A stretch of DNA of 64,000 nucleotides. It comes from Candidatus Parcubacteria bacterium (GTDB taxonomy: Bacteria > Patescibacteriota > Minisyncoccia > Minisyncoccales > JAGMDC01). The DNA is taken from positions 22,933-86,932 of the forward strand of contig JAGMAD010000005.1 in assembly GCA_023130975.1 (NCBI GenBank), given 5' to 3'. The notes beneath the pieces were generated by a model. The model had not been told where the DNA came from. It saw only the letters and a list, made by a program, of their open reading frames with translations, and ran no database searches. The translations under genes were made by a program, and so were the position numbers. Below, in pieces: positions 1 through 64,000 of the stretch (the first letter of the stretch is position 1; every line of letters starts with the position of its first letter).

Positions 1-386
1 TTTATCATATCTCGATCGAGGGCAGTCAAGCCGACATTAGCGTCAATAATTAAGAAAACTGCTTTTGGCCTCGCATCGGAAAACTCCACATACCAAAAAA
101 TCCTTTTAATCATTTTGTTGCGCTCCAACATCGAATGCTTCGCATATCCATATCCGGGAAAATCCACAAAATAAAAAGAATTATTAATGCGGAAAAAATT
201 CGCTTGACGTGTTTTCCCAGGTATCTTGCTTGTTTTTACAAGGTCTTTTTTGCCCACTAAAGAGTTAATCATGCTTGATTTTCCAGCATTGGAGCGGCCC
301 AAAAAAGCGATGTGCGGTAAATTGTCTTTCAAACCGTAATCGTCCCCGATAACACCTTTAGCAAATTCTGCTTTTGATATTTTCAT
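1..386 (-). CDS. engB: Ribosome-biogenesis GTPase EngB/YsxC, N-terminal ~128 aa (gene continues beyond window start)
   Basis: Not in the ORF track because it runs off the window edge. Hand translation from the ATG at 386-384 gives MKISKAEFAKGVIGDDYGLKDNLPHIAFLGRSNAGKSSMINSLVGKKDLVKTSKIPGKTRQANFF...VDFPGYGYAK. It carries the P-loop GRSNAGKS and the G3 motif DFPGYG that are typical of EngB. Confidence 0.85.
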   Translation of the reverse strand, partial: MKISKAEFAKGVIGDDYGLKDNLPHIAFLGRSNAGKSSMINSLVGKKDLVKTSKIPGKTRQANFFRINNSFYFVDFPGYGYAKHSMLERNKMIKRIFWYVEFSDARPKAVFLIIDANVGLTALDRDMI

Positions 387-397
387 AATCCTATTTA

Positions 398-406
398 ATT
401 CTACCA
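398..406 (-). promoter_or_regulatory. Extended -10 promoter element TGGTAGAAT upstream of engB
   Basis: The minus strand reads GCGGTTTTTTTGGTAGAATtaaataggattATG. The same TTTTTGGTAGAAT block recurs at 860-868. Confidence 0.45.
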
Positions 407-564
407 AAAAAACCGCTTTTCCGCCAACTGGCAGAGGCGATTTTTATCTGCCCTACCTCGTTGTTCGCTATCTCTGAAAAATAGAGATGACTCTGTTTTC
501 TTGACCTCTATTTTAGTATAATTTTGTCAAATTCAAATAGTTTAAAACCTGACCTTAAACATTT

Positions 565-852
565 TTAAGATTGGTCAATGTTGTTTTGTATTCTTCTTGC
601 TTCTTGTTCCACAACCTGTCCGGCATATTCTCCGCTATGCGCGCTTTCTCTGTCATAACTTGGTTTTTTTTGGTCAAGATGCAGGTTGAGAATATATTTT
701 TCATCTGTTTCGCTTGTATAAATATGGAACCGTGGATAACCGCTTGGAGCCAAAGCTCTTATATAACTGTCATGAAAAGGCATATATCCGCAATCTTTCA
801 TAAAGCTATATAAATTTTCATTAAATTTATTTTTTTCTATGTAAATTTTCAT
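565..852 (-). CDS. Hypothetical protein (95 aa)
   Basis: ORF-track ORF with an ATG start and its own promoter-like element. I recognise no family. The antisense ORF 571..813 is rejected. Confidence 0.6.
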   Translation of the reverse strand: MKIYIEKNKFNENLYSFMKDCGYMPFHDSYIRALAPSGYPRFHIYTSETDEKYILNLHLDQKKPSYDRESAHSGEYAGQVVEQEARRIQNNIDQS

Positions 853-859
853 TATTTCA

Positions 860-868
860 ATTCTACCA
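860..868 (-). promoter_or_regulatory. Extended -10 promoter element TGGTAGAAT, 7 nt from the ATG (leaderless candidate)
   Basis: The minus strand reads GGCGGTTTTTTGGTAGAATtgaaataATG. Confidence 0.45.
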
Positions 869-941
869 AAAAACCGCCTTCTTGGCGATAGATAAAAATG
901 GCCAAGCGCTGGACGGCTTAGTCACCTGACTTAGCATATGG

Positions 942-1015
942 TGGCTGCCGGGCTTGGATTCGAACCAAGATTCAATGCTCCAGGGGCATTTGGCCTACCA
1001 TTAGCCGACCCGGCA
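942..1015 (-). tRNA. tRNA-Gln (anticodon CUG), CCA encoded
   Basis: Hand-folded cloverleaf: acceptor UGCCGGG/CCCGGCA (U1:A72), discriminator G73, D stem GGCU/GGCC, anticodon stem AAUGC/GCAUU, loop CCCUGGA, T arm CUUGG-UUCGAAU-CCAAG. U1:A72 plus G73 are Gln identity features. Position 33 is C, which is unusual. Confidence 0.8.
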
Positions 1016-1034
1016 ATATTTAGCTTTTCAAAAA

Positions 1035-1949
1035 TTACACCTTTAAGTATTTTCTGATGGCGATTGAGCTGGAAATAACTCCTAAGCCAATGCCTACTAA
1101 GAGCTGAATTAAAAGAATCATAAAGAAATTGCTGGCAAAATATTCAAAGAGAATAAATCCTGGAACAATCTCTCCGATTTTAGGACTCAAAAAGAAAATA
1201 CCAAGACCAAAAATTAAAACACTGATGAAAACAGCGAATATTCCAGCGATTATTCCCTGAACTATAAAAGGTCCTCTGATAAACCAATTGGAGGCGCCAA
1301 CCAGACGTTGAATCTCAATTTCTTCTTTGGAATTCAGAATCGCCAAACGGACATGGTTAAAAACAATCAAAAGAGCAATAATAGAAAATATCAAACCTAA
1401 AATAAGACCAGTTATATTGATTTGAGAGCTTATGGAAAATATTTTTTCAATTACTGGTTTCTTCTGAAAATAATCAATCTTAGCTATTTGTCCTTCAAAT
1501 CCATTATTTTCTAAAAAATTGACCACTGAGGCGTATTGAGATGCCTGCCAGGATTTAATATTTAAAGAGGCTAAAAAAGGATTTGTTCCCAACTCATCTA
1601 ATGAGCTCATTAAAACTTCATCATCTTGATGCCTTTGTTGAAAACTTTCCAGCGCTTCTTCTCTGGAAACATATTCTACTCTTTTCACTTCAGAGATAGC
1701 TTCAACTTTTTCTTTAATGACTAAAATGTTTTCTTCTGGACAATCTTCTTTAAAGTAAACGGAAACATCAACTTTCTCTTGAAGGTCAGAAATCACGAAT
1801 TGAGTAGCATCTTTTATGATAAAAAGCGAGCTGGCTAAAGAGATAATAAGCACTAAAACAAAAACCGTGGCTACAGAGAGTCCAATGTTTTGGGAAAAAC
1901 TTTTCCAACCAGTATTAAATATCCGTTTTAAAGAAATTATTATAGGCAT
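1035..1949 (-). CDS. ftsX: Cell-division ABC transporter permease FtsX
   Basis: The 304-aa product has an N-terminal TM segment, a large extracytoplasmic loop and three C-terminal TM segments. It lies immediately downstream of ftsE. Confidence 0.85.
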   Translation of the reverse strand: MPIIISLKRIFNTGWKSFSQNIGLSVATVFVLVLIISLASSLFIIKDATQFVISDLQEKVDVSVYFKEDCPEENILVIKEKVEAISEVKRVEYVSREEALESFQQRHQDDEVLMSSLDELGTNPFLASLNIKSWQASQYASVVNFLENNGFEGQIAKIDYFQKKPVIEKIFSISSQINITGLILGLIFSIIALLIVFNHVRLAILNSKEEIEIQRLVGASNWFIRGPFIVQGIIAGIFAVFISVLIFGLGIFFLSPKIGEIVPGFILFEYFASNFFMILLIQLLVGIGLGVISSSIAIRKYLKV

Positions 1950-1958
1950 TTTCTTTGA

Positions 1959-2639
1959 TTAAAGTATAAAACGGCCCTTTTCTTCGTCTCTGATTATCCG
2001 GCCTTGTTCTAAAGTAACCACTCTTTTTTTTAAACCATTAACTATCTCTTTGTAATGAGTGGCTAAAATAACCGTTGTTCCTAATTCATTGATTTTTTCC
2101 AAAAGTTTTATAATATCCTGGGTGTGATAAGGGTCAAGATTACCAGTCGGTTCATCAGCAATTATCAATTGAGGCCTATGAATCAAAGCCCGGGCAATCG
2201 CTACTCTCTGCTTTTCTCCGCCAGAAAGCTGGACCGGGAAGTTTTCTCTTTTCTCGGTCAAACCCACAATTTCCAGAACCTGGGGCACATCTCTTTTAAT
2301 TTCTTCATTGCTGGCTCCCATAACCTCCATTACATAGGCAACATTTTCGTAAACATTTCGGGAAGAAAGCAGCTTATAATCCTGAAATATTACTCCAACT
2401 CTTCGCCGAAGTTCTGGAAGATGACGGGACTTAATTTTCTGAACATCATTATCCTGGAAAAAAACTTGTCCGGAATTCGGCTTCTCTTCCGCTAAAAGCA
2501 ATTTCAATAAAGTCGTCTTTCCTGCTCCGCATCTGCCAACAATAGAAACAAACTCCTTTTCCTTTATCTCTAAAGAAATATTATCAAGGGCGCAAATATC
2601 AGAATTATAGATTTTGCTTACATTTTGAAATTTAATCAT
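1959..2639 (-). CDS. ftsE: Cell-division ATP-binding protein FtsE
   Basis: Walker A GRCGAGKTT, ABC signature LSGGEKQR and Walker B LIIADEP. Adjacent to ftsX. Confidence 0.9.
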   Translation of the reverse strand: MIKFQNVSKIYNSDICALDNISLEIKEKEFVSIVGRCGAGKTTLLKLLLAEEKPNSGQVFFQDNDVQKIKSRHLPELRRRVGVIFQDYKLLSSRNVYENVAYVMEVMGASNEEIKRDVPQVLEIVGLTEKRENFPVQLSGGEKQRVAIARALIHRPQLIIADEPTGNLDPYHTQDIIKLLEKINELGTTVILATHYKEIVNGLKKRVVTLEQGRIIRDEEKGRFIL

Positions 2640-2642
2640 ATT

Positions 2643-3741
2643 TTAGCTTTTAATTTCTGCTTCAATAAACTTATCCAAATTTCCGTCTAAAACAGCTTCC
2701 ACATTAGAGGTTTCAATGCTGGTCCGCAAGTCCTTGACCATTTTATATGGATGCAGAACATAAGACCTAATTTGATTCCCCCACTCAGCAGAAACTGATT
2801 TTCCTTTCACTTCCTTGATTTCTTTTTGTCTTTCTTTTTCTTTCATTTGATAAAGCTTAGCATACAATAATTTCATTGCTTTTTCTTTATTCAAGCCCTG
2901 GAGGCGCTCACCCTGGCAGCTTACCACAATATTAGTTGGAAGATGAGTAATACGAATGGCTGATTCTCTTCTGTTGACATACTGGCCACCAGGACCAGAA
3001 GCCCGAAAAGCATCAATTCTTAAATCATCTGGACTGATTTTTATTTCTTTTTCGTCTATCCTTGAAATCTCTGGCAAAACTTCAATTAAAGCAAAAGAGG
3101 TATGGCGGAGTTTTTGTGGAGAAAAAGGAGAAATGCGAACCAAACGGTGAACCCCGGTCTCTTTCTTCAAAAATCCAAAAGCGTATTTTCCTTTAATTTC
3201 CAGAGTTGCTGATTTAGTTCCAATCCTTCCTTCTGGTCCTCCTCCTTCTCCAAAGGACTGATGTAAAATTTTTGTCTTAAATTCTTTTCCTGCGCAATAT
3301 CTTTCATACATCCGTAAAAGCATTGTTGCCCAGTCCTGGGCGTCCTGGCCGCCAGCACCAGAATATATGGATAAAACAGTATTTCCTTTATCGTATTTTC
3401 CGGAAAGAAAAGTTTTTTCTTCCTCTTTTTTTATTTCTTTTTCAAATTGAAAAATTCTTTCTTCTATTTCTTTTTCTAATGTTTCATCACTTAATTTAAT
3501 TATTTCTTTTAACTCCTCTAAATTTTCTTTAAGTTTTTCAAATTTCTCTTTTTCTTCTTTTAAATCCGCTAATTCTTGGGAAATCTCAGCTGCCTTTTCC
3601 TGGTTCTGCCAAAAATCCGGTTTCTGAATTTCTTTTTCTAATTCTTGAATTTTTTCTTGCTTTTTAATTAAGTCAAAGACAGTCCGCCAACTGGCGGAGT
3701 TTACCTTCTAAATCTTTGATTGTTTCTTCAAAACTTTTCAT
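2643..3741 (-). CDS. prfB: Peptide chain release factor 2, expressed through a programmed +1 frameshift (22 codons in frame 0, then 343 codons)
   Basis: Frame 0 from the ATG at 3741 reads MKSFEETIKDLEGKLRQLADCL then TGA. Shifting +1 at CTT-TGA-C continues DLIKKQEKIQELEKEIQKPDFWQNQ...SGAGGQDAQDWATMLLRMYERY, which joins ORF-track ORF 2643..3323. The SPF and GGQ motifs are present. Confidence 0.9.
3672..3690 (-). promoter_or_regulatory. RF2 autoregulatory +1 frameshift site (CTT TGA C) with an upstream GGCGGA purine-rich element
   Basis: The minus strand reads TTGGCGGACTGTCTTTGAC. CTT is 3678-3676, TGA is 3675-3673 and GAC is 3674-3672. The heptamer is identical to the E. coli prfB shift site. 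Confidence 0.85.
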
Positions 3742-3749
3742 ATAACCTT

Positions 3750-3758
3750 ATTATAGCA
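3750..3758 (-). promoter_or_regulatory. Extended -10 element TGCTATAAT, 8 nt upstream of the prfB ATG
   Basis: The minus strand reads GGAAATTTTTGCTATAATaaggttatATG. A near-identical block (TTTTTGCTATACT) precedes the gene at 4365. Confidence 0.45.
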
Positions 3759-3871
3759 AAAATTTCCAAAAATAAAAGAGGGTGAATAAAGTCCCCTCAA
3801 ATTTTCTAAACTTTGAAAAATTTGTCAAGAGTTATGAAAATCTGACTGCTGTTTTTTGAAAAAAATTTCTT

Positions 3872-3922
3872 AAAAAAACCGTCACAAAGTAGGACGATCG
3901 GTCTATTTTGTGACGGTTTTTT
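3872..3922. terminator. Bidirectional rho-independent terminator-like hairpin
   Basis: A-run, then CCGTCACAAA (3879-3888), an 18-nt loop, TTTGTGACGG (3907-3916), then a T-run. It lies downstream of the minus-strand gene 4072..4365. Confidence 0.6.
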
Positions 3923-4071
3923 ATTTTTAGAATACTTAAAACAATCCGCAGAGTTTGACGATAAATAAAATATAAATCAGAATATACATTGCTCCTTCCC
4001 AACAATGAATTCTACGAGATATTCCAGAAATCACAAAAAGTAAAGTAGCTACGATTAAAAAAGGAAGGCCT

Positions 4072-4365
4072 TTAGATATGAATGTCGCTTAATTTTTCTA
4101 AGTATCTGATTTTTCTGTCTATATTTGTTTTCTCGGTGCCGGTCTTTGCTATAAATTTTTTATGCCTTAACTCCCGAAGTTTCCGCTTAAACTCTACTTT
4201 ATCAATCATTTGACCATACTTTCTCCCAAACACTTCCTTTTCTAATTTCGCTCGCTCCTGACGACTAAACATTCTGCTGGAACCAGGAATATTCGGTGAG
4301 GATTTTCTTAATCTTTCTCTAAATTGGCTTCTGGTAAGATGTTCTTTTTTATCAAAAAGAGACAT
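4072..4365 (-). CDS. Hypothetical basic protein (97 aa)
   Basis: ORF-track ORF with an ATG start, Lys/Arg-rich, preceded by a TGCTATACT extended -10. No recognisable family. Confidence 0.5.
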   Translation of the reverse strand: MSLFDKKEHLTRSQFRERLRKSSPNIPGSSRMFSRQERAKLEKEVFGRKYGQMIDKVEFKRKLRELRHKKFIAKTGTEKTNIDRKIRYLEKLSDIHI

Positions 4366-4640
4366 AATTCTTAAAATTTTAAAATTAAAAATTTTCGACC
4401 TCTTAAATTAGTATAGCAAAAATTGCCAAAAAGAAAAGACCAAAGGTGCTTTCAGAGAACAGAGCTTTTCTTGCGAAAAGCAGAGGAGAGAGATTTCCCG
4501 TCCTGCAAAAGTGACTCTGGCCTTGTTGGGTTTTTTAAAGATACTATTTTTCCTTTTTCCAATGGGCAAATAAATTGTCCGCTGGAAAAAAGAAAAAAGG
4601 GAAGAAAAAAATAAATTTTTTTTATTTTTTAGAGTGGTTT

Positions 4641-4979
4641 CTATAAAAGAAAACTACTCTTTTGGAGATATATTTCATCGCCTTCCCATAGGGAGAAGCG
4701 AGAGAGAATATCTCCGAGGAGAAAGAGATCACTCTTTTCCTGTTCAACCCACGGTTCTCTTGTCCCATCTTCTCCAACAGGGAGTATGGAACGAACAAAC
4801 ACTCTGGTAAAGTGTTCACCGTAGGCCGGGACGATCCAAAATTCATTATCTGGATCGTTCATTCCAACCCCGTATGGGATTGGAGAATCCTTTACTGCCA
4901 CAAAGCGGTATATTTTGCCATTCACTTTCATCTTTTTTACCTCCTCTTCAATCGACCAATGGTCTGGTAAACTCACCAT
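4641..4979 (-). CDS. Hypothetical protein (112 aa)
   Basis: ORF-track ORF. The overlapping ORF 4622..4846 in another frame is rejected. A TTGACA-N17-TATACA promoter lies about 150 nt upstream. Confidence 0.55.
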   Translation of the reverse strand: MVSLPDHWSIEEEVKKMKVNGKIYRFVAVKDSPIPYGVGMNDPDNEFWIVPAYGEHFTRVFVRSILPVGEDGTREPWVEQEKSDLFLLGDILSRFSLWEGDEIYLQKSSFLL

Positions 4980-5135
4980 AAAATTTGATTAACTGAAGCG
5001 GAGGTAAAAAATTCCTCTCTCAATCACTAAACCACTTAACCACTCAATCACTTATTTTATTTTCTCCTTCCCTTTTTATTTGAGTGCTTTCAATGTGCTG
5101 TTCAAAGATGAAATTTGTCTTTCATCTTTACTTAT

Positions 5136-5164
5136 TGTATAACATACTCTGAAAAATTTGTCAA
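5136..5164 (-). promoter_or_regulatory. Sigma-70-type promoter TTGACA-N17-TATACA
   Basis: The minus strand reads CTCTTGACAaatttttcagagtatgtTATACA. The 18-mer CTCTTGACAAATTTTTCA is repeated exactly at 3814-3831. Confidence 0.5.
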
Positions 5165-5165
5165 G

Positions 5166-5236
5166 AGCCGATGGGCAGAATCGAACTGCCGTCGATGATT
5201 TACGAAACCATTGCTTTACCATTAAGCTACATCGGC
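5166..5236 (-). tRNA. tRNA-Thr (anticodon CGU)
   Basis: Hand fold: GCCGAUG-UA-GCUU-AAUGGUA-AAGC-A-AUGGU-UUCGUAA-AUCAU-CGAC-GGCAG-UUCGAUU-CUGCC-CAUCGGC-U. CCA is not encoded. Confidence 0.9.
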
Positions 5237-5293
5237 AAGTAAAGCGGGCCGCCCCTTCGGAGCGAGCCTCGCTCAATTTGCTTAAGCAAATTG

Positions 5294-5364
5294 AGCGGGA
5301 TACGGGAATTGAACCCGTGTCTTAACCTTGGGAAGGTCATGTTGGGCCACTCAACTAATCCCGC
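5294..5364 (-). tRNA. tRNA-Gly (anticodon CCC)
   Basis: Hand fold: GCGGGAU-UA-GUUG-AGUGGCC-CAAC-A-UGACC-UUCCCAA-GGUUA-AGAC-ACGGG-UUCAAUU-CCCGU-AUCCCGC-U. Confidence 0.9.
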
Positions 5365-5750
5365 TTGAATTTTTCTAAAAATTTATCTAAAAAACTTTTT
5401 TCTTTTTCTTCTTGATTTTCTTTTTCTTCTATTTCTTTTTTAATCACCACTGCCTCCTCGCCTGGTTTTTTATAACCCTGCTCCCTAATTTTTTCCTCCC
5501 AATACTCATCTTGGAAGGACTGGTAAACACCGGCCTCTAATTGTTCTTTCCTTGCTTCTAAAACCTCAATCTCTTCTGTCAATTCTTCTATTTTTAAACG
5601 AAGGTCAGCTCTTTTCTGGCTTATTCTCCAATTAGAAACAACCAAAAAACTAATTACTCCAAAAATAAACACTCCTAAAAGCACAAAATAAAATATTGAA
5701 CGCAAATCTTTCTTTCTGCTCTTTTTATATTTTCCAAATTTTGTTATCAT
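5355..5750 (-). CDS. Septum-formation-initiator-like (FtsB/DivIC-type) bitopic coiled-coil protein
   Basis: The 131-aa product has a basic N-terminus, one TM segment (FYFVLLGVFIFGVISFLVV), then the coiled coil RADLRLKIEELTEEIEVLEARKEQLE. Its last 10 nt overlap the 5' end of tRNA-Gly. Confidence 0.5.
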   Translation of the reverse strand: MITKFGKYKKSRKKDLRSIFYFVLLGVFIFGVISFLVVSNWRISQKRADLRLKIEELTEEIEVLEARKEQLEAGVYQSFQDEYWEEKIREQGYKKPGEEAVVIKKEIEEKENQEEKEKSFLDKFLEKFKRD

Positions 5751-5756
5751 AAAAGA

Positions 5757-5861
5757 ATGGCAAAACTTAAAGGAAAAACAATTCTAAAAGCGATCTGGAT
5801 TATTCTAATATCCTTAGTTGTTTTAGGTATGATTGGTTTTCTATTCGCTCCTCTCTTCTAA
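5757..5861 (+). CDS. Possible 34-aa membrane micro-protein
   Basis: Hand translation: MAKLKGKTILKAIWIILISLVVLGMIGFLFAPLF, with an ATG start and TAA stop. It is below the ORF-track length cutoff. It is one of the few plus-strand ORFs in this stretch, so support is weak. Confidence 0.3.
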   Translation: MAKLKGKTILKAIWIILISLVVLGMIGFLFAPLF

Positions 5862-5876
5862 TTTAATCTTAAAGAA

Positions 5877-7712
5877 TTAACTCAAAACTTTCAAGTAGAC
5901 ATCAGAAGGGATTTTAATTTTGCCTCTTTCCTTGAGTTTTTTCTTTCCCTTTTTCTGTTTTTCTAAGAGTTTTCTTTTTCTGGTATAGTCACCGCCGTAA
6001 AGAGGAGCAATAACGTCCTTGCCTCTTGCTCTAACTGTTTCCCGGGCAATAATTTTTCCATCAACAACAGCTTGAAGAGCAACGCTAAATTGTTGAGGAG
6101 GCAGAACTTCTTTTATTTTCTTTAAAAACTTCCTGGCTTCTGAATATGCCTTATTTCTGGGAACAATTTTAGAAAATACTTCTTCTTTTTTTTCAGCTAT
6201 CAATGTCTCTATTTTCTTTAAATCAGATTTTTGATATCCTAAAATTTCGTAATTCATAGAGGCATAACCCTGAGAAGCTGACATAAGCTTATCGTAAAAG
6301 CCAGTAATAATTTCTCTTAAAGGACAATAATGTATTAAAAGTAATTTATTTGGTCCCAGATATTCAGTCCCAATATATTTTGTTTCAAATTCATCCAACA
6401 CTTTCATTACTTTGCCTAAATAATCCGAGAGGGTAATAATTTCTAATTTAACATAGGGTTCTTGAATCTTTTTGCCTTCACCCTGCTTGCTTTTTGAGCC
6501 AGCGTAAAGGGAACCCGGCCAGTCAGCTGATGAATAAATTAAAGTTTCTTTATTATTTTCATCAATAATTTTATAAACTACTGAAGGCGAAAAAACTATT
6601 AATTCTAAATCAAACTCTCTGCGAAGACGCTCTACAGCAATTTCTAAATGTAAAGAGCCAAGAAACCCGCAGCGAAATCCTTGTCCAAAAATTTCTTTAT
6701 GCTCTGGCTCAAAATATAAAGAAGCATCATTTAGTTTTAATTTACTTAAAGATTCTTTCAATAAACCGTACTTTTTAGAATTTTCCGGATAAATACTTAC
6801 AAAAACAACCGGCTTCGGCTCCTTATAACCCGGCAAGGCCTCAATATCAACAACTTTTAACTTTTCACTTTTAACTTTTAACTTGGTTATGGTGTCTCCA
6901 ACTCGAACTTTGCCTGGTTCTTTAATGCCAGTAGCGATATAACCGATTTCACCAGCAGACAAAACATCTTTTGGTAAAAATTCTGGTTTAAAATAACCCA
7001 GCTCTTTTATTTTTGCTTCGGTTTCAGAAGCCATCAAGTATATTTCTTTATTAGTTTCTATCTGACCATCTACAACCCGAACATAAGCAATAACCCCTTT
7101 ATAGGCATCGTATTTGGAATCAAAAATCAAAGCCCGAAATGGCTTTTCTTTTTTTTCTATAGGCAAAGGCACCTTCTCTATTACTTTCTCTAAAACCTTC
7201 TCAACATTGGTGCCCTTTTTAGCTGAAATAGATAAAATATCCTGTTCTGAAATATCCAGAATTTTCGCTAATTCTTTTTTTGTTTCTTCAATTTTGGCCG
7301 TGGCTGGAAGCAAATCAATTTTGTTAATTACTGGAATAATGACCAAATCTTGTTTTTTAGCCAATTCTAAATTAGCTAAGGTCTGGGCTTGAATTCCCTT
7401 AATAACATCTACCAACAAAATTGCTCCCTCTACAGCTGCTAAAGAACGAGAAACTTCGTAAGAAAAATCCACATGGCCAGGAGTATCAATTAGATTCAGA
7501 ATGAATCCTTTATACTCCATTCGGCAAGGTTGAAGTTTGATGGTAATTCCTTTTTCTCTTTCTAAGTCCATCATATCTAAAAACTGCTCCTTCATTTTTT
7601 CTTCAGGAACAGCATTAGTTAGTTCTAAAAACCTATCAGCTAAAGTAGATTTACCGTGATCTACGTGCGAAATAATTACAAAATTGCGAATCTGTTTTTT
7701 TATTGTTTCCAT
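5877..7712 (-). CDS. lepA: Elongation factor 4 (LepA)
   Basis: METIKKQIRNFVIISHVDHGKSTLADRFLE...DTPGHVDF...NKIDL show the GTPase motifs. The product is 611 aa from the ATG at 7712. The ORF-track start at 7835 would overlap murJ by 136 nt and is rejected. Confidence 0.93.
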   Translation of the reverse strand: METIKKQIRNFVIISHVDHGKSTLADRFLELTNAVPEEKMKEQFLDMMDLEREKGITIKLQPCRMEYKGFILNLIDTPGHVDFSYEVSRSLAAVEGAILLVDVIKGIQAQTLANLELAKKQDLVIIPVINKIDLLPATAKIEETKKELAKILDISEQDILSISAKKGTNVEKVLEKVIEKVPLPIEKKEKPFRALIFDSKYDAYKGVIAYVRVVDGQIETNKEIYLMASETEAKIKELGYFKPEFLPKDVLSAGEIGYIATGIKEPGKVRVGDTITKLKVKSEKLKVVDIEALPGYKEPKPVVFVSIYPENSKKYGLLKESLSKLKLNDASLYFEPEHKEIFGQGFRCGFLGSLHLEIAVERLRREFDLELIVFSPSVVYKIIDENNKETLIYSSADWPGSLYAGSKSKQGEGKKIQEPYVKLEIITLSDYLGKVMKVLDEFETKYIGTEYLGPNKLLLIHYCPLREIITGFYDKLMSASQGYASMNYEILGYQKSDLKKIETLIAEKKEEVFSKIVPRNKAYSEARKFLKKIKEVLPPQQFSVALQAVVDGKIIARETVRARGKDVIAPLYGGDYTRKRKLLEKQKKGKKKLKERGKIKIPSDVYLKVLS

Positions 7713-9091
7713 TTTAACCGAGTTGAAAATATTAAAAGTAAAGCAAGTTGAAATATAGCTGAAAAAGACAGGGCTAAAGGCAAGCCAATGACTTGAATAT
7801 TTTCTAAATTTTGGATATTGAGAAAGCTGGTCCAAAATTGTTGAAAAGAATTATTAAAAGAAAGTAAATGAACGAAATAAAAACAAAGGAAAACATTTAT
7901 CAGGGTTGCTATTACGCTGGCAAAAGCCGGAATTTTAGTGTTTTGAACAGCATAAAATGCTTTAGCAATCAAAAGAACCAGGGACTGGGCGAAAATTCCA
8001 AAGCAAATCATAGCTAAACAAGCAGAAGTCAATTGGGCGTCTAACAAACTAAACTTCCCTACTCTCAGAATAATATTGACTACTTCTTCTTTAAAAATAA
8101 AAAGGAGAATACTTAAAAATAAACTTAAAAAAAGAATTTTATAAAAAACAGAAAAAAAGATATCATTGAATTTTTCTTTCTGCTTTTTGGCAAATGACAA
8201 ACTCAAGCTGGGAAAAGCAGCCGTGGAAAAAGAAATTGCCACTAAGGTTAAAAGAGGACGAGAAAGATTTTCTGCTAAATTAAAAACAGCTATGCTTCCA
8301 GCGCTCAAAGTAGAAGCAATAATGGTTACTACCACTAAATTAATTTGAGTGGCAGCTAATCCTATAGAGCGAGGAATAGTTAGTTTTATTGTTTTTTTAA
8401 AACCGGGTTCAGAAAAATTAAAAATTTTTTCATACTTAAATCCAGTTTTAAATAAAACCGGAATTTGAATCAAAAAGTGCAAAAGAGCTCCAAAAGCTAC
8501 TCCCCAAGCCAAACCTTTAATACCCATATAAGGAACAAAAAATAAAATGCCGAAAATAATACCAAGATTATACATTATCGGAGCCAAGGAAGTAATGAGA
8601 AATCTTCTAAAGACCCGTAGAATTCCAGAGATTATATTACTCATCCCTAAGATAATCGGGCTTAAAAGCATAATCCTGGTTAAAAGTGTTGTCAGGACTT
8701 TTTTTTCAGCCGAAAAGCCAGGGGCAATCAAAGAAATTAATTGGGGAGCAAATATAAACAAGACGAGAGAAGCGATTATTAAAATAAACAAAAATAAATT
8801 TAAAAGATTGGAGAGATATTGCCAGGCCTTGTCTTTGGAACTAATTAAATACTGGCTGAAAAGAGGAATAATGGCTGCGGAAATAGCACCGGTCATTAAG
8901 ACCATTGTTAAGAAATCCGGGATTTCAAAAGCAGCATAATATATGTCTAATTCGTCTCCAGCGCCGAATTTGCCAGCTAAAAGCCGGTCTCTAATAAAAC
9001 CCAAAAGAGCGCTAATTAAAAAAGCCCCGGCCAATATAAAAGCAGCTGAATTAATGTTTTTGGTTTGGAGGTTAAAAATTCTACGAAACAT
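7700..9091 (-). CDS. murJ: Lipid II flippase MurJ (MviN family)
   Basis: The 463-aa polytopic membrane protein has the N-terminus SAAFILAGAFLISALLGFIRDRLLAGKFGAGDELDIYYAAFEIPD, which is typical of MurJ. Confidence 0.85.
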   Translation of the reverse strand: MFRRIFNLQTKNINSAAFILAGAFLISALLGFIRDRLLAGKFGAGDELDIYYAAFEIPDFLTMVLMTGAISAAIIPLFSQYLISSKDKAWQYLSNLLNLFLFILIIASLVLFIFAPQLISLIAPGFSAEKKVLTTLLTRIMLLSPIILGMSNIISGILRVFRRFLITSLAPIMYNLGIIFGILFFVPYMGIKGLAWGVAFGALLHFLIQIPVLFKTGFKYEKIFNFSEPGFKKTIKLTIPRSIGLAATQINLVVVTIIASTLSAGSIAVFNLAENLSRPLLTLVAISFSTAAFPSLSLSFAKKQKEKFNDIFFSVFYKILFLSLFLSILLFIFKEEVVNIILRVGKFSLLDAQLTSACLAMICFGIFAQSLVLLIAKAFYAVQNTKIPAFASVIATLINVFLCFYFVHLLSFNNSFQQFWTSFLNIQNLENIQVIGLPLALSFSAIFQLALLLIFSTRLKWKQ

Positions 9092-9791
9092 AATTATCTG
9101 ATTTTCTCAAAATAATTATTGGTGTCTGTTCATTTGACTGGCCAGCAGGATTATCTTTTAGTATCTGAAGCAATAACTTATTTTTACTCTCTAAGTCATC
9201 GGTTTTTCCTAAAATATTTCCTCCTAAATCATTTATATCTGCTGCGACAAAAGAAAATCCATACTTTTCTTTTAATTTATTACAGAAATTGTCAAGATTC
9301 TTAAATCCTAATATGCCCATTTCAGCATATTGAGGAAATGCCTGGGCGTAAAATCCGTCTATTTGATTTATTTGATGACCAGCTATTCTGTAAAAAACTC
9401 CCTTAATGCCAAAAATCTTAGCAAAACCGCCTAAAAAACTGGCTAATAAAATTCTGGGCAGGCCAGCTAAGTTAATGGCTAATTGCATTTTTAAAGGATT
9501 GCCGACTGAAAAACCATAAGGGGTTTTTTGAACAAACTTAGACAAAAATTTAGCCCAATGGCTTACTTTAATATCTTTTTTATAAACTATCTTGCCTTGT
9601 GTGATGGCAACTATTTTCTGACATAAAACAATAATATCATTTTTTTGAGTAAAAGGAAGAATATATCTTTCAATAATATTTTCTAATCTATCTTTTGTTT
9701 CAATAAAATGTGTCTTTATGGGATAACGAGCCCATTTTTCTTTGTTAATATTTACAATAAGTTTTTTTTGAGGATTAGATAAAGGTTCCAT
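9081..9791 (-). CDS. CofE-like (F420-0:gamma-glutamyl ligase family) protein, tentative
   Basis: 236 aa. The motif DIIVLCQKIVAITQGKIV and the C-terminal NPAGQSNEQTPIIILR resemble the CofE fold family from memory. No search was run. Confidence 0.4.
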   Translation of the reverse strand: MEPLSNPQKKLIVNINKEKWARYPIKTHFIETKDRLENIIERYILPFTQKNDIIVLCQKIVAITQGKIVYKKDIKVSHWAKFLSKFVQKTPYGFSVGNPLKMQLAINLAGLPRILLASFLGGFAKIFGIKGVFYRIAGHQINQIDGFYAQAFPQYAEMGILGFKNLDNFCNKLKEKYGFSFVAADINDLGGNILGKTDDLESKNKLLLQILKDNPAGQSNEQTPIIILRKSDNYVS

Positions 9792-9830
9792 AGTTTAATT
9801 TTAACTTTTTTAAAGCAAATAAAAAAGCCC

Positions 9831-10220
9831 AAGCAGGCAATAAGCCGAATTCTGTCTTGGGCAATCATTTATCTATCGCCGAGCACTCAAAATTTTGAGT
9901 GCTCGGTCAAGCGAACTACTTTTTCACTTCGGCAAATCCGGAGATTGCCGAAATGCTTGTTCTTGCACCCGATAAGGATTTAGCCGTTTCACTTCTTCGA
10001 TTAACTCGAAGAACTCGCCAAGCACTCAGCAAACTGAGTGCTTGGCGCCTTAGCTCTTTCGAGCTTCGGCGTCTCTGTTCGCACCTCTAACCTTGCGGTC
10101 GACGGCTGTTAGCCGCTATCTTTTTAGACCAAGCACATAAATTATGTGCTTAAAATGGGTGTTCGGACTTTCCTCTAAGCACTCAGCGAACTGAATGCTC
10201 AGCGATTGCCTTGCCTACTT
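9831..10220 (-). ncRNA. rnpB: RNase P RNA (bacterial type A)
   Basis: The minus strand contains GAGGAAAGUCCGAACACC (CR-I) and ACAGAAUUCGGCUUA (CR-V). P1 is AAGUAGGCAA/UUGCCUGCUU and P2 is GGCAAUC/GAUUGCC. About 390 nt, followed by CUUGGGCUUUUUU. Confidence 0.9.
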
Positions 10221-10268
10221 AGACTGTTTCTATAGTAACAAAATAAAATCAACCTGTCAATGCTTTTA

Positions 10269-10712
10269 TCAAAATAATTTTCTGACTTTATTTTGGCTGT
10301 CTAATGCCTCGTTGACTAATCTGTCTGCTTCTTTGTTTTGTTCTCTGGGGATTGATTTAAATGTTAGTTTTTTAAAATCAATTTTTAAATTCCAGACCTT
10401 TAAAAACAAGGGCTGGATATTGGGCTCCAAAATCTTATATTCACCGTTCATTTGCTTGACTAATAATTGAGAATCAGAATTAATTTCAATCTCTGAATTA
10501 TAAGCTGTCTTTTTACCGAATAATAATTTAATTTTTTTCAAAGCAAAAATCACGGCCTGATATTCCGCCTCGTTATTGGTTAAATCATCGCCTAAATATT
10601 GGGAATATTCTTTTAATCTATTACCCTTTTCATCAGAAATTACTACTCCTATAGCTGATGGTCCTGGATTTCCCCGGGAACCGCCATCTGTGTAAATGAT
10701 AATTTTCTTCAT
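10269..10712 (-). CDS. rnhA: Ribonuclease HI
   Basis: MKKIIIYTDGGSRGNPGPSAIG...NNEAEYQAVIFALKK...SDSQLLVKQMNGEYK...REQNKEADRLVNEAL shows the DEDD catalytic residue context. Confidence 0.9.
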   Translation of the reverse strand: MKKIIIYTDGGSRGNPGPSAIGVVISDEKGNRLKEYSQYLGDDLTNNEAEYQAVIFALKKIKLLFGKKTAYNSEIEINSDSQLLVKQMNGEYKILEPNIQPLFLKVWNLKIDFKKLTFKSIPREQNKEADRLVNEALDSQNKVRKLF

Positions 10713-10739
10713 AAATTTTAATGTTTAGAGGCCGAACCT

Positions 10740-11978
10740 CTAAACATTTTTAAAGTATTTAATTAAACATTTTTTAAATTTTTCTAAATTCTCGTTTTTC
10801 ACAGTAAAGCCGGCAGCCGGCGCGTGGCCGCCAAAAGTCATTAAAAGCTTTTGACAGCTTTTCATTGCTTTTACAGCATCCATATTAGAAGGCACTCGCA
10901 CTGCGCCCATACTGTTTTCCTTTCTCTTTTTAAAAATAAAAGTGGGCTTTTTATGCTTATTGCAGACCCTCGAAGCTACCGAACCAATTAAGACATTAGG
11001 CCAGCCAATATCCCCTTCAAAAATTACAGAATCAGAGTTATCTAAAATTCTCTCTTCTACCTGTTCTACAATGTCTTTTATCTGAGAACGTCTTGCTTCA
11101 TTTCTGTCCAATAACTTTTCTACTAAATTTTTTGCTTTTCCCTTGTTCTGGCAAGTAAGAAGCAAGTATGCCTCGGTCAAATGGTCTTTAATTTCGCTTA
11201 CATTCAAAGCAGAAACAATTTTTTGAACTTTTTCTTTTTCTTTTAATCCGCCAGCTGGCGAATTTAGAGAGTTAATTTCAAAAAAAACTTTTAATCCTAT
11301 CCGTTGAGTGTCTTTTAGGGACTGAAGCCCTTTTTCAATATATGTTTTGTTATCTTCTTCTCGAACCATCATATCAGCGATAGTAGCTAAAGCCGCTAAT
11401 TCTAAAAAACTATTATCTAATGAATTGCTCATTTTGTCTTTAAGCATAACCTTCGTCAATTCATAAACAAGACCAGCAGCGGCAAATTCTTTAAAGGGAT
11501 AGTTATCGTCTTTTTGTTTTGGGTCAACGATAATTGAGGCATCTGGCAAAGAATCAATTACCTGATGATGGTCAATAATAATTGTTTCCAAACCAAGTTT
11601 TTTGGCTATTTTAACTTCTTCAAAGTTAGTGATACCCAAATCTAAGGCAATAAGCAGAGCTGGCGAGAGATGCTTTAAAAAAGCCAAGGCATTTTTATTG
11701 ATTCCATAACCTTCATTTTCTCGGTCCACAAAATAAACCTCCACACCATAACGAGGACTGACTTCGTCAGTTTTAGTGCCAAAGGCACTATGTCCTCGTT
11801 TGGTGTGGGGGTAAACAGCAGCAATATTCCCTTCCAAATTCTCAATAGCTTCCTCTAAAATAACTACTGAAGCAGTGCCGTCTAAATCAGCATCACCATA
11901 GATAATGATTTTCTCTTTATTTTTGATTGCCTTTAGAATTCTATTAGCTGCTTTTTTTAAATTTTTGATTTCAGGCAT
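10740..11978 (-). CDS. DHH-family phosphoesterase, RecJ-like
   Basis: IIIYGDADLDGTASVVILEE, the DHH motif (IIIDHHQV) and the DHHA1-like C-terminus GGHAPAAG. It contains a 26-codon insertion, listed as a mobile_element at 11738-11811. Confidence 0.8.
   Translation of the reverse strand: MPEIKNLKKAANRILKAIKNKEKIIIYGDADLDGTASVVILEEAIENLEGNIAAVYPHTKRGHSAFGTKTDEVSPRYGVEVYFVDRENEGYGINKNALAFLKHLSPALLIALDLGITNFEEVKIAKKLGLETIIIDHHQVIDSLPDASIIVDPKQKDDNYPFKEFAAAGLVYELTKVMLKDKMSNSLDNSFLELAALATIADMMVREEDNKTYIEKGLQSLKDTQRIGLKVFFEINSLNSPAGGLKEKEKVQKIVSALNVSEIKDHLTEAYLLLTCQNKGKAKNLVEKLLDRNEARRSQIKDIVEQVEERILDNSDSVIFEGDIGWPNVLIGSVASRVCNKHKKPTFIFKKRKENSMGAVRVPSNMDAVKAMKSCQKLLMTFGGHAPAAGFTVKNENLEKFKKCLIKYFKNV
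11738..11811. mobile_element. 74-nt palindromic MITE-like element inserted in frame in the recJ-like gene
   Basis: The terminal inverted repeats are CCTCCACACCATAACGAGGAC and GTCCTCGTTTGGTGTGGGGG. TAAA direct repeats flank it at 11734-11737 and 11812-11815. Element plus duplication is 78 nt. Confidence 0.7.
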
Positions 11979-11990
11979 ATTACCCCTTGA

Positions 11991-12073
11991 CCCCCCACCA
12001 CTTTGTCAAAAGTCAAAATAAATGAGGAAATATTTAGGAAATTTTAGATGGCGTTTTACAAAGTGGTGGGGGG
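11991..12073. mobile_element. 83-nt palindromic MITE-like element, intergenic copy
   Basis: Perfect 16-bp terminal inverted repeats CCCCCCACCACTTTGT (11991-12006) and ACAAAGTGGTGGGGGG (12058-12073). TTGA direct repeats flank it at 11987-11990 and 12074-12077. Confidence 0.7.
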
Positions 12074-12101
12074 TTGATAAGATTTTATGGTTGTGTATAA
12101 T
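12074..12101 (+). promoter_or_regulatory. Candidate plus-strand promoter TTGATA-N16-TATAAT with no downstream ORF
   Basis: TTGATA at 12074-12079 and TATAAT at 12096-12101. The -35 box overlaps the right flanking TTGA of the element. Confidence 0.4.
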
Positions 12102-12330
12102 GAAAATTGCCATGATAGGCACAATAGGAAAGTTTTGAAAACGCGTGAACCGGGACCATAAAAGTTGCCCATTTGGTAACTTTTGGAAAGGTAGCAATAG
12201 GAATGAGATAGGAGCAACTATCAAATGTATTTTTTAGGAGCCGTTTGGCTCAATGCAGATAGCATCCTATCCTTCTCCTATTGTCATATAGCACACTTAC
12301 AATTTCATAGATTTCATTTCTCACGATCAT

Positions 12331-12367
12331 AAGGTATTGCCATATTAGGAATACCTTCCTTTTTTTA
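12331..12367 (+). terminator. Candidate plus-strand intrinsic terminator
   Basis: AAGGTATT (12331-12338), a loop, AATACCTT (12350-12357), then CCTTTTTTT. It is oriented for the plus strand although both neighbouring genes are on the minus strand. Confidence 0.4.
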
Positions 12368-12390
12368 TTATAATGAGCGTCTCCTAAAAA

Positions 12391-13512
12391 TTACTTTCCC
12401 GAGCATATTGCTTCTATTCCTACCAACTTTTCATCAACTAAATAATCAAGCATTGCGCCGCCGCCAGTGGAAACAAAACTAAATTTTTTAATTAAACCAA
12501 CCCTGGTTAAAAACTCAATCGTCTCCCCTCCTCCAACTACTGAAAAAGCTTTACCTTTAACAACAGCTTTGGCAATCTCTCTTGTAGCTTTAGAAAATCT
12601 CTTTTCTTCAGTTTTTCCCAATGGACCATTCCAAAAAATGGTTTTTGCTTTTTTAATTTTTTCAATAAATATTTTTATTGTTTTTTCTCCAATATCACCG
12701 CTATCCACCCAGTCCACAGGAAGAATAATTTTTTCTGGATATTTAAATTTTACATTCTGCCATTCTATTTCTTTAGGTATCAGGCCGCCAATTAAAACAT
12801 AATCAGTTGTTTCAGAAAGTTTGTTAATCAATTTTACTTTTGTTTTTACTTTGGCGCCGCCAATTATTGCTATTAAAGGTTTTTTTGGCTTAAACATTAA
12901 TTGTTTCAATGTCTCTATTTCTTTTTCTACTGAAAAACCAATACCTGAAGGCAAAAACTTTGGCAGACCAGTAATTGAGGCATGGGAACGATGGCAAACA
13001 GCAAAAGCATCATTAATATAAACCCCGCACCTTTTGTCGGCTAACTTTCTTAATTTAGGTGCTGAAGGTACCTTGCTGACAAAAGGTGCGGGGTAAATAT
13101 CGCCTGTTAATTTTGCCAAGTCCTTCGCAAATTTTTCATTATTTTCTTTCTCCCCTTTGTAAAATCTTAAATTCTCCAAAACAACAATATCTCCTGATTC
13201 CATTTTTTCTATTTCCTTTTCAACCTTATCGCCAATACAATCCGAAAAAAACCTAACTTTTTTATTTAATAATTCTCCTAATCTATTGGCAATTGGTCTT
13301 AAGCTAAACTTTTCTTCTCTTTTTTCCGGCCTGCCGAGATGACTAATTATAATAATCTTAGCTTGATTTTTTGCCAAATATTCAATGCTGGGAATAGCTG
13401 CTTTAATCCGAAAATCATCTAAAATATCCCCTTGTTTTGACAAAGGGACATTAAAATCAGTTCTTAATAAAACTCTTTTTCCTTGAAAATCAAAATCTTT
13501 TAATGTCTTCAT
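12391..13512 (-). CDS. pgk: Phosphoglycerate kinase, carrying a 25-codon element-derived insertion
   Basis: KRVLLRTDFNVP, IIISHLGRP, INDAFAVCHRSHAS, GGAKVKTK and STGGGAMLDYL. The ATG overlaps the stop of the upstream ATPase gene (ATGA). Confidence 0.93.
   Translation of the reverse strand: MKTLKDFDFQGKRVLLRTDFNVPLSKQGDILDDFRIKAAIPSIEYLAKNQAKIIIISHLGRPEKREEKFSLRPIANRLGELLNKKVRFFSDCIGDKVEKEIEKMESGDIVVLENLRFYKGEKENNEKFAKDLAKLTGDIYPAPFVSKVPSAPKLRKLADKRCGVYINDAFAVCHRSHASITGLPKFLPSGIGFSVEKEIETLKQLMFKPKKPLIAIIGGAKVKTKVKLINKLSETTDYVLIGGLIPKEIEWQNVKFKYPEKIILPVDWVDSGDIGEKTIKIFIEKIKKAKTIFWNGPLGKTEEKRFSKATREIAKAVVKGKAFSVVGGGETIEFLTRVGLIKKFSFVSTGGGAMLDYLVDEKLVGIEAICSGK
13023..13093. mobile_element. 71-nt palindromic MITE-like element inserted in frame in pgk
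   Basis: Perfect 16-bp terminal inverted repeats CCCCGCACCTTTTGTC (13023-13038) and GACAAAAGGTGCGGGG (13078-13093). TAAA flanks lie at 13019-13022 and 13094-13097. The total of 75 nt equals 25 codons. Confidence 0.75.
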
Positions 13513-15101
13513 TTTTCGTCTTCTTCTTTTTTCAGGGACTCTTCTAAAACTTCTTTTAATTCTTTAGTATTGATTTCTTTTCTTTCGGGCTTTTCTCTTT
13601 TTTCTTGAACTTTTCTATGAGGAGAGAAAAAAATAGGTTCTTTTTCCACTGCTTCATTCAAGGACATACTCGGTTCTTTTTTATCTTCTGTTTTAGTTAT
13701 TTTTTCAAGGCAGGACTTGCAATAAACAGGCCTTACTCCATCCGGCTTAAAAGGAACTTTTATCAACCTACCGCATTCCTGGCATTGAGCATCATAAAGA
13801 ACTGGCAAGGGCCTGACTGGTTCAGCTTCTTTTATTGGTTCTGACCACTGGCTAATTTTTTCTTCAACGATTTTTCTTTCTGTACCGTATTTGGCCCGCG
13901 ATTTTTCAATAATCTCTTCTCTGTTTGAATCTTCTGGCTTTGATGCAGGCAACAGGGTTTCAGCAGAAAATGGCCTGCTGGCTACACCGTCAATCATTAG
14001 CTTTAGATAGATGTTATATTTGGCTAAATTAACTAAATCAGAGGCAAAAAATTCTGGCATAAATTCTCTTTCTAAAAATTGGGCGTCCTCTGCTCCTATT
14101 CGAAAAGAAGCAATAGTGCCTACGTTGCCAAAAACAGCATCTCTGACTGTTTCTTCCATTTGAGCAATATATTGATGAGCCAGAATTAAGGACAAGCGGT
14201 ATTTTCTGGCTTCAGATAAGATATTGACAAAGGACTCGGTGGCAAAGTTTTGAAATTCGTCTACATAAAGGAAAAAATCATTTCTTTTCTCTTCCGGCAT
14301 ATCCACTCTGGACATTGCTGCTAACTGTATTCTGGTAATTAAAAGGGCGCCCAACAAGCGAGAAGCATCCTCCCCTATTCTCCCTTTAGACAAGTTCAAT
14401 ATTAAAATCTTTCCTTTATCCATCACCTCTCTCATATCAATAGATGATTCAACCTGGCCAATAATGTTTCTAATTAAGGGCGCGGAAATAAACTGGCCAA
14501 TTTTGTTTTGAATAGCTGCTGTGGCCTCTATCTCATATCTTTGGGTATACCTGGCAAATTCTTGAACCCAAAATGCTTTTACTACCGGGTCAGTTACTTT
14601 CTCTATCACCTCTTTGCGGTAATCAGTATCAGCCAGCATTCGATTGATGCCCAAAAGAGTGGAACCAGGATATTCTAAAAGAGCTAAAATACAGTTATTT
14701 AAAATATATTCCATTCTGGCTGACCAAACATCAGGCCAAATCTTTTTAAAGACACCCATTAAGCCGCCAGCCACTAAATGCCGTTTTTCAAGAGCTACTT
14801 CTTCCATAATATTAAAAGCAATGGGATAATCTAAGTCAGCGGGATTGAAATAAACAACATCTTTAATTCTATCCTTGGGCACAAAATCAAGAAGATTTTC
14901 TGCTGCCTCGCCATGAGGGTCAACAAAACCTATTCCCTTACCGTCTCTGACGTCTTGGATAGCCATATTCTCCAGCATAGCTGTTTTGCCCATACCAGTT
15001 TTTCCAACTACATAAAGATGCCGACGTCTATCATCGGTCTTGATGCCAAATTTTTTTCTGATATTACGAAAGTTTGTTTCTCCGAAAAAATTAATGTCCA
15101 T
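13509..15101 (-). CDS. VirD4/TraD-like (type IV coupling protein family) P-loop ATPase with a C-terminal CxxC...CxxC zinc ribbon
   Basis: Walker A VVGKTGMGKTAML, Walker B FFLYVDEFQNF, AHQYIAQM, and the C-terminus CQECGRLIKVPFKPDGVRPVYCKSC. I chose the ATG at 15101 because the ORF-track start at 15110 is TTG. Confidence 0.7.
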   Translation of the reverse strand: MDINFFGETNFRNIRKKFGIKTDDRRRHLYVVGKTGMGKTAMLENMAIQDVRDGKGIGFVDPHGEAAENLLDFVPKDRIKDVVYFNPADLDYPIAFNIMEEVALEKRHLVAGGLMGVFKKIWPDVWSARMEYILNNCILALLEYPGSTLLGINRMLADTDYRKEVIEKVTDPVVKAFWVQEFARYTQRYEIEATAAIQNKIGQFISAPLIRNIIGQVESSIDMREVMDKGKILILNLSKGRIGEDASRLLGALLITRIQLAAMSRVDMPEEKRNDFFLYVDEFQNFATESFVNILSEARKYRLSLILAHQYIAQMEETVRDAVFGNVGTIASFRIGAEDAQFLEREFMPEFFASDLVNLAKYNIYLKLMIDGVASRPFSAETLLPASKPEDSNREEIIEKSRAKYGTERKIVEEKISQWSEPIKEAEPVRPLPVLYDAQCQECGRLIKVPFKPDGVRPVYCKSCLEKITKTEDKKEPSMSLNEAVEKEPIFFSPHRKVQEKREKPERKEINTKELKEVLEESLKKEEDEK

Positions 15102-15380
15102 AATTATCAACGAATAACGAATCAGTTACGAATTTACGAATTAATTGAGCGAGGCAAATAATTTTTGGGATATTAAAGCGAGGGGAATAATTTTTGGGAC
15201 AATCCGCAGCGAATTGGCTTGGTCCCCCTCCTTTTCGCGCTTGCGCAAAAGGAGGGGGCAATTCGCGAGTAGCAGTAAATTTCCGCTGGAGAAATTTGCG
15301 TGTACCAAAAGTTACTCCCTGAGCGAAATTCCTAAAAATCACTCTCTAAGCGGTATTCTCAAAAGTTATACTTCCGAGCG
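15102..15380. repeat. 279-nt repeat- and hairpin-rich spacer inside an otherwise tightly packed operon
   Basis: Four ATTCGT hexamers lie next to the ATG. CCCAAAAATTATT occurs twice. A 35-nt GC hairpin CCCCCTCCTTTTCGCGC-TT-GCGCAAAAGGAGGGGG spans 15224-15258. There are three degenerate units of about 27 nt, CGCT(C/T)NG(A/G)(A/G)AGT..TTTT.G. Confidence 0.6.
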
Positions 15381-16670
15381 CTATTCCGTGGGCAATTCGG
15401 GTGGAGCCTCACCTCTCTTGGCCTCAACCCGAGAAATAGAAGGCGCAGCTGTAACTCCTCTACCTGGAAAATGATATAAAGAAGCTAATTCTTCAATGTT
15501 AAGAATAAAATTACCACCTGGCCATGGAAAAAAAGGACTTAATCTTTCAATATAGTTCCTGAACATTTTCCTTTTTCGAACATAAACCCTTCTATTATCT
15601 AAAAACCAAAGCCAAACAGTATGAACCTTAGTGATAGTTCTTTTCATTGGTTTTAATCCATTAAGATCTGCTGTGCCAAAAAGGTCAAAAAAACCCATTG
15701 GGATAGCTTTGTTAGGAGAGAAAAAGACATCTCTTTTCCCTAACTGAAGAAACCTTATACAACATTTAAAAGCGTACTTGCTCGTTTTATCTTCAATGGC
15801 AGACACTACTTTTTTCTCCCCGGGCGTCAGCTCCATTTCCGGAAGAATAGCTCTTTCTTTTTCCTCTGCTTCTTTTGGCACTTCTCCAGTAACTAAGACA
15901 TCTATTGCTTCTTCAATTATTGGTTTTGAAATTGGCGGCTTAGGTCTGTTCACTAATTTATCTACTTCTTTCTTTCCTTTTTCTATAAAATATTTGCTTT
16001 CGTCAAGATGAGAAACCGGCACAGCCGTAATTTGAACCCATAACTGCTCGCCCGGTTTAAATTTTGCCATTCCTTCTAAAAGATTGGACATAGGATCAAT
16101 TCTTTTTTCTTCTTTTGCTACTTCTGGTCTTTCTTCAAAAAATTTAGAATATGTCTTAATGGGATAAACCTCATCTTTTAGCTGATCATAATCACAGCCC
16201 CATATTTCCCAGTCCTTATTAGGAACGTCTTGGGGAACATATTTGGTATAATCATCAACTTCTATAATTTCCAAGTCCGGATACTGGGAATAAAGTACTG
16301 ATTCCACTAAATTACGAGCATTTTCTGGAATTCGAATAAAAAAATGGGGCTCACCCCCAAAACAAGCGATTTCTAAAGAAAAACCTAATTGCGCTTTTCC
16401 TTCAAACCATTTTTCTCTATAATTGGGCGGATCGTAAAAATGCCATAAGCCATTAAAGACAGTTTCCATTGCTTTAATAGGCCTTAAAACCTCTTTGGGC
16501 GGTTTTATTTCCAATACAATGCATCTTATTTTACCAAACCAAACTTGATTTCTCCACCAAAGATAAAGAAATAAAAAGGGCTTAATAAAAATAAAGGGTA
16601 TAATCACCCACCACCAAGTCCTTAAAAAATCCCAAATAGTATTAGAAATTAGAAAAATTTGCTCTTCCAT
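15381..16670 (-). CDS. Membrane-anchored hypothetical protein (429 aa) partnered with the VirD4-like ATPase
   Basis: Trp-rich N-terminal TM region (WDFLRTWWWVIIPFIFIKPFLFLYLWW) followed by a large soluble domain. The C-terminal tail (KRGEAPPELPTE) runs into the GC-rich repeat spacer. Confidence 0.6.
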   Translation of the reverse strand: MEEQIFLISNTIWDFLRTWWWVIIPFIFIKPFLFLYLWWRNQVWFGKIRCIVLEIKPPKEVLRPIKAMETVFNGLWHFYDPPNYREKWFEGKAQLGFSLEIACFGGEPHFFIRIPENARNLVESVLYSQYPDLEIIEVDDYTKYVPQDVPNKDWEIWGCDYDQLKDEVYPIKTYSKFFEERPEVAKEEKRIDPMSNLLEGMAKFKPGEQLWVQITAVPVSHLDESKYFIEKGKKEVDKLVNRPKPPISKPIIEEAIDVLVTGEVPKEAEEKERAILPEMELTPGEKKVVSAIEDKTSKYAFKCCIRFLQLGKRDVFFSPNKAIPMGFFDLFGTADLNGLKPMKRTITKVHTVWLWFLDNRRVYVRKRKMFRNYIERLSPFFPWPGGNFILNIEELASLYHFPGRGVTAAPSISRVEAKRGEAPPELPTE

Positions 16671-16673
16671 TAA

Positions 16674-17759
16674 TTATGCTTCTTTTATGGTGTATTTTCC
16701 TTGAGAATCTCTTAGGAAATATTTTTTGTTCTGCAGATTCAATAGAATGGTATTTTTCTGAACAAAACGTTGGGAGAGAACTTGGTCAGCAATTTCTTTT
16801 GAAGACAGGGGCTTTTCTGATTTTTTTAATACATCAATAATAACATCTTTCACTACTCCTGGCTGATACCCCCAATCGCTCAAGGCATAAAGACCCCGGC
16901 CTACTAAAACAAATCTTGGATCTTTAATTAATTCATTATGAACCGTCTTGACCAGGCAGGGTTTCTCCTCTTGCTCTTGTGCTTCAATAAACTCTGCTAC
17001 TTTAGTAAAGTGTAATGGCTTGTTTTCTCTTTTTATCACTAAAAATGCTTTATCTTTAATTCCTCTCGGATTAATCTCCGGCCAAATAGAAAAGCCGTAT
17101 AATCCTTCTGGCCCTGCTAATATCTGTTTTGAGATTTCAATATAAGAACCTGCCTCTCTCTGCTTGGCAGAACCTTGCTGCCTTTGGTAGTAAGAACCTG
17201 CCTCGCTCTGCTCGACAGAACCTTGATTTTCACGGCTACGCCGTGAAAAATAAGAAGATGAAACACTGATATTTTTTAAAGACAGGGGCTGATTTTTTTT
17301 CTTCAGCTCTTTAATAAAGGAGTCTATAACTTGTTGGGCTGAATTCAAAGCATTTTTATCTATGGTCCAAAAAGGATAAAAATCTTCGGTTTCAGAAAAT
17401 CTTTCAAATTGTTCTCCCAAAGTCAATAAAAATAAAACTTGGGGTTTAAACTTTTTTCCTCCAAGTTTTTCTAAAAGTAAATCTTCTCTCTTTAGTCCAC
17501 CGCAATCCTTTAATTCTTTGGCAAAACCCTGAAAGGCCTCTTGAGATATCTGTTCTGCTTTTCCCTTGACTTTTTTAAGCCCATCTTCTTCTATCTGGCG
17601 CACTCTTTCCCGGGTAATATTATAACTTTTGCCAATTGATTCTAATGTCTCTTTTTTCTCTATTCCAAAACCAAAACGTCGGCTTATAATATCTTTAGTT
17701 CTTTCCTGCGGTAAATCTTTTAGAATATCATTACAAATTTTTTGATAATTAACAAACAT
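16674..17759 (-). CDS. DNA-binding protein: N-terminal sigma-70 region-4-like HTH plus C-terminal HARE-HTH-like domains
   Basis: RRFGFGIEKKETLESIGKSYNITRERVRQIEEDGLKKV matches the region 4.2 pattern. The C-terminal PRFVLVGRGLYALSDWGY pattern is HARE-HTH-like, from memory. Confidence 0.6.
   Translation of the reverse strand: MFVNYQKICNDILKDLPQERTKDIISRRFGFGIEKKETLESIGKSYNITRERVRQIEEDGLKKVKGKAEQISQEAFQGFAKELKDCGGLKREDLLLEKLGGKKFKPQVLFLLTLGEQFERFSETEDFYPFWTIDKNALNSAQQVIDSFIKELKKKNQPLSLKNISVSSSYFSRRSRENQGSVEQSEAGSYYQRQQGSAKQREAGSYIEISKQILAGPEGLYGFSIWPEINPRGIKDKAFLVIKRENKPLHFTKVAEFIEAQEQEEKPCLVKTVHNELIKDPRFVLVGRGLYALSDWGYQPGVVKDVIIDVLKKSEKPLSSKEIADQVLSQRFVQKNTILLNLQNKKYFLRDSQGKYTIKEA
17127..17222. 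repeat. Diverged 48-nt tandem duplication in the linker of the HTH protein
   Basis: It encodes GSVEQSEAGSYYQRQQ / GSAKQREAGSYIEISK. The 36-nt cores CAAGGTTCTG.C.AGCAGAG.GAGGCAGGTTCTTA match at about 30 of 36 positions. Confidence 0.65.
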
Positions 17760-17767
17760 ATTAAGTT

Positions 17768-17814
17768 TTTATATCATATTCCAAAAGAAGTGTCAAATTT
17801 TTTTCTGTGGATAA
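17768..17814 (-). promoter_or_regulatory. Promoter TTGACA-N17-TATAAA with upstream TTATCCACA, 8 nt from the ATG
   Basis: The minus strand reads TTATCCACAgaaaaaaatTTGACActtcttttggaatatgaTATAAAaacttaatATG. Confidence 0.5.
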
Positions 17815-18007
17815 ATATTGTCTAAAATTTACTGTCTAACTTTTATCTAACCATGTTGAATTTTTTTAAAAACCACAGCGAAAAATGGAGATAAAATGAA
17901 TAGCGGAAAAGCAAGAGATAGAGAAATTTTCCAGTGTTTGCACTTGCTTAATTCATCAAAAATTTGGTATAGTGAAATATAGTTAAAAGATAAAATTTTT
18001 TATTATT

Positions 18008-19036
18008 ATGCCATTCAGAGAATCAAAATTTAAAAAATCGCCTGAGATAGAGCTACAAAAAAAAGAGGAAAAAGTAGAACCAGAAATAGAAAAAGTTGAG
18101 AAAGAAGGAATAAAAAAAGAAAAAGAATTTAAAAAAACAGCAAAAGAAGATTTAGAAAAGGCGAGAGGAGAAGCAAATCAAGCGTATGAAAAAGAAGAAA
18201 ATATTTTTGAAAAAGAGCCATTAATATCTGAAAATTTTGAGATTTATTATAATAATGAGATAAAAAATATTTTAGAAGACGGCGATGAGAAAAGATTTGA
18301 TGAAGTAAAAGAATTTGTTGATAAGACATTGGGTTCAAAAAGAGATATGGGGGGCGAGAAATCAAAAATCTATTTATTTTCAGATAAAGAAAAATATTCT
18401 AAATTCTTAGAGGAAAATTTTCCAAATATAAGGCCAGAGCCGGCAACTTTTGATAAAGAAACTAAAAGCGTTTTTAAATATGTATCTGTTACAAGAAAAG
18501 AGGAAATAGAAAAATATAAGGATTTATTACAAGAAAAAGGAATTTCTGAGGAAGAAATCAAAAATACTACCCGCAGCGGTATATTTTCCGGAGTGGGTCA
18601 TGAACTTGGACATTTACATCCGTTTTTTGGCGGAGTTGGCAATGAGAAATCAGAGAGCAAATGGGAGCAAGAAATGGTCTGTATTTTCATTGGAGAAAAA
18701 ATTAGAACAGATTTTGGCAATAAGCGTTTTAGAAAACATCAATTTGAACAATCTCAAAAAGAATTTAGAGAATTAGAAAAGAAGAGTGAAAGTTTTTCAT
18801 GGGAAGAAACAGGGAAAGATTGGCAAGGTGAAATTAAAAATTGGGAGGGATTTGTTTATCCTTGGCTTGAGAAAAAATACGGATTAGAGAAATTACAAGA
18901 ATTTTGGCAAAAAATGTTTAAGGAAGGAAAAACCATAACTAAAGCAGTAGAAGATGTTTATGGCAAAGATATTGATAAATTAGAAGAAGAATTTCAAACG
19001 GATATATTGAAAGCGAAAGACTACTCTTTGAAATAA
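18008..19036 (+). CDS. Hypothetical HExxH protein (putative zinc metallopeptidase) with a Lys/Glu-rich N-terminus
   Basis: 342 aa with the GVGHELGHLH motif. No signal peptide is evident. One of the few plus-strand genes. Confidence 0.5.
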   Translation: MPFRESKFKKSPEIELQKKEEKVEPEIEKVEKEGIKKEKEFKKTAKEDLEKARGEANQAYEKEENIFEKEPLISENFEIYYNNEIKNILEDGDEKRFDEVKEFVDKTLGSKRDMGGEKSKIYLFSDKEKYSKFLEENFPNIRPEPATFDKETKSVFKYVSVTRKEEIEKYKDLLQEKGISEEEIKNTTRSGIFSGVGHELGHLHPFFGGVGNEKSESKWEQEMVCIFIGEKIRTDFGNKRFRKHQFEQSQKEFRELEKKSESFSWEETGKDWQGEIKNWEGFVYPWLEKKYGLEKLQEFWQKMFKEGKTITKAVEDVYGKDIDKLEEEFQTDILKAKDYSLK

Positions 19037-19089
19037 AAATTTGGTTTTTAGAGATAAAAAAAATAAGGGCGAGTGTTAATTAAATTTAA

Positions 19090-19287
19090 CTATCTCGTCC
19101 TAATATTGAGTTCCTCAAGTTCTTTTTCGAGTTTTTTATTGAATTTTTTGAGCCATTCTTCCTGTTCAGTCAGCACTTCTATCATATGATCTAACTGTTT
19201 GTTCGCTTTTCTTACTTCATAAACCGCGCTAATCAAAAAGACAGCGCAAACAATCAAAACAATAATACAATAACCACTTTCGAACAT
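19090..19287 (-). CDS. Small TM plus coiled-coil protein (65 aa)
   Basis: An N-terminal TM segment (CIIVLIVCAVFLISAVY), then a charged helix. It is preceded by AGAGGTGA, one of the rare Shine-Dalgarno-like sequences in the window. Confidence 0.4.
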   Translation of the reverse strand: MFESGYCIIVLIVCAVFLISAVYEVRKANKQLDHMIEVLTEQEEWLKKFNKKLEKELEELNIRTR

Positions 19288-19465
19288 TTTTTCTTTTTTT
19301 CACCTCTATATTTTTTATTGGCCGGTTTTTCTACCTTTGCTATCTTACTGAATTGTAATCTTTGTGGCCGAGAGCTGCTTATCAACTATTACATTGACAA
19401 ACAATTCTTAGCCACAAAGATTTTCTTTTCTTTCTCTATTTTGAGTATTTTAAAAAGCCATTTAT

Positions 19466-19493
19466 AGTATAGCATACTATCCAATTTTGTCAA
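19466..19493 (-). promoter_or_regulatory. Promoter TTGACA-N16-TATACT overlapping the secF stop codon
   Basis: The minus strand reads TTGACAaaattggatagtatgcTATACT. It is followed by a leader of about 170 nt containing a 12-bp inverted repeat, AATCTTTGTGGC (19360-19371) and GCCACAAAGATT (19411-19422). Confidence 0.5.
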
Positions 19494-20380
19494 ATCTTCT
19501 CTCGGCGTTTTAGCCAGTAGACCAGAACAGGGCTGGCTAAGAATAAAGAAGAATAAGTCCCGGCAATAATTCCCATTATCAGGGCTAAAGCAAAGTATTT
19601 TAAGGTTTCTCCGCCAAAAAAGAAAATAGCCGAAAGAACAAATAAAGTAGTTAAAGAAGTATTGATTGAGCGAGTAAGGGTTTGATGCAGGGAAATATTA
19701 ACTATTCCCTTAAAATCCTCTCCTCTCTGAGGATTTAAAATATTTTCTCTTATTCTGTCAAAAACAACTACCGTATTATTAATAGAATAACCAAGAATCG
19801 TAAGTAAAGCGACGATAATAGGAATAGAAATTTCTAAGCCGTAAAACTCTCCCAAAACAGCTAACACTCCCAATGGTATTAAAACATCATGGCCCAAGGC
19901 AATGAGCGCGGCTAATCCGTACTGCCAACTTTTTATTGGTCTTTGGATTTTTCTAAAAGCGAAAGCAATATACAAAACAATAGCTAAAAGAGAAACAGCA
20001 ATAATAGTTCTTGTTTTATCTTTTAACTCCTGGCCAATAACCGGCCCGATGTTTTCATATCTTTGCTGTTCTAATTCTTTACTTTCCTTTAACTTCTTAA
20101 TGACTTGCTGATGGGTTTCTTCAGTTATATCTTTCATTCTAATAATGACTCCTTTGTCTCCGGTTGGCTGAATAACTATTCCACCTAAATCAAAGCCAGA
20201 AAGCTGTTCTTGAATTTCTTGATTTGAAGGTCTTTCTTCGATATATTCTATTTCTAAAATACTTCCACCACTGAATTCAATACTGGGCTTCAAACCGAAA
20301 AGACCAAGACAAAGCAAACTGCCCAGAATCAGAATTCCAGAAAAAATGAAATAGATTTTTGTGTATTTAAGAAAATTCAT
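19490..20380 (-). CDS. secF: Protein translocase subunit SecF
   Basis: MNFLKYTKIYFIFSGILI...six-TM SecF topology. I chose the ATG at 20380. The ORF-track start at 20428 would overlap secD by 44 nt. Confidence 0.9.
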   Translation of the reverse strand: MNFLKYTKIYFIFSGILILGSLLCLGLFGLKPSIEFSGGSILEIEYIEERPSNQEIQEQLSGFDLGGIVIQPTGDKGVIIRMKDITEETHQQVIKKLKESKELEQQRYENIGPVIGQELKDKTRTIIAVSLLAIVLYIAFAFRKIQRPIKSWQYGLAALIALGHDVLIPLGVLAVLGEFYGLEISIPIIVALLTILGYSINNTVVVFDRIRENILNPQRGEDFKGIVNISLHQTLTRSINTSLTTLFVLSAIFFFGGETLKYFALALIMGIIAGTYSSLFLASPVLVYWLKRREKI

Positions 20381-20384
20381 AATA

Positions 20385-21809
20385 TTATCTCCACAAGCGC
20401 TTGAATTTTTCCAATCTTGTTCCTTCAAAGTATTGTAAAAAACTCTTGGTAATAAAAATAGCGGAAAACATACTTAAAAGAATTCCCAAACTCAAAGTCA
20501 AAGCAAAACCCTTGACAAAACTTGTTCCAAAAGAAAATAAAATGACTGCTACAATTAAAGTAGTTAAATTGCCGTCTCTAATAGAGGGCCAAGCTCTATT
20601 AAAGCCCTGCTCCACGCTTTGAGAAAAAGTTTTTCCTTCTTTTAATTCCTCTCTAAAACGGGAAAAAATCAAAATATTAGCATCCACAGCCATTCCAATA
20701 GATAAAATAAATCCGCCGATTCCAGCCAAAGTTAAAGTAACTGGTACTAGCTTAAACAAACTTAAAACCAAGATAACATAAATCAATAAAGCTAAAGAAG
20801 CCAAGATCCCTGGCAAGCGGTAGAAAAGTATTAAAAACAATAAAATAGCCAAAAACCCGAAAATTCCTGCTGTCAGGGATTTTTCTAAAGAAATCTTCCC
20901 TAAAGTGGGTCCTACTGTTTGCTGGGAAATCAAATTTATTGGAACCGGCAAGGCACCTGCTGAAAGATTGCGAGTCAATTCTTTTGCCTCATCTAAAGTA
21001 AACTTGCCAGTGATTTGAGCCCTTCCGCCAGAAATCTTTTCCTGAACAGTAGGGCTGGAAATCATAATTCCATCAATATAAATAGCTAAGGGCTTGCCAA
21101 TATTTTTTTCTGTCAAGTCCTCAAACATCTTTGAACCCTCTTCGTCAAACTGAAGCAAAATTAATGGCTCATAAGCGGTCTGGCCAAAACTCATTTCTGC
21201 TTTTTCAAGATATTTTCCAGTTAAATCAGTGGCTTTAAAAATGTCTTCAAAAGCTAATTCCCAATTTTCAATGGTTTGTATTTCTTCAAAAGTTTTTCCT
21301 GCTTGCATTTCTCTGTTTATCTCTTCTCTTTTAGCCATAATCTCTTCAATATTATCTTTTTGCTCTCTGAACTCTAAAAAAGGTGTTTTGCCAATCATCT
21401 CAATTGCTTTGGCTGGATCTTCTATACCAGCTAATTCTACGATTAAACGATGATGGCCAGGGGTTTTTTGAACTTGAACAACTGGCTCGGTAACTCCAAA
21501 AAGATTAACCCTTCTCTCAATAACATCTCTTAACCCCTGCAAAGAAGAACTATAGTCCTCTTCTTCTAATTGAGACATATCTGCCTCATAAACAAGATGA
21601 GTTCCTCCTTGTAAATCCAGGCCCAAGACAAAATCTTTTTGAGGCATTTGGGGAATATTTGTTAAACGCTCAACATATCTAATCTCATTTTTCTTGGCAT
21701 TAATAACATCAGCTGTGTTATTCCAATACTTCGGTTCAACAAAATTTCCAGCCAAAAAAGCCAGAATAAATATAAGAATAATAATGATGCGATTTCTTTC
21801 TTTGGACAT
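20385..21809 (-). CDS. secD: Protein translocase subunit SecD
   Basis: 474 aa with LGLDLQGGTHLVYEAD, VNLFGVTEPVVQ and the C-terminal six-TM block. Adjacent to secF. Confidence 0.9.
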   Translation of the reverse strand: MSKERNRIIIILIFILAFLAGNFVEPKYWNNTADVINAKKNEIRYVERLTNIPQMPQKDFVLGLDLQGGTHLVYEADMSQLEEEDYSSSLQGLRDVIERRVNLFGVTEPVVQVQKTPGHHRLIVELAGIEDPAKAIEMIGKTPFLEFREQKDNIEEIMAKREEINREMQAGKTFEEIQTIENWELAFEDIFKATDLTGKYLEKAEMSFGQTAYEPLILLQFDEEGSKMFEDLTEKNIGKPLAIYIDGIMISSPTVQEKISGGRAQITGKFTLDEAKELTRNLSAGALPVPINLISQQTVGPTLGKISLEKSLTAGIFGFLAILLFLILFYRLPGILASLALLIYVILVLSLFKLVPVTLTLAGIGGFILSIGMAVDANILIFSRFREELKEGKTFSQSVEQGFNRAWPSIRDGNLTTLIVAVILFSFGTSFVKGFALTLSLGILLSMFSAIFITKSFLQYFEGTRLEKFKRLWR

Positions 21810-21902
21810 ATTTAAATATTATCTTATTGTATCCTTTAAGTCCAAATTGTCAAATAAAAGAAGTCGGACTTTCTATGGAAGTCGGACTTCAAAAATATTG
21901 AT

Positions 21903-22550
21903 TTAAAAAGTTAATAACGACGAGACAATACCCACTAAGAAAATACCGTCAAAGACGCCAGCGCCGCCAATAGAAATAAAGCCCGGACTTAGTTTTTGGG
22001 CTTTTCTGATATTCAAAATATCAGCGCCGATTAAAGCTCCTAAAACGCCAGAGACAAAAGCGCAGGGAGCAGCAAATCCCGGGGCCAAGATTAAAGCAAA
22101 AATAGCTGAAAAAATCGGCGGAACAAAAAAGGGCAGAGTTATTCCTCTGCCCGGAACAATCCGAGCCAGATAATAGCAAATAATTATCATAAAAATAGTG
22201 GCTGCTAAAACCGGCTCAAAAGGAATTTTAGATAAAAAGAAAACACAAAGCAAGAGAGGAATAACCCCTCCGCCTAAATTAATAGCCAGGCCTTGAACCA
22301 TTAAATTTGGTTTGGCAAAAAAACCAAAAAAGCGATACTCTTTAACTTGAACTAATTTCTTTCTGGTCAAAGGGATATTTACTAAAGAGCCAAATAAAAT
22401 TAAAAGAAGCAGCAAAAATGTTGCTTCTGGCGAAATGCCTAATTTCCCAAAACCAATAGTAATAATATGAAAAAACCCCAAAATAAAAAGAAGGGGCAGA
22501 AAGAAAATAGCTAGAATTAAAATTAGGCATCCTGTTGGAAATAAAAACAT
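21903..22550 (-). CDS. DUF1614-like polytopic membrane protein
   Basis: 215 aa, highly hydrophobic, with the C-terminal motif GGAGVFDGIFLVGI. The family assignment is from memory. Confidence 0.5.
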   Translation of the reverse strand: MFLFPTGCLILILAIFFLPLLFILGFFHIITIGFGKLGISPEATFLLLLLILFGSLVNIPLTRKKLVQVKEYRFFGFFAKPNLMVQGLAINLGGGVIPLLLCVFFLSKIPFEPVLAATIFMIIICYYLARIVPGRGITLPFFVPPIFSAIFALILAPGFAAPCAFVSGVLGALIGADILNIRKAQKLSPGFISIGGAGVFDGIFLVGIVSSLLTF

Positions 22551-22674
22551 ATTATTTTATTCTTTTTGTAAATTCGCGGATTATATTTTCATAACCTTGT
22601 TTCCAAATTTGGTCATAGATTCATGAATATTTAAAAATTATTTTTGGATATTTTTCCATATTATTTTATTTTAC

Positions 22675-22710
22675 CAAAAAATCGCGGCTGGTGAAAGACA
22701 ACGCCGCGAT
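22675..22710 (-). terminator. Rho-independent terminator after the ImmA-like gene
   Basis: The minus strand reads ATCGCGGC-gttgtctttcacca-GCCGCGAT followed by TTTTTT, then a TGGTAAAAT extended -10 for the next gene. Confidence 0.7.
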
Positions 22711-22737
22711 GAATAATGTTTTATAAATCGATATCAA

Positions 22738-23358
22738 TTATGTTTTATTATTAATATCACTCAAAGCAATTTCTATAACCTCTTCAGAGACGCCGAATAT
22801 TTTTGATATTGGTATTGCAAGATAAGAATTTAATGTTTTAATGTCTATGTTCTTTAAATTGTATAATTTATTTTCTTTTATAGCCTTATTTCTTTCTTTA
22901 GTTAATTTATTTCTTGGAACAAGTAGATAATTTGCAAATTTATTTGCTTGAGCTTCAAGATAACCATATTGTTGTTGAGGAATTTTTTCAATTAATTTAT
23001 AGAAATCTTCAAGATTTTTTATACAAAAACTATTATAGACATTTTTATGTAAAATAAAATGCCCCAATTCGTGGGCGAATGAAAATCTTAAACGATTTTT
23101 GTAACGCTCATCTAAATACTTATCATAATCAACATATACCGCACTCCAATTTGAAGTAATTAATGCATCTGTGTCGCATAACTTTTGCAATTCCTTTTTA
23201 GGTATAATATCTAATTTCAATTTTAAATCTATAATTTCTTCGGTATCAACTGGGATAGAATTGTCCCAAAACTTTATCCTAAATAAATTGGCATTATCTT
23301 TAATTTTTGAGTTATTTAAAAAAGGAACAACAATACTCTTATAATTTATATTAGGCAT
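22738..23358 (-). CDS. ImmA/IrrE-family (M78) metallopeptidase
   Basis: HExxH in the context FSFAHELGHFILH. It is overlapped by 8 nt by the upstream XRE gene, which is the typical pairing. Confidence 0.75.
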   Translation of the reverse strand: MPNINYKSIVVPFLNNSKIKDNANLFRIKFWDNSIPVDTEEIIDLKLKLDIIPKKELQKLCDTDALITSNWSAVYVDYDKYLDERYKNRLRFSFAHELGHFILHKNVYNSFCIKNLEDFYKLIEKIPQQQYGYLEAQANKFANYLLVPRNKLTKERNKAIKENKLYNLKNIDIKTLNSYLAIPISKIFGVSEEVIEIALSDINNKT

Positions 23359-23725
23359 CTCGTATTAATTCTATCAATCTATCAATTTCTTTTTTGGTCG
23401 GCTTTTTATTGCGGAGGGTCCTAAAGAAGGCAGGTAAATACCCAACTGTATTACTCTGAGACAAAATATCTTGTGGAATGATACCTTGAGCTATAATTGC
23501 CTTGTCAATAAAATCCTGGATATCTTTTTTGTTTTTAATCCCTAAAATCTTTGCCCATTTAAGTAATATTTTCTCATCAGAGGGTGGAGACATTTTTCCT
23601 CTTTCTATTTTACTCCAATTACTCGGATCATAACCAGTTATTCGACATATTTTTCTTAAACTTAATTCTCTTTTAATTCTTAAATTTTTTAAAAATTTAC
23701 CAAATTTTTTAAAATTTTTAGACAT
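23351..23725 (-). CDS. XRE-family helix-turn-helix transcriptional regulator
   Basis: FGKFLKNLRIKRELSLRKICRITGYDPSNWSKIERGK shows the HTH_3 pattern. Confidence 0.75.
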   Translation of the reverse strand: MSKNFKKFGKFLKNLRIKRELSLRKICRITGYDPSNWSKIERGKMSPPSDEKILLKWAKILGIKNKKDIQDFIDKAIIAQGIIPQDILSQSNTVGYLPAFFRTLRNKKPTKKEIDRLIELIRDA

Positions 23726-23760
23726 AAAATTTAAATATTATAACTTATTAACTTTTATTA

Positions 23761-23817
23761 ACTGTGGTTTTAGTTTACCACACCCGCAAATGCTGTCAAT
23801 ACCTCAACTGTGGATAA
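23761..23817 (-). promoter_or_regulatory. Promoter/operator region of the XRE-ImmA pair
   Basis: The minus strand reads TTATCCACAGTTgaggtaTTGACAgcatttgcggGTGTGGTaaactaaaACCACAGTT. It contains the palindrome TGTGGT-N8-ACCACA and CCACAGTT twice. Confidence 0.4.
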
Positions 23818-23846
23818 TTTTTCATATTTCTATTCTAATTAAAAAT

Positions 23847-24557
23847 TTAAAATTGAATTATGTAAAATCCTTTTTTAAGGTCGCTAATTATTTTTAAGAA
23901 TCTATTTTTATCTTTTAAGTTTTCTAAAACAAAATCAGCGCCTGATTTCTCTAAATCTTCTTTTGAATAAATACCAGTTGCTACTCCAATTGTTTTCACT
24001 CTTGCTTCTTTCCCTGCTTTTATATCTCGAGGAGTATCTCCGACAAGAAAAACATTATCACTAAATCTAAAATCAAAATCATCTTCTGCTTTTTTGATTG
24101 CTATTTTTACTAAGTTAGTTCTATTCACATCATCACTACCAAATCCACCGACTTTAAAATAATAATCCACGCTGACTTTTTTAAGTTTGCTTTTGGCTAT
24201 AGGTTCTAAACTGCCGGTAACTAATCCCAATAAAACATTATTCTCTCTTAATTCTTCTAATAATTCTTTGACACCGTCTAATAAAACAATCCTATTCTTG
24301 TCAACGATTTTGTTAAAAGAATCTATCATTGCTTTCGTACAATCTTTTAATTTTAATTTTATCGTATTATCATCAAGTCCGTTCTTCTTTAGAACTTCAA
24401 TTATTATAAGTTGATCTGTTAATCCATCGTAATTAATAACATCAATACTACTATTTATGCCATATACTTTTTTAAGAGCTTCAGAAAATGCCAATATGTG
24501 AGCATTAGAGTGTTTAATTAATGTTTTATCTATGTCAAATAAAACTAATTTTTTCAT
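23847..24557 (-). CDS. HAD-superfamily hydrolase (subfamily IA phosphatase-like)
   Basis: Motif I is LFDIDKTL. Also present are LVTGS and GDTPRDIKAGKEA. Confidence 0.8.
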   Translation of the reverse strand: MKKLVLFDIDKTLIKHSNAHILAFSEALKKVYGINSSIDVINYDGLTDQLIIIEVLKKNGLDDNTIKLKLKDCTKAMIDSFNKIVDKNRIVLLDGVKELLEELRENNVLLGLVTGSLEPIAKSKLKKVSVDYYFKVGGFGSDDVNRTNLVKIAIKKAEDDFDFRFSDNVFLVGDTPRDIKAGKEARVKTIGVATGIYSKEDLEKSGADFVLENLKDKNRFLKIISDLKKGFYIIQF

Positions 24558-24609
24558 AAAATTTTTAGTTTAAGTTTCAAGATTTATCCGTATTTGGGCC
24601 AGCAAGCAG

Positions 24610-24639
24610 CCCGCACCGAAACTTTTGGTTTGGTGCGGG
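24610..24639 (-). terminator. Hairpin downstream of secA (terminator candidate, no clear T-run)
   Basis: The minus strand reads CCCGCACCAAACC-aaaa-GTTTCGGTGCGGG. It starts with the same CCCGCACC core as the palindromic-element termini. Confidence 0.45.
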
Positions 24640-24658
24640 ACTTCGCTTCGCTCGTTTT

Positions 24659-27190
24659 TTATCCATATTTAGGATAACAACATTTTTTATATTTTTTGCC
24701 GCTACCGCAGGGGCAAGGATCGTTCCGGCCTGGTTTGTTTTTACGAGCCCCGTCTTCATAACGAGGCCCGACCTCGTTATGAGATGGCACAGAAGTAGAT
24801 GGCTGGCTGAATGCCGGTGCTGAAACTGTTGCTTTTTCTTCTGGTTTAACCAAACTAACCCGGAAAAGAGTATCAACAATATTGGTCTCAATCATATTAA
24901 GAAGCTGGCGAAACATTTTATGGCCTTCATTTTTGTATTCTACTAATGGATCCTGCTGTCCATAAGCGCGTAAGCGAACAGAATCTCTTAAATACTCCAT
25001 ATTTTCCAAATGGTCCATCCAAAGGAAATCCAAACTCCGCAAACTAATAATTTTTTCCACTTTTCTCATATTCTCTTCGCCTATTTCTTTTTCTTTTTTC
25101 TCATAATCTTGCTCTGTCTTCCCCTGTTTCTTAACCATTTCTATAATTTTGGCTTTTCGCTCCTCGCTTTTCGCTTCTAAGATTTCTCTTCGCTTTTTAT
25201 AGATTACTTCCCTGTGTTTGTTTAAAACATCATCATAGTCCAATAAATGTTTTCTCAAATCAAAATTCATTCCTTCAATTTTCTCCTGCGCTGATTCAAT
25301 CACTCCTGAAACCATTTTAGCTTCAATTGCCTGGTCCTCTGGAATTTTCAGCATTTCCATCATTTTCTGGATTCTTTCACCGCCGAAAATTCTTAATAAA
25401 TCGTCTGCCAAAGAAACAAAGAATTGAGAAGAACCAGGATCGCCCTGCCTGCCAGACCGGCCCCGCAATTGATTGTCAATTCTTCTGGCTTCATGCCTTT
25501 CTGTACCGATAACGGAAAGCCCTTTGCTTTTAACAACTTTTTCTGCTTCTTCTTTATTAGGAGGATTGCCGCCTAAAATTATATCCACTCCCCTGCCAGC
25601 CATATTAGTAGCAATAGTCACTGCCTTATATCTGCCTGCCTGAGCAATAATTTCTCCTTCTTTCTGGTGATGCTTGGCATTTAAAATCTGATGAGGAACT
25701 CCTTCTCGATCTAACAGCTTTCCTAAATATTCATTTTTCTCAATAGAAGTAGTGCCAACCAAAACCGGCTGTCCTTTTTGATGCCTTTCTTTAATCTCTG
25801 CCACCACTGCCTTAAATTTTCCGCTTTCTGTTTTGTAAATTCTATCTGGCAATACCTCGCGAATCATTGGCTTGTTTGTCGGTATTATCACCACCTCTAA
25901 ACCATAAACCTTGTCAAATTCTTCTGCTGAAGTGGCAGCTGTTCCAGTCATCCCAGCTAATTTATCGTAAAGCCGAAAGTAATTCTGAAAAGTAATTGAA
26001 GCTAATGTTTTTGATTCTGGCTGAACTGCTACCCCTTCTTTTGCCTCAATGGCTTGATGAAGACCCCCGGAATAGCGCCTGCCAGGCAAAAGCCGTCCAG
26101 TGAAATCATCAACAATAATAACTTGACCATCCTTTACCACATAGTCCCTATCTTTCTTGAAAAGAGCTTGGGCGCGGAGAGATTGCTCTAAGTGATGTAA
26201 ATATTTTATGCCTTTTTCCTGATAAATATTATCCATACCTAAGATTTTCTCTATTTTTTCAATGCCCGGCTCAGTTAAGGTAACAGCTTTCATCTTTTCA
26301 TCAATTTCATAATCAGATTCCTTTTTTAATTGAGGAATAATTTTGGCAAACTCTCCATACGCTTTCGTTGCTTCCATATCCGGAGCAGAAATAATCAAAG
26401 GGGTTCTGGCCTCGTCAATTAAAATTGAGTCAACTTCATCAACAATCGCAAAATTAAATTCACGCTGAGCTTTATCTTTTAAGTCATAAACCATATTATC
26501 CCTTAAATAATCAAAACCGAATTCATTGTTAGTGCCATAAGTAATATTCGCTTGGTATGCCTCTTTTCTTGAACAAGGCCTTAAATAACTTTCAATAACT
26601 TTAAATCCGCCCAAAGTGTCTCTTTCTTCATCTCTTTCACTATTAGATTCTTGATTCTTGATTCTTGATTCTTGATTTTTTTCTTGAAATTCTGGATCAT
26701 AAATACAGGCTGTATCATGCACTAGACAACCAACTGACAAGCCGAGCAAGTGATAAATCTGTCCCATCCAAACTGTGTCTCTTTTAGCTAAATAATCATT
26801 AACTGTTACTACATGAACACCCTTATCTGTTAAAGCATTTAAATAAATTGGCATAGTAGATGCCAATGTTTTTCCTTCACCGGTTTTCATTTCTCCAATT
26901 CTTCCTTGGTGCAATATAATACCGCCGATTAATTGAACATCAAAATGCCTTTGGTTTAAAGTCCTTTTTGCTGCTTCTCTTGTTAAAGCAAATGCTTTTG
27001 GTAATATATCATCAAGCGTCTTACCCTTTTTTAATTCTTCTTTGAGTTTTTCTGATTCTAAACGAAGCTTTTCATCAGAAAAACCCTCGAACTCTTGTTC
27101 GAGGTTATTTATCTGCTCAACGATTGGCTGAATTTTCTTTAAATACTTCTCGTTAGCATCGCCAAAAAGTTTAGACAAAACCTTCATCAT
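24659..27190 (-). CDS. secA: Preprotein translocase ATPase SecA
   Basis: 843 aa with [44 protein letters not shown] and the C-terminal zinc motif [13 protein letters not shown]. Confidence 0.95.
26646..26680. repeat. Heptanucleotide microsatellite (GATTCTT)4 plus a partial unit, inside secA
   Basis: Four perfect tandem units span 26646-26673. Translated on the minus strand they give [12 protein letters not shown]. Confidence 0.85.
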
Positions 27191-27228
27191 ATCTAATTTG
27201 ATTTTAACAAATTTTTATAAAAAAACAA

Positions 27229-27296
27229 CCCCGCACCTTTTCTAGACAGCTTTGAATTTTTGAAGCCTTTGGCTTCTGTCCAGAAAAGGTGCGGGG
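27229..27296. mobile_element. 68-nt palindromic element copy forming a 23-bp stem with a T-run upstream of secA
   Basis: AACCCCGCACCTTTTCTAGACAG ... CTGTCCAGAAAAGGTGCGGGGTT. The terminal 13 nt CCCCGCACCTTTT are identical to the pgk copy. On the minus strand it is followed by GTTTTTTTTAT. Confidence 0.7.
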
Positions 27297-27312
27297 TTGG
27301 AGAAGAAATTTA

Positions 27313-27339
27313 CTTCTTTTTCTTCTTTTTCTTCTTTTT
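27313..27339. repeat. (CTTCTTTTT)3 perfect 9-nt tandem repeat
   Basis: Three exact copies. On the minus strand the repeat sits inside the ATG-GCA-(AAG/AAA)10-TAA micro-ORF at 27310-27348. Confidence 0.85.
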
Positions 27340-27519
27340 CTTTGCCATTTTATTTAATTATTTCAGAAAGCACATATTTTATGCTTTCAGAAATAACTAT
27401 CTTACATTAAGGCAAATATTCGACTTCTTATTTGCCCGTCCGCCAAAATTTTTTAAAAATTAGGCGGGCAAAAATTTTAAAGAAAATTCATTACTTTATT
27501 TTTTCATTTTAAAAAAGTT

Positions 27520-27534
27520 TGTCAATGTGGATAA
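27520..27534 (-). promoter_or_regulatory. TTATCCACA directly abutting a TTGACA -35 hexamer
   Basis: The minus strand reads agTTATCCACATTGACAaactttttt. The -10 box is unclear (AAAAAT). Confidence 0.35.
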
Positions 27535-27544
27535 CTGTAATTAA

Positions 27545-27620
27545 AAATTTTCAATTATCAATTTTCAATTTTCATTAAATTTTCAATTCTTTAATTTTCA
27601 ATAATTAGAAATTAGAAATT
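27545..27620. repeat. Degenerate TTTTCAA-rich tract downstream of murB
   Basis: ATTTTCAATTATCAATTTTCAATTTTCATTAAATTTTCAATTCTTTAATTTTCAAT. This is the reverse complement of the TTGAAAA heptamer repeated inside murB. Confidence 0.5.
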
Positions 27621-27621
27621 T

Positions 27622-28581
27622 CTATTGTAGATATTTTATCTCTTCTTTCAGTTTAATTCCGAATTTTTCTTTTACTTTTCCTTTTGCTAAATTTATTAAT
27701 TTCAAAACATCTTTTGCCTTGGCATCACCTAAATTGACAATGAAATTAGCATGCTTTTCAGAAATCTGGGCTTTGCCAGCCTTCTTTCCTTTTAGTCCGC
27801 ATTTCTCAATCAGCCAACCAGCAGGATGTTTCTTGGGGTTTTGGAATATTGAGCCAGCTGAAGGAAAATTTAAGGGTTGATTGTCTTTTCGCCATTTTAG
27901 ATTCTCTCTTACTCTTTTTTTGATTTCTTCTTTATCTCCTTTTTTTAATTCAATTTCTGCTGAAAGAATTATCAAGTTCTTGTTGTGTTTAAAAATACTA
28001 TCCCTGTATTTAAACTTACAATCTTTTTTCTTCAAAATTCTGGTTTGGAATTTGGAGTTTGGAATTTGGGATTTGTTTGGGATTTGGGATTTGGGATTTG
28101 GGATTTCCAAAACCGTTACGGTTTTGGTTATATCTTTCATTGACTGTTCAAAAGCGCTAGCATTCCCTCTAATAGCACCACCAACTGTTATTCCCGGAAT
28201 TCCTACTGCCCATTCCATACCAATTAATCCATTTTTTGTCGCTTCTAAAACTAACAAAGATAGAGGTGCCCCTGCTCCAACATTAATTTTTGTAATTTGA
28301 GATTTGGGATTTGATTGAAAATTGAAAATTGAAAATTGAAAATTTATAACTAGTCCCTGGTATCCCTCATCTGCCACAAGAACATTGCTTCCACCACCTA
28401 AAACAAAAAAAGACAGCTTTAATTCATTTGCTGTCTTAATAGCTTTGATTAAATCATCTTTATTTTTTGCTGTATAAAAATATTTTGCCGGGCCGCCAAT
28501 CTTAAAGGTTGTATAATTTTTCAATAAAATGTTTTTCTTAAACTTTTTAAAAATTTTAGATTTTGATTTGTCATTTTGCAT
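27622..28581 (-). CDS. murB: UDP-N-acetylenolpyruvoylglucosamine reductase MurB
   Basis: NYTTFKIGGPAKYF, FVLGGGSNVLV, GIPGTVGGAIRGNA and GSIFQNP. Two heptamer-repeat tracts interrupt it in frame. Confidence 0.88.
   Translation of the reverse strand: MQNDKSKSKIFKKFKKNILLKNYTTFKIGGPAKYFYTAKNKDDLIKAIKTANELKLSFFVLGGGSNVLVADEGYQGLVINFQFSIFNFQSNPKSQITKINVGAGAPLSLLVLEATKNGLIGMEWAVGIPGITVGGAIRGNASAFEQSMKDITKTVTVLEIPNPKSQIPNKSQIPNSKFQTRILKKKDCKFKYRDSIFKHNKNLIILSAEIELKKGDKEEIKKRVRENLKWRKDNQPLNFPSAGSIFQNPKKHPAGWLIEKCGLKGKKAGKAQISEKHANFIVNLGDAKAKDVLKLINLAKGKVKEKFGIKLKEEIKYLQ
28042..28108. repeat. Heptanucleotide array (GATTTGG-type, about 9 units, imperfect) inside murB
   Basis: GGTTTGG AATTTGG AGTTTGG AATTTGG GATTTGT TTGG GATTTGG GATTTGG GATTTGG GATTTCC. 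It encodes EIPNPKSQIPNKSQIPNSKFQT. Confidence 0.85.
28295..28343. repeat. Heptanucleotide array (ATTTGNG x3, then TGAAAAT x4) inside murB
   Basis: ATTTGAG ATTTGGG ATTTGAT TGAAAAT TGAAAAT TGAAAAT TGAAAAT. It encodes NFQFSIFNFQSNPKSQI. Confidence 0.85.
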
Positions 28582-28759
28582 TTTGATTTTTAATTTTTGA
28601 TTTTTTTAAAATGGCCGGGAGAGTTGACTCCAATTCTAAGTCTTTAGTGAGTGCTGCCTCCCGACCTTTTTTATTGTAGCAAATTTTTAAAAAATATGCT
28701 ACCATAAGAACATGGCAAGGCCATAACCTTGATTTCTTGCTTCGCTCGAAATTTAAAAA

Positions 28760-30529
28760 ATGACCATGAACTCAAAGATAAAAATTATTTTTTTCATAGC
28801 TATACTATTCTTTCTTTACCTGCCTTTTTCTGCTTCAGCTGTTTTTTTAGGCGAGAAACAGTCCTTTTTTGTTGATTCTTCTTATGACTCATCTGAAAGA
28901 GAAGAAATATCTGCCCTCCTTCAAAGAATAGGAAAAGAAATCTATTTTTTTATTGACAACGACTACTGGGATTCTTTAAATCTTGAGGAAAAAAATAAAA
29001 CAAGACAATCTCTTCAAGATTTAGATAATGAATTTCACGGCAAAATATATCCAACCTTAACTTCTTTTTACGGCTCTGAATGGAAACCGGGAATTGATAA
29101 AGACAGCCGTCTGACAGTTCTAATTCATCCAATGATTGAAGAAGCCGGAGGATATTTTAGGAGCGCTGACGAATATGAAAAAATACAAGTTCCTAACTCA
29201 AATGAAAAAGAAATGGTTTATCTCAACTCTCTTTATATTAACCAACCAGGGTCTAAAAACTTGCTGGCTCATGAATTCACTCATTTAATCACTTTTTATC
29301 AAAAGAATGTAAAACAAGAAATAGAAGAAGAAATATGGCTCAACGAAGCCAGGGCAGAATATGCTCCTACTTTACTCGGTTATGATGATATCTATGAAAA
29401 CAGTAATCTTGAAAATAGGGTCAAAATCTTCTTAGCCAACCCGACTGACTCCGTTACCGAATGGCAGAACGCTCTTTCTGATTACGGAGTTCTTAATCTT
29501 TTTACCCAATATTTAGTTGAACAATATGGAATAGAAATTTTGACAGATTCAATGAGAACAGAAAAAAAAGGGATTAACAGCTTAAATTATGCTTTAAAGA
29601 AAAACGGGTATGAAGAAAACTTTACTGATGTCTTTACTAATTGGACGATTACTGTTTTAGTTAACGATTGTGATTTAGGAAAAGAATACTGTTATCAAAA
29701 TGAGAATTTAAAAAATTTGAAAATAACTCCTTCTTTTAATTTTCTGCCCCTAATAGGCAAAAGTAGTTTAGGAGTCAGCCAGACAACTAAAAACTGGGCC
29801 GGCAATTGGTATAAATTTATCGGCGGAGAAGGAAATCTGAAAATAAGTTTTTTGGGCGATCCTGAAAGTTTATTTAAAATACCTTGCATTACCAAAAATT
29901 CCTCTGGAAAATACGAGATTGACTTTTTTCAATTAGATGAAAATCAAAGGGGAGAAATTTTTGTTTCAGATTTTGGAAAAGAAATTACTTCTGTTGTTAT
30001 TATTCCCTCTATTCAAAGCAAAATGTCTGGATTTTTAAATCCAGAACCAAGTTTCCCATTTTTCTGGGAGGCCTCTGCTACTGCTGTTGAAGAAAAGGAA
30101 AAAGAAGAAAAGCCAAACTTTTTGGAAAAGCCGATTTCGGAAATGACCAAACAAGAAATTATTTTCAAAATTGAAGAGATTCAGAATATCTTAAATCAGC
30201 TTCAAGCCCAGCTTACTGAATTAAACAAAGAAAATGTTGAAGAGAACCAAGAAAATCTTAGCTGCCAAAGATTTGAAGAAAATCTCTCTTATGGATTATT
30301 AAATGATGAGAGGGTTCGCTGCCTTCAAGAATTTTTGAAATCAGAAGGAAAAGCAATTTATCCAGAAGGACTAGTCACCGGGAATTTTTTTAAATTAACT
30401 AAAGCGGCTGTAATTCACTTCCAAGAAAAATACCAAGAGGAAATTTTAGCACCCTGGGGATTAGAAAAAGGAACTGGTTTTGTCGGTTCTCTAACCAGAA
30501 AAAAAATCAACCAGCTCTTAAACAGCTAA
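28760..30529 (+). CDS. Secreted zinc metallopeptidase-like protein with a C-terminal coiled coil and a peptidoglycan-binding-like domain
   Basis: Signal peptide IIFFIAILFFLYLPFSASA. HExxH motif LLAHEFTHL with a downstream NEARAEY. The C-terminus is homologous to the N-terminal anchor of the 1248-aa protein. Confidence 0.6.
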   Translation: MTMNSKIKIIFFIAILFFLYLPFSASAVFLGEKQSFFVDSSYDSSEREEISALLQRIGKEIYFFIDNDYWDSLNLEEKNKTRQSLQDLDNEFHGKIYPTLTSFYGSEWKPGIDKDSRLTVLIHPMIEEAGGYFRSADEYEKIQVPNSNEKEMVYLNSLYINQPGSKNLLAHEFTHLITFYQKNVKQEIEEEIWLNEARAEYAPTLLGYDDIYENSNLENRVKIFLANPTDSVTEWQNALSDYGVLNLFTQYLVEQYGIEILTDSMRTEKKGINSLNYALKKNGYEENFTDVFTNWTITVLVNDCDLGKEYCYQNENLKNLKITPSFNFLPLIGKSSLGVSQTTKNWAGNWYKFIGGEGNLKISFLGDPESLFKIPCITKNSSGKYEIDFFQLDENQRGEIFVSDFGKEITSVVIIPSIQSKMSGFLNPEPSFPFFWEASATAVEEKEKEEKPNFLEKPISEMTKQEIIFKIEEIQNILNQLQAQLTELNKENVEENQENLSCQRFEENLSYGLLNDERVRCLQEFLKSEGKAIYPEGLVTGNFFKLTKAAVIHFQEKYQEEILAPWGLEKGTGFVGSLTRKKINQLLNS

Positions 30530-30530
30530 T

Positions 30531-31691
30531 ATGTATTTTGTTCATCCCCAAATAAATTTAAACAAAAAAAATTTTCAGAAAATATTCTCTTCTTTTTTCC
30601 GAACTCCTGATTCAAAGGGCTTAAACAAAAAGCTCTCTTCTTTCTTTCCGGAAAAGCAGATTGTTTTTACTGACATGGGCAGGTCGGCTTTTCAAATCAT
30701 AATTGAAAAAATGAATTTAAGAAACAGCCAGATGCTTTTTCCTGCTTACATCTGCGATATCTTCCTGCCCATTTTTAAGAAATATAATATTAAACCGATT
30801 TTCTTAGATGCTGATATTAAGACCTTTAATTTAAAAATTGAAGAAATGGAAAAGAAAACCAGTCCCCAAACCAAATCTATTTTTGTTTCCCATATTTACG
30901 GCCTGCCTAATAACATAAATAAGATATTGTTTATCGCTAAAAAACATAATTTAAAAGTCATTGAGGACTGCGCCCATAGTTTTGGGATAAAAAAGGGAAA
31001 AAGATATTTAGGAAATTTTGGTGAGGCCTCTTTGTTCAGTTTATACAAATTTCTTCCGGTTGCTAGAGGAGGAATGCTGGTCTGTCCCAAGAACTGGAAA
31101 ATAGATTTAGAAGAAACATCTTTCAGTCCCCGTGATTTTATTTCTTTCTTAAACCATTTTCCTTTTTGGGCTTTTCTGTTTAAAAAATTTGGCGGCTTCG
31201 TTTCTCCAAAAATAATAAGAAAAGAAAAGCTGTCTAAGACCGGAGGAATTAACAAGGTCTCTTTGAATCTATTTTCTTCTCTCTTTGAAGAACACCAGAA
31301 AAATTTAAAAAAAAGAATAAATCTTGGCTTGTTTTTTCAAAAAGAACTTAAAAATTTAGGCTTTGAGACCCGGGAAGGAAAAGAGAATGGTTTTTGCTAT
31401 CTTTCTGTTTTAATGCCAAAAAAATTGAGAGAAAAAAGAGATGATTTTATAAAAGGACTGAGAAAAGAAGGTGTCCATTGTACAAGAATGTGGTATAGTC
31501 CTATAGTTCTTAATCCGGAAGCGCAAAAAAAATACAAATTAGACCTAAATGAATTTCCAAATACCATAGAGATAAGCCAAAGAGTTATTAATTTTCCTTT
31601 GCAGGATTTCTTTCAGAAAAAAGACATAAAAGAAATGATTGGAAAAATAAAGAAAGTGCTTAATTCACTTGACCCCGTAGTGAAAATTTGA
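30531..31691 (+). CDS. DegT/DnrJ/EryC1/StrS-family protein (aminotransferase-like)
   Basis: PAYICDIFLPIFKKYNIKPIFLDAD, VSHIYGLP, VIEDCAHSFG and SLYKFLPVARGG. The last codons and the stop lie inside a palindromic element. Confidence 0.6.
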   Translation: MYFVHPQINLNKKNFQKIFSSFFRTPDSKGLNKKLSSFFPEKQIVFTDMGRSAFQIIIEKMNLRNSQMLFPAYICDIFLPIFKKYNIKPIFLDADIKTFNLKIEEMEKKTSPQTKSIFVSHIYGLPNNINKILFIAKKHNLKVIEDCAHSFGIKKGKRYLGNFGEASLFSLYKFLPVARGGMLVCPKNWKIDLEETSFSPRDFISFLNHFPFWAFLFKKFGGFVSPKIIRKEKLSKTGGINKVSLNLFSSLFEEHQKNLKKRINLGLFFQKELKNLGFETREGKENGFCYLSVLMPKKLREKRDDFIKGLRKEGVHCTRMWYSPIVLNPEAQKKYKLDLNEFPNTIEISQRVINFPLQDFFQKKDIKEMIGKIKKVLNSLDPVVKI

Positions 31692-31748
31692 CAAAGTTTT
31701 CTTTTGGAAAACTCATATCGCAAAGCGAGTCAAATTTCTACTACGGGG
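31673..31748. mobile_element. 76-nt palindromic MITE-like element overlapping the 3' end of the DegT-like gene
   Basis: The arms are CCCCGTAGTGAAAATTTGAC and GTCAAATTTCTACTACGGGG. TTGA flanks lie at 31669-31672 and 31749-31752. The stop codon at 31689-31691 lies inside the element. Confidence 0.65.
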
Positions 31749-31834
31749 TTGACACAAGTTCTTGAATTTGCTAACATTAGATTAGTGAGTGTGAGATCCT
31801 ATGAGAAATCAAAGGAACTCCATTCTTTGTCGGC

Positions 31835-31875
31835 AAAAGACCCCGGTTTCCGGGGTCTTTTGCTTTCTCTTTTTT
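31835..31875. terminator. Bidirectional rho-independent terminator between convergent genes
   Basis: AAAAGACCCCG-gtttc-CGGGGTCTTTT followed by GCTTTCTCTTTTTT. Confidence 0.75.
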
Positions 31876-31902
31876 GAAAAAAATCTTTGAACCAAAATTT
31901 GA

Positions 31903-33783
31903 TCAATTAAGCAAAGAATATGTTGGGACAAGTTCTTTTAGAATGCTTTTTATTTCTTTCTGGTCAAATTTTTTGATTGCTTTTTCTAGCCTTCTTAAAC
32001 TTTCGTTTATTTTCTCTTTATCTGCTTCTGAAAGTTTTGCCATAAAAATTTTTTCATTTTGAGTAGCAATAGTTCCTTCTTCAGCGGTTAAAATTTCTTC
32101 AAAAAGTTTTTCTCCTGGTCTAATACCTGTAAAAACAATGGGAATATCTTTATCCGGTTCATGACCGGAAAGACGAATTAATTCTTTTGCTAAGTCCACA
32201 ATCTTTATTGGCTTCCCCATATCTAAAACAAATACCTCTCCACCTCTTCCCATAGCTCCGGCTTGCATTACTAAAAGACAGGCCTCAGAAGTAACCATAA
32301 AATATCTTTTCATCTCGGAGTGGGTAATTTCTATCGGACCTCCTCTTTTTATTTGTTCTCTAAAAATAGGTATTACGCTTCCCCGGCTGTTTAAAACATT
32401 ACCAAATCTCACAGAAATAAATTTTGTAGAATTTTCTTGATTTAGAGACTGACAAAGCATCTCTCCCACTCTTTTTGTTGCACCCATTATTGAACTTGGG
32501 TTCACTGATTTGTCAGTAGAAATAAAAATAAATTTTTCTACATTATGCTTTAGGGCAACATCAGCAATAGTTTTTGTCCCAAAAATATTATTTTTCACTG
32601 CCTCATCCGGTTGACTCTCCATTAAGGGAACGTGCTTATAAGCAGCAGCGTGAAATATTATCTCTGGCTTAAATTTTTCAAAGATCTGTATTATTTTTTG
32701 TTCATCTCTGATGTCAGCGACAATAAAGGAAAAATTTAGTGTTGGAAATTTGTTTTTAATTTCTTCTGAAATATTAAAAATCCCTGTTTCATCTTGATCT
32801 AAGAGCAAAAGAAGATATGGTTCAAATTTAGCTATTTGACGACAAAGTTCAGAACCAATAGAACCAGCAGCACCAGTAATTAAAACACGTCTTCCTTGAA
32901 TAAAACTTGTAATAGCTGCTTTATTCAAAGATACTTGTTTTCTTCCTAATAAATCCTCCATTTGAACATTTCTTAAATCTCTAATAGAAACTTTTCCATT
33001 AATTATTTCTGTAATTGAAGGAATAATCTTAATATTTTTAAGACCTGACATTCTTCCAACTTCTACTGCTTTCTTTATAATACTTGAATCTGCTGAAGGT
33101 AAAGCGATAATTATTCCTTTAATATCTTGCTTTTTCACTATATCCGGAATATCTTTAACCTTTCCTAAAACACGGACACCGTGAATTAAATTTCCCTGTT
33201 TTAATTCATTATCATCAATAAAACCAACGGGCTCATAAGGAGCGTCAAAAGAACTCTGAATGCTTCTTAAAATTTGTTCACCGGCATCACCTGCCCCGAC
33301 AATTAAAGTTTTCTCTTTGCCTCTTGTTTCTTTTTTTTGAAAAAGATAAAAATAGATTCTTTTAGAAAAACGAGCAGCTCCGCAGAATATAAAAATTAAA
33401 AAATAACTAATAAAAAGAACAGAACGGGGAAAACCGCTAAAAACCGTGTAATCCTTTAAAACAAAATAAAAAGCTGTTAAGAGTAAAAAACTCAAGATTG
33501 TAGCCTTGAATAAAGAAATTAACTCTTCCAAACTCACATAAGACCAACTGAAATAATAAAGCTTAAAAAAGTAAAAAATAGGAATAGTAATTATTAAAGC
33601 TAAAATGATAATTCCTCCAATGTTTAAAAAATAACAGTCAGGTATTTGTCCCTCAAACCTAATCAAAAAAGCCAACCAAACTGAAAAAGAAATCAGTATA
33701 ATATCACTAACTAAAAAGAAAATCATTCGCTTTTTCGGCGTCCGCTCCATTAATTTTTTTAGCAAGAATTTAAAATCAGGCAT
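31903..33783 (-). CDS. Membrane-bound NDP-sugar 4,6-dehydratase (CapD/PglF/WbpM family polysaccharide biosynthesis protein)
   Basis: 626 aa with four N-terminal TM segments, two Rossmann motifs (IVGAGDAGEQ and ITGAAGSIGSEL) and a Polysacc_synt_2-like core. Confidence 0.88.
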   Translation of the reverse strand: MPDFKFLLKKLMERTPKKRMIFFLVSDIILISFSVWLAFLIRFEGQIPDCYFLNIGGIIILALIITIPIFYFFKLYYFSWSYVSLEELISLFKATILSFLLLTAFYFVLKDYTVFSGFPRSVLFISYFLIFIFCGAARFSKRIYFYLFQKKETRGKEKTLIVGAGDAGEQILRSIQSSFDAPYEPVGFIDDNELKQGNLIHGVRVLGKVKDIPDIVKKQDIKGIIIALPSADSSIIKKAVEVGRMSGLKNIKIIPSITEIINGKVSIRDLRNVQMEDLLGRKQVSLNKAAITSFIQGRRVLITGAAGSIGSELCRQIAKFEPYLLLLLDQDETGIFNISEEIKNKFPTLNFSFIVADIRDEQKIIQIFEKFKPEIIFHAAAYKHVPLMESQPDEAVKNNIFGTKTIADVALKHNVEKFIFISTDKSVNPSSIMGATKRVGEMLCQSLNQENSTKFISVRFGNVLNSRGSVIPIFREQIKRGGPIEITHSEMKRYFMVTSEACLLVMQAGAMGRGGEVFVLDMGKPIKIVDLAKELIRLSGHEPDKDIPIVFTGIRPGEKLFEEILTAEEGTIATQNEKIFMAKLSEADKEKINESLRRLEKAIKKFDQKEIKSILKELVPTYSLLN

Positions 33784-34903
33784 TTAATATTCGTTTTAAG
33801 GTCTTTACAATATAATTTATTTCTTTTTCTGTTAAATTATTATAGAAAGGCAAAGCAATGGTTCTCTGGCTAATACTTTCAGTAATTGCAAAATCACCGG
33901 GTTTATAGCCAAACTTTTTTCTATAAAATGGCTGTAAATGAATTGACTGAAAATAATCGCTGCATTGAATTCCCTTTCTTGCCATTTTTTCAATAATTTT
34001 ATCTCTGTCTTTTTTTGAGTATTTTTTTTGAAGCTGAACCACATAAACAAACCAACTTATTTTAACATTTGAAGTAATATATGGAATTTTAATTTCAGAA
34101 AAATTTTTTAATTTCTTATTATACATTTTAGCCACCTTATCCCGTTTTTCAAGAATTTTGTTTAGTCGTTCCATTTGAGTAACCCCTATTGTTGCACAAA
34201 TTTCCGGCATTCTATAATTGTAACCTAATCGAATATGCTCTAACCATTTTCCGTCTTTATTTCTACGTCCCTGATTAGCCATACTGCGACATAAATCTGC
34301 AATTTTTTTATTATTCGTCAAAACTACACCTCCTTCACCAGCAGTAGTGATTTGTTTATTTGGATAAAAAGCAAAAACCCCTGCATCCCCAAAAGAACCA
34401 CACTTTTTACCTTTGTACTCCGAACCCAATGCTTCGGCTGAATCCTCAATTAAAAAAAGTTTATGTTTCTTAGCAATTTTTTCTAATTGAGCCCAATTTG
34501 CTGGATGACCAAAAGCATCTATTGCTAAAATTGCTTTAGCTCTTTTAGTAATTTTTTTTTCAATTTTTTCTGGATCTATATTTAAGGTCAGGGGGTCAAT
34601 ATCTACAAAAACCGGCTTTGCTCTTTCAAATAAAATACAATTTGCAGAAGCAATAAAAGAAAAAGGAGTAGTGATTACTTCGTCTCCTTTTTTGATTCCC
34701 AGTGCCCGAATTATTAAATGCAAAGCACTGGTTCCGCTATTTACTCCAACAGCATATTTCACTCCTGTATATTTAGCAATTTTCTTCTCAAATTCCTCTA
34801 ATTTCGGTCCTAAAGATAAAACAGGTGTTTTTAGAACCTCTAAAACCGCCTTTCTTTCTAAATTTGTAATATCCGGCTGTGCCAAAGGAATTTTCCAGTT
34901 CAT
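33776..34903 (-). CDS. DegT-family PLP-dependent sugar aminotransferase
   Basis: VNSGTSALHLII, IEDSAEALG, and FYPNKQITTAGEGG with the PLP lysine present. Confidence 0.88.
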   Translation of the reverse strand: MNWKIPLAQPDITNLERKAVLEVLKTPVLSLGPKLEEFEKKIAKYTGVKYAVGVNSGTSALHLIIRALGIKKGDEVITTPFSFIASANCILFERAKPVFVDIDPLTLNIDPEKIEKKITKRAKAILAIDAFGHPANWAQLEKIAKKHKLFLIEDSAEALGSEYKGKKCGSFGDAGVFAFYPNKQITTAGEGGVVLTNNKKIADLCRSMANQGRRNKDGKWLEHIRLGYNYRMPEICATIGVTQMERLNKILEKRDKVAKMYNKKLKNFSEIKIPYITSNVKISWFVYVVQLQKKYSKKDRDKIIEKMARKGIQCSDYFQSIHLQPFYRKKFGYKPGDFAITESISQRTIALPFYNNLTEKEINYIVKTLKRILNA

Positions 34904-34958
34904 TTATTTATTATAGCAAATTCAAATATCTTATCAAAAAAACAGAGAGCAAAATTTC

Positions 34959-35975
34959 TTACTCTCTTTTTAATTCTTTTAGCCAACCCATTACTCTCTC
35001 GAAACTTTTCTTAGATTCTTCAAGTTTTATGAAATCCTTATCGTCTATTTCCAAAACAATACCTAAGTCCTGTTTCTCTGAAAATTCCAGAAGATAAGCC
35101 AGAATTTTCTTATATACACTCTCTCCAATTCTTCCATCACCAGGAATTACGCCTTCCTCGGCTAAACTAATAAATGGCTGCCATATATTGCCCAAATCAC
35201 TAAGATGAATATGACCAAGCCCTCTGCCTAACTTTTTAATTCGGCTAAGTAGTTGAGAAGAATCGTAGACTTGCGCTAAATGGCAGACATCAATCGTGGC
35301 AAAGATATTATTCTCTGGCTCTACAATTTGTAGAAAGTCCTCCGGGTCAACAAAACAAAGTTCATAAATGATTTCTTGAGGGTCAAGCACTGTGTCTGCG
35401 GTAAGGCAATAAGGCATATTCTCTACGCATATTTTTATTTCTGGGGATGTAGTTTGCCTTAATTTTTGAAGATCTCTTTTTACTCTTTGTATCGATGCTT
35501 TATTAAAACTCTCAAGCTTGTCACTCTGTTCCATCTTTCTCAATTCATCGTAGGAAACAAATAAATGGGCGTGAATATTTATCAAATCTGCTTCTATCTC
35601 CTCGGCGAATTCAACTGTTTTAGCTAGGTTTTTAAAACCCTGCTTAGAGCTGAAAAAATTTCTCTTAGAACTCTCTTTTAGCTCAAATGGTCCATGGAGA
35701 GAAAGAAATATCGGTTCTTGTAGTTTTTCAAGATTTGCCTTAGTTTTTTCGAGAACGAGAGGATTATAAATATCATCCATCTCAATTCTAATTTCCAGCC
35801 CAATAGGATATTCGTCTCCCACCAACTCTCTAAAAACTCCAATCTTTGCCTTAAGTTGTCTTTCATCGCTCACTCGACAAGGACTCATCAACCTTAACGT
35901 TTTATTGCTTTCTTCTTTGCTCTTCTCATTTTTTAAGGTGCCTTTTCTTCTTTTCATACTTCCTGTATATGCCAT
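34959..35975 (-). CDS. Sugar phosphate isomerase/epimerase (xylose-isomerase-like TIM barrel) family protein
   Basis: The pattern LSLHGPF...INIHAHL...ENMPY...HIHLSD matches the AP_endonuc_2 fold family from memory. The true start may be an internal Met. Confidence 0.55.
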   Translation of the reverse strand: MAYTGSMKRRKGTLKNEKSKEESNKTLRLMSPCRVSDERQLKAKIGVFRELVGDEYPIGLEIRIEMDDIYNPLVLEKTKANLEKLQEPIFLSLHGPFELKESSKRNFFSSKQGFKNLAKTVEFAEEIEADLINIHAHLFVSYDELRKMEQSDKLESFNKASIQRVKRDLQKLRQTTSPEIKICVENMPYCLTADTVLDPQEIIYELCFVDPEDFLQIVEPENNIFATIDVCHLAQVYDSSQLLSRIKKLGRGLGHIHLSDLGNIWQPFISLAEEGVIPGDGRIGESVYKKILAYLLEFSEKQDLGIVLEIDDKDFIKLEESKKSFERVMGWLKELKRE

Positions 35976-35988
35976 AACTAAACATCTG

Positions 35989-36924
35989 TCAATAATAGAT
36001 CAATATTCCAATTGCTACTGATATAATTTGAAGAGAAAAACAAATCAAAAGGGTTTTTTTGGTTGAAATTCCTCTTTGCAAAATTCGGTCATAAAAATGC
36101 CTTCTATCTCCTAAAAATATGGATTTTTTACTAAACAAACGCCTTATATTAGTGAATACTCCATCAAAAATAGGTATTCCGACAATGAAAATAGGGCCTA
36201 AAATACTTAAAAAATTATAGGATTTGGAGAAAATCATTGCCAAAACCGCTAAAATAAATCCTAAAAAATAAGCACCGGAATCACCCATAAAAATTTTAGC
36301 TGGGGGAAAATTAAAAATTAAAAAACCAAAAACCGCTCCCAATAAAATAAAAGAAAGAATTAAAGCAAAATCATTGCCTGAAATTAGAGCTAAAACAAAA
36401 AAACCTATTAAAGAAATTGCCACCAAACCGCCAGCCAATCCATCCATTCCATCTTGATAATTGATTCCATTCATAAAGACAAAAATATAAGAAAAAGTCA
36501 AAAAACCGGCTAAGTAAATTCCTGGAAAAAAATTTATTTTTATTCCTGAAGCCAAAAGAATAATGGTAGCGATTAGAGGAAATATAATTAAAAGAGAGAA
36601 CTTCTGATAGGGTTTTATTTGAGAAATATGTTTCCATTTTAAATCATCCCAAAATCCAAGTAAAAAAACAATCAAAGAACCAAGAATAATACCAGCAATT
36701 CTCCAATCAAAAACCTGTCTCTGAAAAACAAAAAACAAAAGTCCAATTATTACAGCAATGAGCATTGCCAGACCACCAAAAACAGATATTGGTTTTTTGT
36801 GAATTTTCAAAACATCACCTTTGGCAATATCATAAAGGTGATATTTTTCAGCAGTTTTTTTAAAAAGAGGAGTTAAGATCAAGGAGGTTAAAAATGGTAT
36901 AAAGAATATAAAAAGGTAAAACAT
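35989..36924 (-). CDS. Polyprenyl-phosphate sugar-1-phosphate transferase (WecA/MraY family)
   Basis: 311-aa polytopic protein with FWDDLK, INYQDGMDGLAGG and the MGDSGAYFLGF motifs. Confidence 0.8.
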   Translation of the reverse strand: MFYLFIFFIPFLTSLILTPLFKKTAEKYHLYDIAKGDVLKIHKKPISVFGGLAMLIAVIIGLLFFVFQRQVFDWRIAGIILGSLIVFLLGFWDDLKWKHISQIKPYQKFSLLIIFPLIATIILLASGIKINFFPGIYLAGFLTFSYIFVFMNGINYQDGMDGLAGGLVAISLIGFFVLALISGNDFALILSFILLGAVFGFLIFNFPPAKIFMGDSGAYFLGFILAVLAMIFSKSYNFLSILGPIFIVGIPIFDGVFTNIRRLFSKKSIFLGDRRHFYDRILQRGISTKKTLLICFSLQIISVAIGILIYY

Positions 36925-36925
36925 A

Positions 36926-37513
36926 TTAGTTTATTGGATAAACATAAACTCGGGAAGCTTGCTTGTTATGGATACTAATTTTTTTAAGGAATTGAAAACC
37001 ATTTTTTTCGTAAAATTTAATAGCAGGTTTAAGTTCTTCTCCAACTATAACCTTAAAAATCCCTACTTTTCTGTTTTTTATCTCTGAAACAAATTTTTCA
37101 AACATTTGCTTAGCTATTCCTTGACCTTGAAATTCTTTTTTAACAGCAATAGTTAAAAGTTCTGCTTTTGGTAAGTTATTTTCTTTTTTGGGGTAAAACA
37201 AACTTTCAAAAATCTTTTTTAATTTTTTGAAATTAAAAATTTGAGGCAAAAGCATTAAAACCGACTGAAAAAAATACTTTTTCAAGAAATAACCATAAAA
37301 TTTATTAATGTCCAATACGCCAGCAATAAAACCCACAACCCGACCATCTTTTTCAGATACGACACAAAAACTAAATTCCGACTCAATAATGGCTGAATAA
37401 AGATTTGTTAAAAAAGGCCCTCTCAAAGAACTTAAAAATCCCTTTTTTATTTCTGTTTTATGAATCTCAGCGATTTGTTCGGCTTCTTTTTTTTCGGCTA
37501 AGCGAATTTTCAT
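36926..37513 (-). CDS. GNAT-family N-acetyltransferase
   Basis: The acetyl-CoA binding pattern KEFQGQGIAKQMFE. The start overlaps the upstream GT stop (ATGA-type coupling). Confidence 0.75.
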   Translation of the reverse strand: MKIRLAEKKEAEQIAEIHKTEIKKGFLSSLRGPFLTNLYSAIIESEFSFCVVSEKDGRVVGFIAGVLDINKFYGYFLKKYFFQSVLMLLPQIFNFKKLKKIFESLFYPKKENNLPKAELLTIAVKKEFQGQGIAKQMFEKFVSEIKNRKVGIFKVIVGEELKPAIKFYEKNGFQFLKKISIHNKQASRVYVYPIN

Positions 37514-38676
37514 AATTTCTCTTTAATTAGCCGTTGGTATTCTGTTTTTATTCTACCAAAGACCAATCTTTCGTCAAATTCTTTTTCTGCTCTTTTTCTC
37601 CCTTCTTCGCCCATCTTTTTTGCTTTTTCTGGATTTCTAAGTAAATAAATTATGGCTTGAGATAAGCTTTCTGGATTTTTCAGAGGAACTAAAATCCCGC
37701 TTTTATCATCATCTACTGCCTCTCGACACCCTCGAATATCAGTAGCTATTACTGGCTTTTTCATCGCTGATGCCTCTAAAATTGAAACACCAAGTCCCTC
37801 CCGCCAAGATGGCAAAACAAATATATCTATTAATGGATATATTTTCTCAACATCTTCTTTTTCTCCTAAAAATAGAACATTTTTTTCTACATCGTAATTT
37901 TTAATAATATCGGGATTTACCGCATCTTTTTTTTCTGGCTCCAATGGCCCTATTATTAAAAGTATTGTTTCTGGAAAAATCCTGAGAACTTTTTTAAGTG
38001 CTTCAAAAAGATCCAAATATCCCTTTTCTTTAACTAATCTGGCTACAATTCCAATAACTTTTTTTTCTGAACCAATACCTAATTCTTTTCTTTTAATTAA
38101 AATAAACTCTTCAGAAAACCTGTTTAAATTAAATCGAGAAAGGTCAATACCGCCACTGAGATATTTAATTAAATCAGAATTACAAATCTTCTCTCGAGCC
38201 ACGGTATCCATGTCTTCTTTATTAACAAAGAAAATAAGATTAGAACATTTTGCTGATATTTTTTCAATAAAAATAAAAAACTTTCTTTTAAAGAAAGAAG
38301 AGTTTTCATCAAAATAAAACCCGTGAATAGTATTTATAATGATTGGAACTCCGGCAAACTTTGCCGCTAATTGTCCTAAAAGCCCTGGTTTTGGAGTATG
38401 AGTATGGATAATATCAAACTTTTCTTTCTTAAAATAAAAAAATAATTTTAAGAGACAAATTAAATCAGCAATCGGACTAATTTTCCTCTTAAAATTAATT
38501 ATTTTTATTTTTATTCCTTGTTTCTCAATATCTTTAATAAATTTGCCATTAGAACAAACAGCAAAAATCTCATATCCTTCATTCTTTAAAAATTTTAATT
38601 GGTTAAGTAATATAAACTTTATTGATTTATCTATATTAGTAACATAACAAATTTTAATTTTTTTTACTTTTTGCAT
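37510..38676 (-). CDS. Glycosyltransferase, GT-B fold (Glycos_transf_1 / GT4 type)
   Basis: The C-terminal motif FVLPSWREGLGVSILEASAMKKPVIATDIRGCREAV. Confidence 0.85.
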   Translation of the reverse strand: MQKVKKIKICYVTNIDKSIKFILLNQLKFLKNEGYEIFAVCSNGKFIKDIEKQGIKIKIINFKRKISPIADLICLLKLFFYFKKEKFDIIHTHTPKPGLLGQLAAKFAGVPIIINTIHGFYFDENSSFFKRKFFIFIEKISAKCSNLIFFVNKEDMDTVAREKICNSDLIKYLSGGIDLSRFNLNRFSEEFILIKRKELGIGSEKKVIGIVARLVKEKGYLDLFEALKKVLRIFPETILLIIGPLEPEKKDAVNPDIIKNYDVEKNVLFLGEKEDVEKIYPLIDIFVLPSWREGLGVSILEASAMKKPVIATDIRGCREAVDDDKSGILVPLKNPESLSQAIIYLLRNPEKAKKMGEEGRKRAEKEFDERLVFGRIKTEYQRLIKEKL

Positions 38677-38772
38677 TATTATTTTAGGTAAAACAAAGTT
38701 TTTGTAATTTACATTCTAATTGGTTTATATTGAGAACCATTATATATATTATTACTATTTTGATAAGCTTTT

Positions 38773-41124
38773 TTATGTTCTTTCCAAAAATAGCTCAAAA
38801 ACATTATCTTTGAACTTTGGTAAATGCTGAAGAAATGCATCAATAGGAATATCATAATTTACTAAAGAATTGTTTAATAGATAAAAACGTTTACGAAAGA
38901 GAAAATCATACAAAGAAATAATTAAATCATCTTCTCTCGTTAATAAACTCAAGCGTTCCTTAAACACTGCTTTGATTGTAAAATCTGCATCACGCAGAGT
39001 ATGTAAAAGTTCATACCCTCCGTTTTCCAAGAGAGGGCAATGAAATTCTATAAACATCTTAAGAGGTTTTTTCTGCGCAAGAATATGCCTCATGCCTTTA
39101 ATGACCTCTTCTTCGTATCCCTCAACATCCATCCGTACAAATTGAGGATATGGCTTATCTTGCAAAAAGGTGTCAAGAGCCATAATTTTAACTTGCTCTG
39201 TTTTACCCGAAAAATCTAAGTTAGCATTAACAAATGAATGTCGATTTGAACCCCGAGACAATTTAATATTACCAAGGCAATTTTTAGAACCAACAGCTCC
39301 TCGATATGATACAATATTATCGTATTGATTCAGCGCTATATTTTTATTTAATAATTTAATGTTATCGTACGATGGCTCTATGGCGAATATTTTTCCATTT
39401 TTTCCCACCAATCGTGCTTCTAATAATGCATAATACCCTATATTTGCCCCTATATCTACACACATGTCTCCCGGATTAAGAAAAGCCCTCAAAAATTCAG
39501 TTGAACGATTTTCTCTGATACCTACATATAAAAGCTCCCAAGAAATGCCCTTATCGGCACTATCTAATATCATAATGCTTTCATTCACTCGTTTTTTAAA
39601 CCATCTTTTGCCTCTATTTCTATTTTGAAAAACAAAAACCCAAACACGAAATTTTATTCTAAGATATAAAACCAAAAAATATAATCCTATACCTGCAAAG
39701 AATTGCTGTATTACATCCTCGTATTTTGAAACTAAAGACCGTCTAGTTGCCTTCCACTTTATTCCTTGTTCTGCTTGAAAATGAAGAGCAATAAAAGGTA
39801 AAAGAGCAAGAAAAGCTGGCATGCGAATTCTGGTCACTATTCCAAAATTACTTAAAAAAAGAGTTAAAACAGCAAGAACTCCAAAACTAAAAATAACTAA
39901 AGGAATGGCAATTCTATATTTTTTAAAAGAGATTAAGATTCCTTTAATTATGAAAAAAAGCAGAAAATACCAAGGAATAGTTTCAAGCAGAGCAAAAAGC
40001 TGCCTTTGATGTTTTATCTGCCAAGGCAAGGGACCTAATAGAACATAGGTAAAAGATTCAAAATAATTTCTTGCAAAGGTCAGGGGATTATCAAATCCTG
40101 TTTCTACTACTATTGAAGAACCCTCTCCAATAGCAGGACCCTGAGCAGAAAGGGGTTGTTCAGCAATAGGATTGTTGTCGGAAATCTGAGCAGAATGAAG
40201 CCGCAAAGACGGAGGAGCGTAAGCAACTTCTCTATAGAAAGTAATGGTCTTTATACTGATATAATGCCTCATCGTAGATATTCCATAATACCCATAACCT
40301 GAAATTTGAGGCAAAAATCCTAAAAGAAGAATAATTATTATTGCGTAAATAAACTTTTTTTTGAAATCTAACTTAGCAAGTATCAACCAGCAGAAAATAA
40401 AAGTGAAAAGTAAAACATAGCCGATATAAAATCTGAAGTGAATCAAACCAGCTAAAATTATATAGAAAACCAAAAAGTTTTTCCATGAAAAATTTTTTAT
40501 TAATCTCAAACAAAATAAAAGCCCTGCCAAAGCCAAGGGAACAACTAAAACATCTTTAAGCAACAAACTCCCGAAAAAAAGATAACTCGGATAAATACTC
40601 GCAATTAATCCTATTAAAAAAGCCCAATTTTTACTTCCTCCAATCTCAAGAACTATTAAATAAACCAAAATAACTGAAAGGGCCGCTAGCCAAACGCCAA
40701 ATAATTGGCCAATCAACATTTCCGGCAAAGTTAAAGCATAAATACAGCCAATGATGACCGGGTAATAATGACCCATACTTAATCCTTGTAAAGAAAAATT
40801 TCCCTGAAGAATTCTTTGGGCTACTTCTTGGGCTTCTTGGTGATAACGCACATAATCTCCTTGACCACCACTAAATGGTTGAAAATGAGCATAGTGAATA
40901 AATAACACTACTCCGAAATGAATTAAAAGAGCAATTAAAAAAAGCAAAAATATTCTTTTACTTTCCATTCCAATTTTAGAAAGAATCAAAAAAGTAATTG
41001 AGCTTAAAAATACCAGTAAAATAATTCCAATTGCTAATGTTTTATCAAAAAAAGCAACGCTTCCAACAACAGATAAAAATAAAATTATTCCAATTAATTT
41101 TTTTTTAGAATCTAAAAAATTCAT
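38773..41124 (-). CDS. Fusion protein: polytopic membrane domain (about 12 or more TM, GT-C/polymerase-like) plus C-terminal FkbM-family methyltransferase
   Basis: The C-terminus has DIGANIGYYALLEARLVGKNGKIFAIEP...VRMDVEGYEEEV, the FkbM pattern. The N-terminal ~480 aa is highly hydrophobic. Confidence 0.65.
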   Translation of the reverse strand: MNFLDSKKKLIGIILFLSVVGSVAFFDKTLAIGIILLVFLSSITFLILSKIGMESKRIFLLFLIALLIHFGVVLFIHYAHFQPFSGGQGDYVRYHQEAQEVAQRILQGNFSLQGLSMGHYYPVIIGCIYALTLPEMLIGQLFGVWLAALSVILVYLIVLEIGGSKNWAFLIGLIASIYPSYLFFGSLLLKDVLVVPLALAGLLFCLRLIKNFSWKNFLVFYIILAGLIHFRFYIGYVLLFTFIFCWLILAKLDFKKKFIYAIIIILLLGFLPQISGYGYYGISTMRHYISIKTITFYREVAYAPPSLRLHSAQISDNNPIAEQPLSAQGPAIGEGSSIVVETGFDNPLTFARNYFESFTYVLLGPLPWQIKHQRQLFALLETIPWYFLLFFIIKGILISFKKYRIAIPLVIFSFGVLAVLTLFLSNFGIVTRIRMPAFLALLPFIALHFQAEQGIKWKATRRSLVSKYEDVIQQFFAGIGLYFLVLYLRIKFRVWVFVFQNRNRGKRWFKKRVNESIMILDSADKGISWELLYVGIRENRSTEFLRAFLNPGDMCVDIGANIGYYALLEARLVGKNGKIFAIEPSYDNIKLLNKNIALNQYDNIVSYRGAVGSKNCLGNIKLSRGSNRHSFVNANLDFSGKTEQVKIMALDTFLQDKPYPQFVRMDVEGYEEEVIKGMRHILAQKKPLKMFIEFHCPLLENGGYELLHTLRDADFTIKAVFKERLSLLTREDDLIISLYDFLFRKRFYLLNNSLVNYDIPIDAFLQHLPKFKDNVFELFLERT

Positions 41125-42110
41125 ACTATCTTTTTAATTAGATTTAGCCATTCTTTTTTAAATTTTTCAAAAGTAAAATTTTTAGCAAAGTCGTAACCAT
41201 TTTCCCCCATCTTTTCTCTTGTCCCGGGATGATCTAATAAATATTCTACTTTTTCTTTTAGACATTTGAAGTCTTGACAAACTATCTGTTTCCCTCCTTC
41301 TAATAATTCTCTCATTCCTCCAAGACCAGAGCCGACTACCGGAGTTTTTAATAACATTGCTTCATGAGCGGTTCTACACCATCCCTCTTTAAATTTAGAC
41401 ATAGCTAATACTAAGGAAGAACTTTTTAACAAACATAAATAATCCTTATATTCTAAATTCAAATTTATGGTTGGAATTTTGACTTGAGGTCTTCCTGAAG
41501 TAACTAAATATACATCCAAATCTTTTAGCGACTGATATGCCTCAACTACACCTTTTATTCTCTGGCAATTTCCAAGATAAACAATTGGTTTTCTTTTAAG
41601 ATGAAATCTTTCTTTTAATTCTACAACTTCTTGCCTTGAAATGTCAAAATTAGATAAATTAAAACCATTATAAATTTTGTAAACATTCCTGTAGCCCTTT
41701 TCTAAAAAATGATTCCTCCAATATTCTGAGACCGTTATAATTGCATCTGCTTTTTTTAAATTATGATAAAAGATTTTTTTGAAGAAGAAAAAAAAGGGAC
41801 GAGAAATTAAAGGAAATCCAGAAAAACTGATTTGATGAATCATAACCAAATTTTTACCTTTAGTTTTATCTAAGGGCAAAGTAATTGTAGAATAAAAATC
41901 TCTTATCCATAAGTCCTTCTTGCCTCTTAATTTTAATAAATAAAAAAATGACTCCGGGATTTTCAAATATCTTATTTTTCTAAAATATCTCGGTTCACAA
42001 ATTATTAAGTCCAAATCAAAATCTTTAGATAAGGTCCCTCTTGCTTGTTCATTATAAACAATACCTCCATATTTTTTTTTACTGATTTCAATCCAAGCAA
42101 TAGTTTTCAT
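41121..42110 (-). CDS. Glycosyltransferase, GT-B fold (GT1/GT4-like)
   Basis: The C-terminal pattern SKFKEGWCRTAHEAMLLKTPVVGSGLGGMREL. Confidence 0.7.
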   Translation of the reverse strand: MKTIAWIEISKKKYGGIVYNEQARGTLSKDFDLDLIICEPRYFRKIRYLKIPESFFYLLKLRGKKDLWIRDFYSTITLPLDKTKGKNLVMIHQISFSGFPLISRPFFFFFKKIFYHNLKKADAIITVSEYWRNHFLEKGYRNVYKIYNGFNLSNFDISRQEVVELKERFHLKRKPIVYLGNCQRIKGVVEAYQSLKDLDVYLVTSGRPQVKIPTINLNLEYKDYLCLLKSSSLVLAMSKFKEGWCRTAHEAMLLKTPVVGSGLGGMRELLEGGKQIVCQDFKCLKEKVEYLLDHPGTREKMGENGYDFAKNFTFEKFKKEWLNLIKKIV

Positions 42111-42964
42111 AACTCTACTCCTTGTTTCTTTAAAACTTCCTTTGTTTTTTTTATCTGTTGTTTAAGTTCTGGATGAAGAAAAAGTTTAAAAATAGTAATA
42201 AGCCGGTGTTTCAAAACTGAAAGCCCCACATAAAACCTAACTGGGAAAAATCTAAGTATGAATACACCGTGTTTTACTGCCCTGGGAGAGAAACGTTGCG
42301 TTACAGACTGATGAAGTTCCATGTGGGAAAGAGAGAGCCGAGAAAGATGCTTATTTTTTTGAACCCGAATAACAAAAAGAATTTTGGGAACAAAATCAAA
42401 ACGATACTTCTCCGCCACTCTTAAATAAAAATCGTGGTCATAGTTGCTTTTGATGGTCTCGTCATAATATCCAACATCTTCAAATACTTTTTTTTTGAAG
42501 AGAATATTTGTGAAAACCTGGTCTTTCAAAATAGCATTAAATAATTTTCCCTTTTTTTGATAATTGGTGAATTTGAGTGTTTGACCATCATTATATACCC
42601 ACCACGACCAAGCATATACACCAGCAAAATCCTTCTCTTTACTGGTTCCCGCCTTTTTCACAAGTTCTTCAAACGCCCACGGCACCATAAGGTCATCATC
42701 ATCTAAAGAAATAATATATTCTCCTTGAGCCGCTCTTATCCCGGTATTTTTCGCAGCCGCATCCCCCATATTCCTTTTATGTTTCAGATAGAAAATTCGC
42801 TTATCTCGAAATTTTCTTACTACATTTTCGGTATCATCCGACGAACAATCATCTACTACAATTAATTCAAAATCTTGAAAACTCTGGCACAATATACTTT
42901 TGATAGCATCCCTCAATATGTTCGCACGATTATATGTAGTAATAATAACAGTTATCTTTGGCAT
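42107..42964 (-). CDS. Glycosyltransferase family 2
   Basis: ITVIITTYNRA...LIVVDDCSSDDT...ISLDDDD (DxD). Confidence 0.85.
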   Translation of the reverse strand: MPKITVIITTYNRANILRDAIKSILCQSFQDFELIVVDDCSSDDTENVVRKFRDKRIFYLKHKRNMGDAAAKNTGIRAAQGEYIISLDDDDLMVPWAFEELVKKAGTSKEKDFAGVYAWSWWVYNDGQTLKFTNYQKKGKLFNAILKDQVFTNILFKKKVFEDVGYYDETIKSNYDHDFYLRVAEKYRFDFVPKILFVIRVQKNKHLSRLSLSHMELHQSVTQRFSPRAVKHGVFILRFFPVRFYVGLSVLKHRLITIFKLFLHPELKQQIKKTKEVLKKQGVEL

Positions 42965-42970
42965 ATTGAA

Positions 42971-43828
42971 TTAATTTCTAAGGGATGTATTTTTAGTGGC
43001 AATAATAAGTAATGTTTTCCGAGAGTTTTTTAAAAAAAACGATAAAAAGTCTATAATTCTATACATTAAACGCTTGGTCAAAAATTTCTCGCTAGGACCA
43101 TATCCGTATGTAAATGTATAGGCATTGTTAATCTTATAGCCAATGTCGTGCATTAACCTTTTTAATCGATTAATATCATAATTAACGATATGCCCATAAA
43201 ATCCTTTTCTATTTTTAGTAGTCTGCGGAGTATCACCCCAATAAGGACCGTCTCCGTTACCAAAAAGAATTCTTATCCTGTTTTTAACATCTACTAAGTT
43301 TGGTGTGGTAATAATCAAAATACCATCTTTTTTTATTTTATTTCTTATTTCAGCAAATAGATTAAGAAGGGTCGAGTGGTCCAAGTGCTCTGCAATCTCA
43401 GTAAATATTACAATATCGTATAAGTCTTCTCCTTCTCCATATGGTCTATCTGTTTTTGAAAAGTCTGAAAATTCTAGCTTTATTTTCAGATCTTTTATGT
43501 ATTTTCTAAACAAATCACGTGTGAGAAATCCGCTATTAGGACTATCAAACGCCACCCAATCTGGCTTGATATTTGTATTGTTTCGCAAAAAACTAACGAT
43601 TGAAAAATCTTGGTGGCCACAACCTAGTCCAGAGGCGTTAAGAATTTTTACGGTTTTCTTGTTATTTTGATATGCATAATTCAATATAGCCCTAATCGTA
43701 TGTGCATGCCTAACCGCATTAGCTCTAGCCCAAAGAGTAGCGTCAATTTCAGAATATCCGGTTATATGTCTATCTACATTGAAGCATGTTTCATATATGC
43801 TATTTGCAATAGATTTCAATGTTTTCAT
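42971..43828 (-). CDS. Class I SAM-dependent methyltransferase
   Basis: Motif I-like ILNASGLGCG and post-I/II YDIVIFTEIAEHLD. Confidence 0.6.
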   Translation of the reverse strand: MKTLKSIANSIYETCFNVDRHITGYSEIDATLWARANAVRHAHTIRAILNYAYQNNKKTVKILNASGLGCGHQDFSIVSFLRNNTNIKPDWVAFDSPNSGFLTRDLFRKYIKDLKIKLEFSDFSKTDRPYGEGEDLYDIVIFTEIAEHLDHSTLLNLFAEIRNKIKKDGILIITTPNLVDVKNRIRILFGNGDGPYWGDTPQTTKNRKGFYGHIVNYDINRLKRLMHDIGYKINNAYTFTYGYGPSEKFLTKRLMYRIIDFLSFFLKNSRKTLLIIATKNTSLRN

Positions 43829-43951
43829 ATTGACTCCTAAGTTGCCACAAACTTCGCTCCAGTGCTGCGACAGTTTAGAATGAATATTTGTTATAAATTA
43901 GTTGTGAGCTTTTAATTAAATGAAGGGGTCACAAACTTTTCCCTCTTTATG

Positions 43952-44809
43952 TTATGTTTTACCTACGAAAGATTTATAACCTGGGTGGCCAAAAATTATT
44001 CTTCTTAATTTCGAAAAAATCGGTTTCAATGCTATTCGAAAAGGTAAAAAAGTATAAATATATTGGGCCCAACCAAGAATATAAGCTTTCCAGAAATTGG
44101 GATAATCATTTCGGTATTTTTTTCTTAGCTTGATATTGAGCCTTGCGTTATGCTGTATATTATAATTAGATTTATTTTGTCGGTCCTGCAAATAACGAAC
44201 AAAATATTGCTGAAAATTATAAAATTTGCCTATTTTCCCAAATCTCAGCCATAAATCCCAATCTTCAGAAAAATCAAGACTTTCATCAAACCCACCTACC
44301 ATTTCCCAAATTTCTTTTTTAAATACCACAGTACTATGAACAAAGGAATTGTTTAGAAGCATCGAATTTTTAAGATCTTTATCATTTTCCGAAAGTAAAT
44401 GCCTTGAGGTTTCTTTTCCAGTCGCATCCACCCTAATTACTCCTCCGCCGACTGCCACATAACTGGGATTGTTCTCAAGAAATTTAACTTGTTTTTCTAA
44501 TTTTCCTTTGTCGCACCAAAAATCATCATCGTCTAATCGAGCAATATATTTACCTTGTGCATTTTTCACTCCCTTATTTAAACTCTTAACAAGCCCGATA
44601 TTCGGCTTATTGGTCATACACTTCACTCTTGCATCTTTTCTTTTAAATTCAGAGATAATCTTAGGAGTTTCATCTGTCGAACCGTCATCAATGATAATAA
44701 GTTCAAACCCCCTATAAGTTTGACTTAGAACACTTTCTATTGCTTTTCTTATATATGTTGCTCTATTATAGGTCGGTAAAATAATAGAAACGAGTAATGG
44801 GTAGCTCAT
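43952..44809 (-). CDS. Glycosyltransferase family 2
   Basis: VSIILPTYNRA...LIIIDDGSTDET...ARLDDDD. The ATG at 44809 gives an ATGA overlap with the upstream gene. The ORF-track start at 44830 is rejected. Confidence 0.85.
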   Translation of the reverse strand: MSYPLLVSIILPTYNRATYIRKAIESVLSQTYRGFELIIIDDGSTDETPKIISEFKRKDARVKCMTNKPNIGLVKSLNKGVKNAQGKYIARLDDDDFWCDKGKLEKQVKFLENNPSYVAVGGGVIRVDATGKETSRHLLSENDKDLKNSMLLNNSFVHSTVVFKKEIWEMVGGFDESLDFSEDWDLWLRFGKIGKFYNFQQYFVRYLQDRQNKSNYNIQHNARLNIKLRKKYRNDYPNFWKAYILGWAQYIYTFLPFRIALKPIFSKLRRIIFGHPGYKSFVGKT

Positions 44810-45621
44810 GATATTTTTGTTGCAACGCAACCATAATTTATTGTCCGATAATCGCCACGAAGATCTGGAAGTTGATATTCAATTTTAAAGCCTATATTCT
44901 CAAGAAAATTCTGAAAGCTTTTTTTATCTTTTGTGATATCCCTGTGTTTTTCATCATGGCCCCAGAGATGATAGAGATCTGTCCAAAGAAGTAGAATGCA
45001 CCCCGGTTTTGCATATCGCGCAATGTTTTGAAGGACCAAATAGGGATTTCCACAATGATCAAGCGTATTGCGACATATAATACAGCCGTCAATACTCTTG
45101 CCGAGTCCATCAATAAATATCTCAGCCGGCTTTTCATACAACACAAGATTAGATGAAAAGAGTTCGTTAGCACCGAACTCCGATGCTAATTTTTCATATT
45201 GTAAAATCAGGGGATCAATGATGATTCTTTTTTTAACCCAATGCCATAGCAGTAAGTATCCTGCGGGCCCGGAACCCACCTCAAGACAGGTCTTGTTATG
45301 AATGGTATCAGCAAAAGTTCGCCACTCACTTTCATTATTATGGAAAAAATCGCTAATTACATTATGCCCGTTAGCATCGTGAGGACCGGACCAAAAATCT
45401 CCTTTTTGTTTAGATAAAAGAAACTCTCCATAAAACCATTTAAGGTTATCATGTGCCCAATTGTATGCACTACGAAATTCGTAGATTTGGGCTTGTTTAT
45501 GATTAAAAACTCGTGGAATCCAAAATATTTTCCTGCATTTACGTAGGATATAAACTGTCCATTTTGGTAACCATGTTCTTGCCCATCTTTTTATTTTCAC
45601 TATAGTTCGATACTTAGTCAT
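44806..45621 (-). CDS. Probable SAM-dependent methyltransferase
   Basis: Motif I-like CLEVGSGPAGYLL. The call is otherwise weak. Confidence 0.45.
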   Translation of the reverse strand: MTKYRTIVKIKRWARTWLPKWTVYILRKCRKIFWIPRVFNHKQAQIYEFRSAYNWAHDNLKWFYGEFLLSKQKGDFWSGPHDANGHNVISDFFHNNESEWRTFADTIHNKTCLEVGSGPAGYLLLWHWVKKRIIIDPLILQYEKLASEFGANELFSSNLVLYEKPAEIFIDGLGKSIDGCIICRNTLDHCGNPYLVLQNIARYAKPGCILLLWTDLYHLWGHDEKHRDITKDKKSFQNFLENIGFKIEYQLPDLRGDYRTINYGCVATKIS

Positions 45622-45622
45622 A

Positions 45623-46372
45623 TTAAGATTTTAACCACAACCAAGGTTCTTTGGTTTGAAATAATCCTAATGAATTTAAATAATTTCCTGCATTAAACCC
45701 TATCTTAAAATGCATCGGGTGTTTGATTTCCTGAATGTTTAAATTTGTTATAATTAATTTCCCATTGTTGTTTAAATGGCAAGCTAAATCTTTCAATAAC
45801 TTCTGAGGATCGCTCACATGTTCAATTACATCAATACATAAAATAGTATCATAACTTTTAGATAAACTTTCCTTAGTTAAATTTATTGCCTCTATTCCGT
45901 ATCCCCTTTTTTTAAATAACCACTTTGCAAATTCAAATGTTTTTCCATAAATATCTGCATATGTTACATTTAACCCCTTTTTTGCAAGTTCAAGACATAG
46001 GTCGCCAATTCCTCCCCCATAATCTAAAATATCTCCTTCACATAGTTTAATTACATTGTTCCTGAGATCTCTTTGCGCTCTCAACATATGCCAATATGCC
46101 AAATCAAATATGTAATAAGGTGTGAGTTCATAAAATTTTTTAATTTCTTCCTCTGTCTTTGGATTTAGGAAGTACCAAAAATCATTATTTAATTTTTTTC
46201 CTGATTTAAGCATCCAAATAATTTTTTTTTGATCCAAAGCAAAATATTCTGCTAAATCTTTTACAATATTTTTATCCAACCTAACCTTTAAACTCCATCT
46301 ATGATACAGCCATGCAAGAACTTTTTGAATTGGTTTTGGGAATTTTTTTCCTATTTTAAGAATTATTCTCAT
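45623..46372 (-). CDS. Class I SAM-dependent methyltransferase
   Basis: ILDYGGGIGDLCLELAKKG...DTILCIDVIEHVSDP. Confidence 0.7.
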   Translation of the reverse strand: MRIILKIGKKFPKPIQKVLAWLYHRWSLKVRLDKNIVKDLAEYFALDQKKIIWMLKSGKKLNNDFWYFLNPKTEEEIKKFYELTPYYIFDLAYWHMLRAQRDLRNNVIKLCEGDILDYGGGIGDLCLELAKKGLNVTYADIYGKTFEFAKWLFKKRGYGIEAINLTKESLSKSYDTILCIDVIEHVSDPQKLLKDLACHLNNNGKLIITNLNIQEIKHPMHFKIGFNAGNYLNSLGLFQTKEPWLWLKS

Positions 46373-46376
46373 GTTT

Positions 46377-47444
46377 TTATCCTATAAAATTAAATATTTC
46401 ATTAAATCTTTTTTCGTAAGTATGATTTCGCAAAGTACGCTCATAACCAGCCTGAGCAATAAGCTCTCTTTCTTTATCGTGTTTTAAATAATATCCTATT
46501 CTCTCAATAAGATCGTTGACATTTTTATAAATAATAATTTCCTTATCATTTTCATAGTAATCACCCAAATTGTCAGCATTGCCAGTTACTAAAAAACCTT
46601 TACACCCTGGAATTTCAAAATTTCTAGTCTTGATTTGTTCTCGTTTCTTTCCTAAAAGCGATTTTGAATTATCAATCCAATAACGAGGATTGCCTATTTG
46701 AATTGATTTATGCTTTTTTCTTTTTAAAAATATCTTAGCAATTGATTTTAAGGTATTGCCGCTAGAACTTTTTGTTAAATTAAGATTAATTTTGCTCTGA
46801 GAGAATATCCTTATCATCTTTTCCTGAGGAACTTTTCCGTTCGGCCATCCTCTGCCCCAACATTCAATTTTTACTCCTGCTTTTTTCATTTTCTCTATAA
46901 TCTTTTTTCTATTACTATGGGGTTGACCAACAAAGCTAACATCGTAAATCTTTGGCAGCTTAAGAGGTTTATACAAAAAATGATTACAGGCCCATTGACT
47001 TTTAATAACATTCTTATAGCCAATTTTATGATATTTTTGAATTGCTTGAGAATCAGTAGTTACTATCCAATTAAAACAGGGAGCCCAATATTTAGAATAA
47101 TTATCAAATCGCCAATGGTCATCATTAAACCAGTTCAATGTTACGGTCCCACTTTTATTAGTAATTTCTCTTATCGTTTCTTTTTTTATCTCATCAGTGA
47201 ACAGAGAAAAGAAACAAATATCCGGCTTTTCTTTAGAAACGGTTTCAATAAGCATTTTGTTCATTTTATCCCTTCCTTTCTCAAGCATTATCTTATCAAA
47301 TGGAAAATGGAGCACCTGATACCGCCTATTATTTATTAAAGAATCATAGAAGTTGCAGTGTTCATAACTAAGACCTCTTTGAGGATCACCGTAATCATAT
47401 TTAAATGCGATATATAAAATTTTCATCTCTTTTTTGGTTAACAC
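46377..47444 (-). CDS. CgeB/YkvP-like glycosyltransferase family protein
   Basis: The C-terminus RNFEIPGCKGFLVT...ELIAQAGYERTLRNHTYEKRF resembles the Glyco_trans_1_2 family from memory. Confidence 0.55.
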   Translation of the reverse strand: MLTKKEMKILYIAFKYDYGDPQRGLSYEHCNFYDSLINNRRYQVLHFPFDKIMLEKGRDKMNKMLIETVSKEKPDICFFSLFTDEIKKETIREITNKSGTVTLNWFNDDHWRFDNYSKYWAPCFNWIVTTDSQAIQKYHKIGYKNVIKSQWACNHFLYKPLKLPKIYDVSFVGQPHSNRKKIIEKMKKAGVKIECWGRGWPNGKVPQEKMIRIFSQSKINLNLTKSSSGNTLKSIAKIFLKRKKHKSIQIGNPRYWIDNSKSLLGKKREQIKTRNFEIPGCKGFLVTGNADNLGDYYENDKEIIIYKNVNDLIERIGYYLKHDKERELIAQAGYERTLRNHTYEKRFNEIFNFIG

Positions 47445-47450
47445 GCCTTT

Positions 47451-48752
47451 TCATAAATTTTTTAAGAATCGTTTCTTGAGTGTGTGTTTTTCTAAAAAAT
47501 CTTGAAGAACCTTAGTGATAAACTTTTGAGCATCTAAATCAATAGCTGGATGGCAACCAATAAAAAATGCTTGGTCCCGTAACCAACGCGACACTGGAAG
47601 ATTTCCTACTACTCGTTTAGGAACCATTCGAAAACCAGGTTGGTCAGGCAAACAGCCGGCAAAAAAGGGTCTGGTCTCAATATTGTTTTTCTCTAAATAC
47701 TTAACTAATTGAAGACGGGAAAAAGGCGCCTCTTTTTTAATTACTATCAGAAACCCATAATATGAGTGAAAATAATCTGGTAATTTTTCTGGTAGTTGAA
47801 TAAAATCTTTATATTTTTTTAAATATTTCACAAAAAAACTTACAATTTTGCGTCTTTTTTGGTTTAGATAATCTAATTTTTTTAATTGCTCTATCCCTAA
47901 AGAAGCAGCAAGATCTGTCATTCTTACATTATATCCAGCTCTTTCAAAAATATATTTTTTATCATAGTTTTTTAAATATTTATCGTAATAAGAAAATCTA
48001 TTAGAGGGAGCAATATCCTCGCTAAATCTACCGAACTCACGAAGTGAACGAACTATTTTTGCATAACGAGGATTATTAGTTAAGACAATTCCCCCTTCAC
48101 CAGTGGTAATATTATGAGCTACATAAAAACTAAATGTTGCTAAACCACCAAAACTTCCGACTTTTCTATTTTTATAGCTCGCTCCATGCGCTTCGCAGCA
48201 ATCCTCAATTATTTTTAATTTGTAATGTTTGGCAATTCTTAAAAGCTCGGATAAGTTGGCCGGATGACCCAAAGAGTGAACTATTATTAAAAGTTTAGTT
48301 TTGGAAGATATGGCTTTTCGCACCTCGTTCGGGTCAAGATTATAAGTCAGAGGATCAACATCAACATAAACTGGTTTCAGCCCAAGTTGAATAATTGGTG
48401 AGGCAACTGAAGAGAAAGTAGCGGCTGGTAATATAACCTCATCACCTCTTTCTAACTCTCCTGCTTCTAATAAAGTGGCTATGGCTAAAATATTGGCTGA
48501 AGTGCCGGAATTTACTGCGATACCATATCGAGTACCAATATATTCAGAAAAAGCCTTTTCAAACTCTTTCGTTACTGGTCCCAATGAGAGTCTACCGCTA
48601 AGTAAAGTAGCAATTAAATGATTGGCTTCATGATAGTCATAAATAGGAGCACTTATCCCAATATAAGTTTTACCTGGTTCAAATTTAGAAGATGGAATTC
48701 GATAAAACTCTTTTACTAATCTATGAATTTTTTTAAGAATAGTTTGCTTCAT
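47451..48752 (-). CDS. DegT-family enzyme with His replacing the PLP lysine: RfbH/ColD-like NDP-4-keto-6-deoxyhexose 3-dehydratase candidate
   Basis: VNSGTSANILA, IEDCCEAHG, and SFYVAHNITTGEGG where aminotransferases have K at the H position. At 433 aa it is of RfbH-like length. Confidence 0.7.
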   Translation of the reverse strand: MKQTILKKIHRLVKEFYRIPSSKFEPGKTYIGISAPIYDYHEANHLIATLLSGRLSLGPVTKEFEKAFSEYIGTRYGIAVNSGTSANILAIATLLEAGELERGDEVILPAATFSSVASPIIQLGLKPVYVDVDPLTYNLDPNEVRKAISSKTKLLIIVHSLGHPANLSELLRIAKHYKLKIIEDCCEAHGASYKNRKVGSFGGLATFSFYVAHNITTGEGGIVLTNNPRYAKIVRSLREFGRFSEDIAPSNRFSYYDKYLKNYDKKYIFERAGYNVRMTDLAASLGIEQLKKLDYLNQKRRKIVSFFVKYLKKYKDFIQLPEKLPDYFHSYYGFLIVIKKEAPFSRLQLVKYLEKNNIETRPFFAGCLPDQPGFRMVPKRVVGNLPVSRWLRDQAFFIGCHPAIDLDAQKFITKVLQDFLEKHTLKKRFLKNL

Positions 48753-48756
48753 AATT

Positions 48757-49752
48757 TTATATTTTAGTTTTAGTGTTGGTTATCATCAGATTAGCTAAAT
48801 CTTTTTTATACCAATCAAAAGTTTTTTTAACACCTTTTTTAATGTCTGTTTTGCATTCATAGCCGGTTAATTTTTTTAAGAGCTTAACATCAGGATATCG
48901 CCTCTTAGTTGAACCTTTTGGAGAATCTTTATAAATAACTTTTTTAGGCCTAAAATCAGCGAGTTTAAAAATCTCTTTGTAAATATCACCTATCTTTGTT
49001 TCTTCACCTCTGCCAATGTTAATAATTTTACTGTCAGTTTTATTGGAAGTAGCAACTTTCCATAGTGCCTCCATTCCATCTTTAATGTAGCAGAAACTTC
49101 TTGTTTCGTTTCTTCCAAAAATTTCAAAGGGGTTTTGCTTTTCAAAAATTCTTTTTATTATTCCGGGAATAACATGCTCATACCCCATCCTTTCTCCGTA
49201 AATATTGTGGAACCTTACGATCGAATACCGAAACCCATATTTTTTAGCTCCATGAATGAAAAGTTGTTCGCCAACAATTTTGCTTCCAGCATAACTCCAT
49301 CTTGGATTAAATACATCTGCTATACTCGTTCGCACCACTTCCGGGGTTGGCAAGGGAAGGTTTTCATTACCACTATAAACTTCTGAGGTTGAAGTAAATA
49401 ATAATTTACCTTTAAAATTTTTAAAGAATTCTATCAAATTAATAGTGGTTTGAAGATTATTTAAAAGTGTATAGTATGGTTTCTCATAAAAAAGACGGGT
49501 TCCACAAACAGCAGCACAATGAAAAATATAATTAAAATTCTTTTCAGAAAGTTTCTTCAACACATCAGGTTTTTTAATATCTTTCTTGAAAAAGAAGACA
49601 TTATTTTTTTTAAGCAATTTAGAAAAATTATTATCTATTTTACCTCTAGATAAATCATCAATAATATAGATTTGTAAATTTTGGTTTTGAGAGAGCAGTT
49701 CTGCTAAATGATAACCTACAAAACCTGCTCCTCCTGTTATTAATGCTTTCAT
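48757..49752 (-). CDS. NAD-dependent NDP-sugar epimerase/dehydratase (extended SDR)
   Basis: MKALITGGAGFVGYHL and YAGSKIVGE (the YxxxK motif). Confidence 0.85.
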   Translation of the reverse strand: MKALITGGAGFVGYHLAELLSQNQNLQIYIIDDLSRGKIDNNFSKLLKKNNVFFFKKDIKKPDVLKKLSEKNFNYIFHCAAVCGTRLFYEKPYYTLLNNLQTTINLIEFFKNFKGKLLFTSTSEVYSGNENLPLPTPEVVRTSIADVFNPRWSYAGSKIVGEQLFIHGAKKYGFRYSIVRFHNIYGERMGYEHVIPGIIKRIFEKQNPFEIFGRNETRSFCYIKDGMEALWKVATSNKTDSKIINIGRGEETKIGDIYKEIFKLADFRPKKVIYKDSPKGSTKRRYPDVKLLKKLTGYECKTDIKKGVKKTFDWYKKDLANLMITNTKTKI

Positions 49753-49756
49753 AATT

Positions 49757-50527
49757 TTAATAAATTGAATCTAAATTAGGATATTTTTTTCTATGTATTT
49801 CATTTGTTTTATTAGTAATAGTAAGAAATAAAAAATGCGGATACTCTTTAAGATAGGCCTGAACATCTTTTGGAAGACAGTGTCCTGCAAAAGCATTTCC
49901 CCATTTTAGATATTTTTGTTTTTTGAAAAAGAAATCTATTACATTTTCCTTTTTAATTCCTTCTTTCTCTAAATTATCACCGAACTCATTAACAAAAGCA
50001 ATTCTCATCGCATTATAGATATTACTTAGATATTTAATATGGCTGGCTTCTTCAGGAGTACAGTAACACAATGGATTAAAATGTTTTTCAAATGGAAATT
50101 TGTCTTCAGTATATCTTCCGACTACAACCATCTCCGGATTTGAAAACTCCTCTACGGCTTTTTTCTCATGTAAAAATTCTACCCAATAGAAATCAAATTT
50201 TAAACCTGCCACTAATCTTGGTAACATTGTGGTTCTTAGAATTATTATCCCTTTGCCCTTTAATCTATTTAACACTTCCGCGATATGTCCAATCTCTTGT
50301 CTGCCATCATCTAAAACCTTATCAGCAATACAGACAATATTAATGCCTGAATCTGGTGATTTTTTGCCAACAACCAACGGAATTTTATCAAAATCCTTCT
50401 CTTGATAAATATTCTCTTTCTGTTGAATGTCATAAGCGATTACATTATAACCTAATCTTTTCAACCCAATACCCGTGGCTTGTCCAACATATCCATAACC
50501 AATGATATTAATCTTTTTAGTATCCAT
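49757..50527 (-). CDS. Short UDP-glucose/GDP-mannose dehydrogenase-family protein (N-terminal and central domains only)
   Basis: INIIGYGYVGQATG Rossmann motif and the catalytic-Cys context AGHCLPKD. At 256 aa it lacks the C-terminal domain. I chose the ATG at 50527. Confidence 0.55.
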   Translation of the reverse strand: MDTKKINIIGYGYVGQATGIGLKRLGYNVIAYDIQQKENIYQEKDFDKIPLVVGKKSPDSGINIVCIADKVLDDGRQEIGHIAEVLNRLKGKGIIILRTTMLPRLVAGLKFDFYWVEFLHEKKAVEEFSNPEMVVVGRYTEDKFPFEKHFNPLCYCTPEEASHIKYLSNIYNAMRIAFVNEFGDNLEKEGIKKENVIDFFFKKQKYLKWGNAFAGHCLPKDVQAYLKEYPHFLFLTITNKTNEIHRKKYPNLDSIY

Positions 50528-52010
50528 AAATTTTTCGCAATAAATTAATTCTAAATAAGAATTTATAAAAAAGGAATAGTGCGGCAAAGTAAACTAATAT
50601 TCCTATAATAATTGTGAGAATAACATTAAGATTATAAACCACAGATTGACTAATAACAACAAACATTATTATGCTGGAGAAAATGCCTATAAGTAGGATT
50701 TTAAATAATCTTGAATCAAAAAGAGAAATAAGCGCAAATCTCTTTGAAAATTCTATTCCTAAGAAGAGTATAACAAGATAAGTTATTACAGCAGCTACCG
50801 CAGCACCATAAAGGCTAAAAATAGGAATTAAAATAAGATTTAAGGCAACATTTGTTATAGCAGCAATTAAATTAATCCAAAGATATTTTTTTTGTTGATT
50901 AAAAACAATTAATATCATTAAATAAGGATTATAAAGAAAATTTATTCCTGCCATTATAATTAAAATTTGAAAGGCAAAAATCGAAGGGGCAAAACTCGAA
51001 CCATAAAGAAAATCAATAATTCTTGGGGCAAGAAACAAACCTCCCACCATTATAGGCATAGCCAAAATAATCATTATTTCCATATAATGATTCCATGCTC
51101 TCTGAAGTTTTTCATTTGATTCTTTAAAAAACTTACTTAAAACAGGAAAAAAACTCATAAAAATCAATGTAGCGGGGATTATAGTAACGCCAACAATTCT
51201 TCGAGCAGCATTATACCAACCGGTTTCAGTAATTTGCCCTAGACAACCCATCATTACCGAAGCCACATTTATGAAAATAGTGCCAAAGACGGCAGCTAAA
51301 CCTAAGGGCCAAGAAAGTTTAAAAAATTTTTGCCAGACAGCTTTGTTCCAGCTTAAATTTAAAGAGTGAATGCGGAAATGAAAAAACAATAGAATAAAAC
51401 TTAAGGCAATTAAATTAGTAAATAAATAGCCGTAACTTAAATTCTCAATCGAAGGAAATTTAAAAAGAATAAAAAGAACTATACTAACTATTATTAGGGA
51501 TTGAAAAATCTTAGCCCCACATTCATATTCCATTCGCTGACGAGCTCGCAAAAAAGCATAAATAATACTAAAAAAATTACTAATTAGAACATAAACTCCT
51601 AAAAGCAAGATGATTTTTTGGATGACAGGATCTGGAGTAATAAAAAATGAACTAATTAGGATTAAAAGCAACGCCCCAATACTTAAAAGAATTTTTAAAG
51701 AAAGGATTGCTGAATATTCTTTTTCGGTTTCTTTATCTCGAGAAAATTCCCGAATAGTAATTTCAGAAAGCCCAAACTCAGAGATAATGGCAAGCATTGA
51801 AACAAAAGATAAGGCAAAAGTAAATTTTCCAAATTCAGTTGCTCCTAAAATCCGAGCGATATAAATAATCAAAATTAACCCTAAAAGGCGAGACACTCCT
51901 TCAGCTGCAGCCAACCAAAAAGTGTTTTTTAAAATCGTTTGCCTAACAGTTTTATTATCAAAGAACAATGATTTCAATGACTTAATATCTGTAAAATTTT
52001 TAATGTCCAT
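50517..52010 (-). CDS. Wzx-type polysaccharide flippase (MOP superfamily)
   Basis: 497 aa with about 14 TM segments. The N-terminus TILKNTFWLAAAEGVSRLLGLILIIYIARILG is typical of Polysacc_synt. Confidence 0.8.
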   Translation of the reverse strand: MDIKNFTDIKSLKSLFFDNKTVRQTILKNTFWLAAAEGVSRLLGLILIIYIARILGATEFGKFTFALSFVSMLAIISEFGLSEITIREFSRDKETEKEYSAILSLKILLSIGALLLILISSFFITPDPVIQKIILLLGVYVLISNFFSIIYAFLRARQRMEYECGAKIFQSLIIVSIVLFILFKFPSIENLSYGYLFTNLIALSFILLFFHFRIHSLNLSWNKAVWQKFFKLSWPLGLAAVFGTIFINVASVMMGCLGQITETGWYNAARRIVGVTIIPATLIFMSFFPVLSKFFKESNEKLQRAWNHYMEIMIILAMPIMVGGLFLAPRIIDFLYGSSFAPSIFAFQILIIMAGINFLYNPYLMILIVFNQQKKYLWINLIAAITNVALNLILIPIFSLYGAAVAAVITYLVILFLGIEFSKRFALISLFDSRLFKILLIGIFSSIIMFVVISQSVVYNLNVILTIIIGILVYFAALFLFYKFLFRINLLRKIYGY

Positions 52011-52016
52011 ATTGTT

Positions 52017-52823
52017 TTAAACTCTCCATTTTCTCAAAGCTCCAGAATACCTCTCCCAGGTTCCGCAGTCTGTCCATCTACCTTGAAATTTCAAAGCGTT
52101 TAATTTTTTTTCTTGGACTAATTTAGGAAAGATATCTGTTTCAATCATAGTGAATTTAGGGACAGTATAACCCGCCTTGACGCGATAGCGAGGCAGGTAA
52201 TTAAAAATTTCCGGAGACAACAAATAAAGCCCTGAATTAATATAGTTCGTAGGCGGATTCCCTGCCCATCCAAATTTTTTCAAAATTTGGGAGGGTGAAG
52301 GTTTTTCCAAAAACTCTTTAACTTTTTCTTTCTCGCAAACTACTACTCCATAATCCTGAGGATGAGGAACCTTTACTAAAGCAATAGTTGCTGGCTCTTG
52401 ATTGCTTTGATGAAAACTTGCCATTTTATTCAAATCTATTTCTTTTAATTCATCACCATTAGTCAAAAAAAATGAACTACTTGAAAGCCAGTCCTTTAAA
52501 AGAAAAACTCCGCCGAAAGTGCCTAATGGTTTTTCTTCCTCAAAAATTTTAATTTTATTTTTAGGATAATATCTTCTTTTCCACCAATCAAAGTCCTCTC
52601 TAAATTCTTTATTGATTAAAACAGCAATTTCCTTGACTCCTTGTTCTCTAAATAAATCAACTAAATAATTGATAATTGGTTTTTTCCTAATAGGAAGTAA
52701 GGGTTTTGGGATTTCCTTTGTTACTGGATATAACCGGGTTCCTTTTCCTCCAGCTAATATTATTGCTTTATAATTTGATAAATTATTTTTTACCATAATA
52801 GACACTGATTTATATTCTACCAC
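52017..52823 (-). CDS. Sugar-phosphate nucleotidyltransferase
   Basis: AIILAGGKGTRLYPVTKEIPKPLLPI signature. The start is ambiguous (52823 or the internal Met at 52796). Confidence 0.8.
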   Translation of the reverse strand: MVEYKSVSIMVKNNLSNYKAIILAGGKGTRLYPVTKEIPKPLLPIRKKPIINYLVDLFREQGVKEIAVLINKEFREDFDWWKRRYYPKNKIKIFEEEKPLGTFGGVFLLKDWLSSSSFFLTNGDELKEIDLNKMASFHQSNQEPATIALVKVPHPQDYGVVVCEKEKVKEFLEKPSPSQILKKFGWAGNPPTNYINSGLYLLSPEIFNYLPRYRVKAGYTVPKFTMIETDIFPKLVQEKKLNALKFQGRWTDCGTWERYSGALRKWRV

Positions 52824-53062
52824 TTTTCAATGGTTCTTACAGCTTTTCTTTTTATTTTTTGATATGCTCTTATAGCTTTGTTCTCTGCTTGAGGCGAAAC
52901 CAATCTTAAAATCTCCTTACCCCAGATCCTATATCTGCCGCCAACTTTATTAGCTTTAAGAATGCCATTTTTTAAATGGCGTTTAATAGTGCTTTCGCTT
53001 ATCTTTAAAAAACTCCGAGCTTCTTCGGTTGTATATATTTCATTGGGATTTATTTCTTTCAT
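52817..53062 (-). CDS. Excisionase/MerR-type helix-turn-helix DNA-binding protein
   Basis: YTTEEARSFLKISESTIKRHLKNGILKANKVGGRYRI shows the HTH_17 pattern. Confidence 0.65.
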   Translation of the reverse strand: MKEINPNEIYTTEEARSFLKISESTIKRHLKNGILKANKVGGRYRIWGKEILRLVSPQAENKAIRAYQKIKRKAVRTIEKW

Positions 53063-53068
53063 TGTCTT

Positions 53069-53097
53069 ATTATATTAAAAGCAAAAGACCCTGTCAA
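53069..53097 (-). promoter_or_regulatory. Canonical promoter TTGACA-N17-TATAAT, 6 nt from the ATG (leaderless)
   Basis: The minus strand reads TTGACAgggtcttttgcttttaaTATAATaagacaATG. Confidence 0.6.
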
Positions 53098-53194
53098 TAG
53101 GGGTCAATAAGGTTCAAATGAATTTGCTCATCTTAGAAATAAGATTTTTCTTAAAATCTTTCAAATTTAAAAATTTTTGCAAGCACTCATTCTA

Positions 53195-53203
53195 TGCTAT
53201 AAT
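53195..53203 (+). promoter_or_regulatory. Extended -10 TGCTATAAT, 6 nt from the yraN ATG (leaderless)
   Basis: The plus strand reads tctaTGCTATAATttcaatATG. Confidence 0.5.
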
Positions 53204-53209
53204 TTCAAT

Positions 53210-53623
53210 ATGATAATCTCTAAGAAACAAACAGGAGAAATTGGAGAAAGAATTGCCGAGAATTTTTTAAAGAAAAAAGGATATAAAATTTTGGACAGGA
53301 ATTTTTTCACTCGTTTGGCTTTGGGCCCTAAAACCGGAGAAATTGATATTATTGCTGAGAAAGAAGAAACAATCTCATTCGTAGAAGTTAAAACAATAGA
53401 AATCTCCCCTCGCGGCTTCGCCGCAAGGGGAGATTTTATCCCACCAGAGCAAAAAGTTAATTTCCAAAAACAAAGAAAAATAATAAAAACTGCTCAAATC
53501 TGGCTTTCCAAAAACAAAATGCCCCTGAATAAAAAATGGCAGATTGATGTAATCTCAATAAAAATAGATTTAGATTTGAAAAAAGCTGAAATTAAACACT
53601 TTCAAAACGCTTTTGGAGAATAA
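53210..53623 (+). CDS. yraN: YraN-family (UPF0102) endonuclease-like protein
   Basis: GEIGERIAENFLKKKGYKILDRNF...GEIDIIAEKEETISFVEVKT. I chose the ATG at 53210 because the ORF-track start at 53177 is TTG. Confidence 0.75.
   Translation: MIISKKQTGEIGERIAENFLKKKGYKILDRNFFTRLALGPKTGEIDIIAEKEETISFVEVKTIEISPRGFAARGDFIPPEQKVNFQKQRKIIKTAQIWLSKNKMPLNKKWQIDVISIKIDLDLKKAEIKHFQNAFGE
53401..53435. repeat. 35-nt GC-rich palindrome in frame inside yraN
   Basis: AATCTCCCCTCGCGGC-ttc-GCCGCAAGGGGAGATT, with 15 of 16 bp paired. It encodes ISPRGFAARGDF. Confidence 0.65.
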
Positions 53624-53627
53624 CTTA

Positions 53628-53646
53628 TTAGCTTAGTTAGCTTGCT
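53628..53646. repeat. 19-bp direct repeat copy 1 (TTAGCTTAGTTAGCTTGCT) at the 3' end of the epimerase gene
   Basis: Identical to 54612-54630. It overlaps the epimerase stop codon region. Confidence 0.8.
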
Positions 53647-54587
53647 AACTTATTCCTGAACCACTCCACTGTCTCTTTCAATCCCCTATCTAAATTATAT
53701 TTCGGCTGACAGCCAAGCTCTTTTTTTGCTTTTTTAAAATCTAAACAGCTTCTTTTCTGCTCACCAGGTTTTTCAGGAATATGAATCTCTTTACAATTTA
53801 AATCAGCCAACTTTCTAATTTTTCTAAAAATAGTATTAATACTGGTTTCATTTGCTGTCCCAATATTAAAAACCCCGATTTTGTTTTTCTTCAAAGCCAA
53901 TATATTCGCTTCAACCACATCATTAATATAAACAAAATCCCGGGTTTGTTTTCCATCACCGTTTATTGTTGTTTCTTTACTATTTAGCATTTTATCGCAG
54001 AAAATGGCAATTACTCCTGCCTCTCCTTTTGAATTTTGTCTGGGTCCATAAACATTTGACAAACGCAAAGATACATAAGACAGACCAAAAACTTTATAAT
54101 AATAATTTAAGTATTTATCAAAAACCAATTTTTCAATCCCATATGGCGAAACAGGCATTTCAGGATATGTTTCTGGAGTAGGAATAATATCAGCGTCGCC
54201 ATAAATGGCACCGCCAGTAGAAGCAAAGATTATTTTAGAAGCGAATCTATGCGAACGATTAGGCGAAAGAACGCGAATAAAATTCTGAATTATATTTAAA
54301 GAACCGAGAATATTAATTTTGGCATCTTCAATTGGATCCTCAACTGATTTTCTTAAATCAATTTGAGCCGCTAAATGAAAAACTGTTTCTGGTTTTTCTT
54401 TTTTAAAAACATCGGAAATTTTAGGACTCCTGATGTCCAATTTATAAAATTTGGCTTTAGGATTCAAGTTTTTTTTAGTTCCGGTAGATAAATTATCAAT
54501 CACCACCACTTTATGATTTTCTTTGATTAATCTATCTACTAAATGACTTCCGATAAAACCAGCTCCCCCAGTGACTAATATCTTCAT
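53637..54587 (-). CDS. NAD-dependent NDP-sugar epimerase (GalE-like extended SDR)
   Basis: MKILVTGGAGFIGSHLVDRL, and SPYGIEK (the YxxxK motif). Confidence 0.88.
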   Translation of the reverse strand: MKILVTGGAGFIGSHLVDRLIKENHKVVVIDNLSTGTKKNLNPKAKFYKLDIRSPKISDVFKKEKPETVFHLAAQIDLRKSVEDPIEDAKINILGSLNIIQNFIRVLSPNRSHRFASKIIFASTGGAIYGDADIIPTPETYPEMPVSPYGIEKLVFDKYLNYYYKVFGLSYVSLRLSNVYGPRQNSKGEAGVIAIFCDKMLNSKETTINGDGKQTRDFVYINDVVEANILALKKNKIGVFNIGTANETSINTIFRKIRKLADLNCKEIHIPEKPGEQKRSCLDFKKAKKELGCQPKYNLDRGLKETVEWFRNKLAS

Positions 54588-54589
54588 AC

Positions 54590-54629
54590 TTAGTTAGCTT
54601 AGTTAGCTTAGTTAGCTTAGTTAGCTTGC
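54590..54629. repeat. (TTAGTTAGC)4 perfect 9-nt tandem repeat plus TTGC, in a divergent promoter region
   Basis: The units are 54590-98, 54599-607, 54608-16 and 54617-25. It starts 3 nt from the epimerase ATG and is followed by TTATAAT and the plus-strand Wzy_C gene. Confidence 0.9.
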
Positions 54630-54662
54630 TTATAATCTTTATTTTTTATATCATAAAACAAT

Positions 54663-57035
54663 ATGGAAAACAATATCGTTGAAAATAAAATAAAATGGGT
54701 TTATCTTCTGGGCTTTTTTTTAATTTTGGCCTTACCGCTTTTGAATCTACCGCCCTGGTTCTCGCCGCCTGACTGGGGGAAAACCATTGTTTTTAGGATT
54801 ATTCTATCTCTAATGATTTTTGTTTTTCTATGGCAAGTCCTTTTCCAGAAATTAAATGATAATTTATCATTGATCATTAAAAATATATTAAATAAGCAAA
54901 GTAAGGTTTTTTTAAGTTTCTGGCTCTTGATTGCTTTCTTAGGAGTTTACTTCTTGGCTACCCTATTTTCTCAAGACCCATATTTCAGCTTTTGGGGATC
55001 TCCTTACCGTGCCGGTGGATTTCTTAATTTCGCTTTCTGTATAATTTTTGCTATTTTAGCTTTTTTAATTCTCCGAAAATCTGACTGGCAAAAAATCTGG
55101 GATTTTAGTATAATTATTGGAATTTTTGTCTCATTTATTGCTATCTTTCAGCAACTCGGTCTTTTTAGTAAGGTAGTTATTCCTTTTTCCGGTAGAGCGC
55201 CTTCTACTATCGGCGGACCAATATTTTTGGCAATTTATCTTTTGCTTTTATTTTTTCCTATCTTATTTTTTGGTATTAGAGAAAAAAATCTTGTTAAGAA
55301 GTTTTTTTATTTTTTTGCTCTTTTATTATTTTTTTATGTTATCTTAAATACTGGAAGCCGAGCCGCTTATTTTGGATTATTAATTGGAATCTTTTATTTT
55401 GTTCTTTTCTACCCTGTTAAATTCCACTTTGCGGCACCCAGCCTTTTACAGAAAGGCGGGGTATTTAACAGGGTGGACCCCCACACCAAAAAGCTTTTTT
55501 TAGTCAAAATCTTTTTTGGAATCCTTTTGGTTTTAGGAATTTTGGGAGTTTATTATTTGAATGCTGATTACCAAGTCCCTCAATCTTTTCAAGAAAACAA
55601 GATTTTTAAAACAGTCAATTCAAGATTATCTATCAGTTTAGCCATAAAAGATCCTCGTTTCTCCAGTTGGGAAATTGCTTTCAGGGCAATGAAAAAAAAA
55701 CCGATTTTGGGTTATGGGCCGGAAAATTTTTCAATTGGTTTTGATAAGCATTATGACCCTTCTTTGCCATACATTGATCCGGATTGGGGCAGTTGGTATG
55801 ACCGTGCCCATAATTTTATTTTTGATATTGGGGTTACTGTAGGAATTTTAGGTCTGATTATTTACCTTTCCCTTTTTGCAGTTTTATTCTCTGGATTACA
55901 AAAACTAAAAAAAATTAAACCAGAAAAAATAATAATATATCATGGAATTCAAGCTGCTTTCTTAGCTTATTTGGCAGCTAATTTCTTTAGTTTTGATACT
56001 TTTTCAACCTACTTAATATCGTTTTTAATAATTGCTTATAGTTTAACTTTAATAAATCAATCAGAAAAAAAGCAAAATGAAATCATTAAACCAAAAATTA
56101 GAAGTGTCCAAAAACTCACGATCGTGAAAATTTGGACACTTTTAAAAAAATATAAAAAAGCAATTATTGTTATTTTATTTTTATTCTTAATCTGGTTTAT
56201 CTGGGCTTGTAATATCAAACCTTTTTGGATTAACAAAGAAATCCGTTCTACTAAAACTCAATCTCAAATTGGGAATTATCAACAAGGCCTGAAACAATTA
56301 GAAAGCGTCTTGGATTCTCACACTTATTTAGACAGTTATTTAAGATTAAATTATGTTGAGCTTATTAGCCAAAACCTAGAAAAAACTCCGCCGGCTTTTC
56401 AGGGAATTTTAGTGGAAAAAGCAATCAATGCTTTAAAGGAAAATACTGAAATCAGACCTTATTATACCAGAAACTGGTTATTGCTGGGAAATTATACCAA
56501 TGTTTTGATTGAGAAAGGAAAAAAAAACCTAAGAGGAGAAGCATATTACTATTTTGAAAAAGCTCTTCAATTAAGCCCTAAGCACTTAGAAATTTTCATT
56601 GGTCTGGCAAAAACCGATTTATTAACCAATGATTATTTAGGAGCAAAAAATAATGCCCAAAAATGCATCAATTTAAATTCAAAAGTTGGAGAATGCTGGT
56701 GGTTAATGGCTATAACTAATATCTATTTGAATAACATTGAAGAAGCCCAGGGAAACATAGAAGCAGCAAGAAAAGCAATATATCCTGTTGGCTCAAAATC
56801 CTCTACTGCTCAACTTATAAATGCCTATAATTACATCAAAAACTATGAAGAAATAGTTAAAATTTATCAAACATTAATTTTGCAAGAACCAAACAATGCT
56901 CAATATCATTTCTCCTTAGCAGTTTATTATAAAGAACTGGGTAATAATGAAAAAGCAAAAAAAGAAGCTCTAAGGGCTTTAGAGCTAATGCCAGAAGCAA
57001 AGAAACAAATAGAAGAGTTTTTAAAAACTCTTTAA
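54663..57035 (+). CDS. O-antigen-ligase-like (Wzy_C domain) polytopic membrane protein fused to C-terminal TPR repeats
   Basis: NTGSRAAYFGLLIG and YDRAHNFIFDIGVTVGILGL show the Wzy_C pattern. The C-terminal ~250 aa has TPR-like repeats (YYFEKALQLSP, AVYYKELGNNEKAKKEALRALEL). Confidence 0.75.
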   Translation: MENNIVENKIKWVYLLGFFLILALPLLNLPPWFSPPDWGKTIVFRIILSLMIFVFLWQVLFQKLNDNLSLIIKNILNKQSKVFLSFWLLIAFLGVYFLATLFSQDPYFSFWGSPYRAGGFLNFAFCIIFAILAFLILRKSDWQKIWDFSIIIGIFVSFIAIFQQLGLFSKVVIPFSGRAPSTIGGPIFLAIYLLLLFFPILFFGIREKNLVKKFFYFFALLLFFYVILNTGSRAAYFGLLIGIFYFVLFYPVKFHFAAPSLLQKGGVFNRVDPHTKKLFLVKIFFGILLVLGILGVYYLNADYQVPQSFQENKIFKTVNSRLSISLAIKDPRFSSWEIAFRAMKKKPILGYGPENFSIGFDKHYDPSLPYIDPDWGSWYDRAHNFIFDIGVTVGILGLIIYLSLFAVLFSGLQKLKKIKPEKIIIYHGIQAAFLAYLAANFFSFDTFSTYLISFLIIAYSLTLINQSEKKQNEIIKPKIRSVQKLTIVKIWTLLKKYKKAIIVILFLFLIWFIWACNIKPFWINKEIRSTKTQSQIGNYQQGLKQLESVLDSHTYLDSYLRLNYVELISQNLEKTPPAFQGILVEKAINALKENTEIRPYYTRNWLLLGNYTNVLIEKGKKNLRGEAYYYFEKALQLSPKHLEIFIGLAKTDLLTNDYLGAKNNAQKCINLNSKVGECWWLMAITNIYLNNIEEAQGNIEAARKAIYPVGSKSSTAQLINAYNYIKNYEEIVKIYQTLILQEPNNAQYHFSLAVYYKELGNNEKAKKEALRALELMPEAKKQIEEFLKTL
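55411..55474. repeat. 64-nt nested palindrome in frame inside the Wzy_C gene
   Basis: The outer 12-bp inverted repeat is ACCCTGTTAAAT and ATTTAACAGGGT. The inner one is GCCTTTT/GAAAGGC. It is followed by CCCCCACACCAAA, which is identical to the recJ element terminus. Confidence 0.6.
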
Positions 57036-58180
57036 AGCTGGCTAATCTGCGACTGGATTAAAATAATTAGCTGATTTAGAAGTTCAATAATCATTTGTTG
57101 AACTTCTTTTATTTTTGCTTTAAGTTCCTGTTCGTTCATTTCGGAAATCGGTTTTTCTTCCTCTTCTTCCTCTTCTTCCTCTTCTTCGTCAATAGGTGGG
57201 TATTCACAAGAACCATCATCTCTTGTTGCTTCAGGATTGTAGTTTAAGGCATTAGAATCTATGCAACCTTCTATCACTAATTCTGGGAAATTAACTTCTA
57301 CGGTAATAGAATCTCCATCTGTTTCAGTATTATTGAGCCAATCAGCTGATTTTGTTTTAAGAATATAATCACCTTCTGTAATATCCTGCCATTGATATTC
57401 CCAGGTTCCATAATTGGAACTAGTTGAATCAACTTCATACCAAACATTATTGATGCCTATCTTTACCCAAGAAGGAGTTGAACCGCCTTGGTCACGAGCT
57501 ACGCCTTTGATAGTATAATTCTCAGTATCAATGATTGAATTATTTTCTGGTTCAGTAATAACTGTTTTTGGAGCAAGATTATCAATAACAAAATCGCGGA
57601 TTGTTTGAGAATAGGAATTAACAATGGCTTCGTCACTGGGACCATTGTTTTTTGATTCCATAAAGATGCCTAAGTCCCCTATATCAAAATCGCCATTGCT
57701 GTTTTCATCGTATAATATTGGTATTCTTAATTGGATAGAGCGATTAGCAGTGGCATGTTTCCATATCTCAACGCTTACAAAAATTCTTAAGCCCTCTAAG
57801 GACACTAGCTCTTCTAAATTATCTAAATACCAGTTATTATTTAAACCATTAAAAGTAAAAGTGCCTAATTCTTTATCTTTTTCTAAACCTTGAAAACCAG
57901 GAGTGTCATCATCTTTCCAAAGTTTAAATCTTTCAATATCATAAAAATCTTTAGCTGTCCCTATATTTTCCAAAGCAATGGCTAAAAGTTTATCTTCTCC
58001 ATTTCTTCCTGAAGGAATTGTCAAATCCATTACCAATTTATCAAACTCTTGAGGATAACAATAACTACTTGGCGCTTGATGATTGGTAAAATCACTGTTT
58101 ATTAATGCCTTAGCAGAACTGGTTCCGAAAAAAGAAAAAATAATAAAACTAACAATTAAAATTTTATAAGAATTTTTCAT
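57032..58180 (-). CDS. Secreted protein with beta-sandwich-like regions, a poly-Glu linker and a C-terminal PISEM coiled coil
   Basis: Signal peptide ILIVSFIIFSFFGTSSAKA. Cys-bracketed motif CIDSNALNYNPEATRDDGSCEY, then EEEEEEEEEEEKPISEMNEQELKAKIKEVQQ. Confidence 0.5.
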   Translation of the reverse strand: MKNSYKILIVSFIIFSFFGTSSAKALINSDFTNHQAPSSYCYPQEFDKLVMDLTIPSGRNGEDKLLAIALENIGTAKDFYDIERFKLWKDDDTPGFQGLEKDKELGTFTFNGLNNNWYLDNLEELVSLEGLRIFVSVEIWKHATANRSIQLRIPILYDENSNGDFDIGDLGIFMESKNNGPSDEAIVNSYSQTIRDFVIDNLAPKTVITEPENNSIIDTENYTIKGVARDQGGSTPSWVKIGINNVWYEVDSTSSNYGTWEYQWQDITEGDYILKTKSADWLNNTETDGDSITVEVNFPELVIEGCIDSNALNYNPEATRDDGSCEYPPIDEEEEEEEEEEEKPISEMNEQELKAKIKEVQQMIIELLNQLIILIQSQISQL

Positions 58181-58191
58181 AGAGATGAAAA

Positions 58192-58866
58192 TTATTTAAG
58201 TTTTTTTAATTCTTCAAGGTCTATTTTAGCACCTTCATTGTTCGGATCCAACTCTAAAACTTTTTCATAATACGGGATAGCCTTTTCTTTTTGGCTAGTA
58301 TCTTTGTAATAAACAGCTAACATTGAATAAAAATCTACCGGCGCTTCTCCAAATACTTTTTTATTGTCTTCTATAGCTTTTAATAAAAATCCTTCAATCT
58401 GGGGATACTTTTCTTTTAGATGAAAACGATATAAAGTTTTCAACTCTCGGTAAGCATTTCTCCAGTTAGGATTAACTTCGATTATCTTTAAATACATCTT
58501 TTCAGCATTTTCATATTCTTTCTGTTGATTATAAATATCTCCTAAATTATTAAGTATTAAAGTATTAGTAGGCTGTATTTCCAAAGCCATTAGATAAACC
58601 TTTTCTGCTCCGTCTAAATCCTGCACTTGATATTTTACCTGGGCAATAGCTATTAAAGCTAAATGGTCATTAGGGTTTGCTTTTAAACTATTTTTTGCAT
58701 CATCAAATTTAATTTGCTGGTTTTCAGTTAAAATTACTCCTTCAGGCAGAGAAAAAATTTCATTTTCTTCTGAAGCTGGCTGGTGCCTTTGATAAAGAAA
58801 AAATCCTGCTACTGCTATAAGCAGAATTAAAACAATAAGAAAAAAGATTTGATATTTTTTTGACAT
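58192..58866 (-). CDS. Membrane-anchored TPR-repeat protein
   Basis: An N-terminal TM segment (IFFLIVLILLIAVAGFFLY), then several 34-aa TPR-like repeats (AEKVYLMALEIQP, AEKMYLKIIEVNP, AIPYYEKVLELDP). Confidence 0.7.
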   Translation of the reverse strand: MSKKYQIFFLIVLILLIAVAGFFLYQRHQPASEENEIFSLPEGVILTENQQIKFDDAKNSLKANPNDHLALIAIAQVKYQVQDLDGAEKVYLMALEIQPTNTLILNNLGDIYNQQKEYENAEKMYLKIIEVNPNWRNAYRELKTLYRFHLKEKYPQIEGFLLKAIEDNKKVFGEAPVDFYSMLAVYYKDTSQKEKAIPYYEKVLELDPNNEGAKIDLEELKKLK

Positions 58867-58939
58867 ATTTTTGTTCTTTATATTTCAATCTTCTATTTTA
58901 TATCAGCATATTTATATTACCATAAGTAAAAAATAAAAC

Positions 58940-58969
58940 AAATCCCGCCCCGAATTCGGGGCGGGATTT
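58940..58969 (-). terminator. Strong rho-independent terminator after the 1248-aa protein gene
   Basis: Perfect 30-nt palindrome AAATCCCGCCCCGAATTCGGGGCGGGATTT. On the minus strand it is followed by GTTTTATTTTTT. Confidence 0.8.
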
Positions 58970-59025
58970 TAACCCATTCAGCTCACAAGGAAGCCAAATG
59001 AGAAATCAAACAGAATTAACAGAAT

Positions 59026-62000
59026 TTAGTAGATCAACGAACCACCGGTAACTGGCAATTTCTTAGTAAGAGTGCTATCAATTTCAACAGCTGCGCTATT
59101 ATTCTCCCATTCTATACCCGAAGTAGTAGCATTATAACTACTACTAGAGTGCGGCCCTAAAGTCAACTGGATACTAAGTGTAGTCAGGGCACCGGTAGTA
59201 TCACCAAAGATTCTGATAGTCTTGGTAGTCCCTTCAGCAATCTGTAGGGTAGTTGAGAAGGCAACTATATCGTTGTGGGCTAAAGCACCACTATTATCAC
59301 CAACTGAGAAGCAATAGGCATTAGCGTCAGTTGGAGTTGGATCAAGTATAGTGTAGGTATTACTAGTGCTTAAAACTGCATCCCAATAGGCATCAAAGCC
59401 GGATTGGGTTATCGTAGCATAGGTTGTACCAAGATCAGAACTCTTAATGGTTAAACTACCTGTACCAGAAACAGTCGCTGTACCAGCTACACAGAACTCC
59501 ATTTCGTTAATAGTAATGTCATCACCAACAGCCTCAAGGTCTAATTCCATTACCTCTTTATTAGCGCCAGCTGTCTGGGCACCAGAAGGTGAACCAGAAG
59601 CAAGACTGGCTACTAAAACACCGTCATAGAGGTATTGAGTGTAGGAGGCAGCAATTGTTCCGGCTGTAGTAGCAGTGCTGTTTATCCAACCAGAAGTTCC
59701 ATCATTAACAATTGTCGTACCAGAAGAAACTCCATTAGCAGTCATATAGTAACGAATAGTGCCAGCAGATGAGGCAGCACCATTTGCTCCCCACTCACTG
59801 TAATCACCATCTGAATCACCCAAACCAACCTCTACTGTATCGGCATCAGTTAGAGAAATCTTATCAACCAAATCAACTTTCATAGTTAAGGTCTTGTAAG
59901 TTGATTTTGGTACGGTCAATGTCCCGGATGTTAGTGAGATAAGTTTTTTCCCGTTGTTTGTTGCGTCTAATGTGTAACCAGCAGAATTACCCAGTATGTC
60001 TCCATCCAAGTATAACTTTACCTTGGCGACATTGGCACCACTCCTGGTTCCTTCAGTAGCAATATAGAAGTTAGTTATTGTGATGTCTTCATTGACGGCG
60101 TACAACCTGTATTCCATCATTGAATTACCAGTTGCGCCAGCAACGAATTGAGCTGCAGCTGGCCTGTCAGCAGAAACAGTTATTTTCAATGTTCCTACAG
60201 AACCAATTGTCTGTTCCTGACCTGTGCCAGTGTAGGTCTCGCCAATTGCAGAGCCGGTTGACCAACCAGTTGAAACAACGTGATCAGTGGTATTAGCAAT
60301 CTTGAAGGTGTGAGTAGTACTAGCTGTATTATTAACCACATCTGCCTTCAAGGCTAACCTCTCAGTTGTTCCTGCAGTAATTCTCAAAGGAGTCCTTAAG
60401 GTGAAAGTAACTATATTGGCATTAGTGGCTGTTGAGTTAGTGGTTTCCAGTTTAGTATCCCCATCAAATAATTCTAGGTTGTTAATTCCTGTATATGTGG
60501 TCGTACCTCCTGTTACTGTATCTGTGGTTTTTATAGTAGTCACTTTTACATCCTCACCTGAAGCACTAGCGTCTAAGTCAAAGTAGGCAAAGACTGCGTC
60601 TTGGGCACTAATTACTATTGTTCCGGCAATCGGAACAGAAGCAGTAACGACTGCTAAAGCAGGTCCTAGAATTGTCATCGTGTTAGCAGTAACTGCGCTA
60701 GTACCCGGAGGCACATCAGTTCCGGAGGAAGTTGTATAAGTTGTCTTTCCAGAAGTAGCTCCTTTGGCAGTAATACTACTAGCTGGCAGATTAACAACAA
60801 CTGTTGTGCTAGTAAGAGTATCAGTACTATAAGAACTGGCAACATTAGCCTTAATATGGACAGTAGTAGTTCCAACCGGAAGCGAGTAGGAATCAGTGAA
60901 AGTTAAGTTTTGATTACCATTTTGGGTAGTTGTAGTACAATCTTGCGGACCAAATAAAGCATTTCCGCTGTCGTCGTAACCAGTTACATTGGTGTAGTAA
61001 ATTGGCCTACCACTACTGGCAGCGGTCAACGTAACCTGAGTTGAGGTCACATTAACTCCTTCACCACCAGCAACAAAGTCAAAAGCGGCTAATTCTTCTT
61101 GACTACCGCCTAAAGCAATGTTTCCAGTAGCTGGAGTTTTGCTTGATTTAGAAACTGTCAAATAACCCTGATTAATGGTTTGGGGCGTACAATAATAAGT
61201 TGTAAGACAGAAATTGTTGCAAGTAGGAGTAATTCCAAAACCATAAGTTATCCCAACCATATCAATTGTATACGCGGATCCATCCCATAAATCAAAGGTT
61301 AAAGTTCTTCCAGATCCTGCAACCAAGGAAGCTAAAATGCTTAATTCAACATAACCACCTTTTGCAACTTCAATATTTAAGTTGCTGAAGACAGCTTTTC
61401 CATCAGCAGGAAGAGTGGCTAAAGTGCCTATAGTTGTACCAGTAGTGTCATTGACTAATTTTAAGTCTTTAACATCAGTGGTAGCGGCAGTACCATTCTT
61501 AATTGCTGTTACTTGGGTAATCTTTAGACCCTCGGCAGAACCAGCCATTATTTTAACCTGAGTAAATCTGATGTCTGCTTCAGACGGATCCACGGTTAAA
61601 TCGCTATCGTTTCTAGTTCCGCTTGATCCATCGTATAAAACGGCTGTGCCAATGGTTATAGTGGAGATGTAAGCCATGCTATTCCCAATAATTGGGAAAG
61701 TTCCGGTAACTGCAGCAGTAGTAGTAATATCAGAAGCTGAGTCAATAGATAACTGGATTATATTTCCATTGTAGGTTGCTGAAGCAGCAATCATAGTTGC
61801 GGCTAAGGTAATGGTTTTAGTAGTACCAGCCGGAACATTAATAGAAATATTACTAAAGGTTGCCTTATGGTTTGAACCTAAGCTCTGGCTTGTTCCAATC
61901 TGAATTGAGCCATCATATAGCTTGACATTAGAAACAGCTGCGTCTAGGCTTAATCCTTTCCTAACAACTTTTAAGCCGGTAATCGTAACGTCACCATCAG

Positions 62001-62772
62001 TTCCGGCAGTAAAGTTTACTTTCGTAAATGGTACATTAGCAGAACCACCAGGAACACTAGTCATAGCTGGAGTGTCATCAGCTAAGCTTACATTTAAACC
62101 AGCACCAACAACACAACTGGCGTCAGCCACACACTGGGTGGTGGCCACTCCGTCACAAGCATCGGTTGCAGCGCCTTCCTCTGGAGTACAGGTTCGGGTT
62201 TGCTGCATTTGGGTGGCAGTACAATCACCGCCTCCGCAAGCAACATTTGCCCAATCAGTACAATCACAACCAGTAGGAGTTACGTCGCCCTCTAAAAGCT
62301 CATTAAGTTTAGTTCTGGTAGTTGAACCAACATAACCGGTTCCAGAAGTTAAACCCCAAGAAGCTAATACTTCATCAGCGTATTTTTCCTGGAATTTAAT
62401 AACTCCTGCTTTGGTCAAAGGACCAAAATAAGAAGTTTCATTTCCTGGAGAACCAGCGCCAGTATCACCTAACTTTGTGTCAGAAGCAGTGTTCAAAACA
62501 ATCTGTAAACATTTAACATCGTCGCCAGTCATTCCTTGACTTAAATTGCGGTCAAAGCTTGTGATTTCACAACCTTCAACGGTTGGAGTTATGTCGCCGC
62601 CAAGATCAGCTAACTGCTCCTGTAATTCAGTCAATTGAGCCAATAAAGCATCAATTTGAACCTGCAATTCTTCAGCAGTTATTGCTTGAGCCGGCATTAC
62701 AACCATACCCATCATCATTGATGCGCAAGCCAAAGTAGTAAAACTAGCAACGATTTTTTTCATTTTAGACAT
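59026..62772 (-). CDS. Giant secreted cell-surface repeat protein (S-layer/surface-array candidate) with an N-terminal coiled coil and a PG-binding-like anchor
   Basis: Signal peptide ending PAQA. Coiled coil AEELQVQIDALLAQLTELQEQL and a PG_binding-like segment. A Cys-rich knot is followed by at least 6 repeats of about 110-130 aa rich in T/A/G/S/V. Composition and GC content differ from all neighbouring genes. Confidence 0.7.
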   Translation of the reverse strand: MSKMKKIVASFTTLACASMMMGMVVMPAQAITAEELQVQIDALLAQLTELQEQLADLGGDITPTVEGCEITSFDRNLSQGMTGDDVKCLQIVLNTASDTKLGDTGAGSPGNETSYFGPLTKAGVIKFQEKYADEVLASWGLTSGTGYVGSTTRTKLNELLEGDVTPTGCDCTDWANVACGGGDCTATQMQQTRTCTPEEGAATDACDGVATTQCVADASCVVGAGLNVSLADDTPAMTSVPGGSANVPFTKVNFTAGTDGDVTITGLKVVRKGLSLDAAVSNVKLYDGSIQIGTSQSLGSNHKATFSNISINVPAGTTKTITLAATMIAASATYNGNIIQLSIDSASDITTTAAVTGTFPIIGNSMAYISTITIGTAVLYDGSSGTRNDSDLTVDPSEADIRFTQVKIMAGSAEGLKITQVTAIKNGTAATTDVKDLKLVNDTTGTTIGTLATLPADGKAVFSNLNIEVAKGGYVELSILASLVAGSGRTLTFDLWDGSAYTIDMVGITYGFGITPTCNNFCLTTYYCTPQTINQGYLTVSKSSKTPATGNIALGGSQEELAAFDFVAGGEGVNVTSTQVTLTAASSGRPIYYTNVTGYDDSGNALFGPQDCTTTTQNGNQNLTFTDSYSLPVGTTTVHIKANVASSYSTDTLTSTTVVVNLPASSITAKGATSGKTTYTTSSGTDVPPGTSAVTANTMTILGPALAVVTASVPIAGTIVISAQDAVFAYFDLDASASGEDVKVTTIKTTDTVTGGTTTYTGINNLELFDGDTKLETTNSTATNANIVTFTLRTPLRITAGTTERLALKADVVNNTASTTHTFKIANTTDHVVSTGWSTGSAIGETYTGTGQEQTIGSVGTLKITVSADRPAAAQFVAGATGNSMMEYRLYAVNEDITITNFYIATEGTRSGANVAKVKLYLDGDILGNSAGYTLDATNNGKKLISLTSGTLTVPKSTYKTLTMKVDLVDKISLTDADTVEVGLGDSDGDYSEWGANGAASSAGTIRYYMTANGVSSGTTIVNDGTSGWINSTATTAGTIAASYTQYLYDGVLVASLASGSPSGAQTAGANKEVMELDLEAVGDDITINEMEFCVAGTATVSGTGSLTIKSSDLGTTYATITQSGFDAYWDAVLSTSNTYTILDPTPTDANAYCFSVGDNSGALAHNDIVAFSTTLQIAEGTTKTIRIFGDTTGALTTLSIQLTLGPHSSSSYNATTSGIEWENNSAAVEIDSTLTKKLPVTGGSLIY

Positions 62773-62796
62773 TTATCTAATTTATCACTAATATTT

Positions 62797-62824
62797 TTAC
62801 TTGTTTCTTTATAGAAACAAGTAA
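62797..62824. promoter_or_regulatory. Perfect 11-bp-arm palindrome about 25 nt upstream of the giant gene ATG
   Basis: TTACTTGTTTC-tttata-GAAACAAGTAA. It could be an operator or a 5'-UTR stem-loop. Confidence 0.4.
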
Positions 62825-63008
62825 TTCTATTAGCGATTTTCAACTTTTTTTCACTGTTATCGACCTTAAACATCTTTTGAATATAAAGAATTCTTTTTTG
62901 CTTTTAGCAAATATTCAGAAAATGTCTTTAATAACAGTTTCTTTTGTTTTTTTTGTCGACCTTTTTCACAACCTTATTAAAATTGGTTGTTTTTAAAATA
63001 ATAAAAAA

Positions 63009-63212
63009 CTATTTTTTAATAGCTAATGCTTCTTCTAATATCTTAACTCGCATTTCTAACTTTTCAAACTCATTTTTATGAACAAGATTTTCTAATCTTG
63101 TTTCAATTCTTTCTAATCTATTATCCACTAAATCAAACCTTTCATCTACTTTATCAAAACCCCTTTTTATCATTCCAGCCAAATCTTCAATTGTAATATT
63201 TTCGTTTGCCAT
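63009..63212 (-). CDS. Small coiled-coil hypothetical protein (67 aa)
   Basis: ORF-track ORF with an ATG start and a heptad-rich sequence. No recognisable family. Confidence 0.4.
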   Translation of the reverse strand: MANENITIEDLAGMIKRGFDKVDERFDLVDNRLERIETRLENLVHKNEFEKLEMRVKILEEALAIKK

Positions 63213-63244
63213 AACAAAAGATTAGAAGTATTCTTCCTATGTTC

Positions 63245-64000
63245 TTAATAACTCAAAAATAGTATTTTGGCAAGCGCCTCCTGGTAATTCTCATCATCAA
63301 AAAGCTCTTTTGCTTCCTTAAGCAATTCTTCCTGTTCAGAATTCAGCGCTCTATCTTCCAATTCTTTAATTTCTCGCTCAACTAAGGTTTTATAATAAGA
63401 ATTTATTGATTCATCGTATTCTTCACTATCAATTTTTGTAGCTAATATCTCTTCTACTGTTTCTTTTTGTTTTTCTATTGCTTCAACTTTTTCTTTAATT
63501 TCTTTGGCTATTTCACCATCATTTTCTACTATTGCCACTTTTTTCAAGCTTTCAGCTGTTTCTCTCATAACTTTTTCTACTTCTTGAACAGCTGAGGCCA
63601 GATTTTTGCCTCTATTTTCTTCAGCTATCTTTGTTAATTCATCTAATTTCTTTTGAGTTAATTCCAATTGGACTTTAGGTTTTTCTGTTTCTGAAGCTAA
63701 ACTGACTTTTGCTTGCTCGCTAATTTTCTTTACTGAATAAAGTAAGTCGCCAGGCAAAGCATTTTGAGCAAAACTGAAAACACCTATTAAAAAACAAAAA
63801 CAAACCGCTGTGGCTAAAGCCGGCTTTAAAAAAGGCCTAAACCTAAAAATTGAAAATGCTTCTAAGAACCGTTCTCCAATTGTAACAGAGGCCTGTTTTT
63901 CGCTTATTAATGGTTCTGACAAAATCTTTGCTTTTGTCAAAATAACCCAGTCCTTTCTGGGTTTAATTTGCTGGAGTTCTTTAATTTTTCTAATAACTTC
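63245..64000 (-). CDS. DUF5667-like membrane-anchored protein, 5'-partial (the frame stays open to the window end)
   Basis: The ORF-track start at 63940 is TTG. The same frame reads EVIRKIKELQQIKPRKDWVI from 64000 without a stop. A TM segment is followed by the PGDLLYSVKKISEQAKVSLA motif, typical of DUF5667 from memory. Confidence 0.5.
   Translation of the reverse strand, partial: EVIRKIKELQQIKPRKDWVILTKAKILSEPLISEKQASVTIGERFLEAFSIFRFRPFLKPALATAVCFCFLIGVFSFAQNALPGDLLYSVKKISEQAKVSLASETEKPKVQLELTQKKLDELTKIAEENRGKNLASAVQEVEKVMRETAESLKKVAIVENDGEIAKEIKEKVEAIEKQKETVEEILATKIDSEEYDESINSYYKTLVEREIKELEDRALNSEQEELLKEAKELFDDENYQEALAKILFLSY

Follow-up and report, generated by a model that had tools for sequence, protein, structure and literature searches.

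The 64,000-nucleotide stretch of Candidatus Parcubacteria DNA analysed here (the window) carries three adjacent genes, which encode a DNA-binding protein (SigHARE), a membrane anchor of VirB4-like predicted fold (DUF8128) and a motor of the conjugation-type coupling-protein (T4CP) class. We tentatively read DUF8128 and the ATPase, with slightly less than even confidence, as a long-form T4CP split into two polypeptides, which would feed a substrate, likely DNA or nucleoprotein, into an envelope translocon. An earlier note on this DNA described the three open reading frames, the Walker A and B motifs and zinc ribbon of the ATPase, and an ATGA in which the stop of the ATPase gene overlaps the start of pgk, and all of these were found (Table 1). 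Its statement that the trio lies among housekeeping genes with no other T4SS gene or relaxase nearby was also borne out: when ten further large ORFs of the window were scanned for domains, no VirB4, VirB6 or relaxase domain was detected.

Table 1. Features of the trio locus (positions are those of the window)
Feature	Position	Strand	Details
SigHARE ORF	17759..16674	minus	361 aa
DUF8128 ORF	16670..15381	minus	429 aa
T4CP-like ATPase ORF	15110..13509	minus	533 aa
pgk	12391..13512	minus	co-transcribed neighbour; outside the functional unit
Promoter-like site	17768..17796	minus	TTGACA + 17-nt spacer + TGnTATAAA; consensus match only
Membrane-helix coding region of DUF8128	16551..16616	minus	residues ~19-40, hydrophobic, Trp-flanked
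Structured spacer	15111..15380	none	270 nt; core hairpin 15224-15258
Walker A GKTGMGKT	14982..15005	minus	ATPase residues 36-43
Walker B VDEFQNF	14244..14264	minus	ATPase residues 283-289
CxxC-x17-CxxC treble-clef zinc ribbon	13701..13799	minus	ATPase residues 438-470

The ATPase consists of a nucleotide-binding domain of the TrwB/VirD4 type carrying an all-alpha insertion (approximately residues 107-231), a small helical domain, the zinc ribbon, a K/E-rich tail and a conserved terminal helix. Its true start is probably the ATG at 15101 (MDINFF..., 530 aa) rather than the TTG at 15110, the same start as in the 82%-identical orthologue of locus L001. TrwB_AAD_bind, TraG-D_C and T4SS-DNA_transf each matched above the Pfam gathering score, and the closest PDB sequence matches were TrwB and DotL. 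The AF2 model (pLDDT 74.6) has the helical insertion between the two Walker motifs, and Foldseek placed TrwB, DotL and Cagbeta at the top of the matches, followed by HerA. Pfam, PDB sequence and fold therefore agree with the earlier description of the ATPase as coupling-protein-like. The zinc ribbon, with its cysteines in CQEC at 443 and CKSC at 464, matched PF23477 (zf_Tbcl_2, E 1.3e-12) and TIGR04272 (CxxC-x17-CxxC, E 6e-13), both past cut-offs. The P-loop domain with all-alpha insertion is shared with the T4CPs (TrwB of R388, VirD4, TraD/TraG, DotL, Cagbeta), but the window ATPase differs from these in several respects. Their N-terminal TM domain is missing from the polypeptide, in which a hydrophobicity scan found no membrane segment; the score is far under every NCBIfam equivalog cut-off (for TraD, 42.7 vs 366 bits); and the C-terminal zinc ribbon sets it apart. 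It has no neighbouring relaxase or mating-pair-formation genes, lies on the chromosome, is inherited vertically and is unusually well conserved. A charged C-terminal tail is also found on TraD, where it binds relaxosome partners.

The 429-aa protein contains 15 Trp residues (3.5%) and is made up of one N-terminal TM helix, an alpha/beta domain and a conserved, low-confidence C-terminal tail (RVEAK.GEAPP.LP.E). The Kyte-Doolittle 19-residue maximum is 1.77, at residues 19-21, and the AF2 model (pLDDT 86.7, pTM 0.82) has a long helix at residues 2-47. Basic residues follow the membrane helix, so that the positive-inside rule predicts a cytoplasmic location for the large domain. The protein had been described as belonging to no recognisable family, and our local Pfam copy gave no match for the window protein itself; however, homologues 88-89% identical to it carry PF26449 (DUF8128), a name for which a literature search found no paper. 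When the model was compared with the PDB using Foldseek, the top 14 matches were all TrwK/VirB4 chains (E 5e-5 to 5e-3), and these were the only significant ones, the next match having E 0.04; TM-scores were low (0.34-0.43), and no PDB chain was similar by sequence. The model also matched the VirB4-like gp155 of phage G. As modelled, the soluble domain of about 380 residues thus has a VirB4-like fold, and the matched part of VirB4 appears to be its N-terminal domain, since no other P-loop ATPase was among the matches. The partner motor is T4CP-like instead of VirB4-like. In pIP501, TraJ is likewise a T4CP without a TM domain, and the small membrane protein TraI is its proposed anchor (PMC12857230). 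TraI, however, has two TM helices and lacks a large cytoplasmic domain, and pIP501, a conjugative plasmid, encodes a relaxase.

The two modules are found in identical order, DUF8128-like N-terminal domain and then homologous ATPase, in single long-form T4CP-like polypeptides of Bacillaceae plasmids, an Embleya plasmid and Bacillus phages. In the phrog_5156 profile, DUF8128 corresponds to positions 29-288 and the ATPase to 408-808. The N-terminal region of phage G gp156 (825 aa) aligned with DUF8128 (hhalign 96%, E 1.5e-9; Foldseek E 8e-17), as did that of an 870-aa T4CP-like protein of Peribacillus plasmid NZ_CP068052 (hhalign 96.9%, E 1.7e-10), and a 913-aa homologue on Bacillus subtilis plasmid NZ_OX419568 is 31.9% identical to the Peribacillus N-terminal region (tblastn). 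The long forms and the window proteins have in common an EEL(A).(L).H(F/L)P motif, after which comes an R...K...P.LP.E linker. In contrast to the long forms, the window and all its close patescibacterial relatives have two genes, with no DUF8128-ATPase fusion among those relatives; the Bacillus proteins lack the N-terminal TM helix of the window DUF8128, and the long forms lack the zinc ribbon of the window ATPase within the range scanned. Their surroundings differ as well, for the long forms belong to conjugation modules that include Replic_Relax, TcpE and VirB4-like genes. Replic_Relax, conjugal-transfer and TcpE genes come after both the Peribacillus and the B. subtilis gene, with a large ATP-binding protein gene also in the B. 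subtilis module, and an 812-aa TM-NTD-ATPase protein of an Embleya plasmid is flanked by PrgI and a VirB4-like ATPase on one side and by Replic_Relax and NlpC/P60 on the other. All fused homologues examined were in conjugation modules or adjoined a VirB4-like ATPase. A literature search found no experimental characterisation of these proteins. Their existence in Bacillus plasmids and phage G, together with the tight spacing of the separate genes (usually 0-30 nt between DUF8128 and ATPase in relatives), supports the earlier proposal that the membrane protein is the dedicated partner of the ATPase.

The fold of DUF8128, matching VirB4 alone, also bears on an improbable alternative, that the pair is a protein-handling motor with a VirB4-type role, extracting pilins or membrane proteins or recruiting effectors, and that SigHARE does no more than regulate transcription of the operon. 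Patescibacteria have abundant VirB2-like pilin arrays, and in Minisyncoccus a giant pilin-like gene is inserted between the DUF8128 and ATPase genes. Wang et al. 2023 suggested that the Southlakia T4SS may export proteins, because it has no recognisable coupling and relaxase proteins. The Minisyncoccus insertion, however, is unique among 80 loci, and the ATPase is T4CP-like, with no VirB4 chain in its top 50 fold matches. In Pfam the ATPase matches DNA-binding and DNA-transfer families of T4CPs, and the fused relatives adjoin relaxase-family genes.

Of 80 related patescibacterial loci, 72 contain all three genes, which are collinear on one strand in every case (72/72), and a member is missing despite room for it in only two. 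The claim that the three genes form one unit is thus sustained. The trio occupies a position between secDF and pgk in most of the 80 loci, among them Nealsonbacteria, Wildermuthbacteria, Terrybacteria and Kerfeldbacteria, and even the most distant loci, which have lost the SecDF and pgk synteny, keep it. The further claim, that the unit is coupled to pgk, holds for the sequence overlap in the window; but pgk adjacency is absent in distant loci L071, L077, L080 and L081, which retain the trio, and the linkage is therefore clade-level synteny, with no evidence for shared function. Conservation in the neighbourhood is highest for the ATPase, with a median identity over the loci of 67.7%, compared with 57.9% for SecD and 42.3% for PGK. 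Against the split-T4CP reading, the mirror-tree partial correlation was only 0.13 for DUF8128-ATPase vs 0.65 for SecD-SecF, the VirB4 match of DUF8128 has low TM-scores, and close patescibacterial relatives lack a fused form.

The conserved synteny largely refutes, and leaves very improbable, the reading that the trio is what is left of an integrated conjugative element or a prophage, or that it is a HerA/FtsK-type ATPase module for defence against phages. Homologous ATPases do occur on plasmids and phages, HerA defence complexes are among the fold matches, and weak PADLOC matches to mad8 (E 1.6e-14), HerA and DndH were obtained, but DUF8128 had no PADLOC match. The very high conservation is unlike that of defence islands, the trio is not adjoined by an integrase, a relaxase or any further gene of mobile elements, and its GC content is the same as that of its flanks.

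SigHARE has a sigma-70 region 4 HTH at the N-terminus (Sigma70_r4, E 2e-12) and two HARE-HTH/winged-helix modules at the C-terminus (HARE-HTH, E 7e-11, two stretches); between them are a helical middle part and then a low-complexity linker. Neither a sigma region 2 nor a TM segment was found, and the protein is predicted to be soluble. In all 72 complete loci its gene immediately precedes that of DUF8128 on the same strand, in the place taken by a relaxase-family gene beside the fused homologues. SigHARE could also be an unrelated, syntenic RNA-polymerase factor.

T4CP homologues have been reported in 2,918 of 3,035 Patescibacteria genomes (96%), with only 148 of 5,713 homologues near virB4 (PMC12102498), and the near-universal presence of such homologues remote from virB4 is thus already published. 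The same study found VirB4 in 2,417 of the 3,035 genomes (80%), and relaxases were rare (109 homologues in 103 genomes) (PMC12102498). Since the fused relatives have a conjugation context and 80% of Patescibacteria have a VirB4 T4SS, the window ATPase may be the coupling protein of such a T4SS encoded elsewhere in the genome. Patescibacterial VirB4 is itself usually accompanied by a separate gene for TrsD, which resembles the VirB4 N-terminal domain, a parallel two-gene layout; in the portion of Table S3 used here, no T4CP-adjoining gene is listed as TrsD. Several observations run against a T4SS link. The trio is distant from virB4, T4CP homologues are commoner than VirB4, and the same portion of Table S3 includes genomes with a t4cp1 match and no VirB4 row. 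In Southlakia ML1 a T4CP homologue, not established as the orthologue of the window ATPase, is reported as non-essential and the T4SS as essential. The ATPase is also conserved beyond its housekeeping neighbours, which in our judgement is unexpected for a typical secretion component.

These observations would also fit a housekeeping DNA pump that works independently of a T4SS, an alternative which we consider possible but rather unlikely. A membrane-anchored hexamer would act alone, like FtsK, SpoIIIE or Streptomyces TraB, either moving double-stranded DNA at division or importing DNA or nucleotides from the environment or host, and SigHARE would be a sequence- or structure-recognising DNA-binding module in trans, comparable to the HTH gamma domain of FtsK. 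The housekeeping context, the vertical inheritance of the unit, the near absence of relaxases from the phylum and the constant presence of an adjoining DNA-binding HTH protein all favour it. FtsK and SpoIIIE are membrane-anchored P-loop motors of the same superfamily, but the fold search was led by T4CPs and then HerA, not FtsK; the ATPase has neither an FtsK_SpoIIIE Pfam match nor a gamma domain, and the single TM helix of the window system sits on a separate protein. One TM helix per subunit would probably be insufficient for a DNA channel of its own, and the context of the fused homologues speaks against such a pump. Saccharibacteria at least are reported to possess their own FtsK (PMC10768705).

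In the split long-form T4CP that we favour, DUF8128 would supply the membrane anchor and a cytoplasmic, VirB4-like docking domain, and the ATPase a TrwB/VirD4-type motor, presumably hexameric, whose charged C-terminal tail could bind a partner. The two would come together on the inner side of the membrane, where NTP hydrolysis would drive a macromolecule into a translocon of the envelope, most likely the Patescibacteria-type VirB4 T4SS. The locus has no relaxase, and the substrate therefore cannot be a classical relaxase-DNA adduct; DNA or a nucleoprotein is most likely. SigHARE may serve as a DNA-binding or RNA-polymerase-binding adaptor of the unit, or as its regulator. The module would be a vertically inherited core gene set, not a mobile element. 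A non-conjugative role, as raised earlier, is plausible, while DNA uptake from a host cell by the trio is pure speculation.

The promoter-like site ends 8 nt upstream of the first ATG of the operon, so that a transcript starting from it would be leaderless or nearly leaderless; the scan tool did not list this site because its -10 hexamer has a terminal A. The spacer between the DUF8128 and ATPase genes had no match in Rfam and is strongly structured as RNA (MFE -86.2 kcal/mol, z -5.26), none of 200 shuffles folding equally well. It is missing from an 88%-identical relative, in which the stop-to-start gap is 5 nt and the core hairpin is found elsewhere. The spacer looks like an inserted palindromic element, outside the conserved unit.

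Four tandem minus-strand genes encode SigHARE (a protein with sigma-70 region 4 and HARE-HTH domains), a Trp-rich membrane protein of the DUF8128 family, a coupling-protein-like ATPase and Pgk. Their coordinates are collected below with those of the other features discussed. The Walker motifs, zinc-ribbon cysteines and ATGA overlap listed in the earlier note were all present in the sequence: Walker A (GKTGMGKT) occupies ATPase residues 36–43, Walker B (VDEFQNF) starts at residue 283, and CQEC and CKSC lie at residues 443 and 464. The likely start of the ATPase, judged from the orthologue in the closest relative, is the ATG at 15101 (MDINFF...). The gap between the DUF8128 and ATPase genes was 270 nt in the window, and is usually 0–30 nt in relatives. 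No VirB4, VirB6 or relaxase gene was found among the neighbours of the trio (SigHARE, DUF8128 and ATPase), among the large window ORFs scanned or in the annotated closest relative, and for the scanned ORFs this bears out what the note had said. Those other ORFs encode polysaccharide-synthesis proteins, aminotransferases, a methyltransferase, an O-antigen-ligase-like protein and peptidoglycan-binding proteins; SecA and SecDF are among the annotated neighbours in the closest relative.

Coordinates of the trio, its surroundings and related loci (window positions unless a locus is named)
Feature	Position	Strand	Remarks
Near-consensus promoter-like site TTGACA-17 nt-TGnTATAAA	17796-17768	minus	consensus match only; ends 8 nt before first ATG
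SigHARE	17759..16674	minus	ORF, 361 aa
DUF8128 protein	16670..15381	minus	ORF, 429 aa
Spacer between DUF8128 gene and ATPase	15111-15380		270 nt; MFE -86.2 kcal/mol, z -5.3 (long imperfect hairpin)
T4CP-like ATPase	15110..13509	minus	ORF, 533 aa
pgk	13512..12391	minus	ORF; start overlaps ATPase stop as ATGA
Palindromic elements, window	13016-13100, 27226-27299, 11990-12074, 31672-31749, 15224-15258		first copy in pgk
Palindromic element, closest relative	L001 1863-1897
RNase P RNA, bacterial class A	9826-10221	minus	105 bits
Minisyncoccus archaeiphilus PMX.108 locus	L064 9363-12857
Phage G gp155-gp156	L082 1196-5338
Sulfitobacter mediterraneus plasmid ATPase	L084 6983-8170
Embleya plasmid module	L085 3882-8248

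The ATPase matched three Pfam families of type IV coupling proteins (T4CPs) above their gathering scores: TrwB_AAD_bind (38.8 bits against 20.5), TraG-D_C (27.1 against 22) and T4SS-DNA_transf (20.8 against 20.1). By sequence, its only solved relatives were TrwB and DotL. The predicted structure, of medium confidence (pLDDT 74.6), was closest to TrwB (Foldseek E 7e-12, TMt 0.58), DotL and Cagbeta, followed by HerA, and no VirB4 chain was among its top 50 fold matches. The earlier reading of the protein as coupling-protein-like is thus upheld, since T4CP families exceed their gathering scores and T4CP folds rank first. The protein shares with VirD4, TrwB, TraD and TraG the P-loop domain and an all-alpha insertion, here a helical block at about residues 107–231, between Walker A and Walker B. 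The motor is followed by a small helical domain, a treble-clef zinc ribbon (CxxC-x17-CxxC) and a K/E-rich tail that closes with a conserved helix. Unlike T4CPs, which carry an N-terminal transmembrane domain on the same polypeptide, it has no transmembrane segment (the highest 19-residue hydropathy was 1.15, with no stretch above 1.6), and the anchor of the window pair is on the separate DUF8128 protein. It also differs in having no relaxase or mating-pair-formation linkage among the trio's neighbours, the scanned large ORFs and the closest relative, and in falling outside the curated NCBIfam equivalogs (TraD, VirD4-like CD1115, TrbC), the best of which (TIGR03743) scored 42.7 bits, far short of its cut-off of 366. 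It is set apart from FtsK/SpoIIIE, whose motor is joined to a polytopic N-terminal membrane domain and a gamma winged helix, with no FtsK_SpoIIIE match at E <= 0.1 and no transmembrane segment, and from HerA, in which a DUF87 central domain goes with a HAS-barrel, as DUF87 scored 20.8 bits, below its cut-off of 23.2, and HerA structures rank after T4CPs. As a motor the ATPase is of coupling-protein type, with no anchor on its own polypeptide. Its closest relative outside Patescibacteria (40.8% identity, E 6e-91) is encoded on a plasmid of Sulfitobacter mediterraneus; this is a stand-alone protein of 395 aa lying amid transposase genes, with neither a DUF8128 partner nor a zinc ribbon.

The 429-aa protein had been described as belonging to no recognisable family, which proved wrong, as its close homologues carry the named family PF26449 (DUF8128). 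It has 15 Trp residues and a single hydrophobic segment at about residues 19–40, of a kind absent from SigHARE and the ATPase. A database search returned 1,140 homologues at E <= 1e-3, and precomputed PF26449 matches were present on most of the best 120 of these, including those 88–89% identical; for P0002 the match was flagged weak. A local Pfam scan of the window protein did not match PF26449, so that its membership rests on close homology. A full HMMER profile search recovered 2,590 cluster representatives. Conservation in the family is strong, at a mean column identity of 53–60% and with many invariant residues. The AlphaFold model, a confident one (pLDDT 86.7, pTM 0.82), comprised a long N-terminal helix (residues 2–47), an alpha/beta domain and a conserved C-terminal tail of low confidence. 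When it was compared with the PDB by Foldseek, the top 14 matches were all TrwK/VirB4 chains of the R388 type IV secretion system (T4SS), at E 5e-5 to 5e-3 and with low TM-scores (TMq 0.34–0.43), and the next match was unrelated (E 0.04). A profile search against PDB sequences gave no match. Because no other P-loop ATPase structure was matched, we tentatively assign the similarity to the VirB4 N-terminal domain. By close homology the protein is a DUF8128 member, and its predicted fold is VirB4-like. Neither it nor the ATPase gave a Pfam match to the VirB4-type C-terminal ATPase (AAA_10, P-loop_TraG, CagE_TrbE_VirB), and the window pair differs from VirB4 in that the N-terminal-like part and the ATPase are on separate genes. 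A protein-handling, VirB4-like role for the pair is improbable in our estimate.

Relatives in which both halves are joined were reached only by profile-profile and fold comparison. In the phage protein family phrog_5156 (824 profile positions), the N-terminal part matched DUF8128 and the C-terminal part the ATPase. Residues 44–315 of the 825-aa gp156 of the jumbo Bacillus phage G aligned with DUF8128 at 96% probability in hhalign (E 1.5e-9), including a common EEL..HxPG motif, and are followed by a homologous ATPase; gp156 was also the best structural match of DUF8128 in the viral library (E 8e-17). An 870-aa Peribacillus plasmid protein aligned with DUF8128 at 96.9% (E 1.7e-10), and relatives of its N-terminal region were found on 18 Bacillaceae plasmids. 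Replic_Relax, conjugal-transfer and TcpE-family genes come after the Peribacillus gene and likewise after its relative on a Bacillus subtilis plasmid, and the B. subtilis module also contains a gene for a large ATP-binding protein. On an Embleya plasmid, an 812-aa protein with transmembrane, N-terminal and ATPase domains lies between PrgI and a VirB4-like ATPase on one side and Replic_Relax and NlpC/P60 on the other. Its N-terminal match to DUF8128 was weak (hhalign E 0.004, probability 8%) and was not counted as homology; nor was that of a 738-aa Rhodococcus protein, for which hhalign failed. In phage G, gp156 adjoins gp155, itself a VirB4-like ATPase, and the pairing of a VirB4-like ATPase with a DUF8128–T4CP protein is common to phage G and the actinobacterial and Bacillus plasmid conjugation modules. 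DUF8128 was not detected in phage and plasmid records by tblastn or in IMG/VR by a pattern scan, and a search of Patescibacteria with the concatenated window proteins revealed no fusion, giving no match above 52% query coverage or longer than 602 aa. As the fused relatives carry both halves in one protein, the description that fits the window pair best is that of a long-form coupling protein split in two. The break lies in the linker that joins the DUF8128 tail to the invariant N-terminus of the ATPase (residues 5–31); each is conserved, yet modelled with low confidence alone, a hint rather than proof that the two fold against each other.

The comparison covered 80 genome loci that encode DUF8128, almost all of them labelled as Patescibacteria lineages; two labelled otherwise (L025 and L055) have the same synteny. 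The order SecD-SecF-SigHARE-DUF8128-ATPase-PGK-DHH-RNaseH was found in most of them. In the most distant loci, including Terrybacteria, Niyogibacteria and Kerfeldbacteria, the flanking synteny was gone and SigHARE-DUF8128-ATPase was kept. The trio was complete in 72 loci and collinear in every one of these, and a member was missing despite sufficient room in only two. The outcome that the note had named as refuting, a trio not conserved together in related genomes, was not observed. The earlier interpretation is upheld in part: its conserved trio and coupling-protein-like ATPase stand, and its coupling to pgk, though the ATGA overlap is real, is a feature at clade level only. Median identity to the window protein was 67.7% for the ATPase, 57.9% for SecD, 53.6% for SecF and 42.3% for PGK, values which indicate that the ATPase is more tightly constrained than the housekeeping genes around it. 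Mirror-tree analysis of rate covariation in 33 loci, a test that is weak for the slowly evolving ATPase, gave a null result (partial r 0.13 for DUF8128–ATPase and 0.29 for SigHARE–DUF8128, against 0.65 for the positive control SecD–SecF). The GC content of the trio equalled that of its flanks, and this composition together with the synteny across the loci excludes a recent mobile-element origin. That the trio is a mobile-element remnant or a defence module is highly improbable: the former was rejected on that synteny and composition, and the latter drew only weak PADLOC matches and is contradicted by the synteny. We read the trio as a vertically inherited long-form coupling protein divided over two genes, with an HTH protein as its dedicated partner. 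In the cultured archaeal parasite Minisyncoccus archaeiphilus PMX.108, alone among the 80 loci, a pilin-like gene (1,164 aa, with an N-terminal methylation motif and Gly_rich_2) is inserted between the DUF8128 and ATPase genes, and the ATPase is extended to 784 aa.

SigHARE matched Sigma70_r4 at residues 19–65 (E 2e-12) and HARE-HTH in two stretches (E 7e-11). Unlike a sigma-70 family sigma factor, it has region 4 without region 2, the part for -10 recognition and core binding; neither region 2 nor region 3 was matched, and NCBIfam sigma models aligned by their C-terminal ends only, far below cut-off. It shares HARE-HTH with the RNA polymerase delta subunit (RpoE) of low-GC Gram-positives, but its TIGR04567 score of 29 bits falls short of the cut-off of 42, and it has no acidic C-terminal tail.

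Orphan T4CPs in Patescibacteria are already known. A survey reported VirB4 in 2,417 of 3,035 genomes and 5,713 T4CP homologues in 2,918 genomes (96%), only 148 of them near virB4, together with only 109 relaxase homologues (Quiñonero-Coronel et al. 2025, PMC12102498). The T4SS of Southlakia lacks recognisable coupling and relaxase proteins (Wang et al. 2023); in strain ML1 the T4CP homologue is non-essential and the T4SS essential, for which reason exaptation to another function was left possible (PMC12102498). Part of Table S3 of that survey typically gives one t4cp1 match per genome, far from virB4 and in some genomes with no VirB4 row, and there VirB4 usually adjoins a separate TrsD (VirB4-NTD-like) gene. 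From these entries, both patescibacterial T4SS-type ATPases seem to be two-gene pairs of N-terminal domain and motor. Our literature searches found no mention of DUF8128 or PF26449 and nothing linking HARE-HTH and sigma region 4 to CPR; what seems to be new is that the T4CP has DUF8128 as an obligate partner, that the long-form architecture is split, and that SigHARE is linked to the pair.

We tentatively favour, as a reading with somewhat less than an even chance of being correct, a split long-form coupling protein that feeds DNA or nucleoprotein to an envelope translocon, most simply the patescibacterial T4SS. DUF8128 would be anchored in the membrane, its VirB4-like domain facing the cytoplasm as the positive-inside rule suggests, and by binding the ATPase would tether a hexameric motor of T4CP type there. 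This motor would energise transfer of DNA or nucleoprotein into the translocon. SigHARE is a candidate adaptor or regulator, having the same neighbour position as Replic_Relax next to the fused forms. A T4SS is the simplest translocon because the fused relatives examined here are found next to VirB4-like ATPases or within conjugation modules and most Patescibacteria have a T4SS. The prevalence of T4CP homologues, the strong conservation of the ATPase, the non-essentiality reported for Southlakia ML1 and the housekeeping gene context speak instead for a pump that works independently of a T4SS, which we consider the main alternative, although an unlikely one. Less likely again is a form of this in which the pair is a nearly universal patescibacterial housekeeping translocase that, with SigHARE, drives DNA or nucleoprotein through the membrane or along it. 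The coupling-protein motor may then have kept or regained a VirB4-type docking domain and been split into two genes. Such a translocase could import host-derived nucleic acid for an organism unable to make nucleotides, or replace part of FtsK function, and would be a lineage bridging VirB4 and VirD4, informative on the divergence of T4SS ATPases.

Much of bacterial diversity is accounted for by Patescibacteria, which seem to live at the expense of other cells, and to our knowledge little has been established about how they move macromolecules. The present analysis adds that their T4CP-like motor has an obligate, previously unremarked partner in DUF8128, predicted to give it a membrane anchor and a VirB4-like domain, and that an HTH protein dedicated to the pair is inherited along with it. 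The trio offers testable handles in three genes, their predicted interfaces and the conserved tails. The Bacillus plasmid and phage G fusions define a wider long-form coupling-protein architecture, of which we found no description, and which has a bearing on the relationship between VirB4 and VirD4.

The spacer between the DUF8128 and ATPase genes had no match in Rfam and was missing from the same site in the closest, 88%-identical relative. It probably arose by insertion and is akin to a family of palindromic elements of roughly 75–85 nt, with ends like ACCCCGCACCTTTT...AAAAGGTGCGGGGT; it may contain an internal signal or make translation of one gene independent of the other. These elements recall the Rickettsia palindromic elements and REP sequences. 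The copy in pgk is in frame, adding 26 aa that the closest relative's orthologue (69% identical) lacks, and the other copies are intergenic. Elsewhere in the window, the RNase P RNA scored just over its gathering score of 100, so that the small ORFs 9899..10090 and 10195..10470 at that position are spurious.

Follow-up and report, generated by a model that had tools for sequence, protein, structure and literature searches.

A family of structured interspersed elements at operon junctions in Nealsonbacteria-like Patescibacteria

The 279-nt spacer between a membrane-protein gene and a VirD4/TrwB-like ATPase gene in the window, i.e., the 64,000-nt stretch of Candidatus Parcubacteria contig JAGMAD010000005.1 that was analyzed here, has a core (15172-15329) that belongs to a previously undescribed family of ~150-nt structured elements dispersed among intra-operon junctions of Nealsonbacteria-like Patescibacteria (CPR). 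The spacer is probably a new MITE/REP/Correia-like structured interspersed repeat that is co-transcribed with the operon and is under constraint.

Results

The operon around the spacer is tightly organized; the HTH gene and the membrane-protein gene are separated by 3 nt, and there is a 4-nt overlap between the ATPase gene and pgk. Sense-strand RNA of the spacer has a predicted folding energy of -94 kcal/mol vs. -70 for shuffles (z = -5.3). Gene spacing and fold therefore confirm the original prediction, made from the letters of the window, that a structured, repeat-rich spacer of 279 nt interrupts a tight operon. Among 79 related loci, the membrane protein-ATPase junction is mostly 5-40 nt long, and it is short in two of three close relatives, with 11 nt found in L001 and L005 and 5 nt in L098 (the closest relatives; L numbers designate loci). 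An orthologous spacer of 272 nt with the same architecture was found in L099, which shows 89% amino-acid identity. Since the junction is short in two of the three close relatives and in most of the 79 loci, the window spacer is an insertion, and this insertion is lineage-specific. The window copy consists of one intact element (15172-15329), two extra left arms, one extra right arm and an ATTCGT tail, arranged as follows.

15381-16670, minus strand: membrane-protein gene, ending in TAG
15102-15380, minus strand: spacer, 279 nt from the TAG of the membrane-protein gene to the ATG of the ATPase gene
15358-15380, minus strand: left arm copy 1 (CGCTCGGAAGTATAACTTTTGAG); PWM score 27.4, aligns with the other arms
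15331-15352, minus strand: left arm copy 2 (CGCTTAGAGAGTGATTTTTAGG); identified by arm alignment, PWM, inverted repeat I2 and the minimum-free-energy structure
15305-15325, minus strand: left arm copy 3 (CGCTCAGGGAGTAACTTTTGG); 5' strand of the closing stem P1, inverted repeat I1
15259-15304, minus strand: core 5' half; TACACGC, P2 hairpin, junction TGCTACTC and P3 5' strand GCGAATTG
15224-15258, minus strand: P4 hairpin at the tip, type A (CCCCCTCCTTTTGCGCAAGCGCGAAAAGGAGGGGG); inverted repeat I3, arms of 12 nt that pair without a mismatch
15199-15223, minus strand: core 3' half; near-invariant ACCAAGCC bulge, P3 3' strand AATTCGC, then TGCGGATTGT
15178-15198, minus strand: right arm copy 1 (CCCAAAAATTATTCCCCTCGC); 3' strand of P1, identified by inverted repeat, arm alignment and PWM
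15149-15169, minus strand: right arm copy 2 (CCCAAAAATTATTTGCCTCGC); identified by PWM, its reverse complement includes GAGCGAGGCA
15102-15148, minus strand: tail; TCAATTA, four copies of ATTCGT(A/T) and GATAATT, reaching the ATPase ATG
15101, minus strand: ATG of the VirD4/TrwB-like ATPase gene, directly 3' of the spacer

An intact element is ~150 nt long and has four helices (P1-P4). The closing stem of ~20 bp is formed by a left arm (cGCTCGGgAAgTAAyTTTTTGG) and a right arm (CCCAAAAAyTAyTTCCCTCGC) and encloses a hairpin with a CCAGCG loop, a second inner stem, a variable GC-rich tip hairpin and a near-invariant ACCAWGC bulge. In the window, left arm copy 3 is predicted to be the functional 5' strand of this stem; it lies inside the covariance-model match at 15172-15329 and in inverted repeat I1 (19 nt, 84%), and the P1 pairs covary across members. 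Left arm copy 2 pairs in part with right arm 2, and left arm copy 1, which begins right after the TAG of the membrane-protein gene and could fold on itself, is probably a remnant arm. The P2 hairpin of the window (GCAAATTTCT CCAGC GGAAATTTAC) has the loop CCAGCG, which is conserved in the family. The core 5' half is near-identical in L084, L101, L083, L092 and L001, and in L098, L075, L033, L065, L103 and L068 the P2 stem is different while the CCAGCG loop is retained. The ACCAWGC bulge is retained in 13 of the 14 members (GCCATGC in L060) and compensatory changes are present in P3. The P4 tip hairpin is a swappable module: type A is also found in L084 at rpsB-tsf, the orthologous L099 copy carries type B (GAACACTCAACAAGTTGAGTGTTC), and type C (CCCCGCCTTCGGGCGGGG) is found in L083 and L092.

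Most of the repeats named in the original prediction are real and can be assigned to parts of this element. The three units of about 27 nt (Tandem Repeats Finder, 15305-15364: period 27, 2.2 copies, 72% matches) correspond to left arm copies 1 to 3, the 35-nt GC hairpin is the P4 tip, and two exact copies of CCCAAAAATTATT are present 29 nt apart (15186-15198 and 15157-15169); with one mismatch allowed, CCCAAAAATTATT has four matches in the window vs. 1.08 expected. In the closing stem, the 27-nt units are additional left arms and the CCCAAAAATTATT copies additional right arms. Four ATTCGT hexamers were found at 15110-15141 as predicted, although the last one ends 8 nt, and not 9 nt, before the ATG. 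This cluster is the only one in the window (three paired matches vs. 0.06 expected), and ATTCGT overall is not enriched (18 vs. 23 expected). Homologous ATTCGY tails are found just 5' of the start codons of pgk in L035, rpoC in L083 and DHH in L015. The motif GAGCGAGGCA is located on the plus strand at 15147-15156 and was also claimed for the HTH gene, where it is indeed present (17199-17208, minus strand); since this second occurrence is in the opposite orientation and inside a coding sequence, it is probably due to chance. The motif match in the tRNA spacer is also real, and is located within a short palindrome that has 13 nt (GCCTCGCTCAATT) in common with the right arm.

The fold of the element is maintained by compensatory changes. 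The ~20-nt left and right arms are complementary in every member, with the outermost 6 nt differing (GCTCGG vs. the reverse complement GCGAGG). Double changes were found in 29 of the 48 pairs (5-8 in slid controls) and paired cells amounted to 90.9% (40-48% in slid controls), values that were reached by none of 500 shuffles. These values are based on an 8-sequence alignment (A6) and a covariance-model alignment (A7), because MAFFT and RNAalifold applied to all 14 members aligned the divergent subfamilies poorly and did not recover the inner helices. Fold z-scores were -5.3 (window), -4.2 and -7.4. Neither G-U vs. A-C counts nor fold energy (sense -94.0, antisense -92.4 kcal/mol) discriminated between an RNA and a DNA hairpin.

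Comparison of the window with L099 showed that the intact part of the element is conserved above the synonymous sites of the flanking genes. Identity was 97% for the region 15259-15325 (left arm 3 and core 5' half), 98% for the core 3' half with right arm 1, 97% for right arm 2 and 94% for the ATTCGT tail, whereas third codon positions in the flanking genes showed 71-73%; the value for left arm copies 1 and 2, taken jointly, was 80%, which is near the neutral rate. The element is non-coding, with no conserved reading frame found in the window, L099 or other copies. The view that the two ORFs called in the spacer are spurious is supported, as reading frames are not kept between the window and L099. 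An 83-codon ORF (15091-15342), which stops just past the ATPase ATG, was considered as a bridging ORF for translational coupling and was rejected because its frame is not kept in L099 or other copies. A promoter and terminator scan found no sigma-70-like promoter or intrinsic terminator on the sense (minus) strand inside 15102-15380; the sequence downstream of the GC hairpin is ACCAAGCC, with no T-run.

A combination of blastn, a metagenome scan and covariance models identified 14 family members at 8 different intra-operon junctions.

pgk-DHH: L001, L075, L065 and L060
rpsB-tsf: L084 and L101
rpoB-rpoC: L083
rnc-rpsP: L092
secD-secF: L098
L25-SLT: L103
membrane protein-ATPase: window copy, orthologous L099 copy and L033
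ATPase-pgk: L068, antisense

L101 shares its assembly with contig L081, which carries the window locus, and therefore represents a second copy in the same genome assembly. Copy number is low, with two intact copies and one decayed copy in ~105 kb of the window genome. Thirteen of the 14 members are oriented sense to the operon, a bias that is confounded with replication direction. Most members begin 0-7 nt past the upstream stop codon, and the left arm encodes the end of the upstream protein for pgk in the window and L001 and for L25 in L103. An oriT of the neighbouring VirD4-like ATPase was considered and dropped because copies at other loci separate ribosomal genes or RNA polymerase genes.

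The family is dispersed, and sites that are filled in some close relatives are empty in others. The rpsB-tsf junction is filled in L101 and L084, carries a solo right arm of the same kind as right arm 2 of the window in L103 and is empty (1 nt) in L105. The secD-secF junction is filled in L098 and tight in the window, and the L25-SLT junction holds an element in L103 but none in L101 or L105. Filled and empty states vary among the window genome, JAUWMZ01 and JAGLYZ01. A target-site duplication of "TA" fits the filled/empty comparison at rpsB-tsf, although a match of two nucleotides is too short to count where the DNA is AT-rich, and such a duplication is not compatible with the membrane protein-ATPase site.

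The pgk-DHH junction (11979-12390) is a second long structured spacer in the window, which was absent from the original prediction. The family member associated with it is the following.

12121-12404, minus strand: second family member, decayed or rearranged; PWM score 31.6 at 12383-12404, fold z = -5.6

The left arm of this member (TGCTCGGGAAAGTAATTTTTAGG) doubles as the end of pgk, encoding its final codons and its stop, and it also closes a structure of ~290 nt. Its 5' end matches the L25-SLT member of L103 and the orthologous L001 member, and the covariance models gave no match to it.

The metagenome scan (pattern GGTACACGC N{87,117} GCGGATTGTCCC) yielded 15 loci, of which 3 are real and the other 12 are chance matches in GC-rich coding DNA. 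Additional hits of a regex motif scan in L010 (metK coding sequence) and L068 (probable RNase P RNA region) were false positives, and other long spacers at these junctions (L015, L070, L064, L024, L100 and others) have unrelated sequences. Viral contigs, scanned twice with core patterns, gave no matches, and there is therefore no evidence for a phage origin. No transposase or other mobilising enzyme was seen in roughly 1 Mb of loci examined. Searches against Rfam 15 found nothing for the spacer at E <= 10, and Rfam searches with the L084, L092 and L099 copies found nothing at E <= 5; at the gathering threshold, only RNase P RNA and tRNAs were found in the whole window.

Discussion

Several features place the element close to known small interspersed repeats. 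Prokaryotic MITEs, such as bcr1 of the Bacillus cereus group, are <200 bp long and have terminal inverted repeats and a core but no transposase gene (PMC3184786). The element similarly has terminal inverted repeats around a short core, dispersed filled and empty sites and a length of ~150 nt without a transposase or conserved ORF. MITEs are also defined by insertion polymorphism and by an RNA that is predicted to form a stable stem-loop (PMC3184786), both of which the element has. Unlike in MITEs, the arm tips are not truly inverted (GCTCGG vs. GCGAGG), there is no known parent insertion sequence with matching ends, a target-site duplication is not established and orthologous copies are conserved well above the neutral rate. 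The absence of a clear target-site duplication, the absence of any mobilising enzyme among the loci examined and the low copy number count against a reading as a repeat. Further points against it are that neither base-pair counts nor fold energies separate an RNA structure from a DNA hairpin, and that the sense-orientation bias is confounded with replication direction.

The Correia elements (CREE/NEMIS) of Neisseria form a hairpin that is bound or cleaved by RNase III (PMC2649163). Like the element described here, CREE (~100-155 bp) are non-coding and dispersed, have inverted-repeat ends and a conserved directional core, vary in their insertions between close strains and leave remnant fragments at some sites. 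They are often located between a promoter and a gene and are therefore part of the mRNA. By contrast, there is no sequence similarity between the two, the CREE core motif (core ends CCGGTACGG and TCAGGACAA, PMC2649163) is not found in the spacer, and CREE reach ~100-250 copies per genome vs. about 2-3 per 105 kb sampled here. A TA target duplication, IHF sites and promoter-forming ends are further characteristics of CREE; in the spacer, no promoter-like site was found, and the TA that fits rpsB-tsf is too short to count. Conservation of the hairpin loop and the bulge and a strong sense-orientation bias also distinguish the element from CREE. The likeness to Correia elements concerns a possible mode of action and not ancestry.

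MIRU are intercistronic sequences with imperfect inverted repeats, GC-rich internal repeats and ~40-50 copies per genome, for which a MITE-like nature has been suggested, as summarized from Supply 1997 in PMC3184786. The element resembles MIRU in its intercistronic location and sense orientation (13/14), and in having ends that overlap adjacent genes (the left arm as the end of pgk or L25). MIRU differ in being units of 40-100 bp, often in tandem arrays, as compared to a ~150-nt multi-helix fold, and in carrying small ORFs that bridge the neighbouring genes, whereas no conserved bridging ORF was found in the element.

REP/BIME and ERIC (IRU) sequences are intergenic, transcribed palindromic repeats in operons, which stabilise or process mRNA. 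Sequences of this kind are also covered in PMC3184786. The location of a repeat between genes of operons is shared with the element. However, REP are simple GC-rich palindromes of 21-65 nt with high copy number and a link to RAYT transposases, while the element is ~150 nt long, has four helices and is low in copy number, and ERIC is an imperfect palindrome of 127 bp found in both orientations. Unlike REP and ERIC, the element is asymmetric, as the P2 hairpin is restricted to its 5' side and the ACCAWGC bulge to its 3' side, and it is found in an unrelated phylum.

Under the reading as a structured interspersed repeat, elements would spread or be copied between operon junctions by some machinery, and copies may exchange sequence by gene conversion. 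The element would be transcribed within the polycistronic mRNA and is predicted to fold into a long rod. This rod could break the stop-start coupling of the membrane-protein gene and the ATPase gene, so that the ATPase would have to initiate by itself, independently, from the unstructured, A/U-rich ATTCGT tail. By analogy with Correia elements, the double-stranded rod is probably a processing or stability determinant, e.g., a substrate of RNase III, an enzyme that is encoded in this clade (rnc, L092). The original prediction had offered three explanations for the spacer and is partly supported. A graveyard of short elements comes nearest to this reading, the other two being a small RNA and a leader with a cis-regulatory role; the two outermost left arms have the appearance of remnants in decay (80% identity to L099), but the rest is an intact family member (94-98%).

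It is conceivable, though on balance rather unlikely, that the element is instead a dedicated functional RNA module, acting as intercistronic punctuation or as a processing or self-cleaving element, in which the GUAC junction, the CCAGCG loop and the hairpin with the ACCAWGC bulge would serve as recognition sites for a protein or RNase or as a catalytic core, and which the host would have recruited to housekeeping operons. Conserved single-stranded motifs beside covarying stems and a free periphery (P4 types A, B and C; a 14-nt P2 insertion in L083 and L092) are consistent with such a module, as are the identities of 97-98% for the core and 94% for the locus-specific tail vs. 72% at synonymous sites, the sense orientation of 13 of the 14 copies with a left arm that is flush with the stop codon or supplies it, and the location at junctions in housekeeping operons. 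On the other hand, occupancy is patchy among close relatives, so no single copy can be essential; furthermore, one copy is antisense (L068), the orientation bias could reflect replication direction, G-U vs. A-C counts and fold energy give no strand-specific signal, and no known ribozyme or riboswitch model is matched. In its boldest and somewhat more doubtful form, the element would be a structured RNA of a new class, acting in cis to punctuate the polycistronic mRNAs of CPR bacteria with reduced genomes, either as a self-cleaving ribozyme or as a module for an RNase or RNA-binding protein, and would copy itself to junctions right after stop codons with its own A/U-rich ATTCGT tail for initiation. 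The combination of conserved loop and junction nucleotides, variable peripheral hairpins and strong cross-genome conservation also counts against the repeat reading, since functional RNAs show it more typically than selfish MITEs do.

An element that acts as DNA, by providing protein-binding sites or a single-stranded hairpin for an HUH/Y1-type or other recombinase, appears very unlikely. In its favour, CTCG is present at the two arm tips on one and the same strand (GCTCGG ... CCTCGC), which means that the ends do not form a true inverted repeat; the orientation bias tracks the probable leading strand, there is no evident target-site duplication and both strands fold about equally well. However, neither an HUH transposase nor another recombinase was seen close to any of the copies, the single closing stem around a multi-helix core is unlike the separate end hairpins of IS200/IS605 or short REP units, and the conserved tail beside start codons would be hard to explain.

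The remaining two explanations are highly improbable. A gene-specific cis-regulatory leader (riboswitch, attenuator or protein-binding) of the VirD4-like ATPase gene would fit the location directly 5' of the ATPase start codon, the strong structure and the conservation in L099, but it is largely refuted by distribution, as the same element is found at seven other unrelated junctions, upstream of genes that include tsf, rpoC, rpsP, secF, DHH and the SLT gene, and is absent before the same ATPase gene in L001, L005, L098 and most of the 79 relatives; in addition, there is no match to an Rfam family and no terminator-like site. Despite the compact, stable and conserved structure of ~150 nt, an independently transcribed small RNA gene between the two protein genes is not supported: the left arm abuts or overlaps the upstream stop codon and therefore leaves no room for a promoter, the sense strand of the spacer has neither a sigma-70-like promoter nor an intrinsic terminator, and several copies are present at different junctions, with the arm encoding the end of the upstream protein in two cases (pgk and L25).

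Conclusions

CPR genomes are tiny and tightly packed, and small interspersed repeats have hardly been described in them; no description of such repeats in CPR bacteria was found in the literature searched. The family reported here splits tightly coupled housekeeping operons, including rpoB-rpoC, rpsB-tsf, secD-secF and the DUF8128-ATPase-pgk string. Because the left arm supplies stop codons and spurious ORFs cross the element, it is also a trap for gene callers. If the element is only a MITE-like parasite, it would still be useful as a marker with which genome dynamics and gene conversion can be followed in uncultured lineages; if its conservation reflects function, the family would be a candidate for a new class of RNA.

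Organization of the operon and its spacer

As predicted originally, a string of tightly packed HTH, membrane-protein, ATPase and pgk genes is broken by one spacer; 3 nt separate the HTH and membrane-protein genes, ATPase and pgk share 4 nt, and the gap between the membrane-protein and ATPase genes is 279 nt. The features are, in window numbering:

16674-17759, minus strand, sigma-70-region-4/HARE-HTH protein
15381-16670, minus strand, DUF8128 membrane protein
15102-15380, minus strand, spacer (element core, 15172-15329)
13509-15101, minus strand, TrwB/VirD4-like ATPase
12391-13512, minus strand, Pgk
10740-11978, minus strand, DHH phosphoesterase

All sequence features initially listed for the spacer were present at roughly the expected positions, including the units of about 27 nt (detected as period-27 repeats), a 35-nt GC hairpin (15224-15258), two exact copies of CCCAAAAATTATT spaced 29 nt apart and four ATTCGT hexamers (15110-15141). 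This hexamer cluster is unique in the 64 kb (3 paired matches observed versus 0.06 expected). The predicted RNA fold of the spacer has an energy of -94 kcal/mol versus -70 kcal/mol for shuffled sequences (z = -5.3), and G+C content is 43% in the spacer (measured with 20 flanking nt), 49% in the element core and about 33% in the genome.

The spacer is an insertion

A search of a genome collection with the ATPase as query yielded 80 syntenic loci in genomes of Nealsonbacteria and of other Parcubacteria. The membrane protein-ATPase gap, measurable in 79 of these, was mostly 5-40 nt; the spacer is an insertion and not an ancestral leader. The gap is 11 nt in L001, the closest genome (85-89% amino-acid identity), 11 nt in L005 and 5 nt in L098 (88% identity), while the equally close L099 (89%) shows the window's layout in an orthologous spacer of 272 nt. 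No promoter-like or terminator-like site was found in a site scan of the sense strand of the spacer, no conserved ORF was found in the element, and the Rfam search proposed for the spacer returned no family match.

At the pgk-DHH junction, too, many relatives have little or no gap (-14 to +6 nt), with sporadic enlargement. In the window this junction holds a highly structured 412-nt spacer (11979-12390, minus strand; z = -5.6) with, besides a decayed family member, a separate long hairpin just upstream of the DHH start (about 11990-12075, minus strand), which has perfect 16-17-bp arms (CCCCCCACCACTTTGT ... ACAAAGTGGTGGGGGG), an AT-rich loop of about 50 nt and an orthologous version in L098. 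Long inserts unrelated in sequence occupy the same two junctions in other lineages (L078 2659-2784, L055 3104-3241, L064 3810-3998, the pgk-DHH spacers of L065 and L075, and L100 2475-2659, which has AT-rich GAAACCTG repeats instead); several fold with high stability, reaching -0.45 kcal/mol per nt. It seems that different elements have repeatedly landed at these two junctions. Elsewhere in the window, a bacterial class A RNase P RNA (9826-10221, minus strand) scored 105.4 bits, just over the gathering score of 100, which suggests a divergent RNase P RNA of the type found in the candidate phyla radiation (CPR).

A dispersed repeat family

The core belongs to a dispersed family. When the spacer was compared with the 80 loci by blastn, L001 matched at another junction, pgk-DHH, with a flanking core 96-100% identical and a different central hairpin. 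Three genuine copies came from a metagenome scan with a pair of anchors in the core, and two covariance models of the family (R1 and R2) gave further members.

Family members by junction and method of retrieval
rpsB-tsf: L084 (metagenome scan); L101 (R1/R2)
rpoB-rpoC: L083 (metagenome scan)
rnc-rpsP: L092 (metagenome scan)
pgk-DHH: L001 (blastn); L075, L065, L060 (R1/R2); decayed copy in the window, 12121-12404
membrane protein-ATPase: L033 (R1/R2)
secD-secF: L098 (R1/R2)
L25-SLT: L103 (R1/R2)
ATPase-pgk: L068, antisense (R1/R2)

Contig L101 belongs to the same assembly (ERZ23499054) as L081, which carries the locus with an identical 279-nt spacer, and the window genome therefore holds at least two intact copies. 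About 105 kb of this genome was sampled, with two intact copies and one decayed copy.

The fold is maintained and the sequence constrained

The fold of the element is under selection. Compensatory changes supported the fold across members: in an eight-sequence alignment (A6), 90.9% of cells were paired versus 78% in shuffled (n = 500) and 40-48% in slid controls, and 29 of 48 pairs had changed on both sides versus 11.5 and 5-8, respectively; none of the 500 shuffles matched any observed measure. Recent compensatory changes are seen even within a near-identical subfamily, namely G-C to A-U in the inner stem (P3) of L092, G-C to A-U in the type B tip hairpin (P4) of L099 versus L001 and L101, and several in the arms when L084 is set against L101. 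In hairpin P2 the CCAGCG loop is kept and the stem wholly replaced (AAATTTC, AAATCTC, ATTCGCC, AAAATC, GAATC, GTTCGCT); the tip hairpin P4 is followed by ACCAWGC in 13 of 14 members and by GCCATGC in L060.

The intact part of the spacer is also constrained, as compared in one orthologous pair, the window and L099. Identity is 86-87% over all positions of the flanking genes and 71-73% at their third codon positions, 80% in outer left arms 1 and 2, 97% in left arm 3 with the 5' core, 98% in the 3' core with right arm 1, 97% in right arm 2, 94% in the ATTCGT tail and 40% in the P4 tip, which is swapped. A broad recombination tract does not account for the high identity, because adjacent coding windows are at the usual 84-89%.

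Arms, tail and turnover of copies

The three 27-nt units align with one another, with the reverse complement of both CCCAAAAATTATT...CTCGC units and with the final codons of pgk (window and L001); they are therefore left (cGCTCGGgAAgTAAyTTTTTGG) and right (CCCAAAAAyTAyTTCCCTCGC) arms of one inverted repeat. In the window spacer three left arms precede a single core and two right arms follow it, ahead of the ATTCGT tail; supernumerary arms lie alongside one intact element. The minimum-free-energy fold of the spacer joins left arm 3 to right arm 1 and, in part, left arm 2 to right arm 2, with left arm 1 folding back on itself.

Close relatives differ through gain and loss of copies.

Junction states in the window genome, the L001 genome (JAUWMZ01) and the L098 genome (JAGLYZ01)
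membrane protein-ATPase: window genome filled (279 nt); JAUWMZ01 empty (11 nt); JAGLYZ01 empty (5 nt)
rpsB-tsf: window genome filled (161 nt); JAUWMZ01 solo right arm remnant (46 nt); JAGLYZ01 empty (1 nt)
secD-secF: window genome tight; JAGLYZ01 filled (166 nt)
L25-SLT: window genome empty (36 nt); JAUWMZ01 filled (144 nt); JAGLYZ01 empty (19 nt)

All that remains at rpsB-tsf in the L001 genome (L103 10813-10859) is a solo right arm, CCATAAAAATTATTTTTCCTCGCTCATTC, direct evidence that copies decay through internal deletion, which explains the extra arms in the window spacer. The P4 tip is of type A in the window's membrane protein-ATPase copy and the L084 rpsB-tsf copy, type B in the L099 ortholog, the rpsB-tsf copy of the window genome itself and L001, and type C in L083 and L092; gene conversion between copies is the likeliest explanation of this pattern.

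Several other sequences resemble these parts. Between two tRNA genes (5166-5236 and 5294-5364), palindromes GAGCGAGCCTCGCTC and CGCTCAATTTGC TTAA GCAAATTGAGCG (5255-5293) have 13 nt (GCCTCGCTCAATT) in common with right arm 2 and look like a mini REP-like unit made of the arm-tip motif. Within a MurJ-like gene (7700-9091), GCTTGGGGAGTAGCTTTTGG (8490-8509, minus strand) shares 17 of 20 nt with left arm 3 (position-weight matrix score 27.9); it is in-frame coding sequence (GLAWGVAFGA), and the likeness is probably due to chance, though unexpectedly strong. Tandem ATTCG(T/C) repeats like the window tail lie directly upstream of different start codons (rpoC, pgk, DHH) in other genomes (L083 5871-5927, L035 5774-5870, L015 7238-7292, L099 3065-3103), those of L035 as an inverted pair (ACGAAT x4 ... 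ATTCG x4), and may represent a small module in their own right, perhaps one for translation initiation or protein binding. Another short tandem repeat, the (A)TTTTCA(A) heptamer, occupies the "empty" L25-SLT gap in the window genome (L101 7300-7365), running on into the opening codons of the following gene, and is also found at L100 2630-2650 and in the tails upstream of tsf in rpsB-tsf copies (L084 725-745, L101 10938-10956). Downstream of tsf, large gene-poor stretches (L101 14443-17628, L103 11841-15090), each with a LAGLIDADG endonuclease ORF, may be intron-containing rRNA genes, which are common in CPR bacteria.

Relation to known repeats and possible role

The closest systems in their working are small structured interspersed repeats elsewhere in bacteria (Correia/CREE, ERIC, REP/BIME, MIRU, bcr1), and membership of the family in any of these was not established; it departs from REP, from MIRU (PMC3184786) and from CREE (PMC2649163) as described. 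It corresponds only in part to the definition of a MITE (PMC3184786), because no clear target duplication was found, and no parent element in the sampled loci. Literature searches turned up no account of repeats of this kind in CPR bacteria. Among the three options proposed originally, a graveyard of short elements came nearest; the spacer is better described as an intact member of a new structured repeat family, under constraint, together with remnant arms.

Thirteen of 14 copies, or approximately 8 of 9 independent sites, are sense to both neighbors. The left arm of most copies begins 0-7 nt past the upstream stop codon or contains it, as in pgk (window and L001) and L25 (L103); in L033 it lies about 36 nt from the stop. 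An A/U-rich tail of 20-140 nt separates the right arm from the next start codon. A DNA-level hairpin is conceivable though unlikely, and the orientation bias could be tied to replication, since sense and antisense fold energies are nearly equal (-94.0 versus -92.4 kcal/mol), G-U and A-C counts in the family alignment are similar, and GC skew points to the minus strand as the leading one. A minority reading, which we consider rather unlikely, takes the conserved core as the signature of a new class of functional RNA punctuating operon transcripts. On the reading we favor, the insertion would be carried in the operon transcript, folded as a long rod; it would abolish stop-start coupling, with the ATPase gene initiating independently from the tail. 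RNase III is encoded in the clade, and the element may be a site of mRNA processing or stability, a role with RNase III for which Correia elements provide a precedent (PMC2649163).

What the first reader, a model, noticed from the sequence alone, without database searches (positions are those of the whole stretch)
26646..26680. A different heptamer repeat, (GATTCTT)4, inside secA within a lineage-specific insertion
Four perfect GATTCTT units plus a partial unit are translated as [12 protein letters not shown]. They lie inside a segment of about 40 aa ([42 protein letters not shown]). That segment precedes the conserved [21 protein letters not shown] region, where from memory E. coli and B. subtilis SecA have no such insert.

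This is the same 7-nt periodicity as in murB but with a different unit. It suggests a general mechanism in this genome that generates heptamer arrays, including in essential genes.
Basis: partly seen in the sequence, partly recalled or inferred. Interest (0 to 1): 0.55.

Follow-up and report, generated by a model that had tools for sequence, protein, structure and literature searches.

The report
In-frame seven-base repeat in SecA
A perfect 4.6-copy, 7-base repeat sits in frame in a floppy surface loop of the essential secA gene of a Parcubacteria bacterium. It is one case of a tendency, seen across this group, to build short 7-base arrays inside genes that are read in all three frames and change length in 21-base steps.

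Summary
Window 26646..26677 is a perfect (GATTCTT)x4.57 array on the antisense strand of secA (24659..27190, minus strand). On the coding strand it reads (AAGAATC)n and is translated [12 protein letters not shown]. Chance cannot produce it: the lag-7 self-match run is 25 nt, against at most 14 nt in shuffles.

The ~43-aa insert is not lineage-specific. Its flanks are conserved in every Parcubacteria SecA examined, and Thermotoga maritima SecA has an insert at the same NBD1 position. Only the ~11-residue heptamer-coded core is specific to this species. The closest relatives carry a decayed array, no array, or an (AAATCCC)3 array at the same nucleotide.

In 1.37 Mb from 80 related genomes plus the window, period 7 is the dominant tandem-repeat class, mostly inside genes, at recurrent sites and with different units. 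Arrays have a preferred size of 4–5 units, no stop codon in any frame, and 21-nt length steps.

The most likely cause is locally seeded misalignment in a 7-nt register during replication or repair, filtered by selection, in a disordered loop. The kind is known (heptanucleotide simple sequence repeats), but the coding-region behaviour is a new variant. Interest is moderate.

The parts
26646..26677 (-). Perfect heptamer array. The coding strand reads (AAGAATC)n in 4.57 copies and encodes SecA residues N172-S182 ([11 protein letters not shown]); three units make 21 nt, or KNQESRI.
26591..26719 (-). NBD1 insert of SecA (residues 158-200, 43 aa) relative to M. tuberculosis, B. subtilis and E. coli SecA. 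Its flanks are conserved across Parcubacteria, and T. maritima SecA has an insert at the same position.
24659..27190 (-). secA, 843 aa, with all SecA domains including the C-terminal SEC-C zinc motif.
25147..25176 (-). Second, imperfect heptamer array in secA (coding strand GCGAAAA x ~4.3, encoding AKSEERKAK) just after the conserved KKRREILE. This is another recurrent heptamer site in relatives; L006 has a perfect AAAAGTC x 4.6 there.
28314..28344 (-). murB heptamer array at the 'GLVI' site (coding strand TTTCAAT x 4.4, encoding NFQFSIFNFQ).
28044..28106 (-). murB heptamer array at the 'TVLEI' site (coding strand TCCCAAA, about 9 units of which 4.4 are perfect, encoding IPNPKSQIPNKSQIPN).
28553..28605 (-). 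Imperfect heptamer array (coding strand CAAAAAT x ~7.9) spanning the murB start codon.
27546..27620 (-). Heptamer arrays (gene-direction GAAAATT x ~8, then TCTAATT x 2.6) in the intergenic DNA just downstream of the murB stop codon.
6852..6884 (-). Heptamer array (plus strand AACTTTT x 4.7, 92% matches) inside lepA/EF4, encoding KLKVKSEKLKV.

Best explanation
The array is a heptanucleotide simple-sequence repeat that arose recently and locally. The ancestral E-N-Q codons (GAA AAT CAA) were amplified by out-of-register (7-nt offset) realignment of the nascent strand during replication or repair. This happened within an already existing, structurally tolerant loop of SecA NBD1. Because 7 is not a multiple of 3, the array is read in all three frames and yields a 7-aa peptide repeat (KNQESRI). 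Selection then acts as a filter in three ways. First, only units with no stop codon in any cyclic frame survive, which fixes the orientation and explains the conserved C at each T-to-A junction. Second, only net length changes that are multiples of 3 nt survive, so in practice 3 units, or 21 nt. Third, only sites that tolerate the peptide survive. The encoded peptide is most likely a neutral, disordered K/N/Q/E/S spacer with no function of its own. Arrays then decay by point mutation, and new ones arise beside them, so this loop is hypervariable across Parcubacteria.

Shown: the repeat, its frame, its recent and local origin, its recurrence at the same nucleotide in relatives, the 21-nt steps, the stop-codon filter, and the low model confidence (predicted coil) for the loop. 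Inferred: polymerase or repair misalignment as the generator, and neutrality of the peptide.
For: (1) Real and non-random.

(2) Local and recent origin. DNA flanks align cleanly between the window, L001 (90% aa identity), L083 (85%) and L002 (84%). The interior differs completely: (AAGAATC)4.6 in the window, a decayed array in L001, a short non-repetitive stretch in L083, and (AAATCCC)3 in L002. In the window, L001 and L002 the interior starts at the same nucleotide and heptamer phase, after the conserved GAA|AAAT.

(3) 21-nt quantum. L084 carries exactly 21 extra nt (AAAAATC AAAATTC AAAGATC), seeded from the local GAAATCAAAAAT, compared with L085 and L086. The second SecA site (after KKRREILE) has length classes of 55 and 62 aa. 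A 7-aa difference is the commonest length difference among SecA pairs with similar flanks (the pairs are not independent).

(4) A period-specific, unit-agnostic process. In 1.37 Mb (80 loci plus the window), perfect arrays of >=3 copies number 27 for period 7, against 1, 7, 4, 1 and 4 for periods 4, 5, 6, 8 and 9. The 27 arrays use 21 different canonical units. With TRF, period 7 is the largest class at score >=50 (32 arrays) and occurs in 35 of 81 sources.

(5) Stop-codon filter. All 23 in-ORF units lack stops in every cyclic frame, as they must to lie inside an ORF. 14 of the 23 would carry a stop in the opposite orientation, including GATTCTT (GAT TCT TGA). 3 of 4 intergenic units have stops on both strands.

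(6) Tolerant site. In the AlphaFold2 model, residues 171-181 ([11 protein letters not shown]) have pLDDT <50 and are mostly coil, between a beta-hairpin (153-164) and a helix that begins at residue 179 (179-193). The sub-insert ranges from about 7 to about 49 aa among relatives.

(7) Background from the literature. Heptanucleotide repeats are reported as the most abundant long SSR class in most prokaryotic genomes, with polymerase slippage proposed as the cause (Mrazek et al. 2007, as summarised in PMC4679880 and PMC4692102).
Against: No copy-number polymorphism was seen. Two strains that differ by 8 SNPs in 7 kb have identical arrays, so ongoing slippage is not demonstrated. Single-unit slips would frameshift an essential gene, and I have no mechanism for building 3 units at once from a 1.3-2-unit seed. 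The preferred size of 4.3-4.9 units also holds for intergenic arrays, so frame selection does not explain it. At the MurB 'GLVI' site and the SecA 'KKRREILE' site, arrays occupy the same number of residues as non-repetitive homologues. That fits homogenisation without length change better than simple expansion. The AlphaFold2 model is only moderate (mean pLDDT 69).
Confidence: 0.62

Rival explanations
1. The arrays are functional nucleic-acid elements. For example, they could be binding sites for a protein that reads heptamer direct repeats (cold-shock-type OB-fold proteins bind one heptamer per monomer), or pausing or structural signals in DNA or mRNA. In this view they are kept at a set size of about 4-5 units and merely tolerated by the proteins they lie in.
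For: The length distribution is bimodal, with a distinct mode at 26-36 nt and a gap at 23-25 nt. This is seen only for period 7. The same 4.3-4.6-unit size holds inside and outside ORFs. Arrays recur at homologous sites in distant lineages. A similar four-unit preference is reported for the Xanthomonas and Nostoc heptamer arrays (PMC4692102). CspB binding to heptamer repeats is noted in PMC4679880.
Against: Units differ at nearly every site and between close relatives at the same site (21 canonical units among 27 arrays). The only shared features (A-rich, with C at the T-to-A junction) follow from AT-richness and stop-codon avoidance. The nearest relatives lack the secA array altogether. No Rfam family or structure is associated with them.
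Confidence: 0.12
2. The array is an old feature kept homogeneous by concerted evolution, because the encoded 7-aa repeat is useful to the protein. It could serve as a structural element or as an interaction or spacer module of SecA.
For: Arrays at the MurB 'GLVI' site encode KIQNSKF, KIQNTKY, KLQATSY, RLQVTGY or KIENCKL, always with hydrophobic residues at positions 2 and 7. They fit a beta-hairpin of constant length. Unit substitutions are present in all copies, which indicates concerted change. At the SecA 'KKRREILE' site the arrays encode heptad-like IENWKLK in a helix.
Against: For the secA NBD1 array in question, the peptide has low model confidence and is mostly predicted as coil. It is absent or different in relatives with 84-90% identical SecA, and sub-insert length varies about sevenfold. 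Selection on a protein would give 21-nt periodicity, not perfect 7-nt periodicity.
Confidence: 0.1
3. It is a contingency (phase-variation) locus: gain or loss of one unit switches SecA on and off.
For: It is a non-triplet SSR inside a coding sequence, which is the classical architecture of phase-variable genes (background in PMC2651432 and PMC11868660).
Against: SecA is essential and single-copy here. The array is short (4.6 units). There was no length difference between two strains or among 6 contigs. The same kind of array sits in murB, lepA, pheT and secD.
Confidence: 0.03
4. It is a chance low-complexity sequence or an assembly or sequencing artefact.
For: The genome is AT-rich (33.5% GC) and comes from a metagenome assembly.
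Against: The lag-7 run of 25 nt compares with a maximum of 14 nt in shuffles. At 32 nt the array is far shorter than a sequencing read. It was assembled identically in independent samples. The ORF stays intact and full length.
Confidence: 0.01

Closest known systems
Long simple sequence repeats with heptanucleotide units in prokaryotes (Mrazek, Guo and Shah 2007, as summarised in PMC4679880 and PMC4692102)
   Same: Head-to-tail 7-nt units. Period 7 is the most abundant long-SSR class. The proposed origin is polymerase slippage in a 7-nt register.
   Different: That survey reported that units whose length is a multiple of three are the ones most often found in coding regions. Here, most period-7 arrays (23 of 27 perfect, 44 of 60 by TRF) lie in frame inside conserved housekeeping genes, at recurrent sites.
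GGGAATC arrays of Xanthomonas and GGGGA(T/C)T arrays of Nostoc (PMC4692102)
   Same: Period 7. A clear preference for about four units. Extensive length and sequence variation between close relatives at the same loci.
   Different: Those are one G-rich unit family dispersed genome-wide. [quoted passage not shown] Here every site has its own A-rich unit, none has G-tracts, and most arrays are in coding DNA.
TAACTGA direct repeats of Beggiatoaceae and cyanobacteria (PMC4679880), and the tandem heptanucleotide repeats reported for the cyanobacterium Calothrix PCC 7601 (cited in PMC4692102; known, from memory, as STRR repeats)
   Same: Tandem heptamers of 2-6 copies. When such an array lies inside an ORF it reads as a 7-aa repeat; LSVISYQ is discussed in PMC4679880.
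   Different: A single conserved unit, mostly upstream of start codons, with a suggested regulatory role and suggested horizontal spread. Only rarely inside ORFs, and then in small hypothetical proteins.
Tandem repeats that create disordered regions in proteins of Borg elements (PMC9879509)
   Same: Fast-evolving, locally seeded perfect tandem repeats inside ORFs that add low-complexity or disordered peptide segments.
   Different: All Borg repeats inside ORFs have unit lengths divisible by three. Here the unit is 7 nt, so each array is read in all three frames and only 3-unit steps keep the frame.
NBD1 insertion of Thermotoga maritima SecA (PDB 3DIN, 3JUX, 4YS0)
   Same: An insert of about 50 aa at the same position, between the ..LGLxVG strand and the [21 protein letters not shown] motif. 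It aligns straight through the query, with similarity at the F.V...L....RKEAY end.
   Different: T. maritima shows no heptamer-coded segment. Similarity in the centre of the insert is negligible.
Phase-variable contingency loci with non-triplet SSRs (for example in Haemophilus influenzae, PMC2651432)
   Same: A non-triplet SSR within a gene.
   Different: Those are long, hypermutable arrays in dispensable surface or virulence genes. This is a short, stable array in essential genes, kept in frame.

Membership tests
Heptanucleotide simple sequence repeat (long SSR) | Head-to-tail copies of one 7-nt unit, longer than expected by chance | tested here: met
   4.57 perfect copies. The lag-7 run is 25 nt, against a maximum of 14 nt in 100 shuffles.
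Heptanucleotide simple sequence repeat (long SSR) | Unit derived from local sequence (amplification in place), not imported | tested here: met
   The array starts in the conserved GAA AAT CAA codons. The flanks align with relatives, and the relatives have other units at the same nucleotide.
Heptanucleotide simple sequence repeat (long SSR) | Copy number varies among related genomes or strains | tested here: inconclusive
   There was no variation between two strains that are 99.9% identical. A clean 21-nt (3-unit) difference exists between species-level relatives at the same site. Read-level data were not available.
Phase-variation contingency locus | Frequent +/-1-unit changes that switch a dispensable gene on and off | tested here: not met
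   The gene is essential. Copy number is identical on 6 contigs from two samples, and the ORF is intact.
Dispersed single-unit heptamer families (Xanthomonas GGGAATC, Nostoc GGGGATT, Beggiatoaceae TAACTGA, cyanobacterial STRR) | The same unit repeated at many loci of one genome | tested here: not met
   Every array in the window has its own unit: AAGAATC, GCGAAAA, TCCCAAA, TTTCAAT, CAAAAAT, GAAAATT and AAAAGTT. There are 21 canonical units among the 27 perfect arrays.
Dispersed single-unit heptamer families (Xanthomonas GGGAATC, Nostoc GGGGATT, Beggiatoaceae TAACTGA, cyanobacterial STRR) | Mainly intergenic location | tested here: not met
   23 of 27 perfect arrays and 44 of 60 TRF arrays lie inside long ORFs.
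SecA NBD1 insertion as in T. maritima | Extra segment at the same position of NBD1 | tested here: met
   The T. maritima chains align in one stretch across the region (query 2-172 to chain 94-271). The M. tuberculosis, B. subtilis and E. coli chains align as two stretches that skip it.
SecA NBD1 insertion as in T. maritima | Sequence homology of the inserted segment itself | tested here: inconclusive
   Only the C-terminal end (F.V..L...RKEAY) is alike, and the centre aligns with gaps and low confidence. Within Parcubacteria the flanks are clearly homologous.
Programmed ribosomal frameshift site (slippery heptamer) | Two overlapping frames that must be joined by a shift at the heptamer | tested here: not met
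   A single uninterrupted 843-aa frame encodes a complete SecA that is colinear with solved structures.

The most novel reading that the evidence does not exclude
Parcubacteria, and perhaps bacteria in general, may have a period-specific but sequence-agnostic DNA process with a 7-nt register and a preferred product size of about 31 nt. In this reading it repeatedly rewrites the same loops, hairpins and helices of essential proteins (SecA, MurB, SecD, PheT, LepA), sometimes without changing their length. That would make heptamer arrays, read in all three frames, a regular source of new protein sequence in these reduced genomes. The four-to-five-unit preference, previously credited to G-quadruplex formation in Xanthomonas and Nostoc, would then be a signature of the replication or repair machinery itself.
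Probability: 0.3. Interest if true: 0.7.

Novelty: new variant of a known kind. Interest (0 to 1): 0.45.

Why it matters
Non-triplet repeats are expected to be purged from essential genes. Here they are the commonest tandem repeat, and most sit inside conserved housekeeping genes. This gives a clean natural system in which a DNA-level process leaves a readable signature in proteins: 7-aa repeats, 21-nt length steps and units free of stop codons. It explains why certain loops of Parcubacteria proteins are hypervariable and why their 'lineage-specific inserts' look alike (KSQIPNP, KIQNSKF, KNQKSKI). It is also a warning for annotation and alignment of genomes from the Candidate Phyla Radiation. 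Finally, the 4-5-unit size preference appears in units that have no G-tracts. That calls into question the G-quadruplex explanation given for the same preference in other bacteria, and it points to a mechanistic constant of replication or repair that could be tested in vitro.

Tried and rejected
- **Same-species alleles with other copy numbers.** A scan of the JGI metagenome collection for the left flank plus the first unit (CCAGAATTTCAAGAAAAAAATCAAGAATC) gave 0 hits. The organism is present only in ENA and NCBI assemblies, where all 6 contigs encode the identical protein.
- **Length-difference statistics.** Among SecA pairs with similar flanks, a 7-aa difference is the commonest (86 of 581 pairs). 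The pairs are not independent, so I use this only as a hint and rely on the explicit 21-nt case.
- **Rfam search of the murB-secA spacer.** Only sub-threshold hits that look like chance matches.
- **Mismatch-repair status.** A literature search on Patescibacteria and mismatch repair returned nothing usable. No MutS or MutL domain turned up among the ten large ORFs of the window that I scanned, which is uninformative for the whole genome.
- **Source paper.** Mrazek et al. 2007 is not held in the library, so it is cited only through two papers that summarise it. Lin and Kussell 2012 does not mention heptamers.
- **Explanations rejected.** Protein-level selection for a heptad or 7-aa repeat would give 21-nt, not 7-nt, DNA periodicity. 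A mobile mini-element or foreign insertion is excluded because the units are seeded from local codons, differ at every site, and I saw no inverted repeats or target duplications in the aligned flanks. I did not consider a diversity-generating retroelement target likely; no template-variable repeat pair came to notice, but I ran no dedicated search for one. Programmed frameshifting is excluded because there is a single intact frame.
Full report
**What is there.** Window 26646..26677 is a perfect tandem array, GATTCTT x 4.57 (TRF; own scan; sequence). It lies antisense to a single 843-aa ORF, 24659..27190 on the minus strand. This ORF has every SecA Pfam domain (SecA_DEAD, PP_bind, P-loop_SecA, SecA_SW, SEC-C). 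It matches solved SecA structures at E ~1e-245 and is 100% identical to a deposited 'Candidatus Parcubacteria' SecA. Its closest relatives are labelled Nealsonbacteria or Minisyncoccales. On the coding strand the unit is AAGAATC. Because 7 is not a multiple of 3, the array is read in all three frames: three units make 21 nt and encode KNQESRI.

**Chance and artefact.** The longest lag-7 self-match run in the window is 25 nt, against a mean of 9.1 and a maximum of 14 in 100 Markov shuffles. The same protein is encoded on 6 contigs from at least two samples. One contig from another sample (L082) differs from the window by 8 SNPs in 7055 nt, with no indel and no difference in any of the secA, murB or intergenic arrays. 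The array is therefore real and, at this shallow depth of divergence, stable.

**The insert is old; only its core is new.** Relative to M. tuberculosis, B. subtilis and E. coli SecA, 43-49 residues are extra, depending on the chain. Against M. tuberculosis SecA1 these are residues 158-200, window 26591..26719. T. maritima SecA (3DIN, 3JUX, 4YS0), however, aligns in one stretch through this region and has its own ~50-aa insert at the same NBD1 position. All 120 best homologues carry the conserved flanks ..YDPxYQxE and ERDxERDxxGGFKVxESYLRPxSRKEAY, and the ERD..GGFKV side is recognisable in most of the 80 genome loci. Between those flanks lies a hypervariable sub-insert of about 7 to 49 aa. So 'lineage-specific insertion' is true only of the ~11-residue heptamer-coded core.

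**Comparison with the closest relatives.** A DNA alignment of the four closest relatives shows well-conserved flanks and a completely different interior. The window has (AAGAATC)4.6. L001 (90% aa identity) has a decayed, weakly periodic stretch. L083 (85%) has a short non-repetitive stretch. L002 (84%) has (AAATCCC)3. Written in heptamer register, the arrays of the window, L002, L032 and L004 all begin at the same nucleotide and phase, in the conserved GAA|AAAT(CAA) codons. The unit is therefore seeded from local sequence. L032 and L042 carry two different arrays side by side, which indicates repeated births at one site.

**Length changes in 21-nt steps.** L084 (P0045 group) has exactly 21 extra nt, AAAAATC AAAATTC AAAGATC, compared with L085 and L086, in an otherwise conserved context (GAAGAAGGAGCGCGTGAAAT..). 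At a second SecA site, after KKRREILE, the length classes are 55 and 62 aa. A 7-aa difference is the commonest length difference among SecA pairs with similar flanks. Those pairs are not independent, so this point is only suggestive.

**A clade-wide, period-specific phenomenon.** I examined 80 related genome loci plus the window (1.37 Mb).
- Perfect arrays of at least 3 copies number 27 for period 7, against 1, 7, 4, 1 and 4 for periods 4, 5, 6, 8 and 9.
- With TRF, period 7 is the largest class at score >=50 (32 arrays). Its multiples 14 and 21 are also raised, and 35 of 81 sources have at least one period-7 array.
- The 27 perfect arrays use 21 different canonical units. This is a process defined by period, not a dispersed sequence family.
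- Hosts include SecA (two sites), MurB (two sites plus the start region), SecD, PheT, LepA and glycosyltransferases, with the same site hit in two genomes.
- 23 of 27 perfect arrays and 44 of 60 TRF arrays lie inside long ORFs, which cover 88% of the bases. Coding DNA is at most mildly depleted.

This contrasts with reports that coding repeats mostly have units divisible by three (Mrazek 2007, via PMC4679880). In Borg elements all repeats inside ORFs have such units (PMC9879509).

**Filters visible in the sequences.** All 23 in-ORF units are free of stop codons in every cyclic frame, as they must be to lie inside an ORF. 14 of the 23 would contain a stop if inverted; GATTCTT, for example, reads GAT TCT TGA. 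3 of 4 intergenic units have stops on both strands. In an AT-rich cyclic heptamer the T-to-A junction must be bridged by C, since TAA, TAG and TGA are otherwise created. This explains the common A(n)..TC shape of the units and the recurring K/N/Q/I/S/F peptides, without invoking a shared motif.

**Structure.** The AlphaFold2 model was built from 67 sequences and has a mean pLDDT of 69. Residues 171-181 ([11 protein letters not shown]) have pLDDT below 50 and are mostly coil, between a beta-hairpin (153-164) and a helix that begins at residue 179 (179-193). This is consistent with a tolerated, probably disordered surface loop.

**Mechanism: best estimate.** I favour locally seeded realignment in a 7-nt register during replication or repair. 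This is the polymerase-slippage idea advanced for the general excess of heptamer SSRs (PMC4679880, PMC4692102). Selection then filters for stop-free units, net 3n length and tolerant sites, and arrays later decay by mutation. The peptide is probably a neutral spacer.

**What this does not explain.**
- Period-7 lengths are bimodal: a chance tail of 14-22 nt, a gap at 23-25 nt, and a second mode at 26-36 nt. The 4.3-4.9-unit size also holds for intergenic arrays, so frame selection is not the cause. The same four-unit preference was ascribed to G-quadruplexes in Xanthomonas and Nostoc (PMC4692102), but the units here have no G-tracts.
- At the MurB 'GLVI' site and the SecA 'KKRREILE' site, arrays occupy the same number of residues as non-repetitive homologues. 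Unit substitutions there are present in all copies (AAAATTC, AAAATAC, AAGCTAC, AGGTTAC). This suggests homogenisation without length change, for example short templated patches copied from 7 nt away.
- I cannot say how three units are added at once.

**Rivals.** The alternatives are a functional nucleic-acid element, a selected peptide repeat kept by concerted evolution, a phase-variation switch, and chance or artefact. Each is weighed in its own section, and none fits the secA NBD1 array as well. Protein-level selection cannot give perfect 7-nt periodicity.

**Verdict.** The 'general heptamer mechanism' idea is supported and extended to the whole clade. The 'lineage-specific insertion' claim is corrected. 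The kind is known (heptanucleotide SSR), but its behaviour is unusual: it sits in coding sequence at recurrent sites, changes length in 21-nt steps and has a fixed preferred size. Interest is moderate.

Noticed in passing
window 27310..27348 (-) and 27219..27300 (-); also L001, L002, L005, L008, L016, L035, L083, L086 upstream of secA: A conserved mini-ORF, ATG GCA (AAR)10 TAA, encoding MAKKKKKKKKKK*, lies 158 nt upstream of the secA start; TRF reports it as a period-9 array. The same MAKKKK[K/A/S/R]KKKK* ORF lies 106-194 nt upstream of secA in 9 species-level loci, with synonymous AAA/AAG differences. About 10 nt after its stop codon begins a long GC-rich hairpin followed by a T-run, which ends ~30 nt before the secA ATG. 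In 5 sequences, 4 of its pairs show compensatory changes. The pyrimidine tract TTTCTTCTCC after the stop codon is complementary to the Lys codons. It looks like a leader-peptide attenuator or a translation-coupled control of secA, or else a separate tiny gene. No Rfam family matches.
   Followed up: partly
window 28314..28344 (-); L002, L006, L013, L014, L016, L018, L019, L020, L028, L042 (MurB): At the MurB 'GLVI' site, heptamer arrays encode KIQNSKF, KIQNTKY, KIENCKL, KLQATSY, RLQVTGY or NFQFSIF, always with hydrophobic residues at positions 2 and 7. The GGGSN-to-GIPG segment stays 69 aa long whether or not it is repetitive. What is probably a beta-hairpin of an essential enzyme is therefore written by a 7-nt repeat without length change, and unit substitutions are shared by all copies, which indicates concerted change.
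   Followed up: partly
window 25147..25176 (-); L006 11984..12015; L038, L078, L041, L033, L022, L015: There is a second recurrent heptamer site in SecA, just after KKRREILE. L006 has a perfect AAAAGTC x 4.6 there. Several relatives encode heptad-like IENWKLKIESW or IRDWKLEIRNW. Length classes of 55 and 62 aa differ by 7 aa.
   Followed up: partly
all 81 sources: Period-7 arrays have a preferred size of 4.3-4.9 units (about 30-34 nt) both inside and outside ORFs. There is a gap at 23-25 nt between them and the chance background. No other period from 4 to 12 shows a comparable second mode. This is unexplained.
   Followed up: partly
window 27546..27620: The 430-nt murB-secA spacer begins, right after the murB stop codon, with about 8 imperfect GAAAATT units and 2.6 TCTAATT units (gene direction). 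Relatives L020, L024 and L028 also have heptamer arrays near murB or just upstream of secA; the L028 array starts right after the murB ORF. A promoter-like TTGACA-16-AAAAAT follows at 27525..27498 (-).
   Followed up: partly
L067 8605..8661 and L069 16647..16676: Two related genomes carry different heptamer arrays (TATCAAA plus AAATTCC in one, TTCAAAT in the other) at the same site of a homologous ORF that looks like a glycosyltransferase (no domain scan run), just before the conserved LLFIGRLEKRKN.
   Followed up: no
L069 7228..9711: An ORF that reads like the phenylalanyl-tRNA synthetase beta subunit (judged from its sequence; no domain scan run) carries a GC-containing heptamer array, ACGAGTC x 3.9 (encoding LRVTSHESRVE). 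It also has a second, decayed AAATCCC-type segment (IPNPKSKIP).
   Followed up: no
window 54589..54627 and 57155..57187: Two perfect period-9 arrays. CTTAGTTAG x 4.3 lies in the 75-nt spacer between ORFs 53637..54587(-) and 54663..57035(+), the latter an O-antigen-ligase/TPR protein. TTCTTCCTC x 3.7 lies inside ORF 57032..58180(-).
   Followed up: no
window 59026..62772 (-) and 28760..30529 (+): Two large ORFs (1248 aa and 589 aa) have no Pfam match at E <= 1e-5. The 589-aa ORF is divergent from murB and has an N-terminal hydrophobic segment.
   Followed up: no
window 13509..15110 (-): This ORF has TrwB/TraG-type coupling-protein domains of type IV secretion and a treble-clef zinc finger. Much of the window from about 31.9 to 57 kb appears to encode polysaccharide and cell-envelope biosynthesis genes, judging from the five ORFs scanned there.
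   Followed up: no
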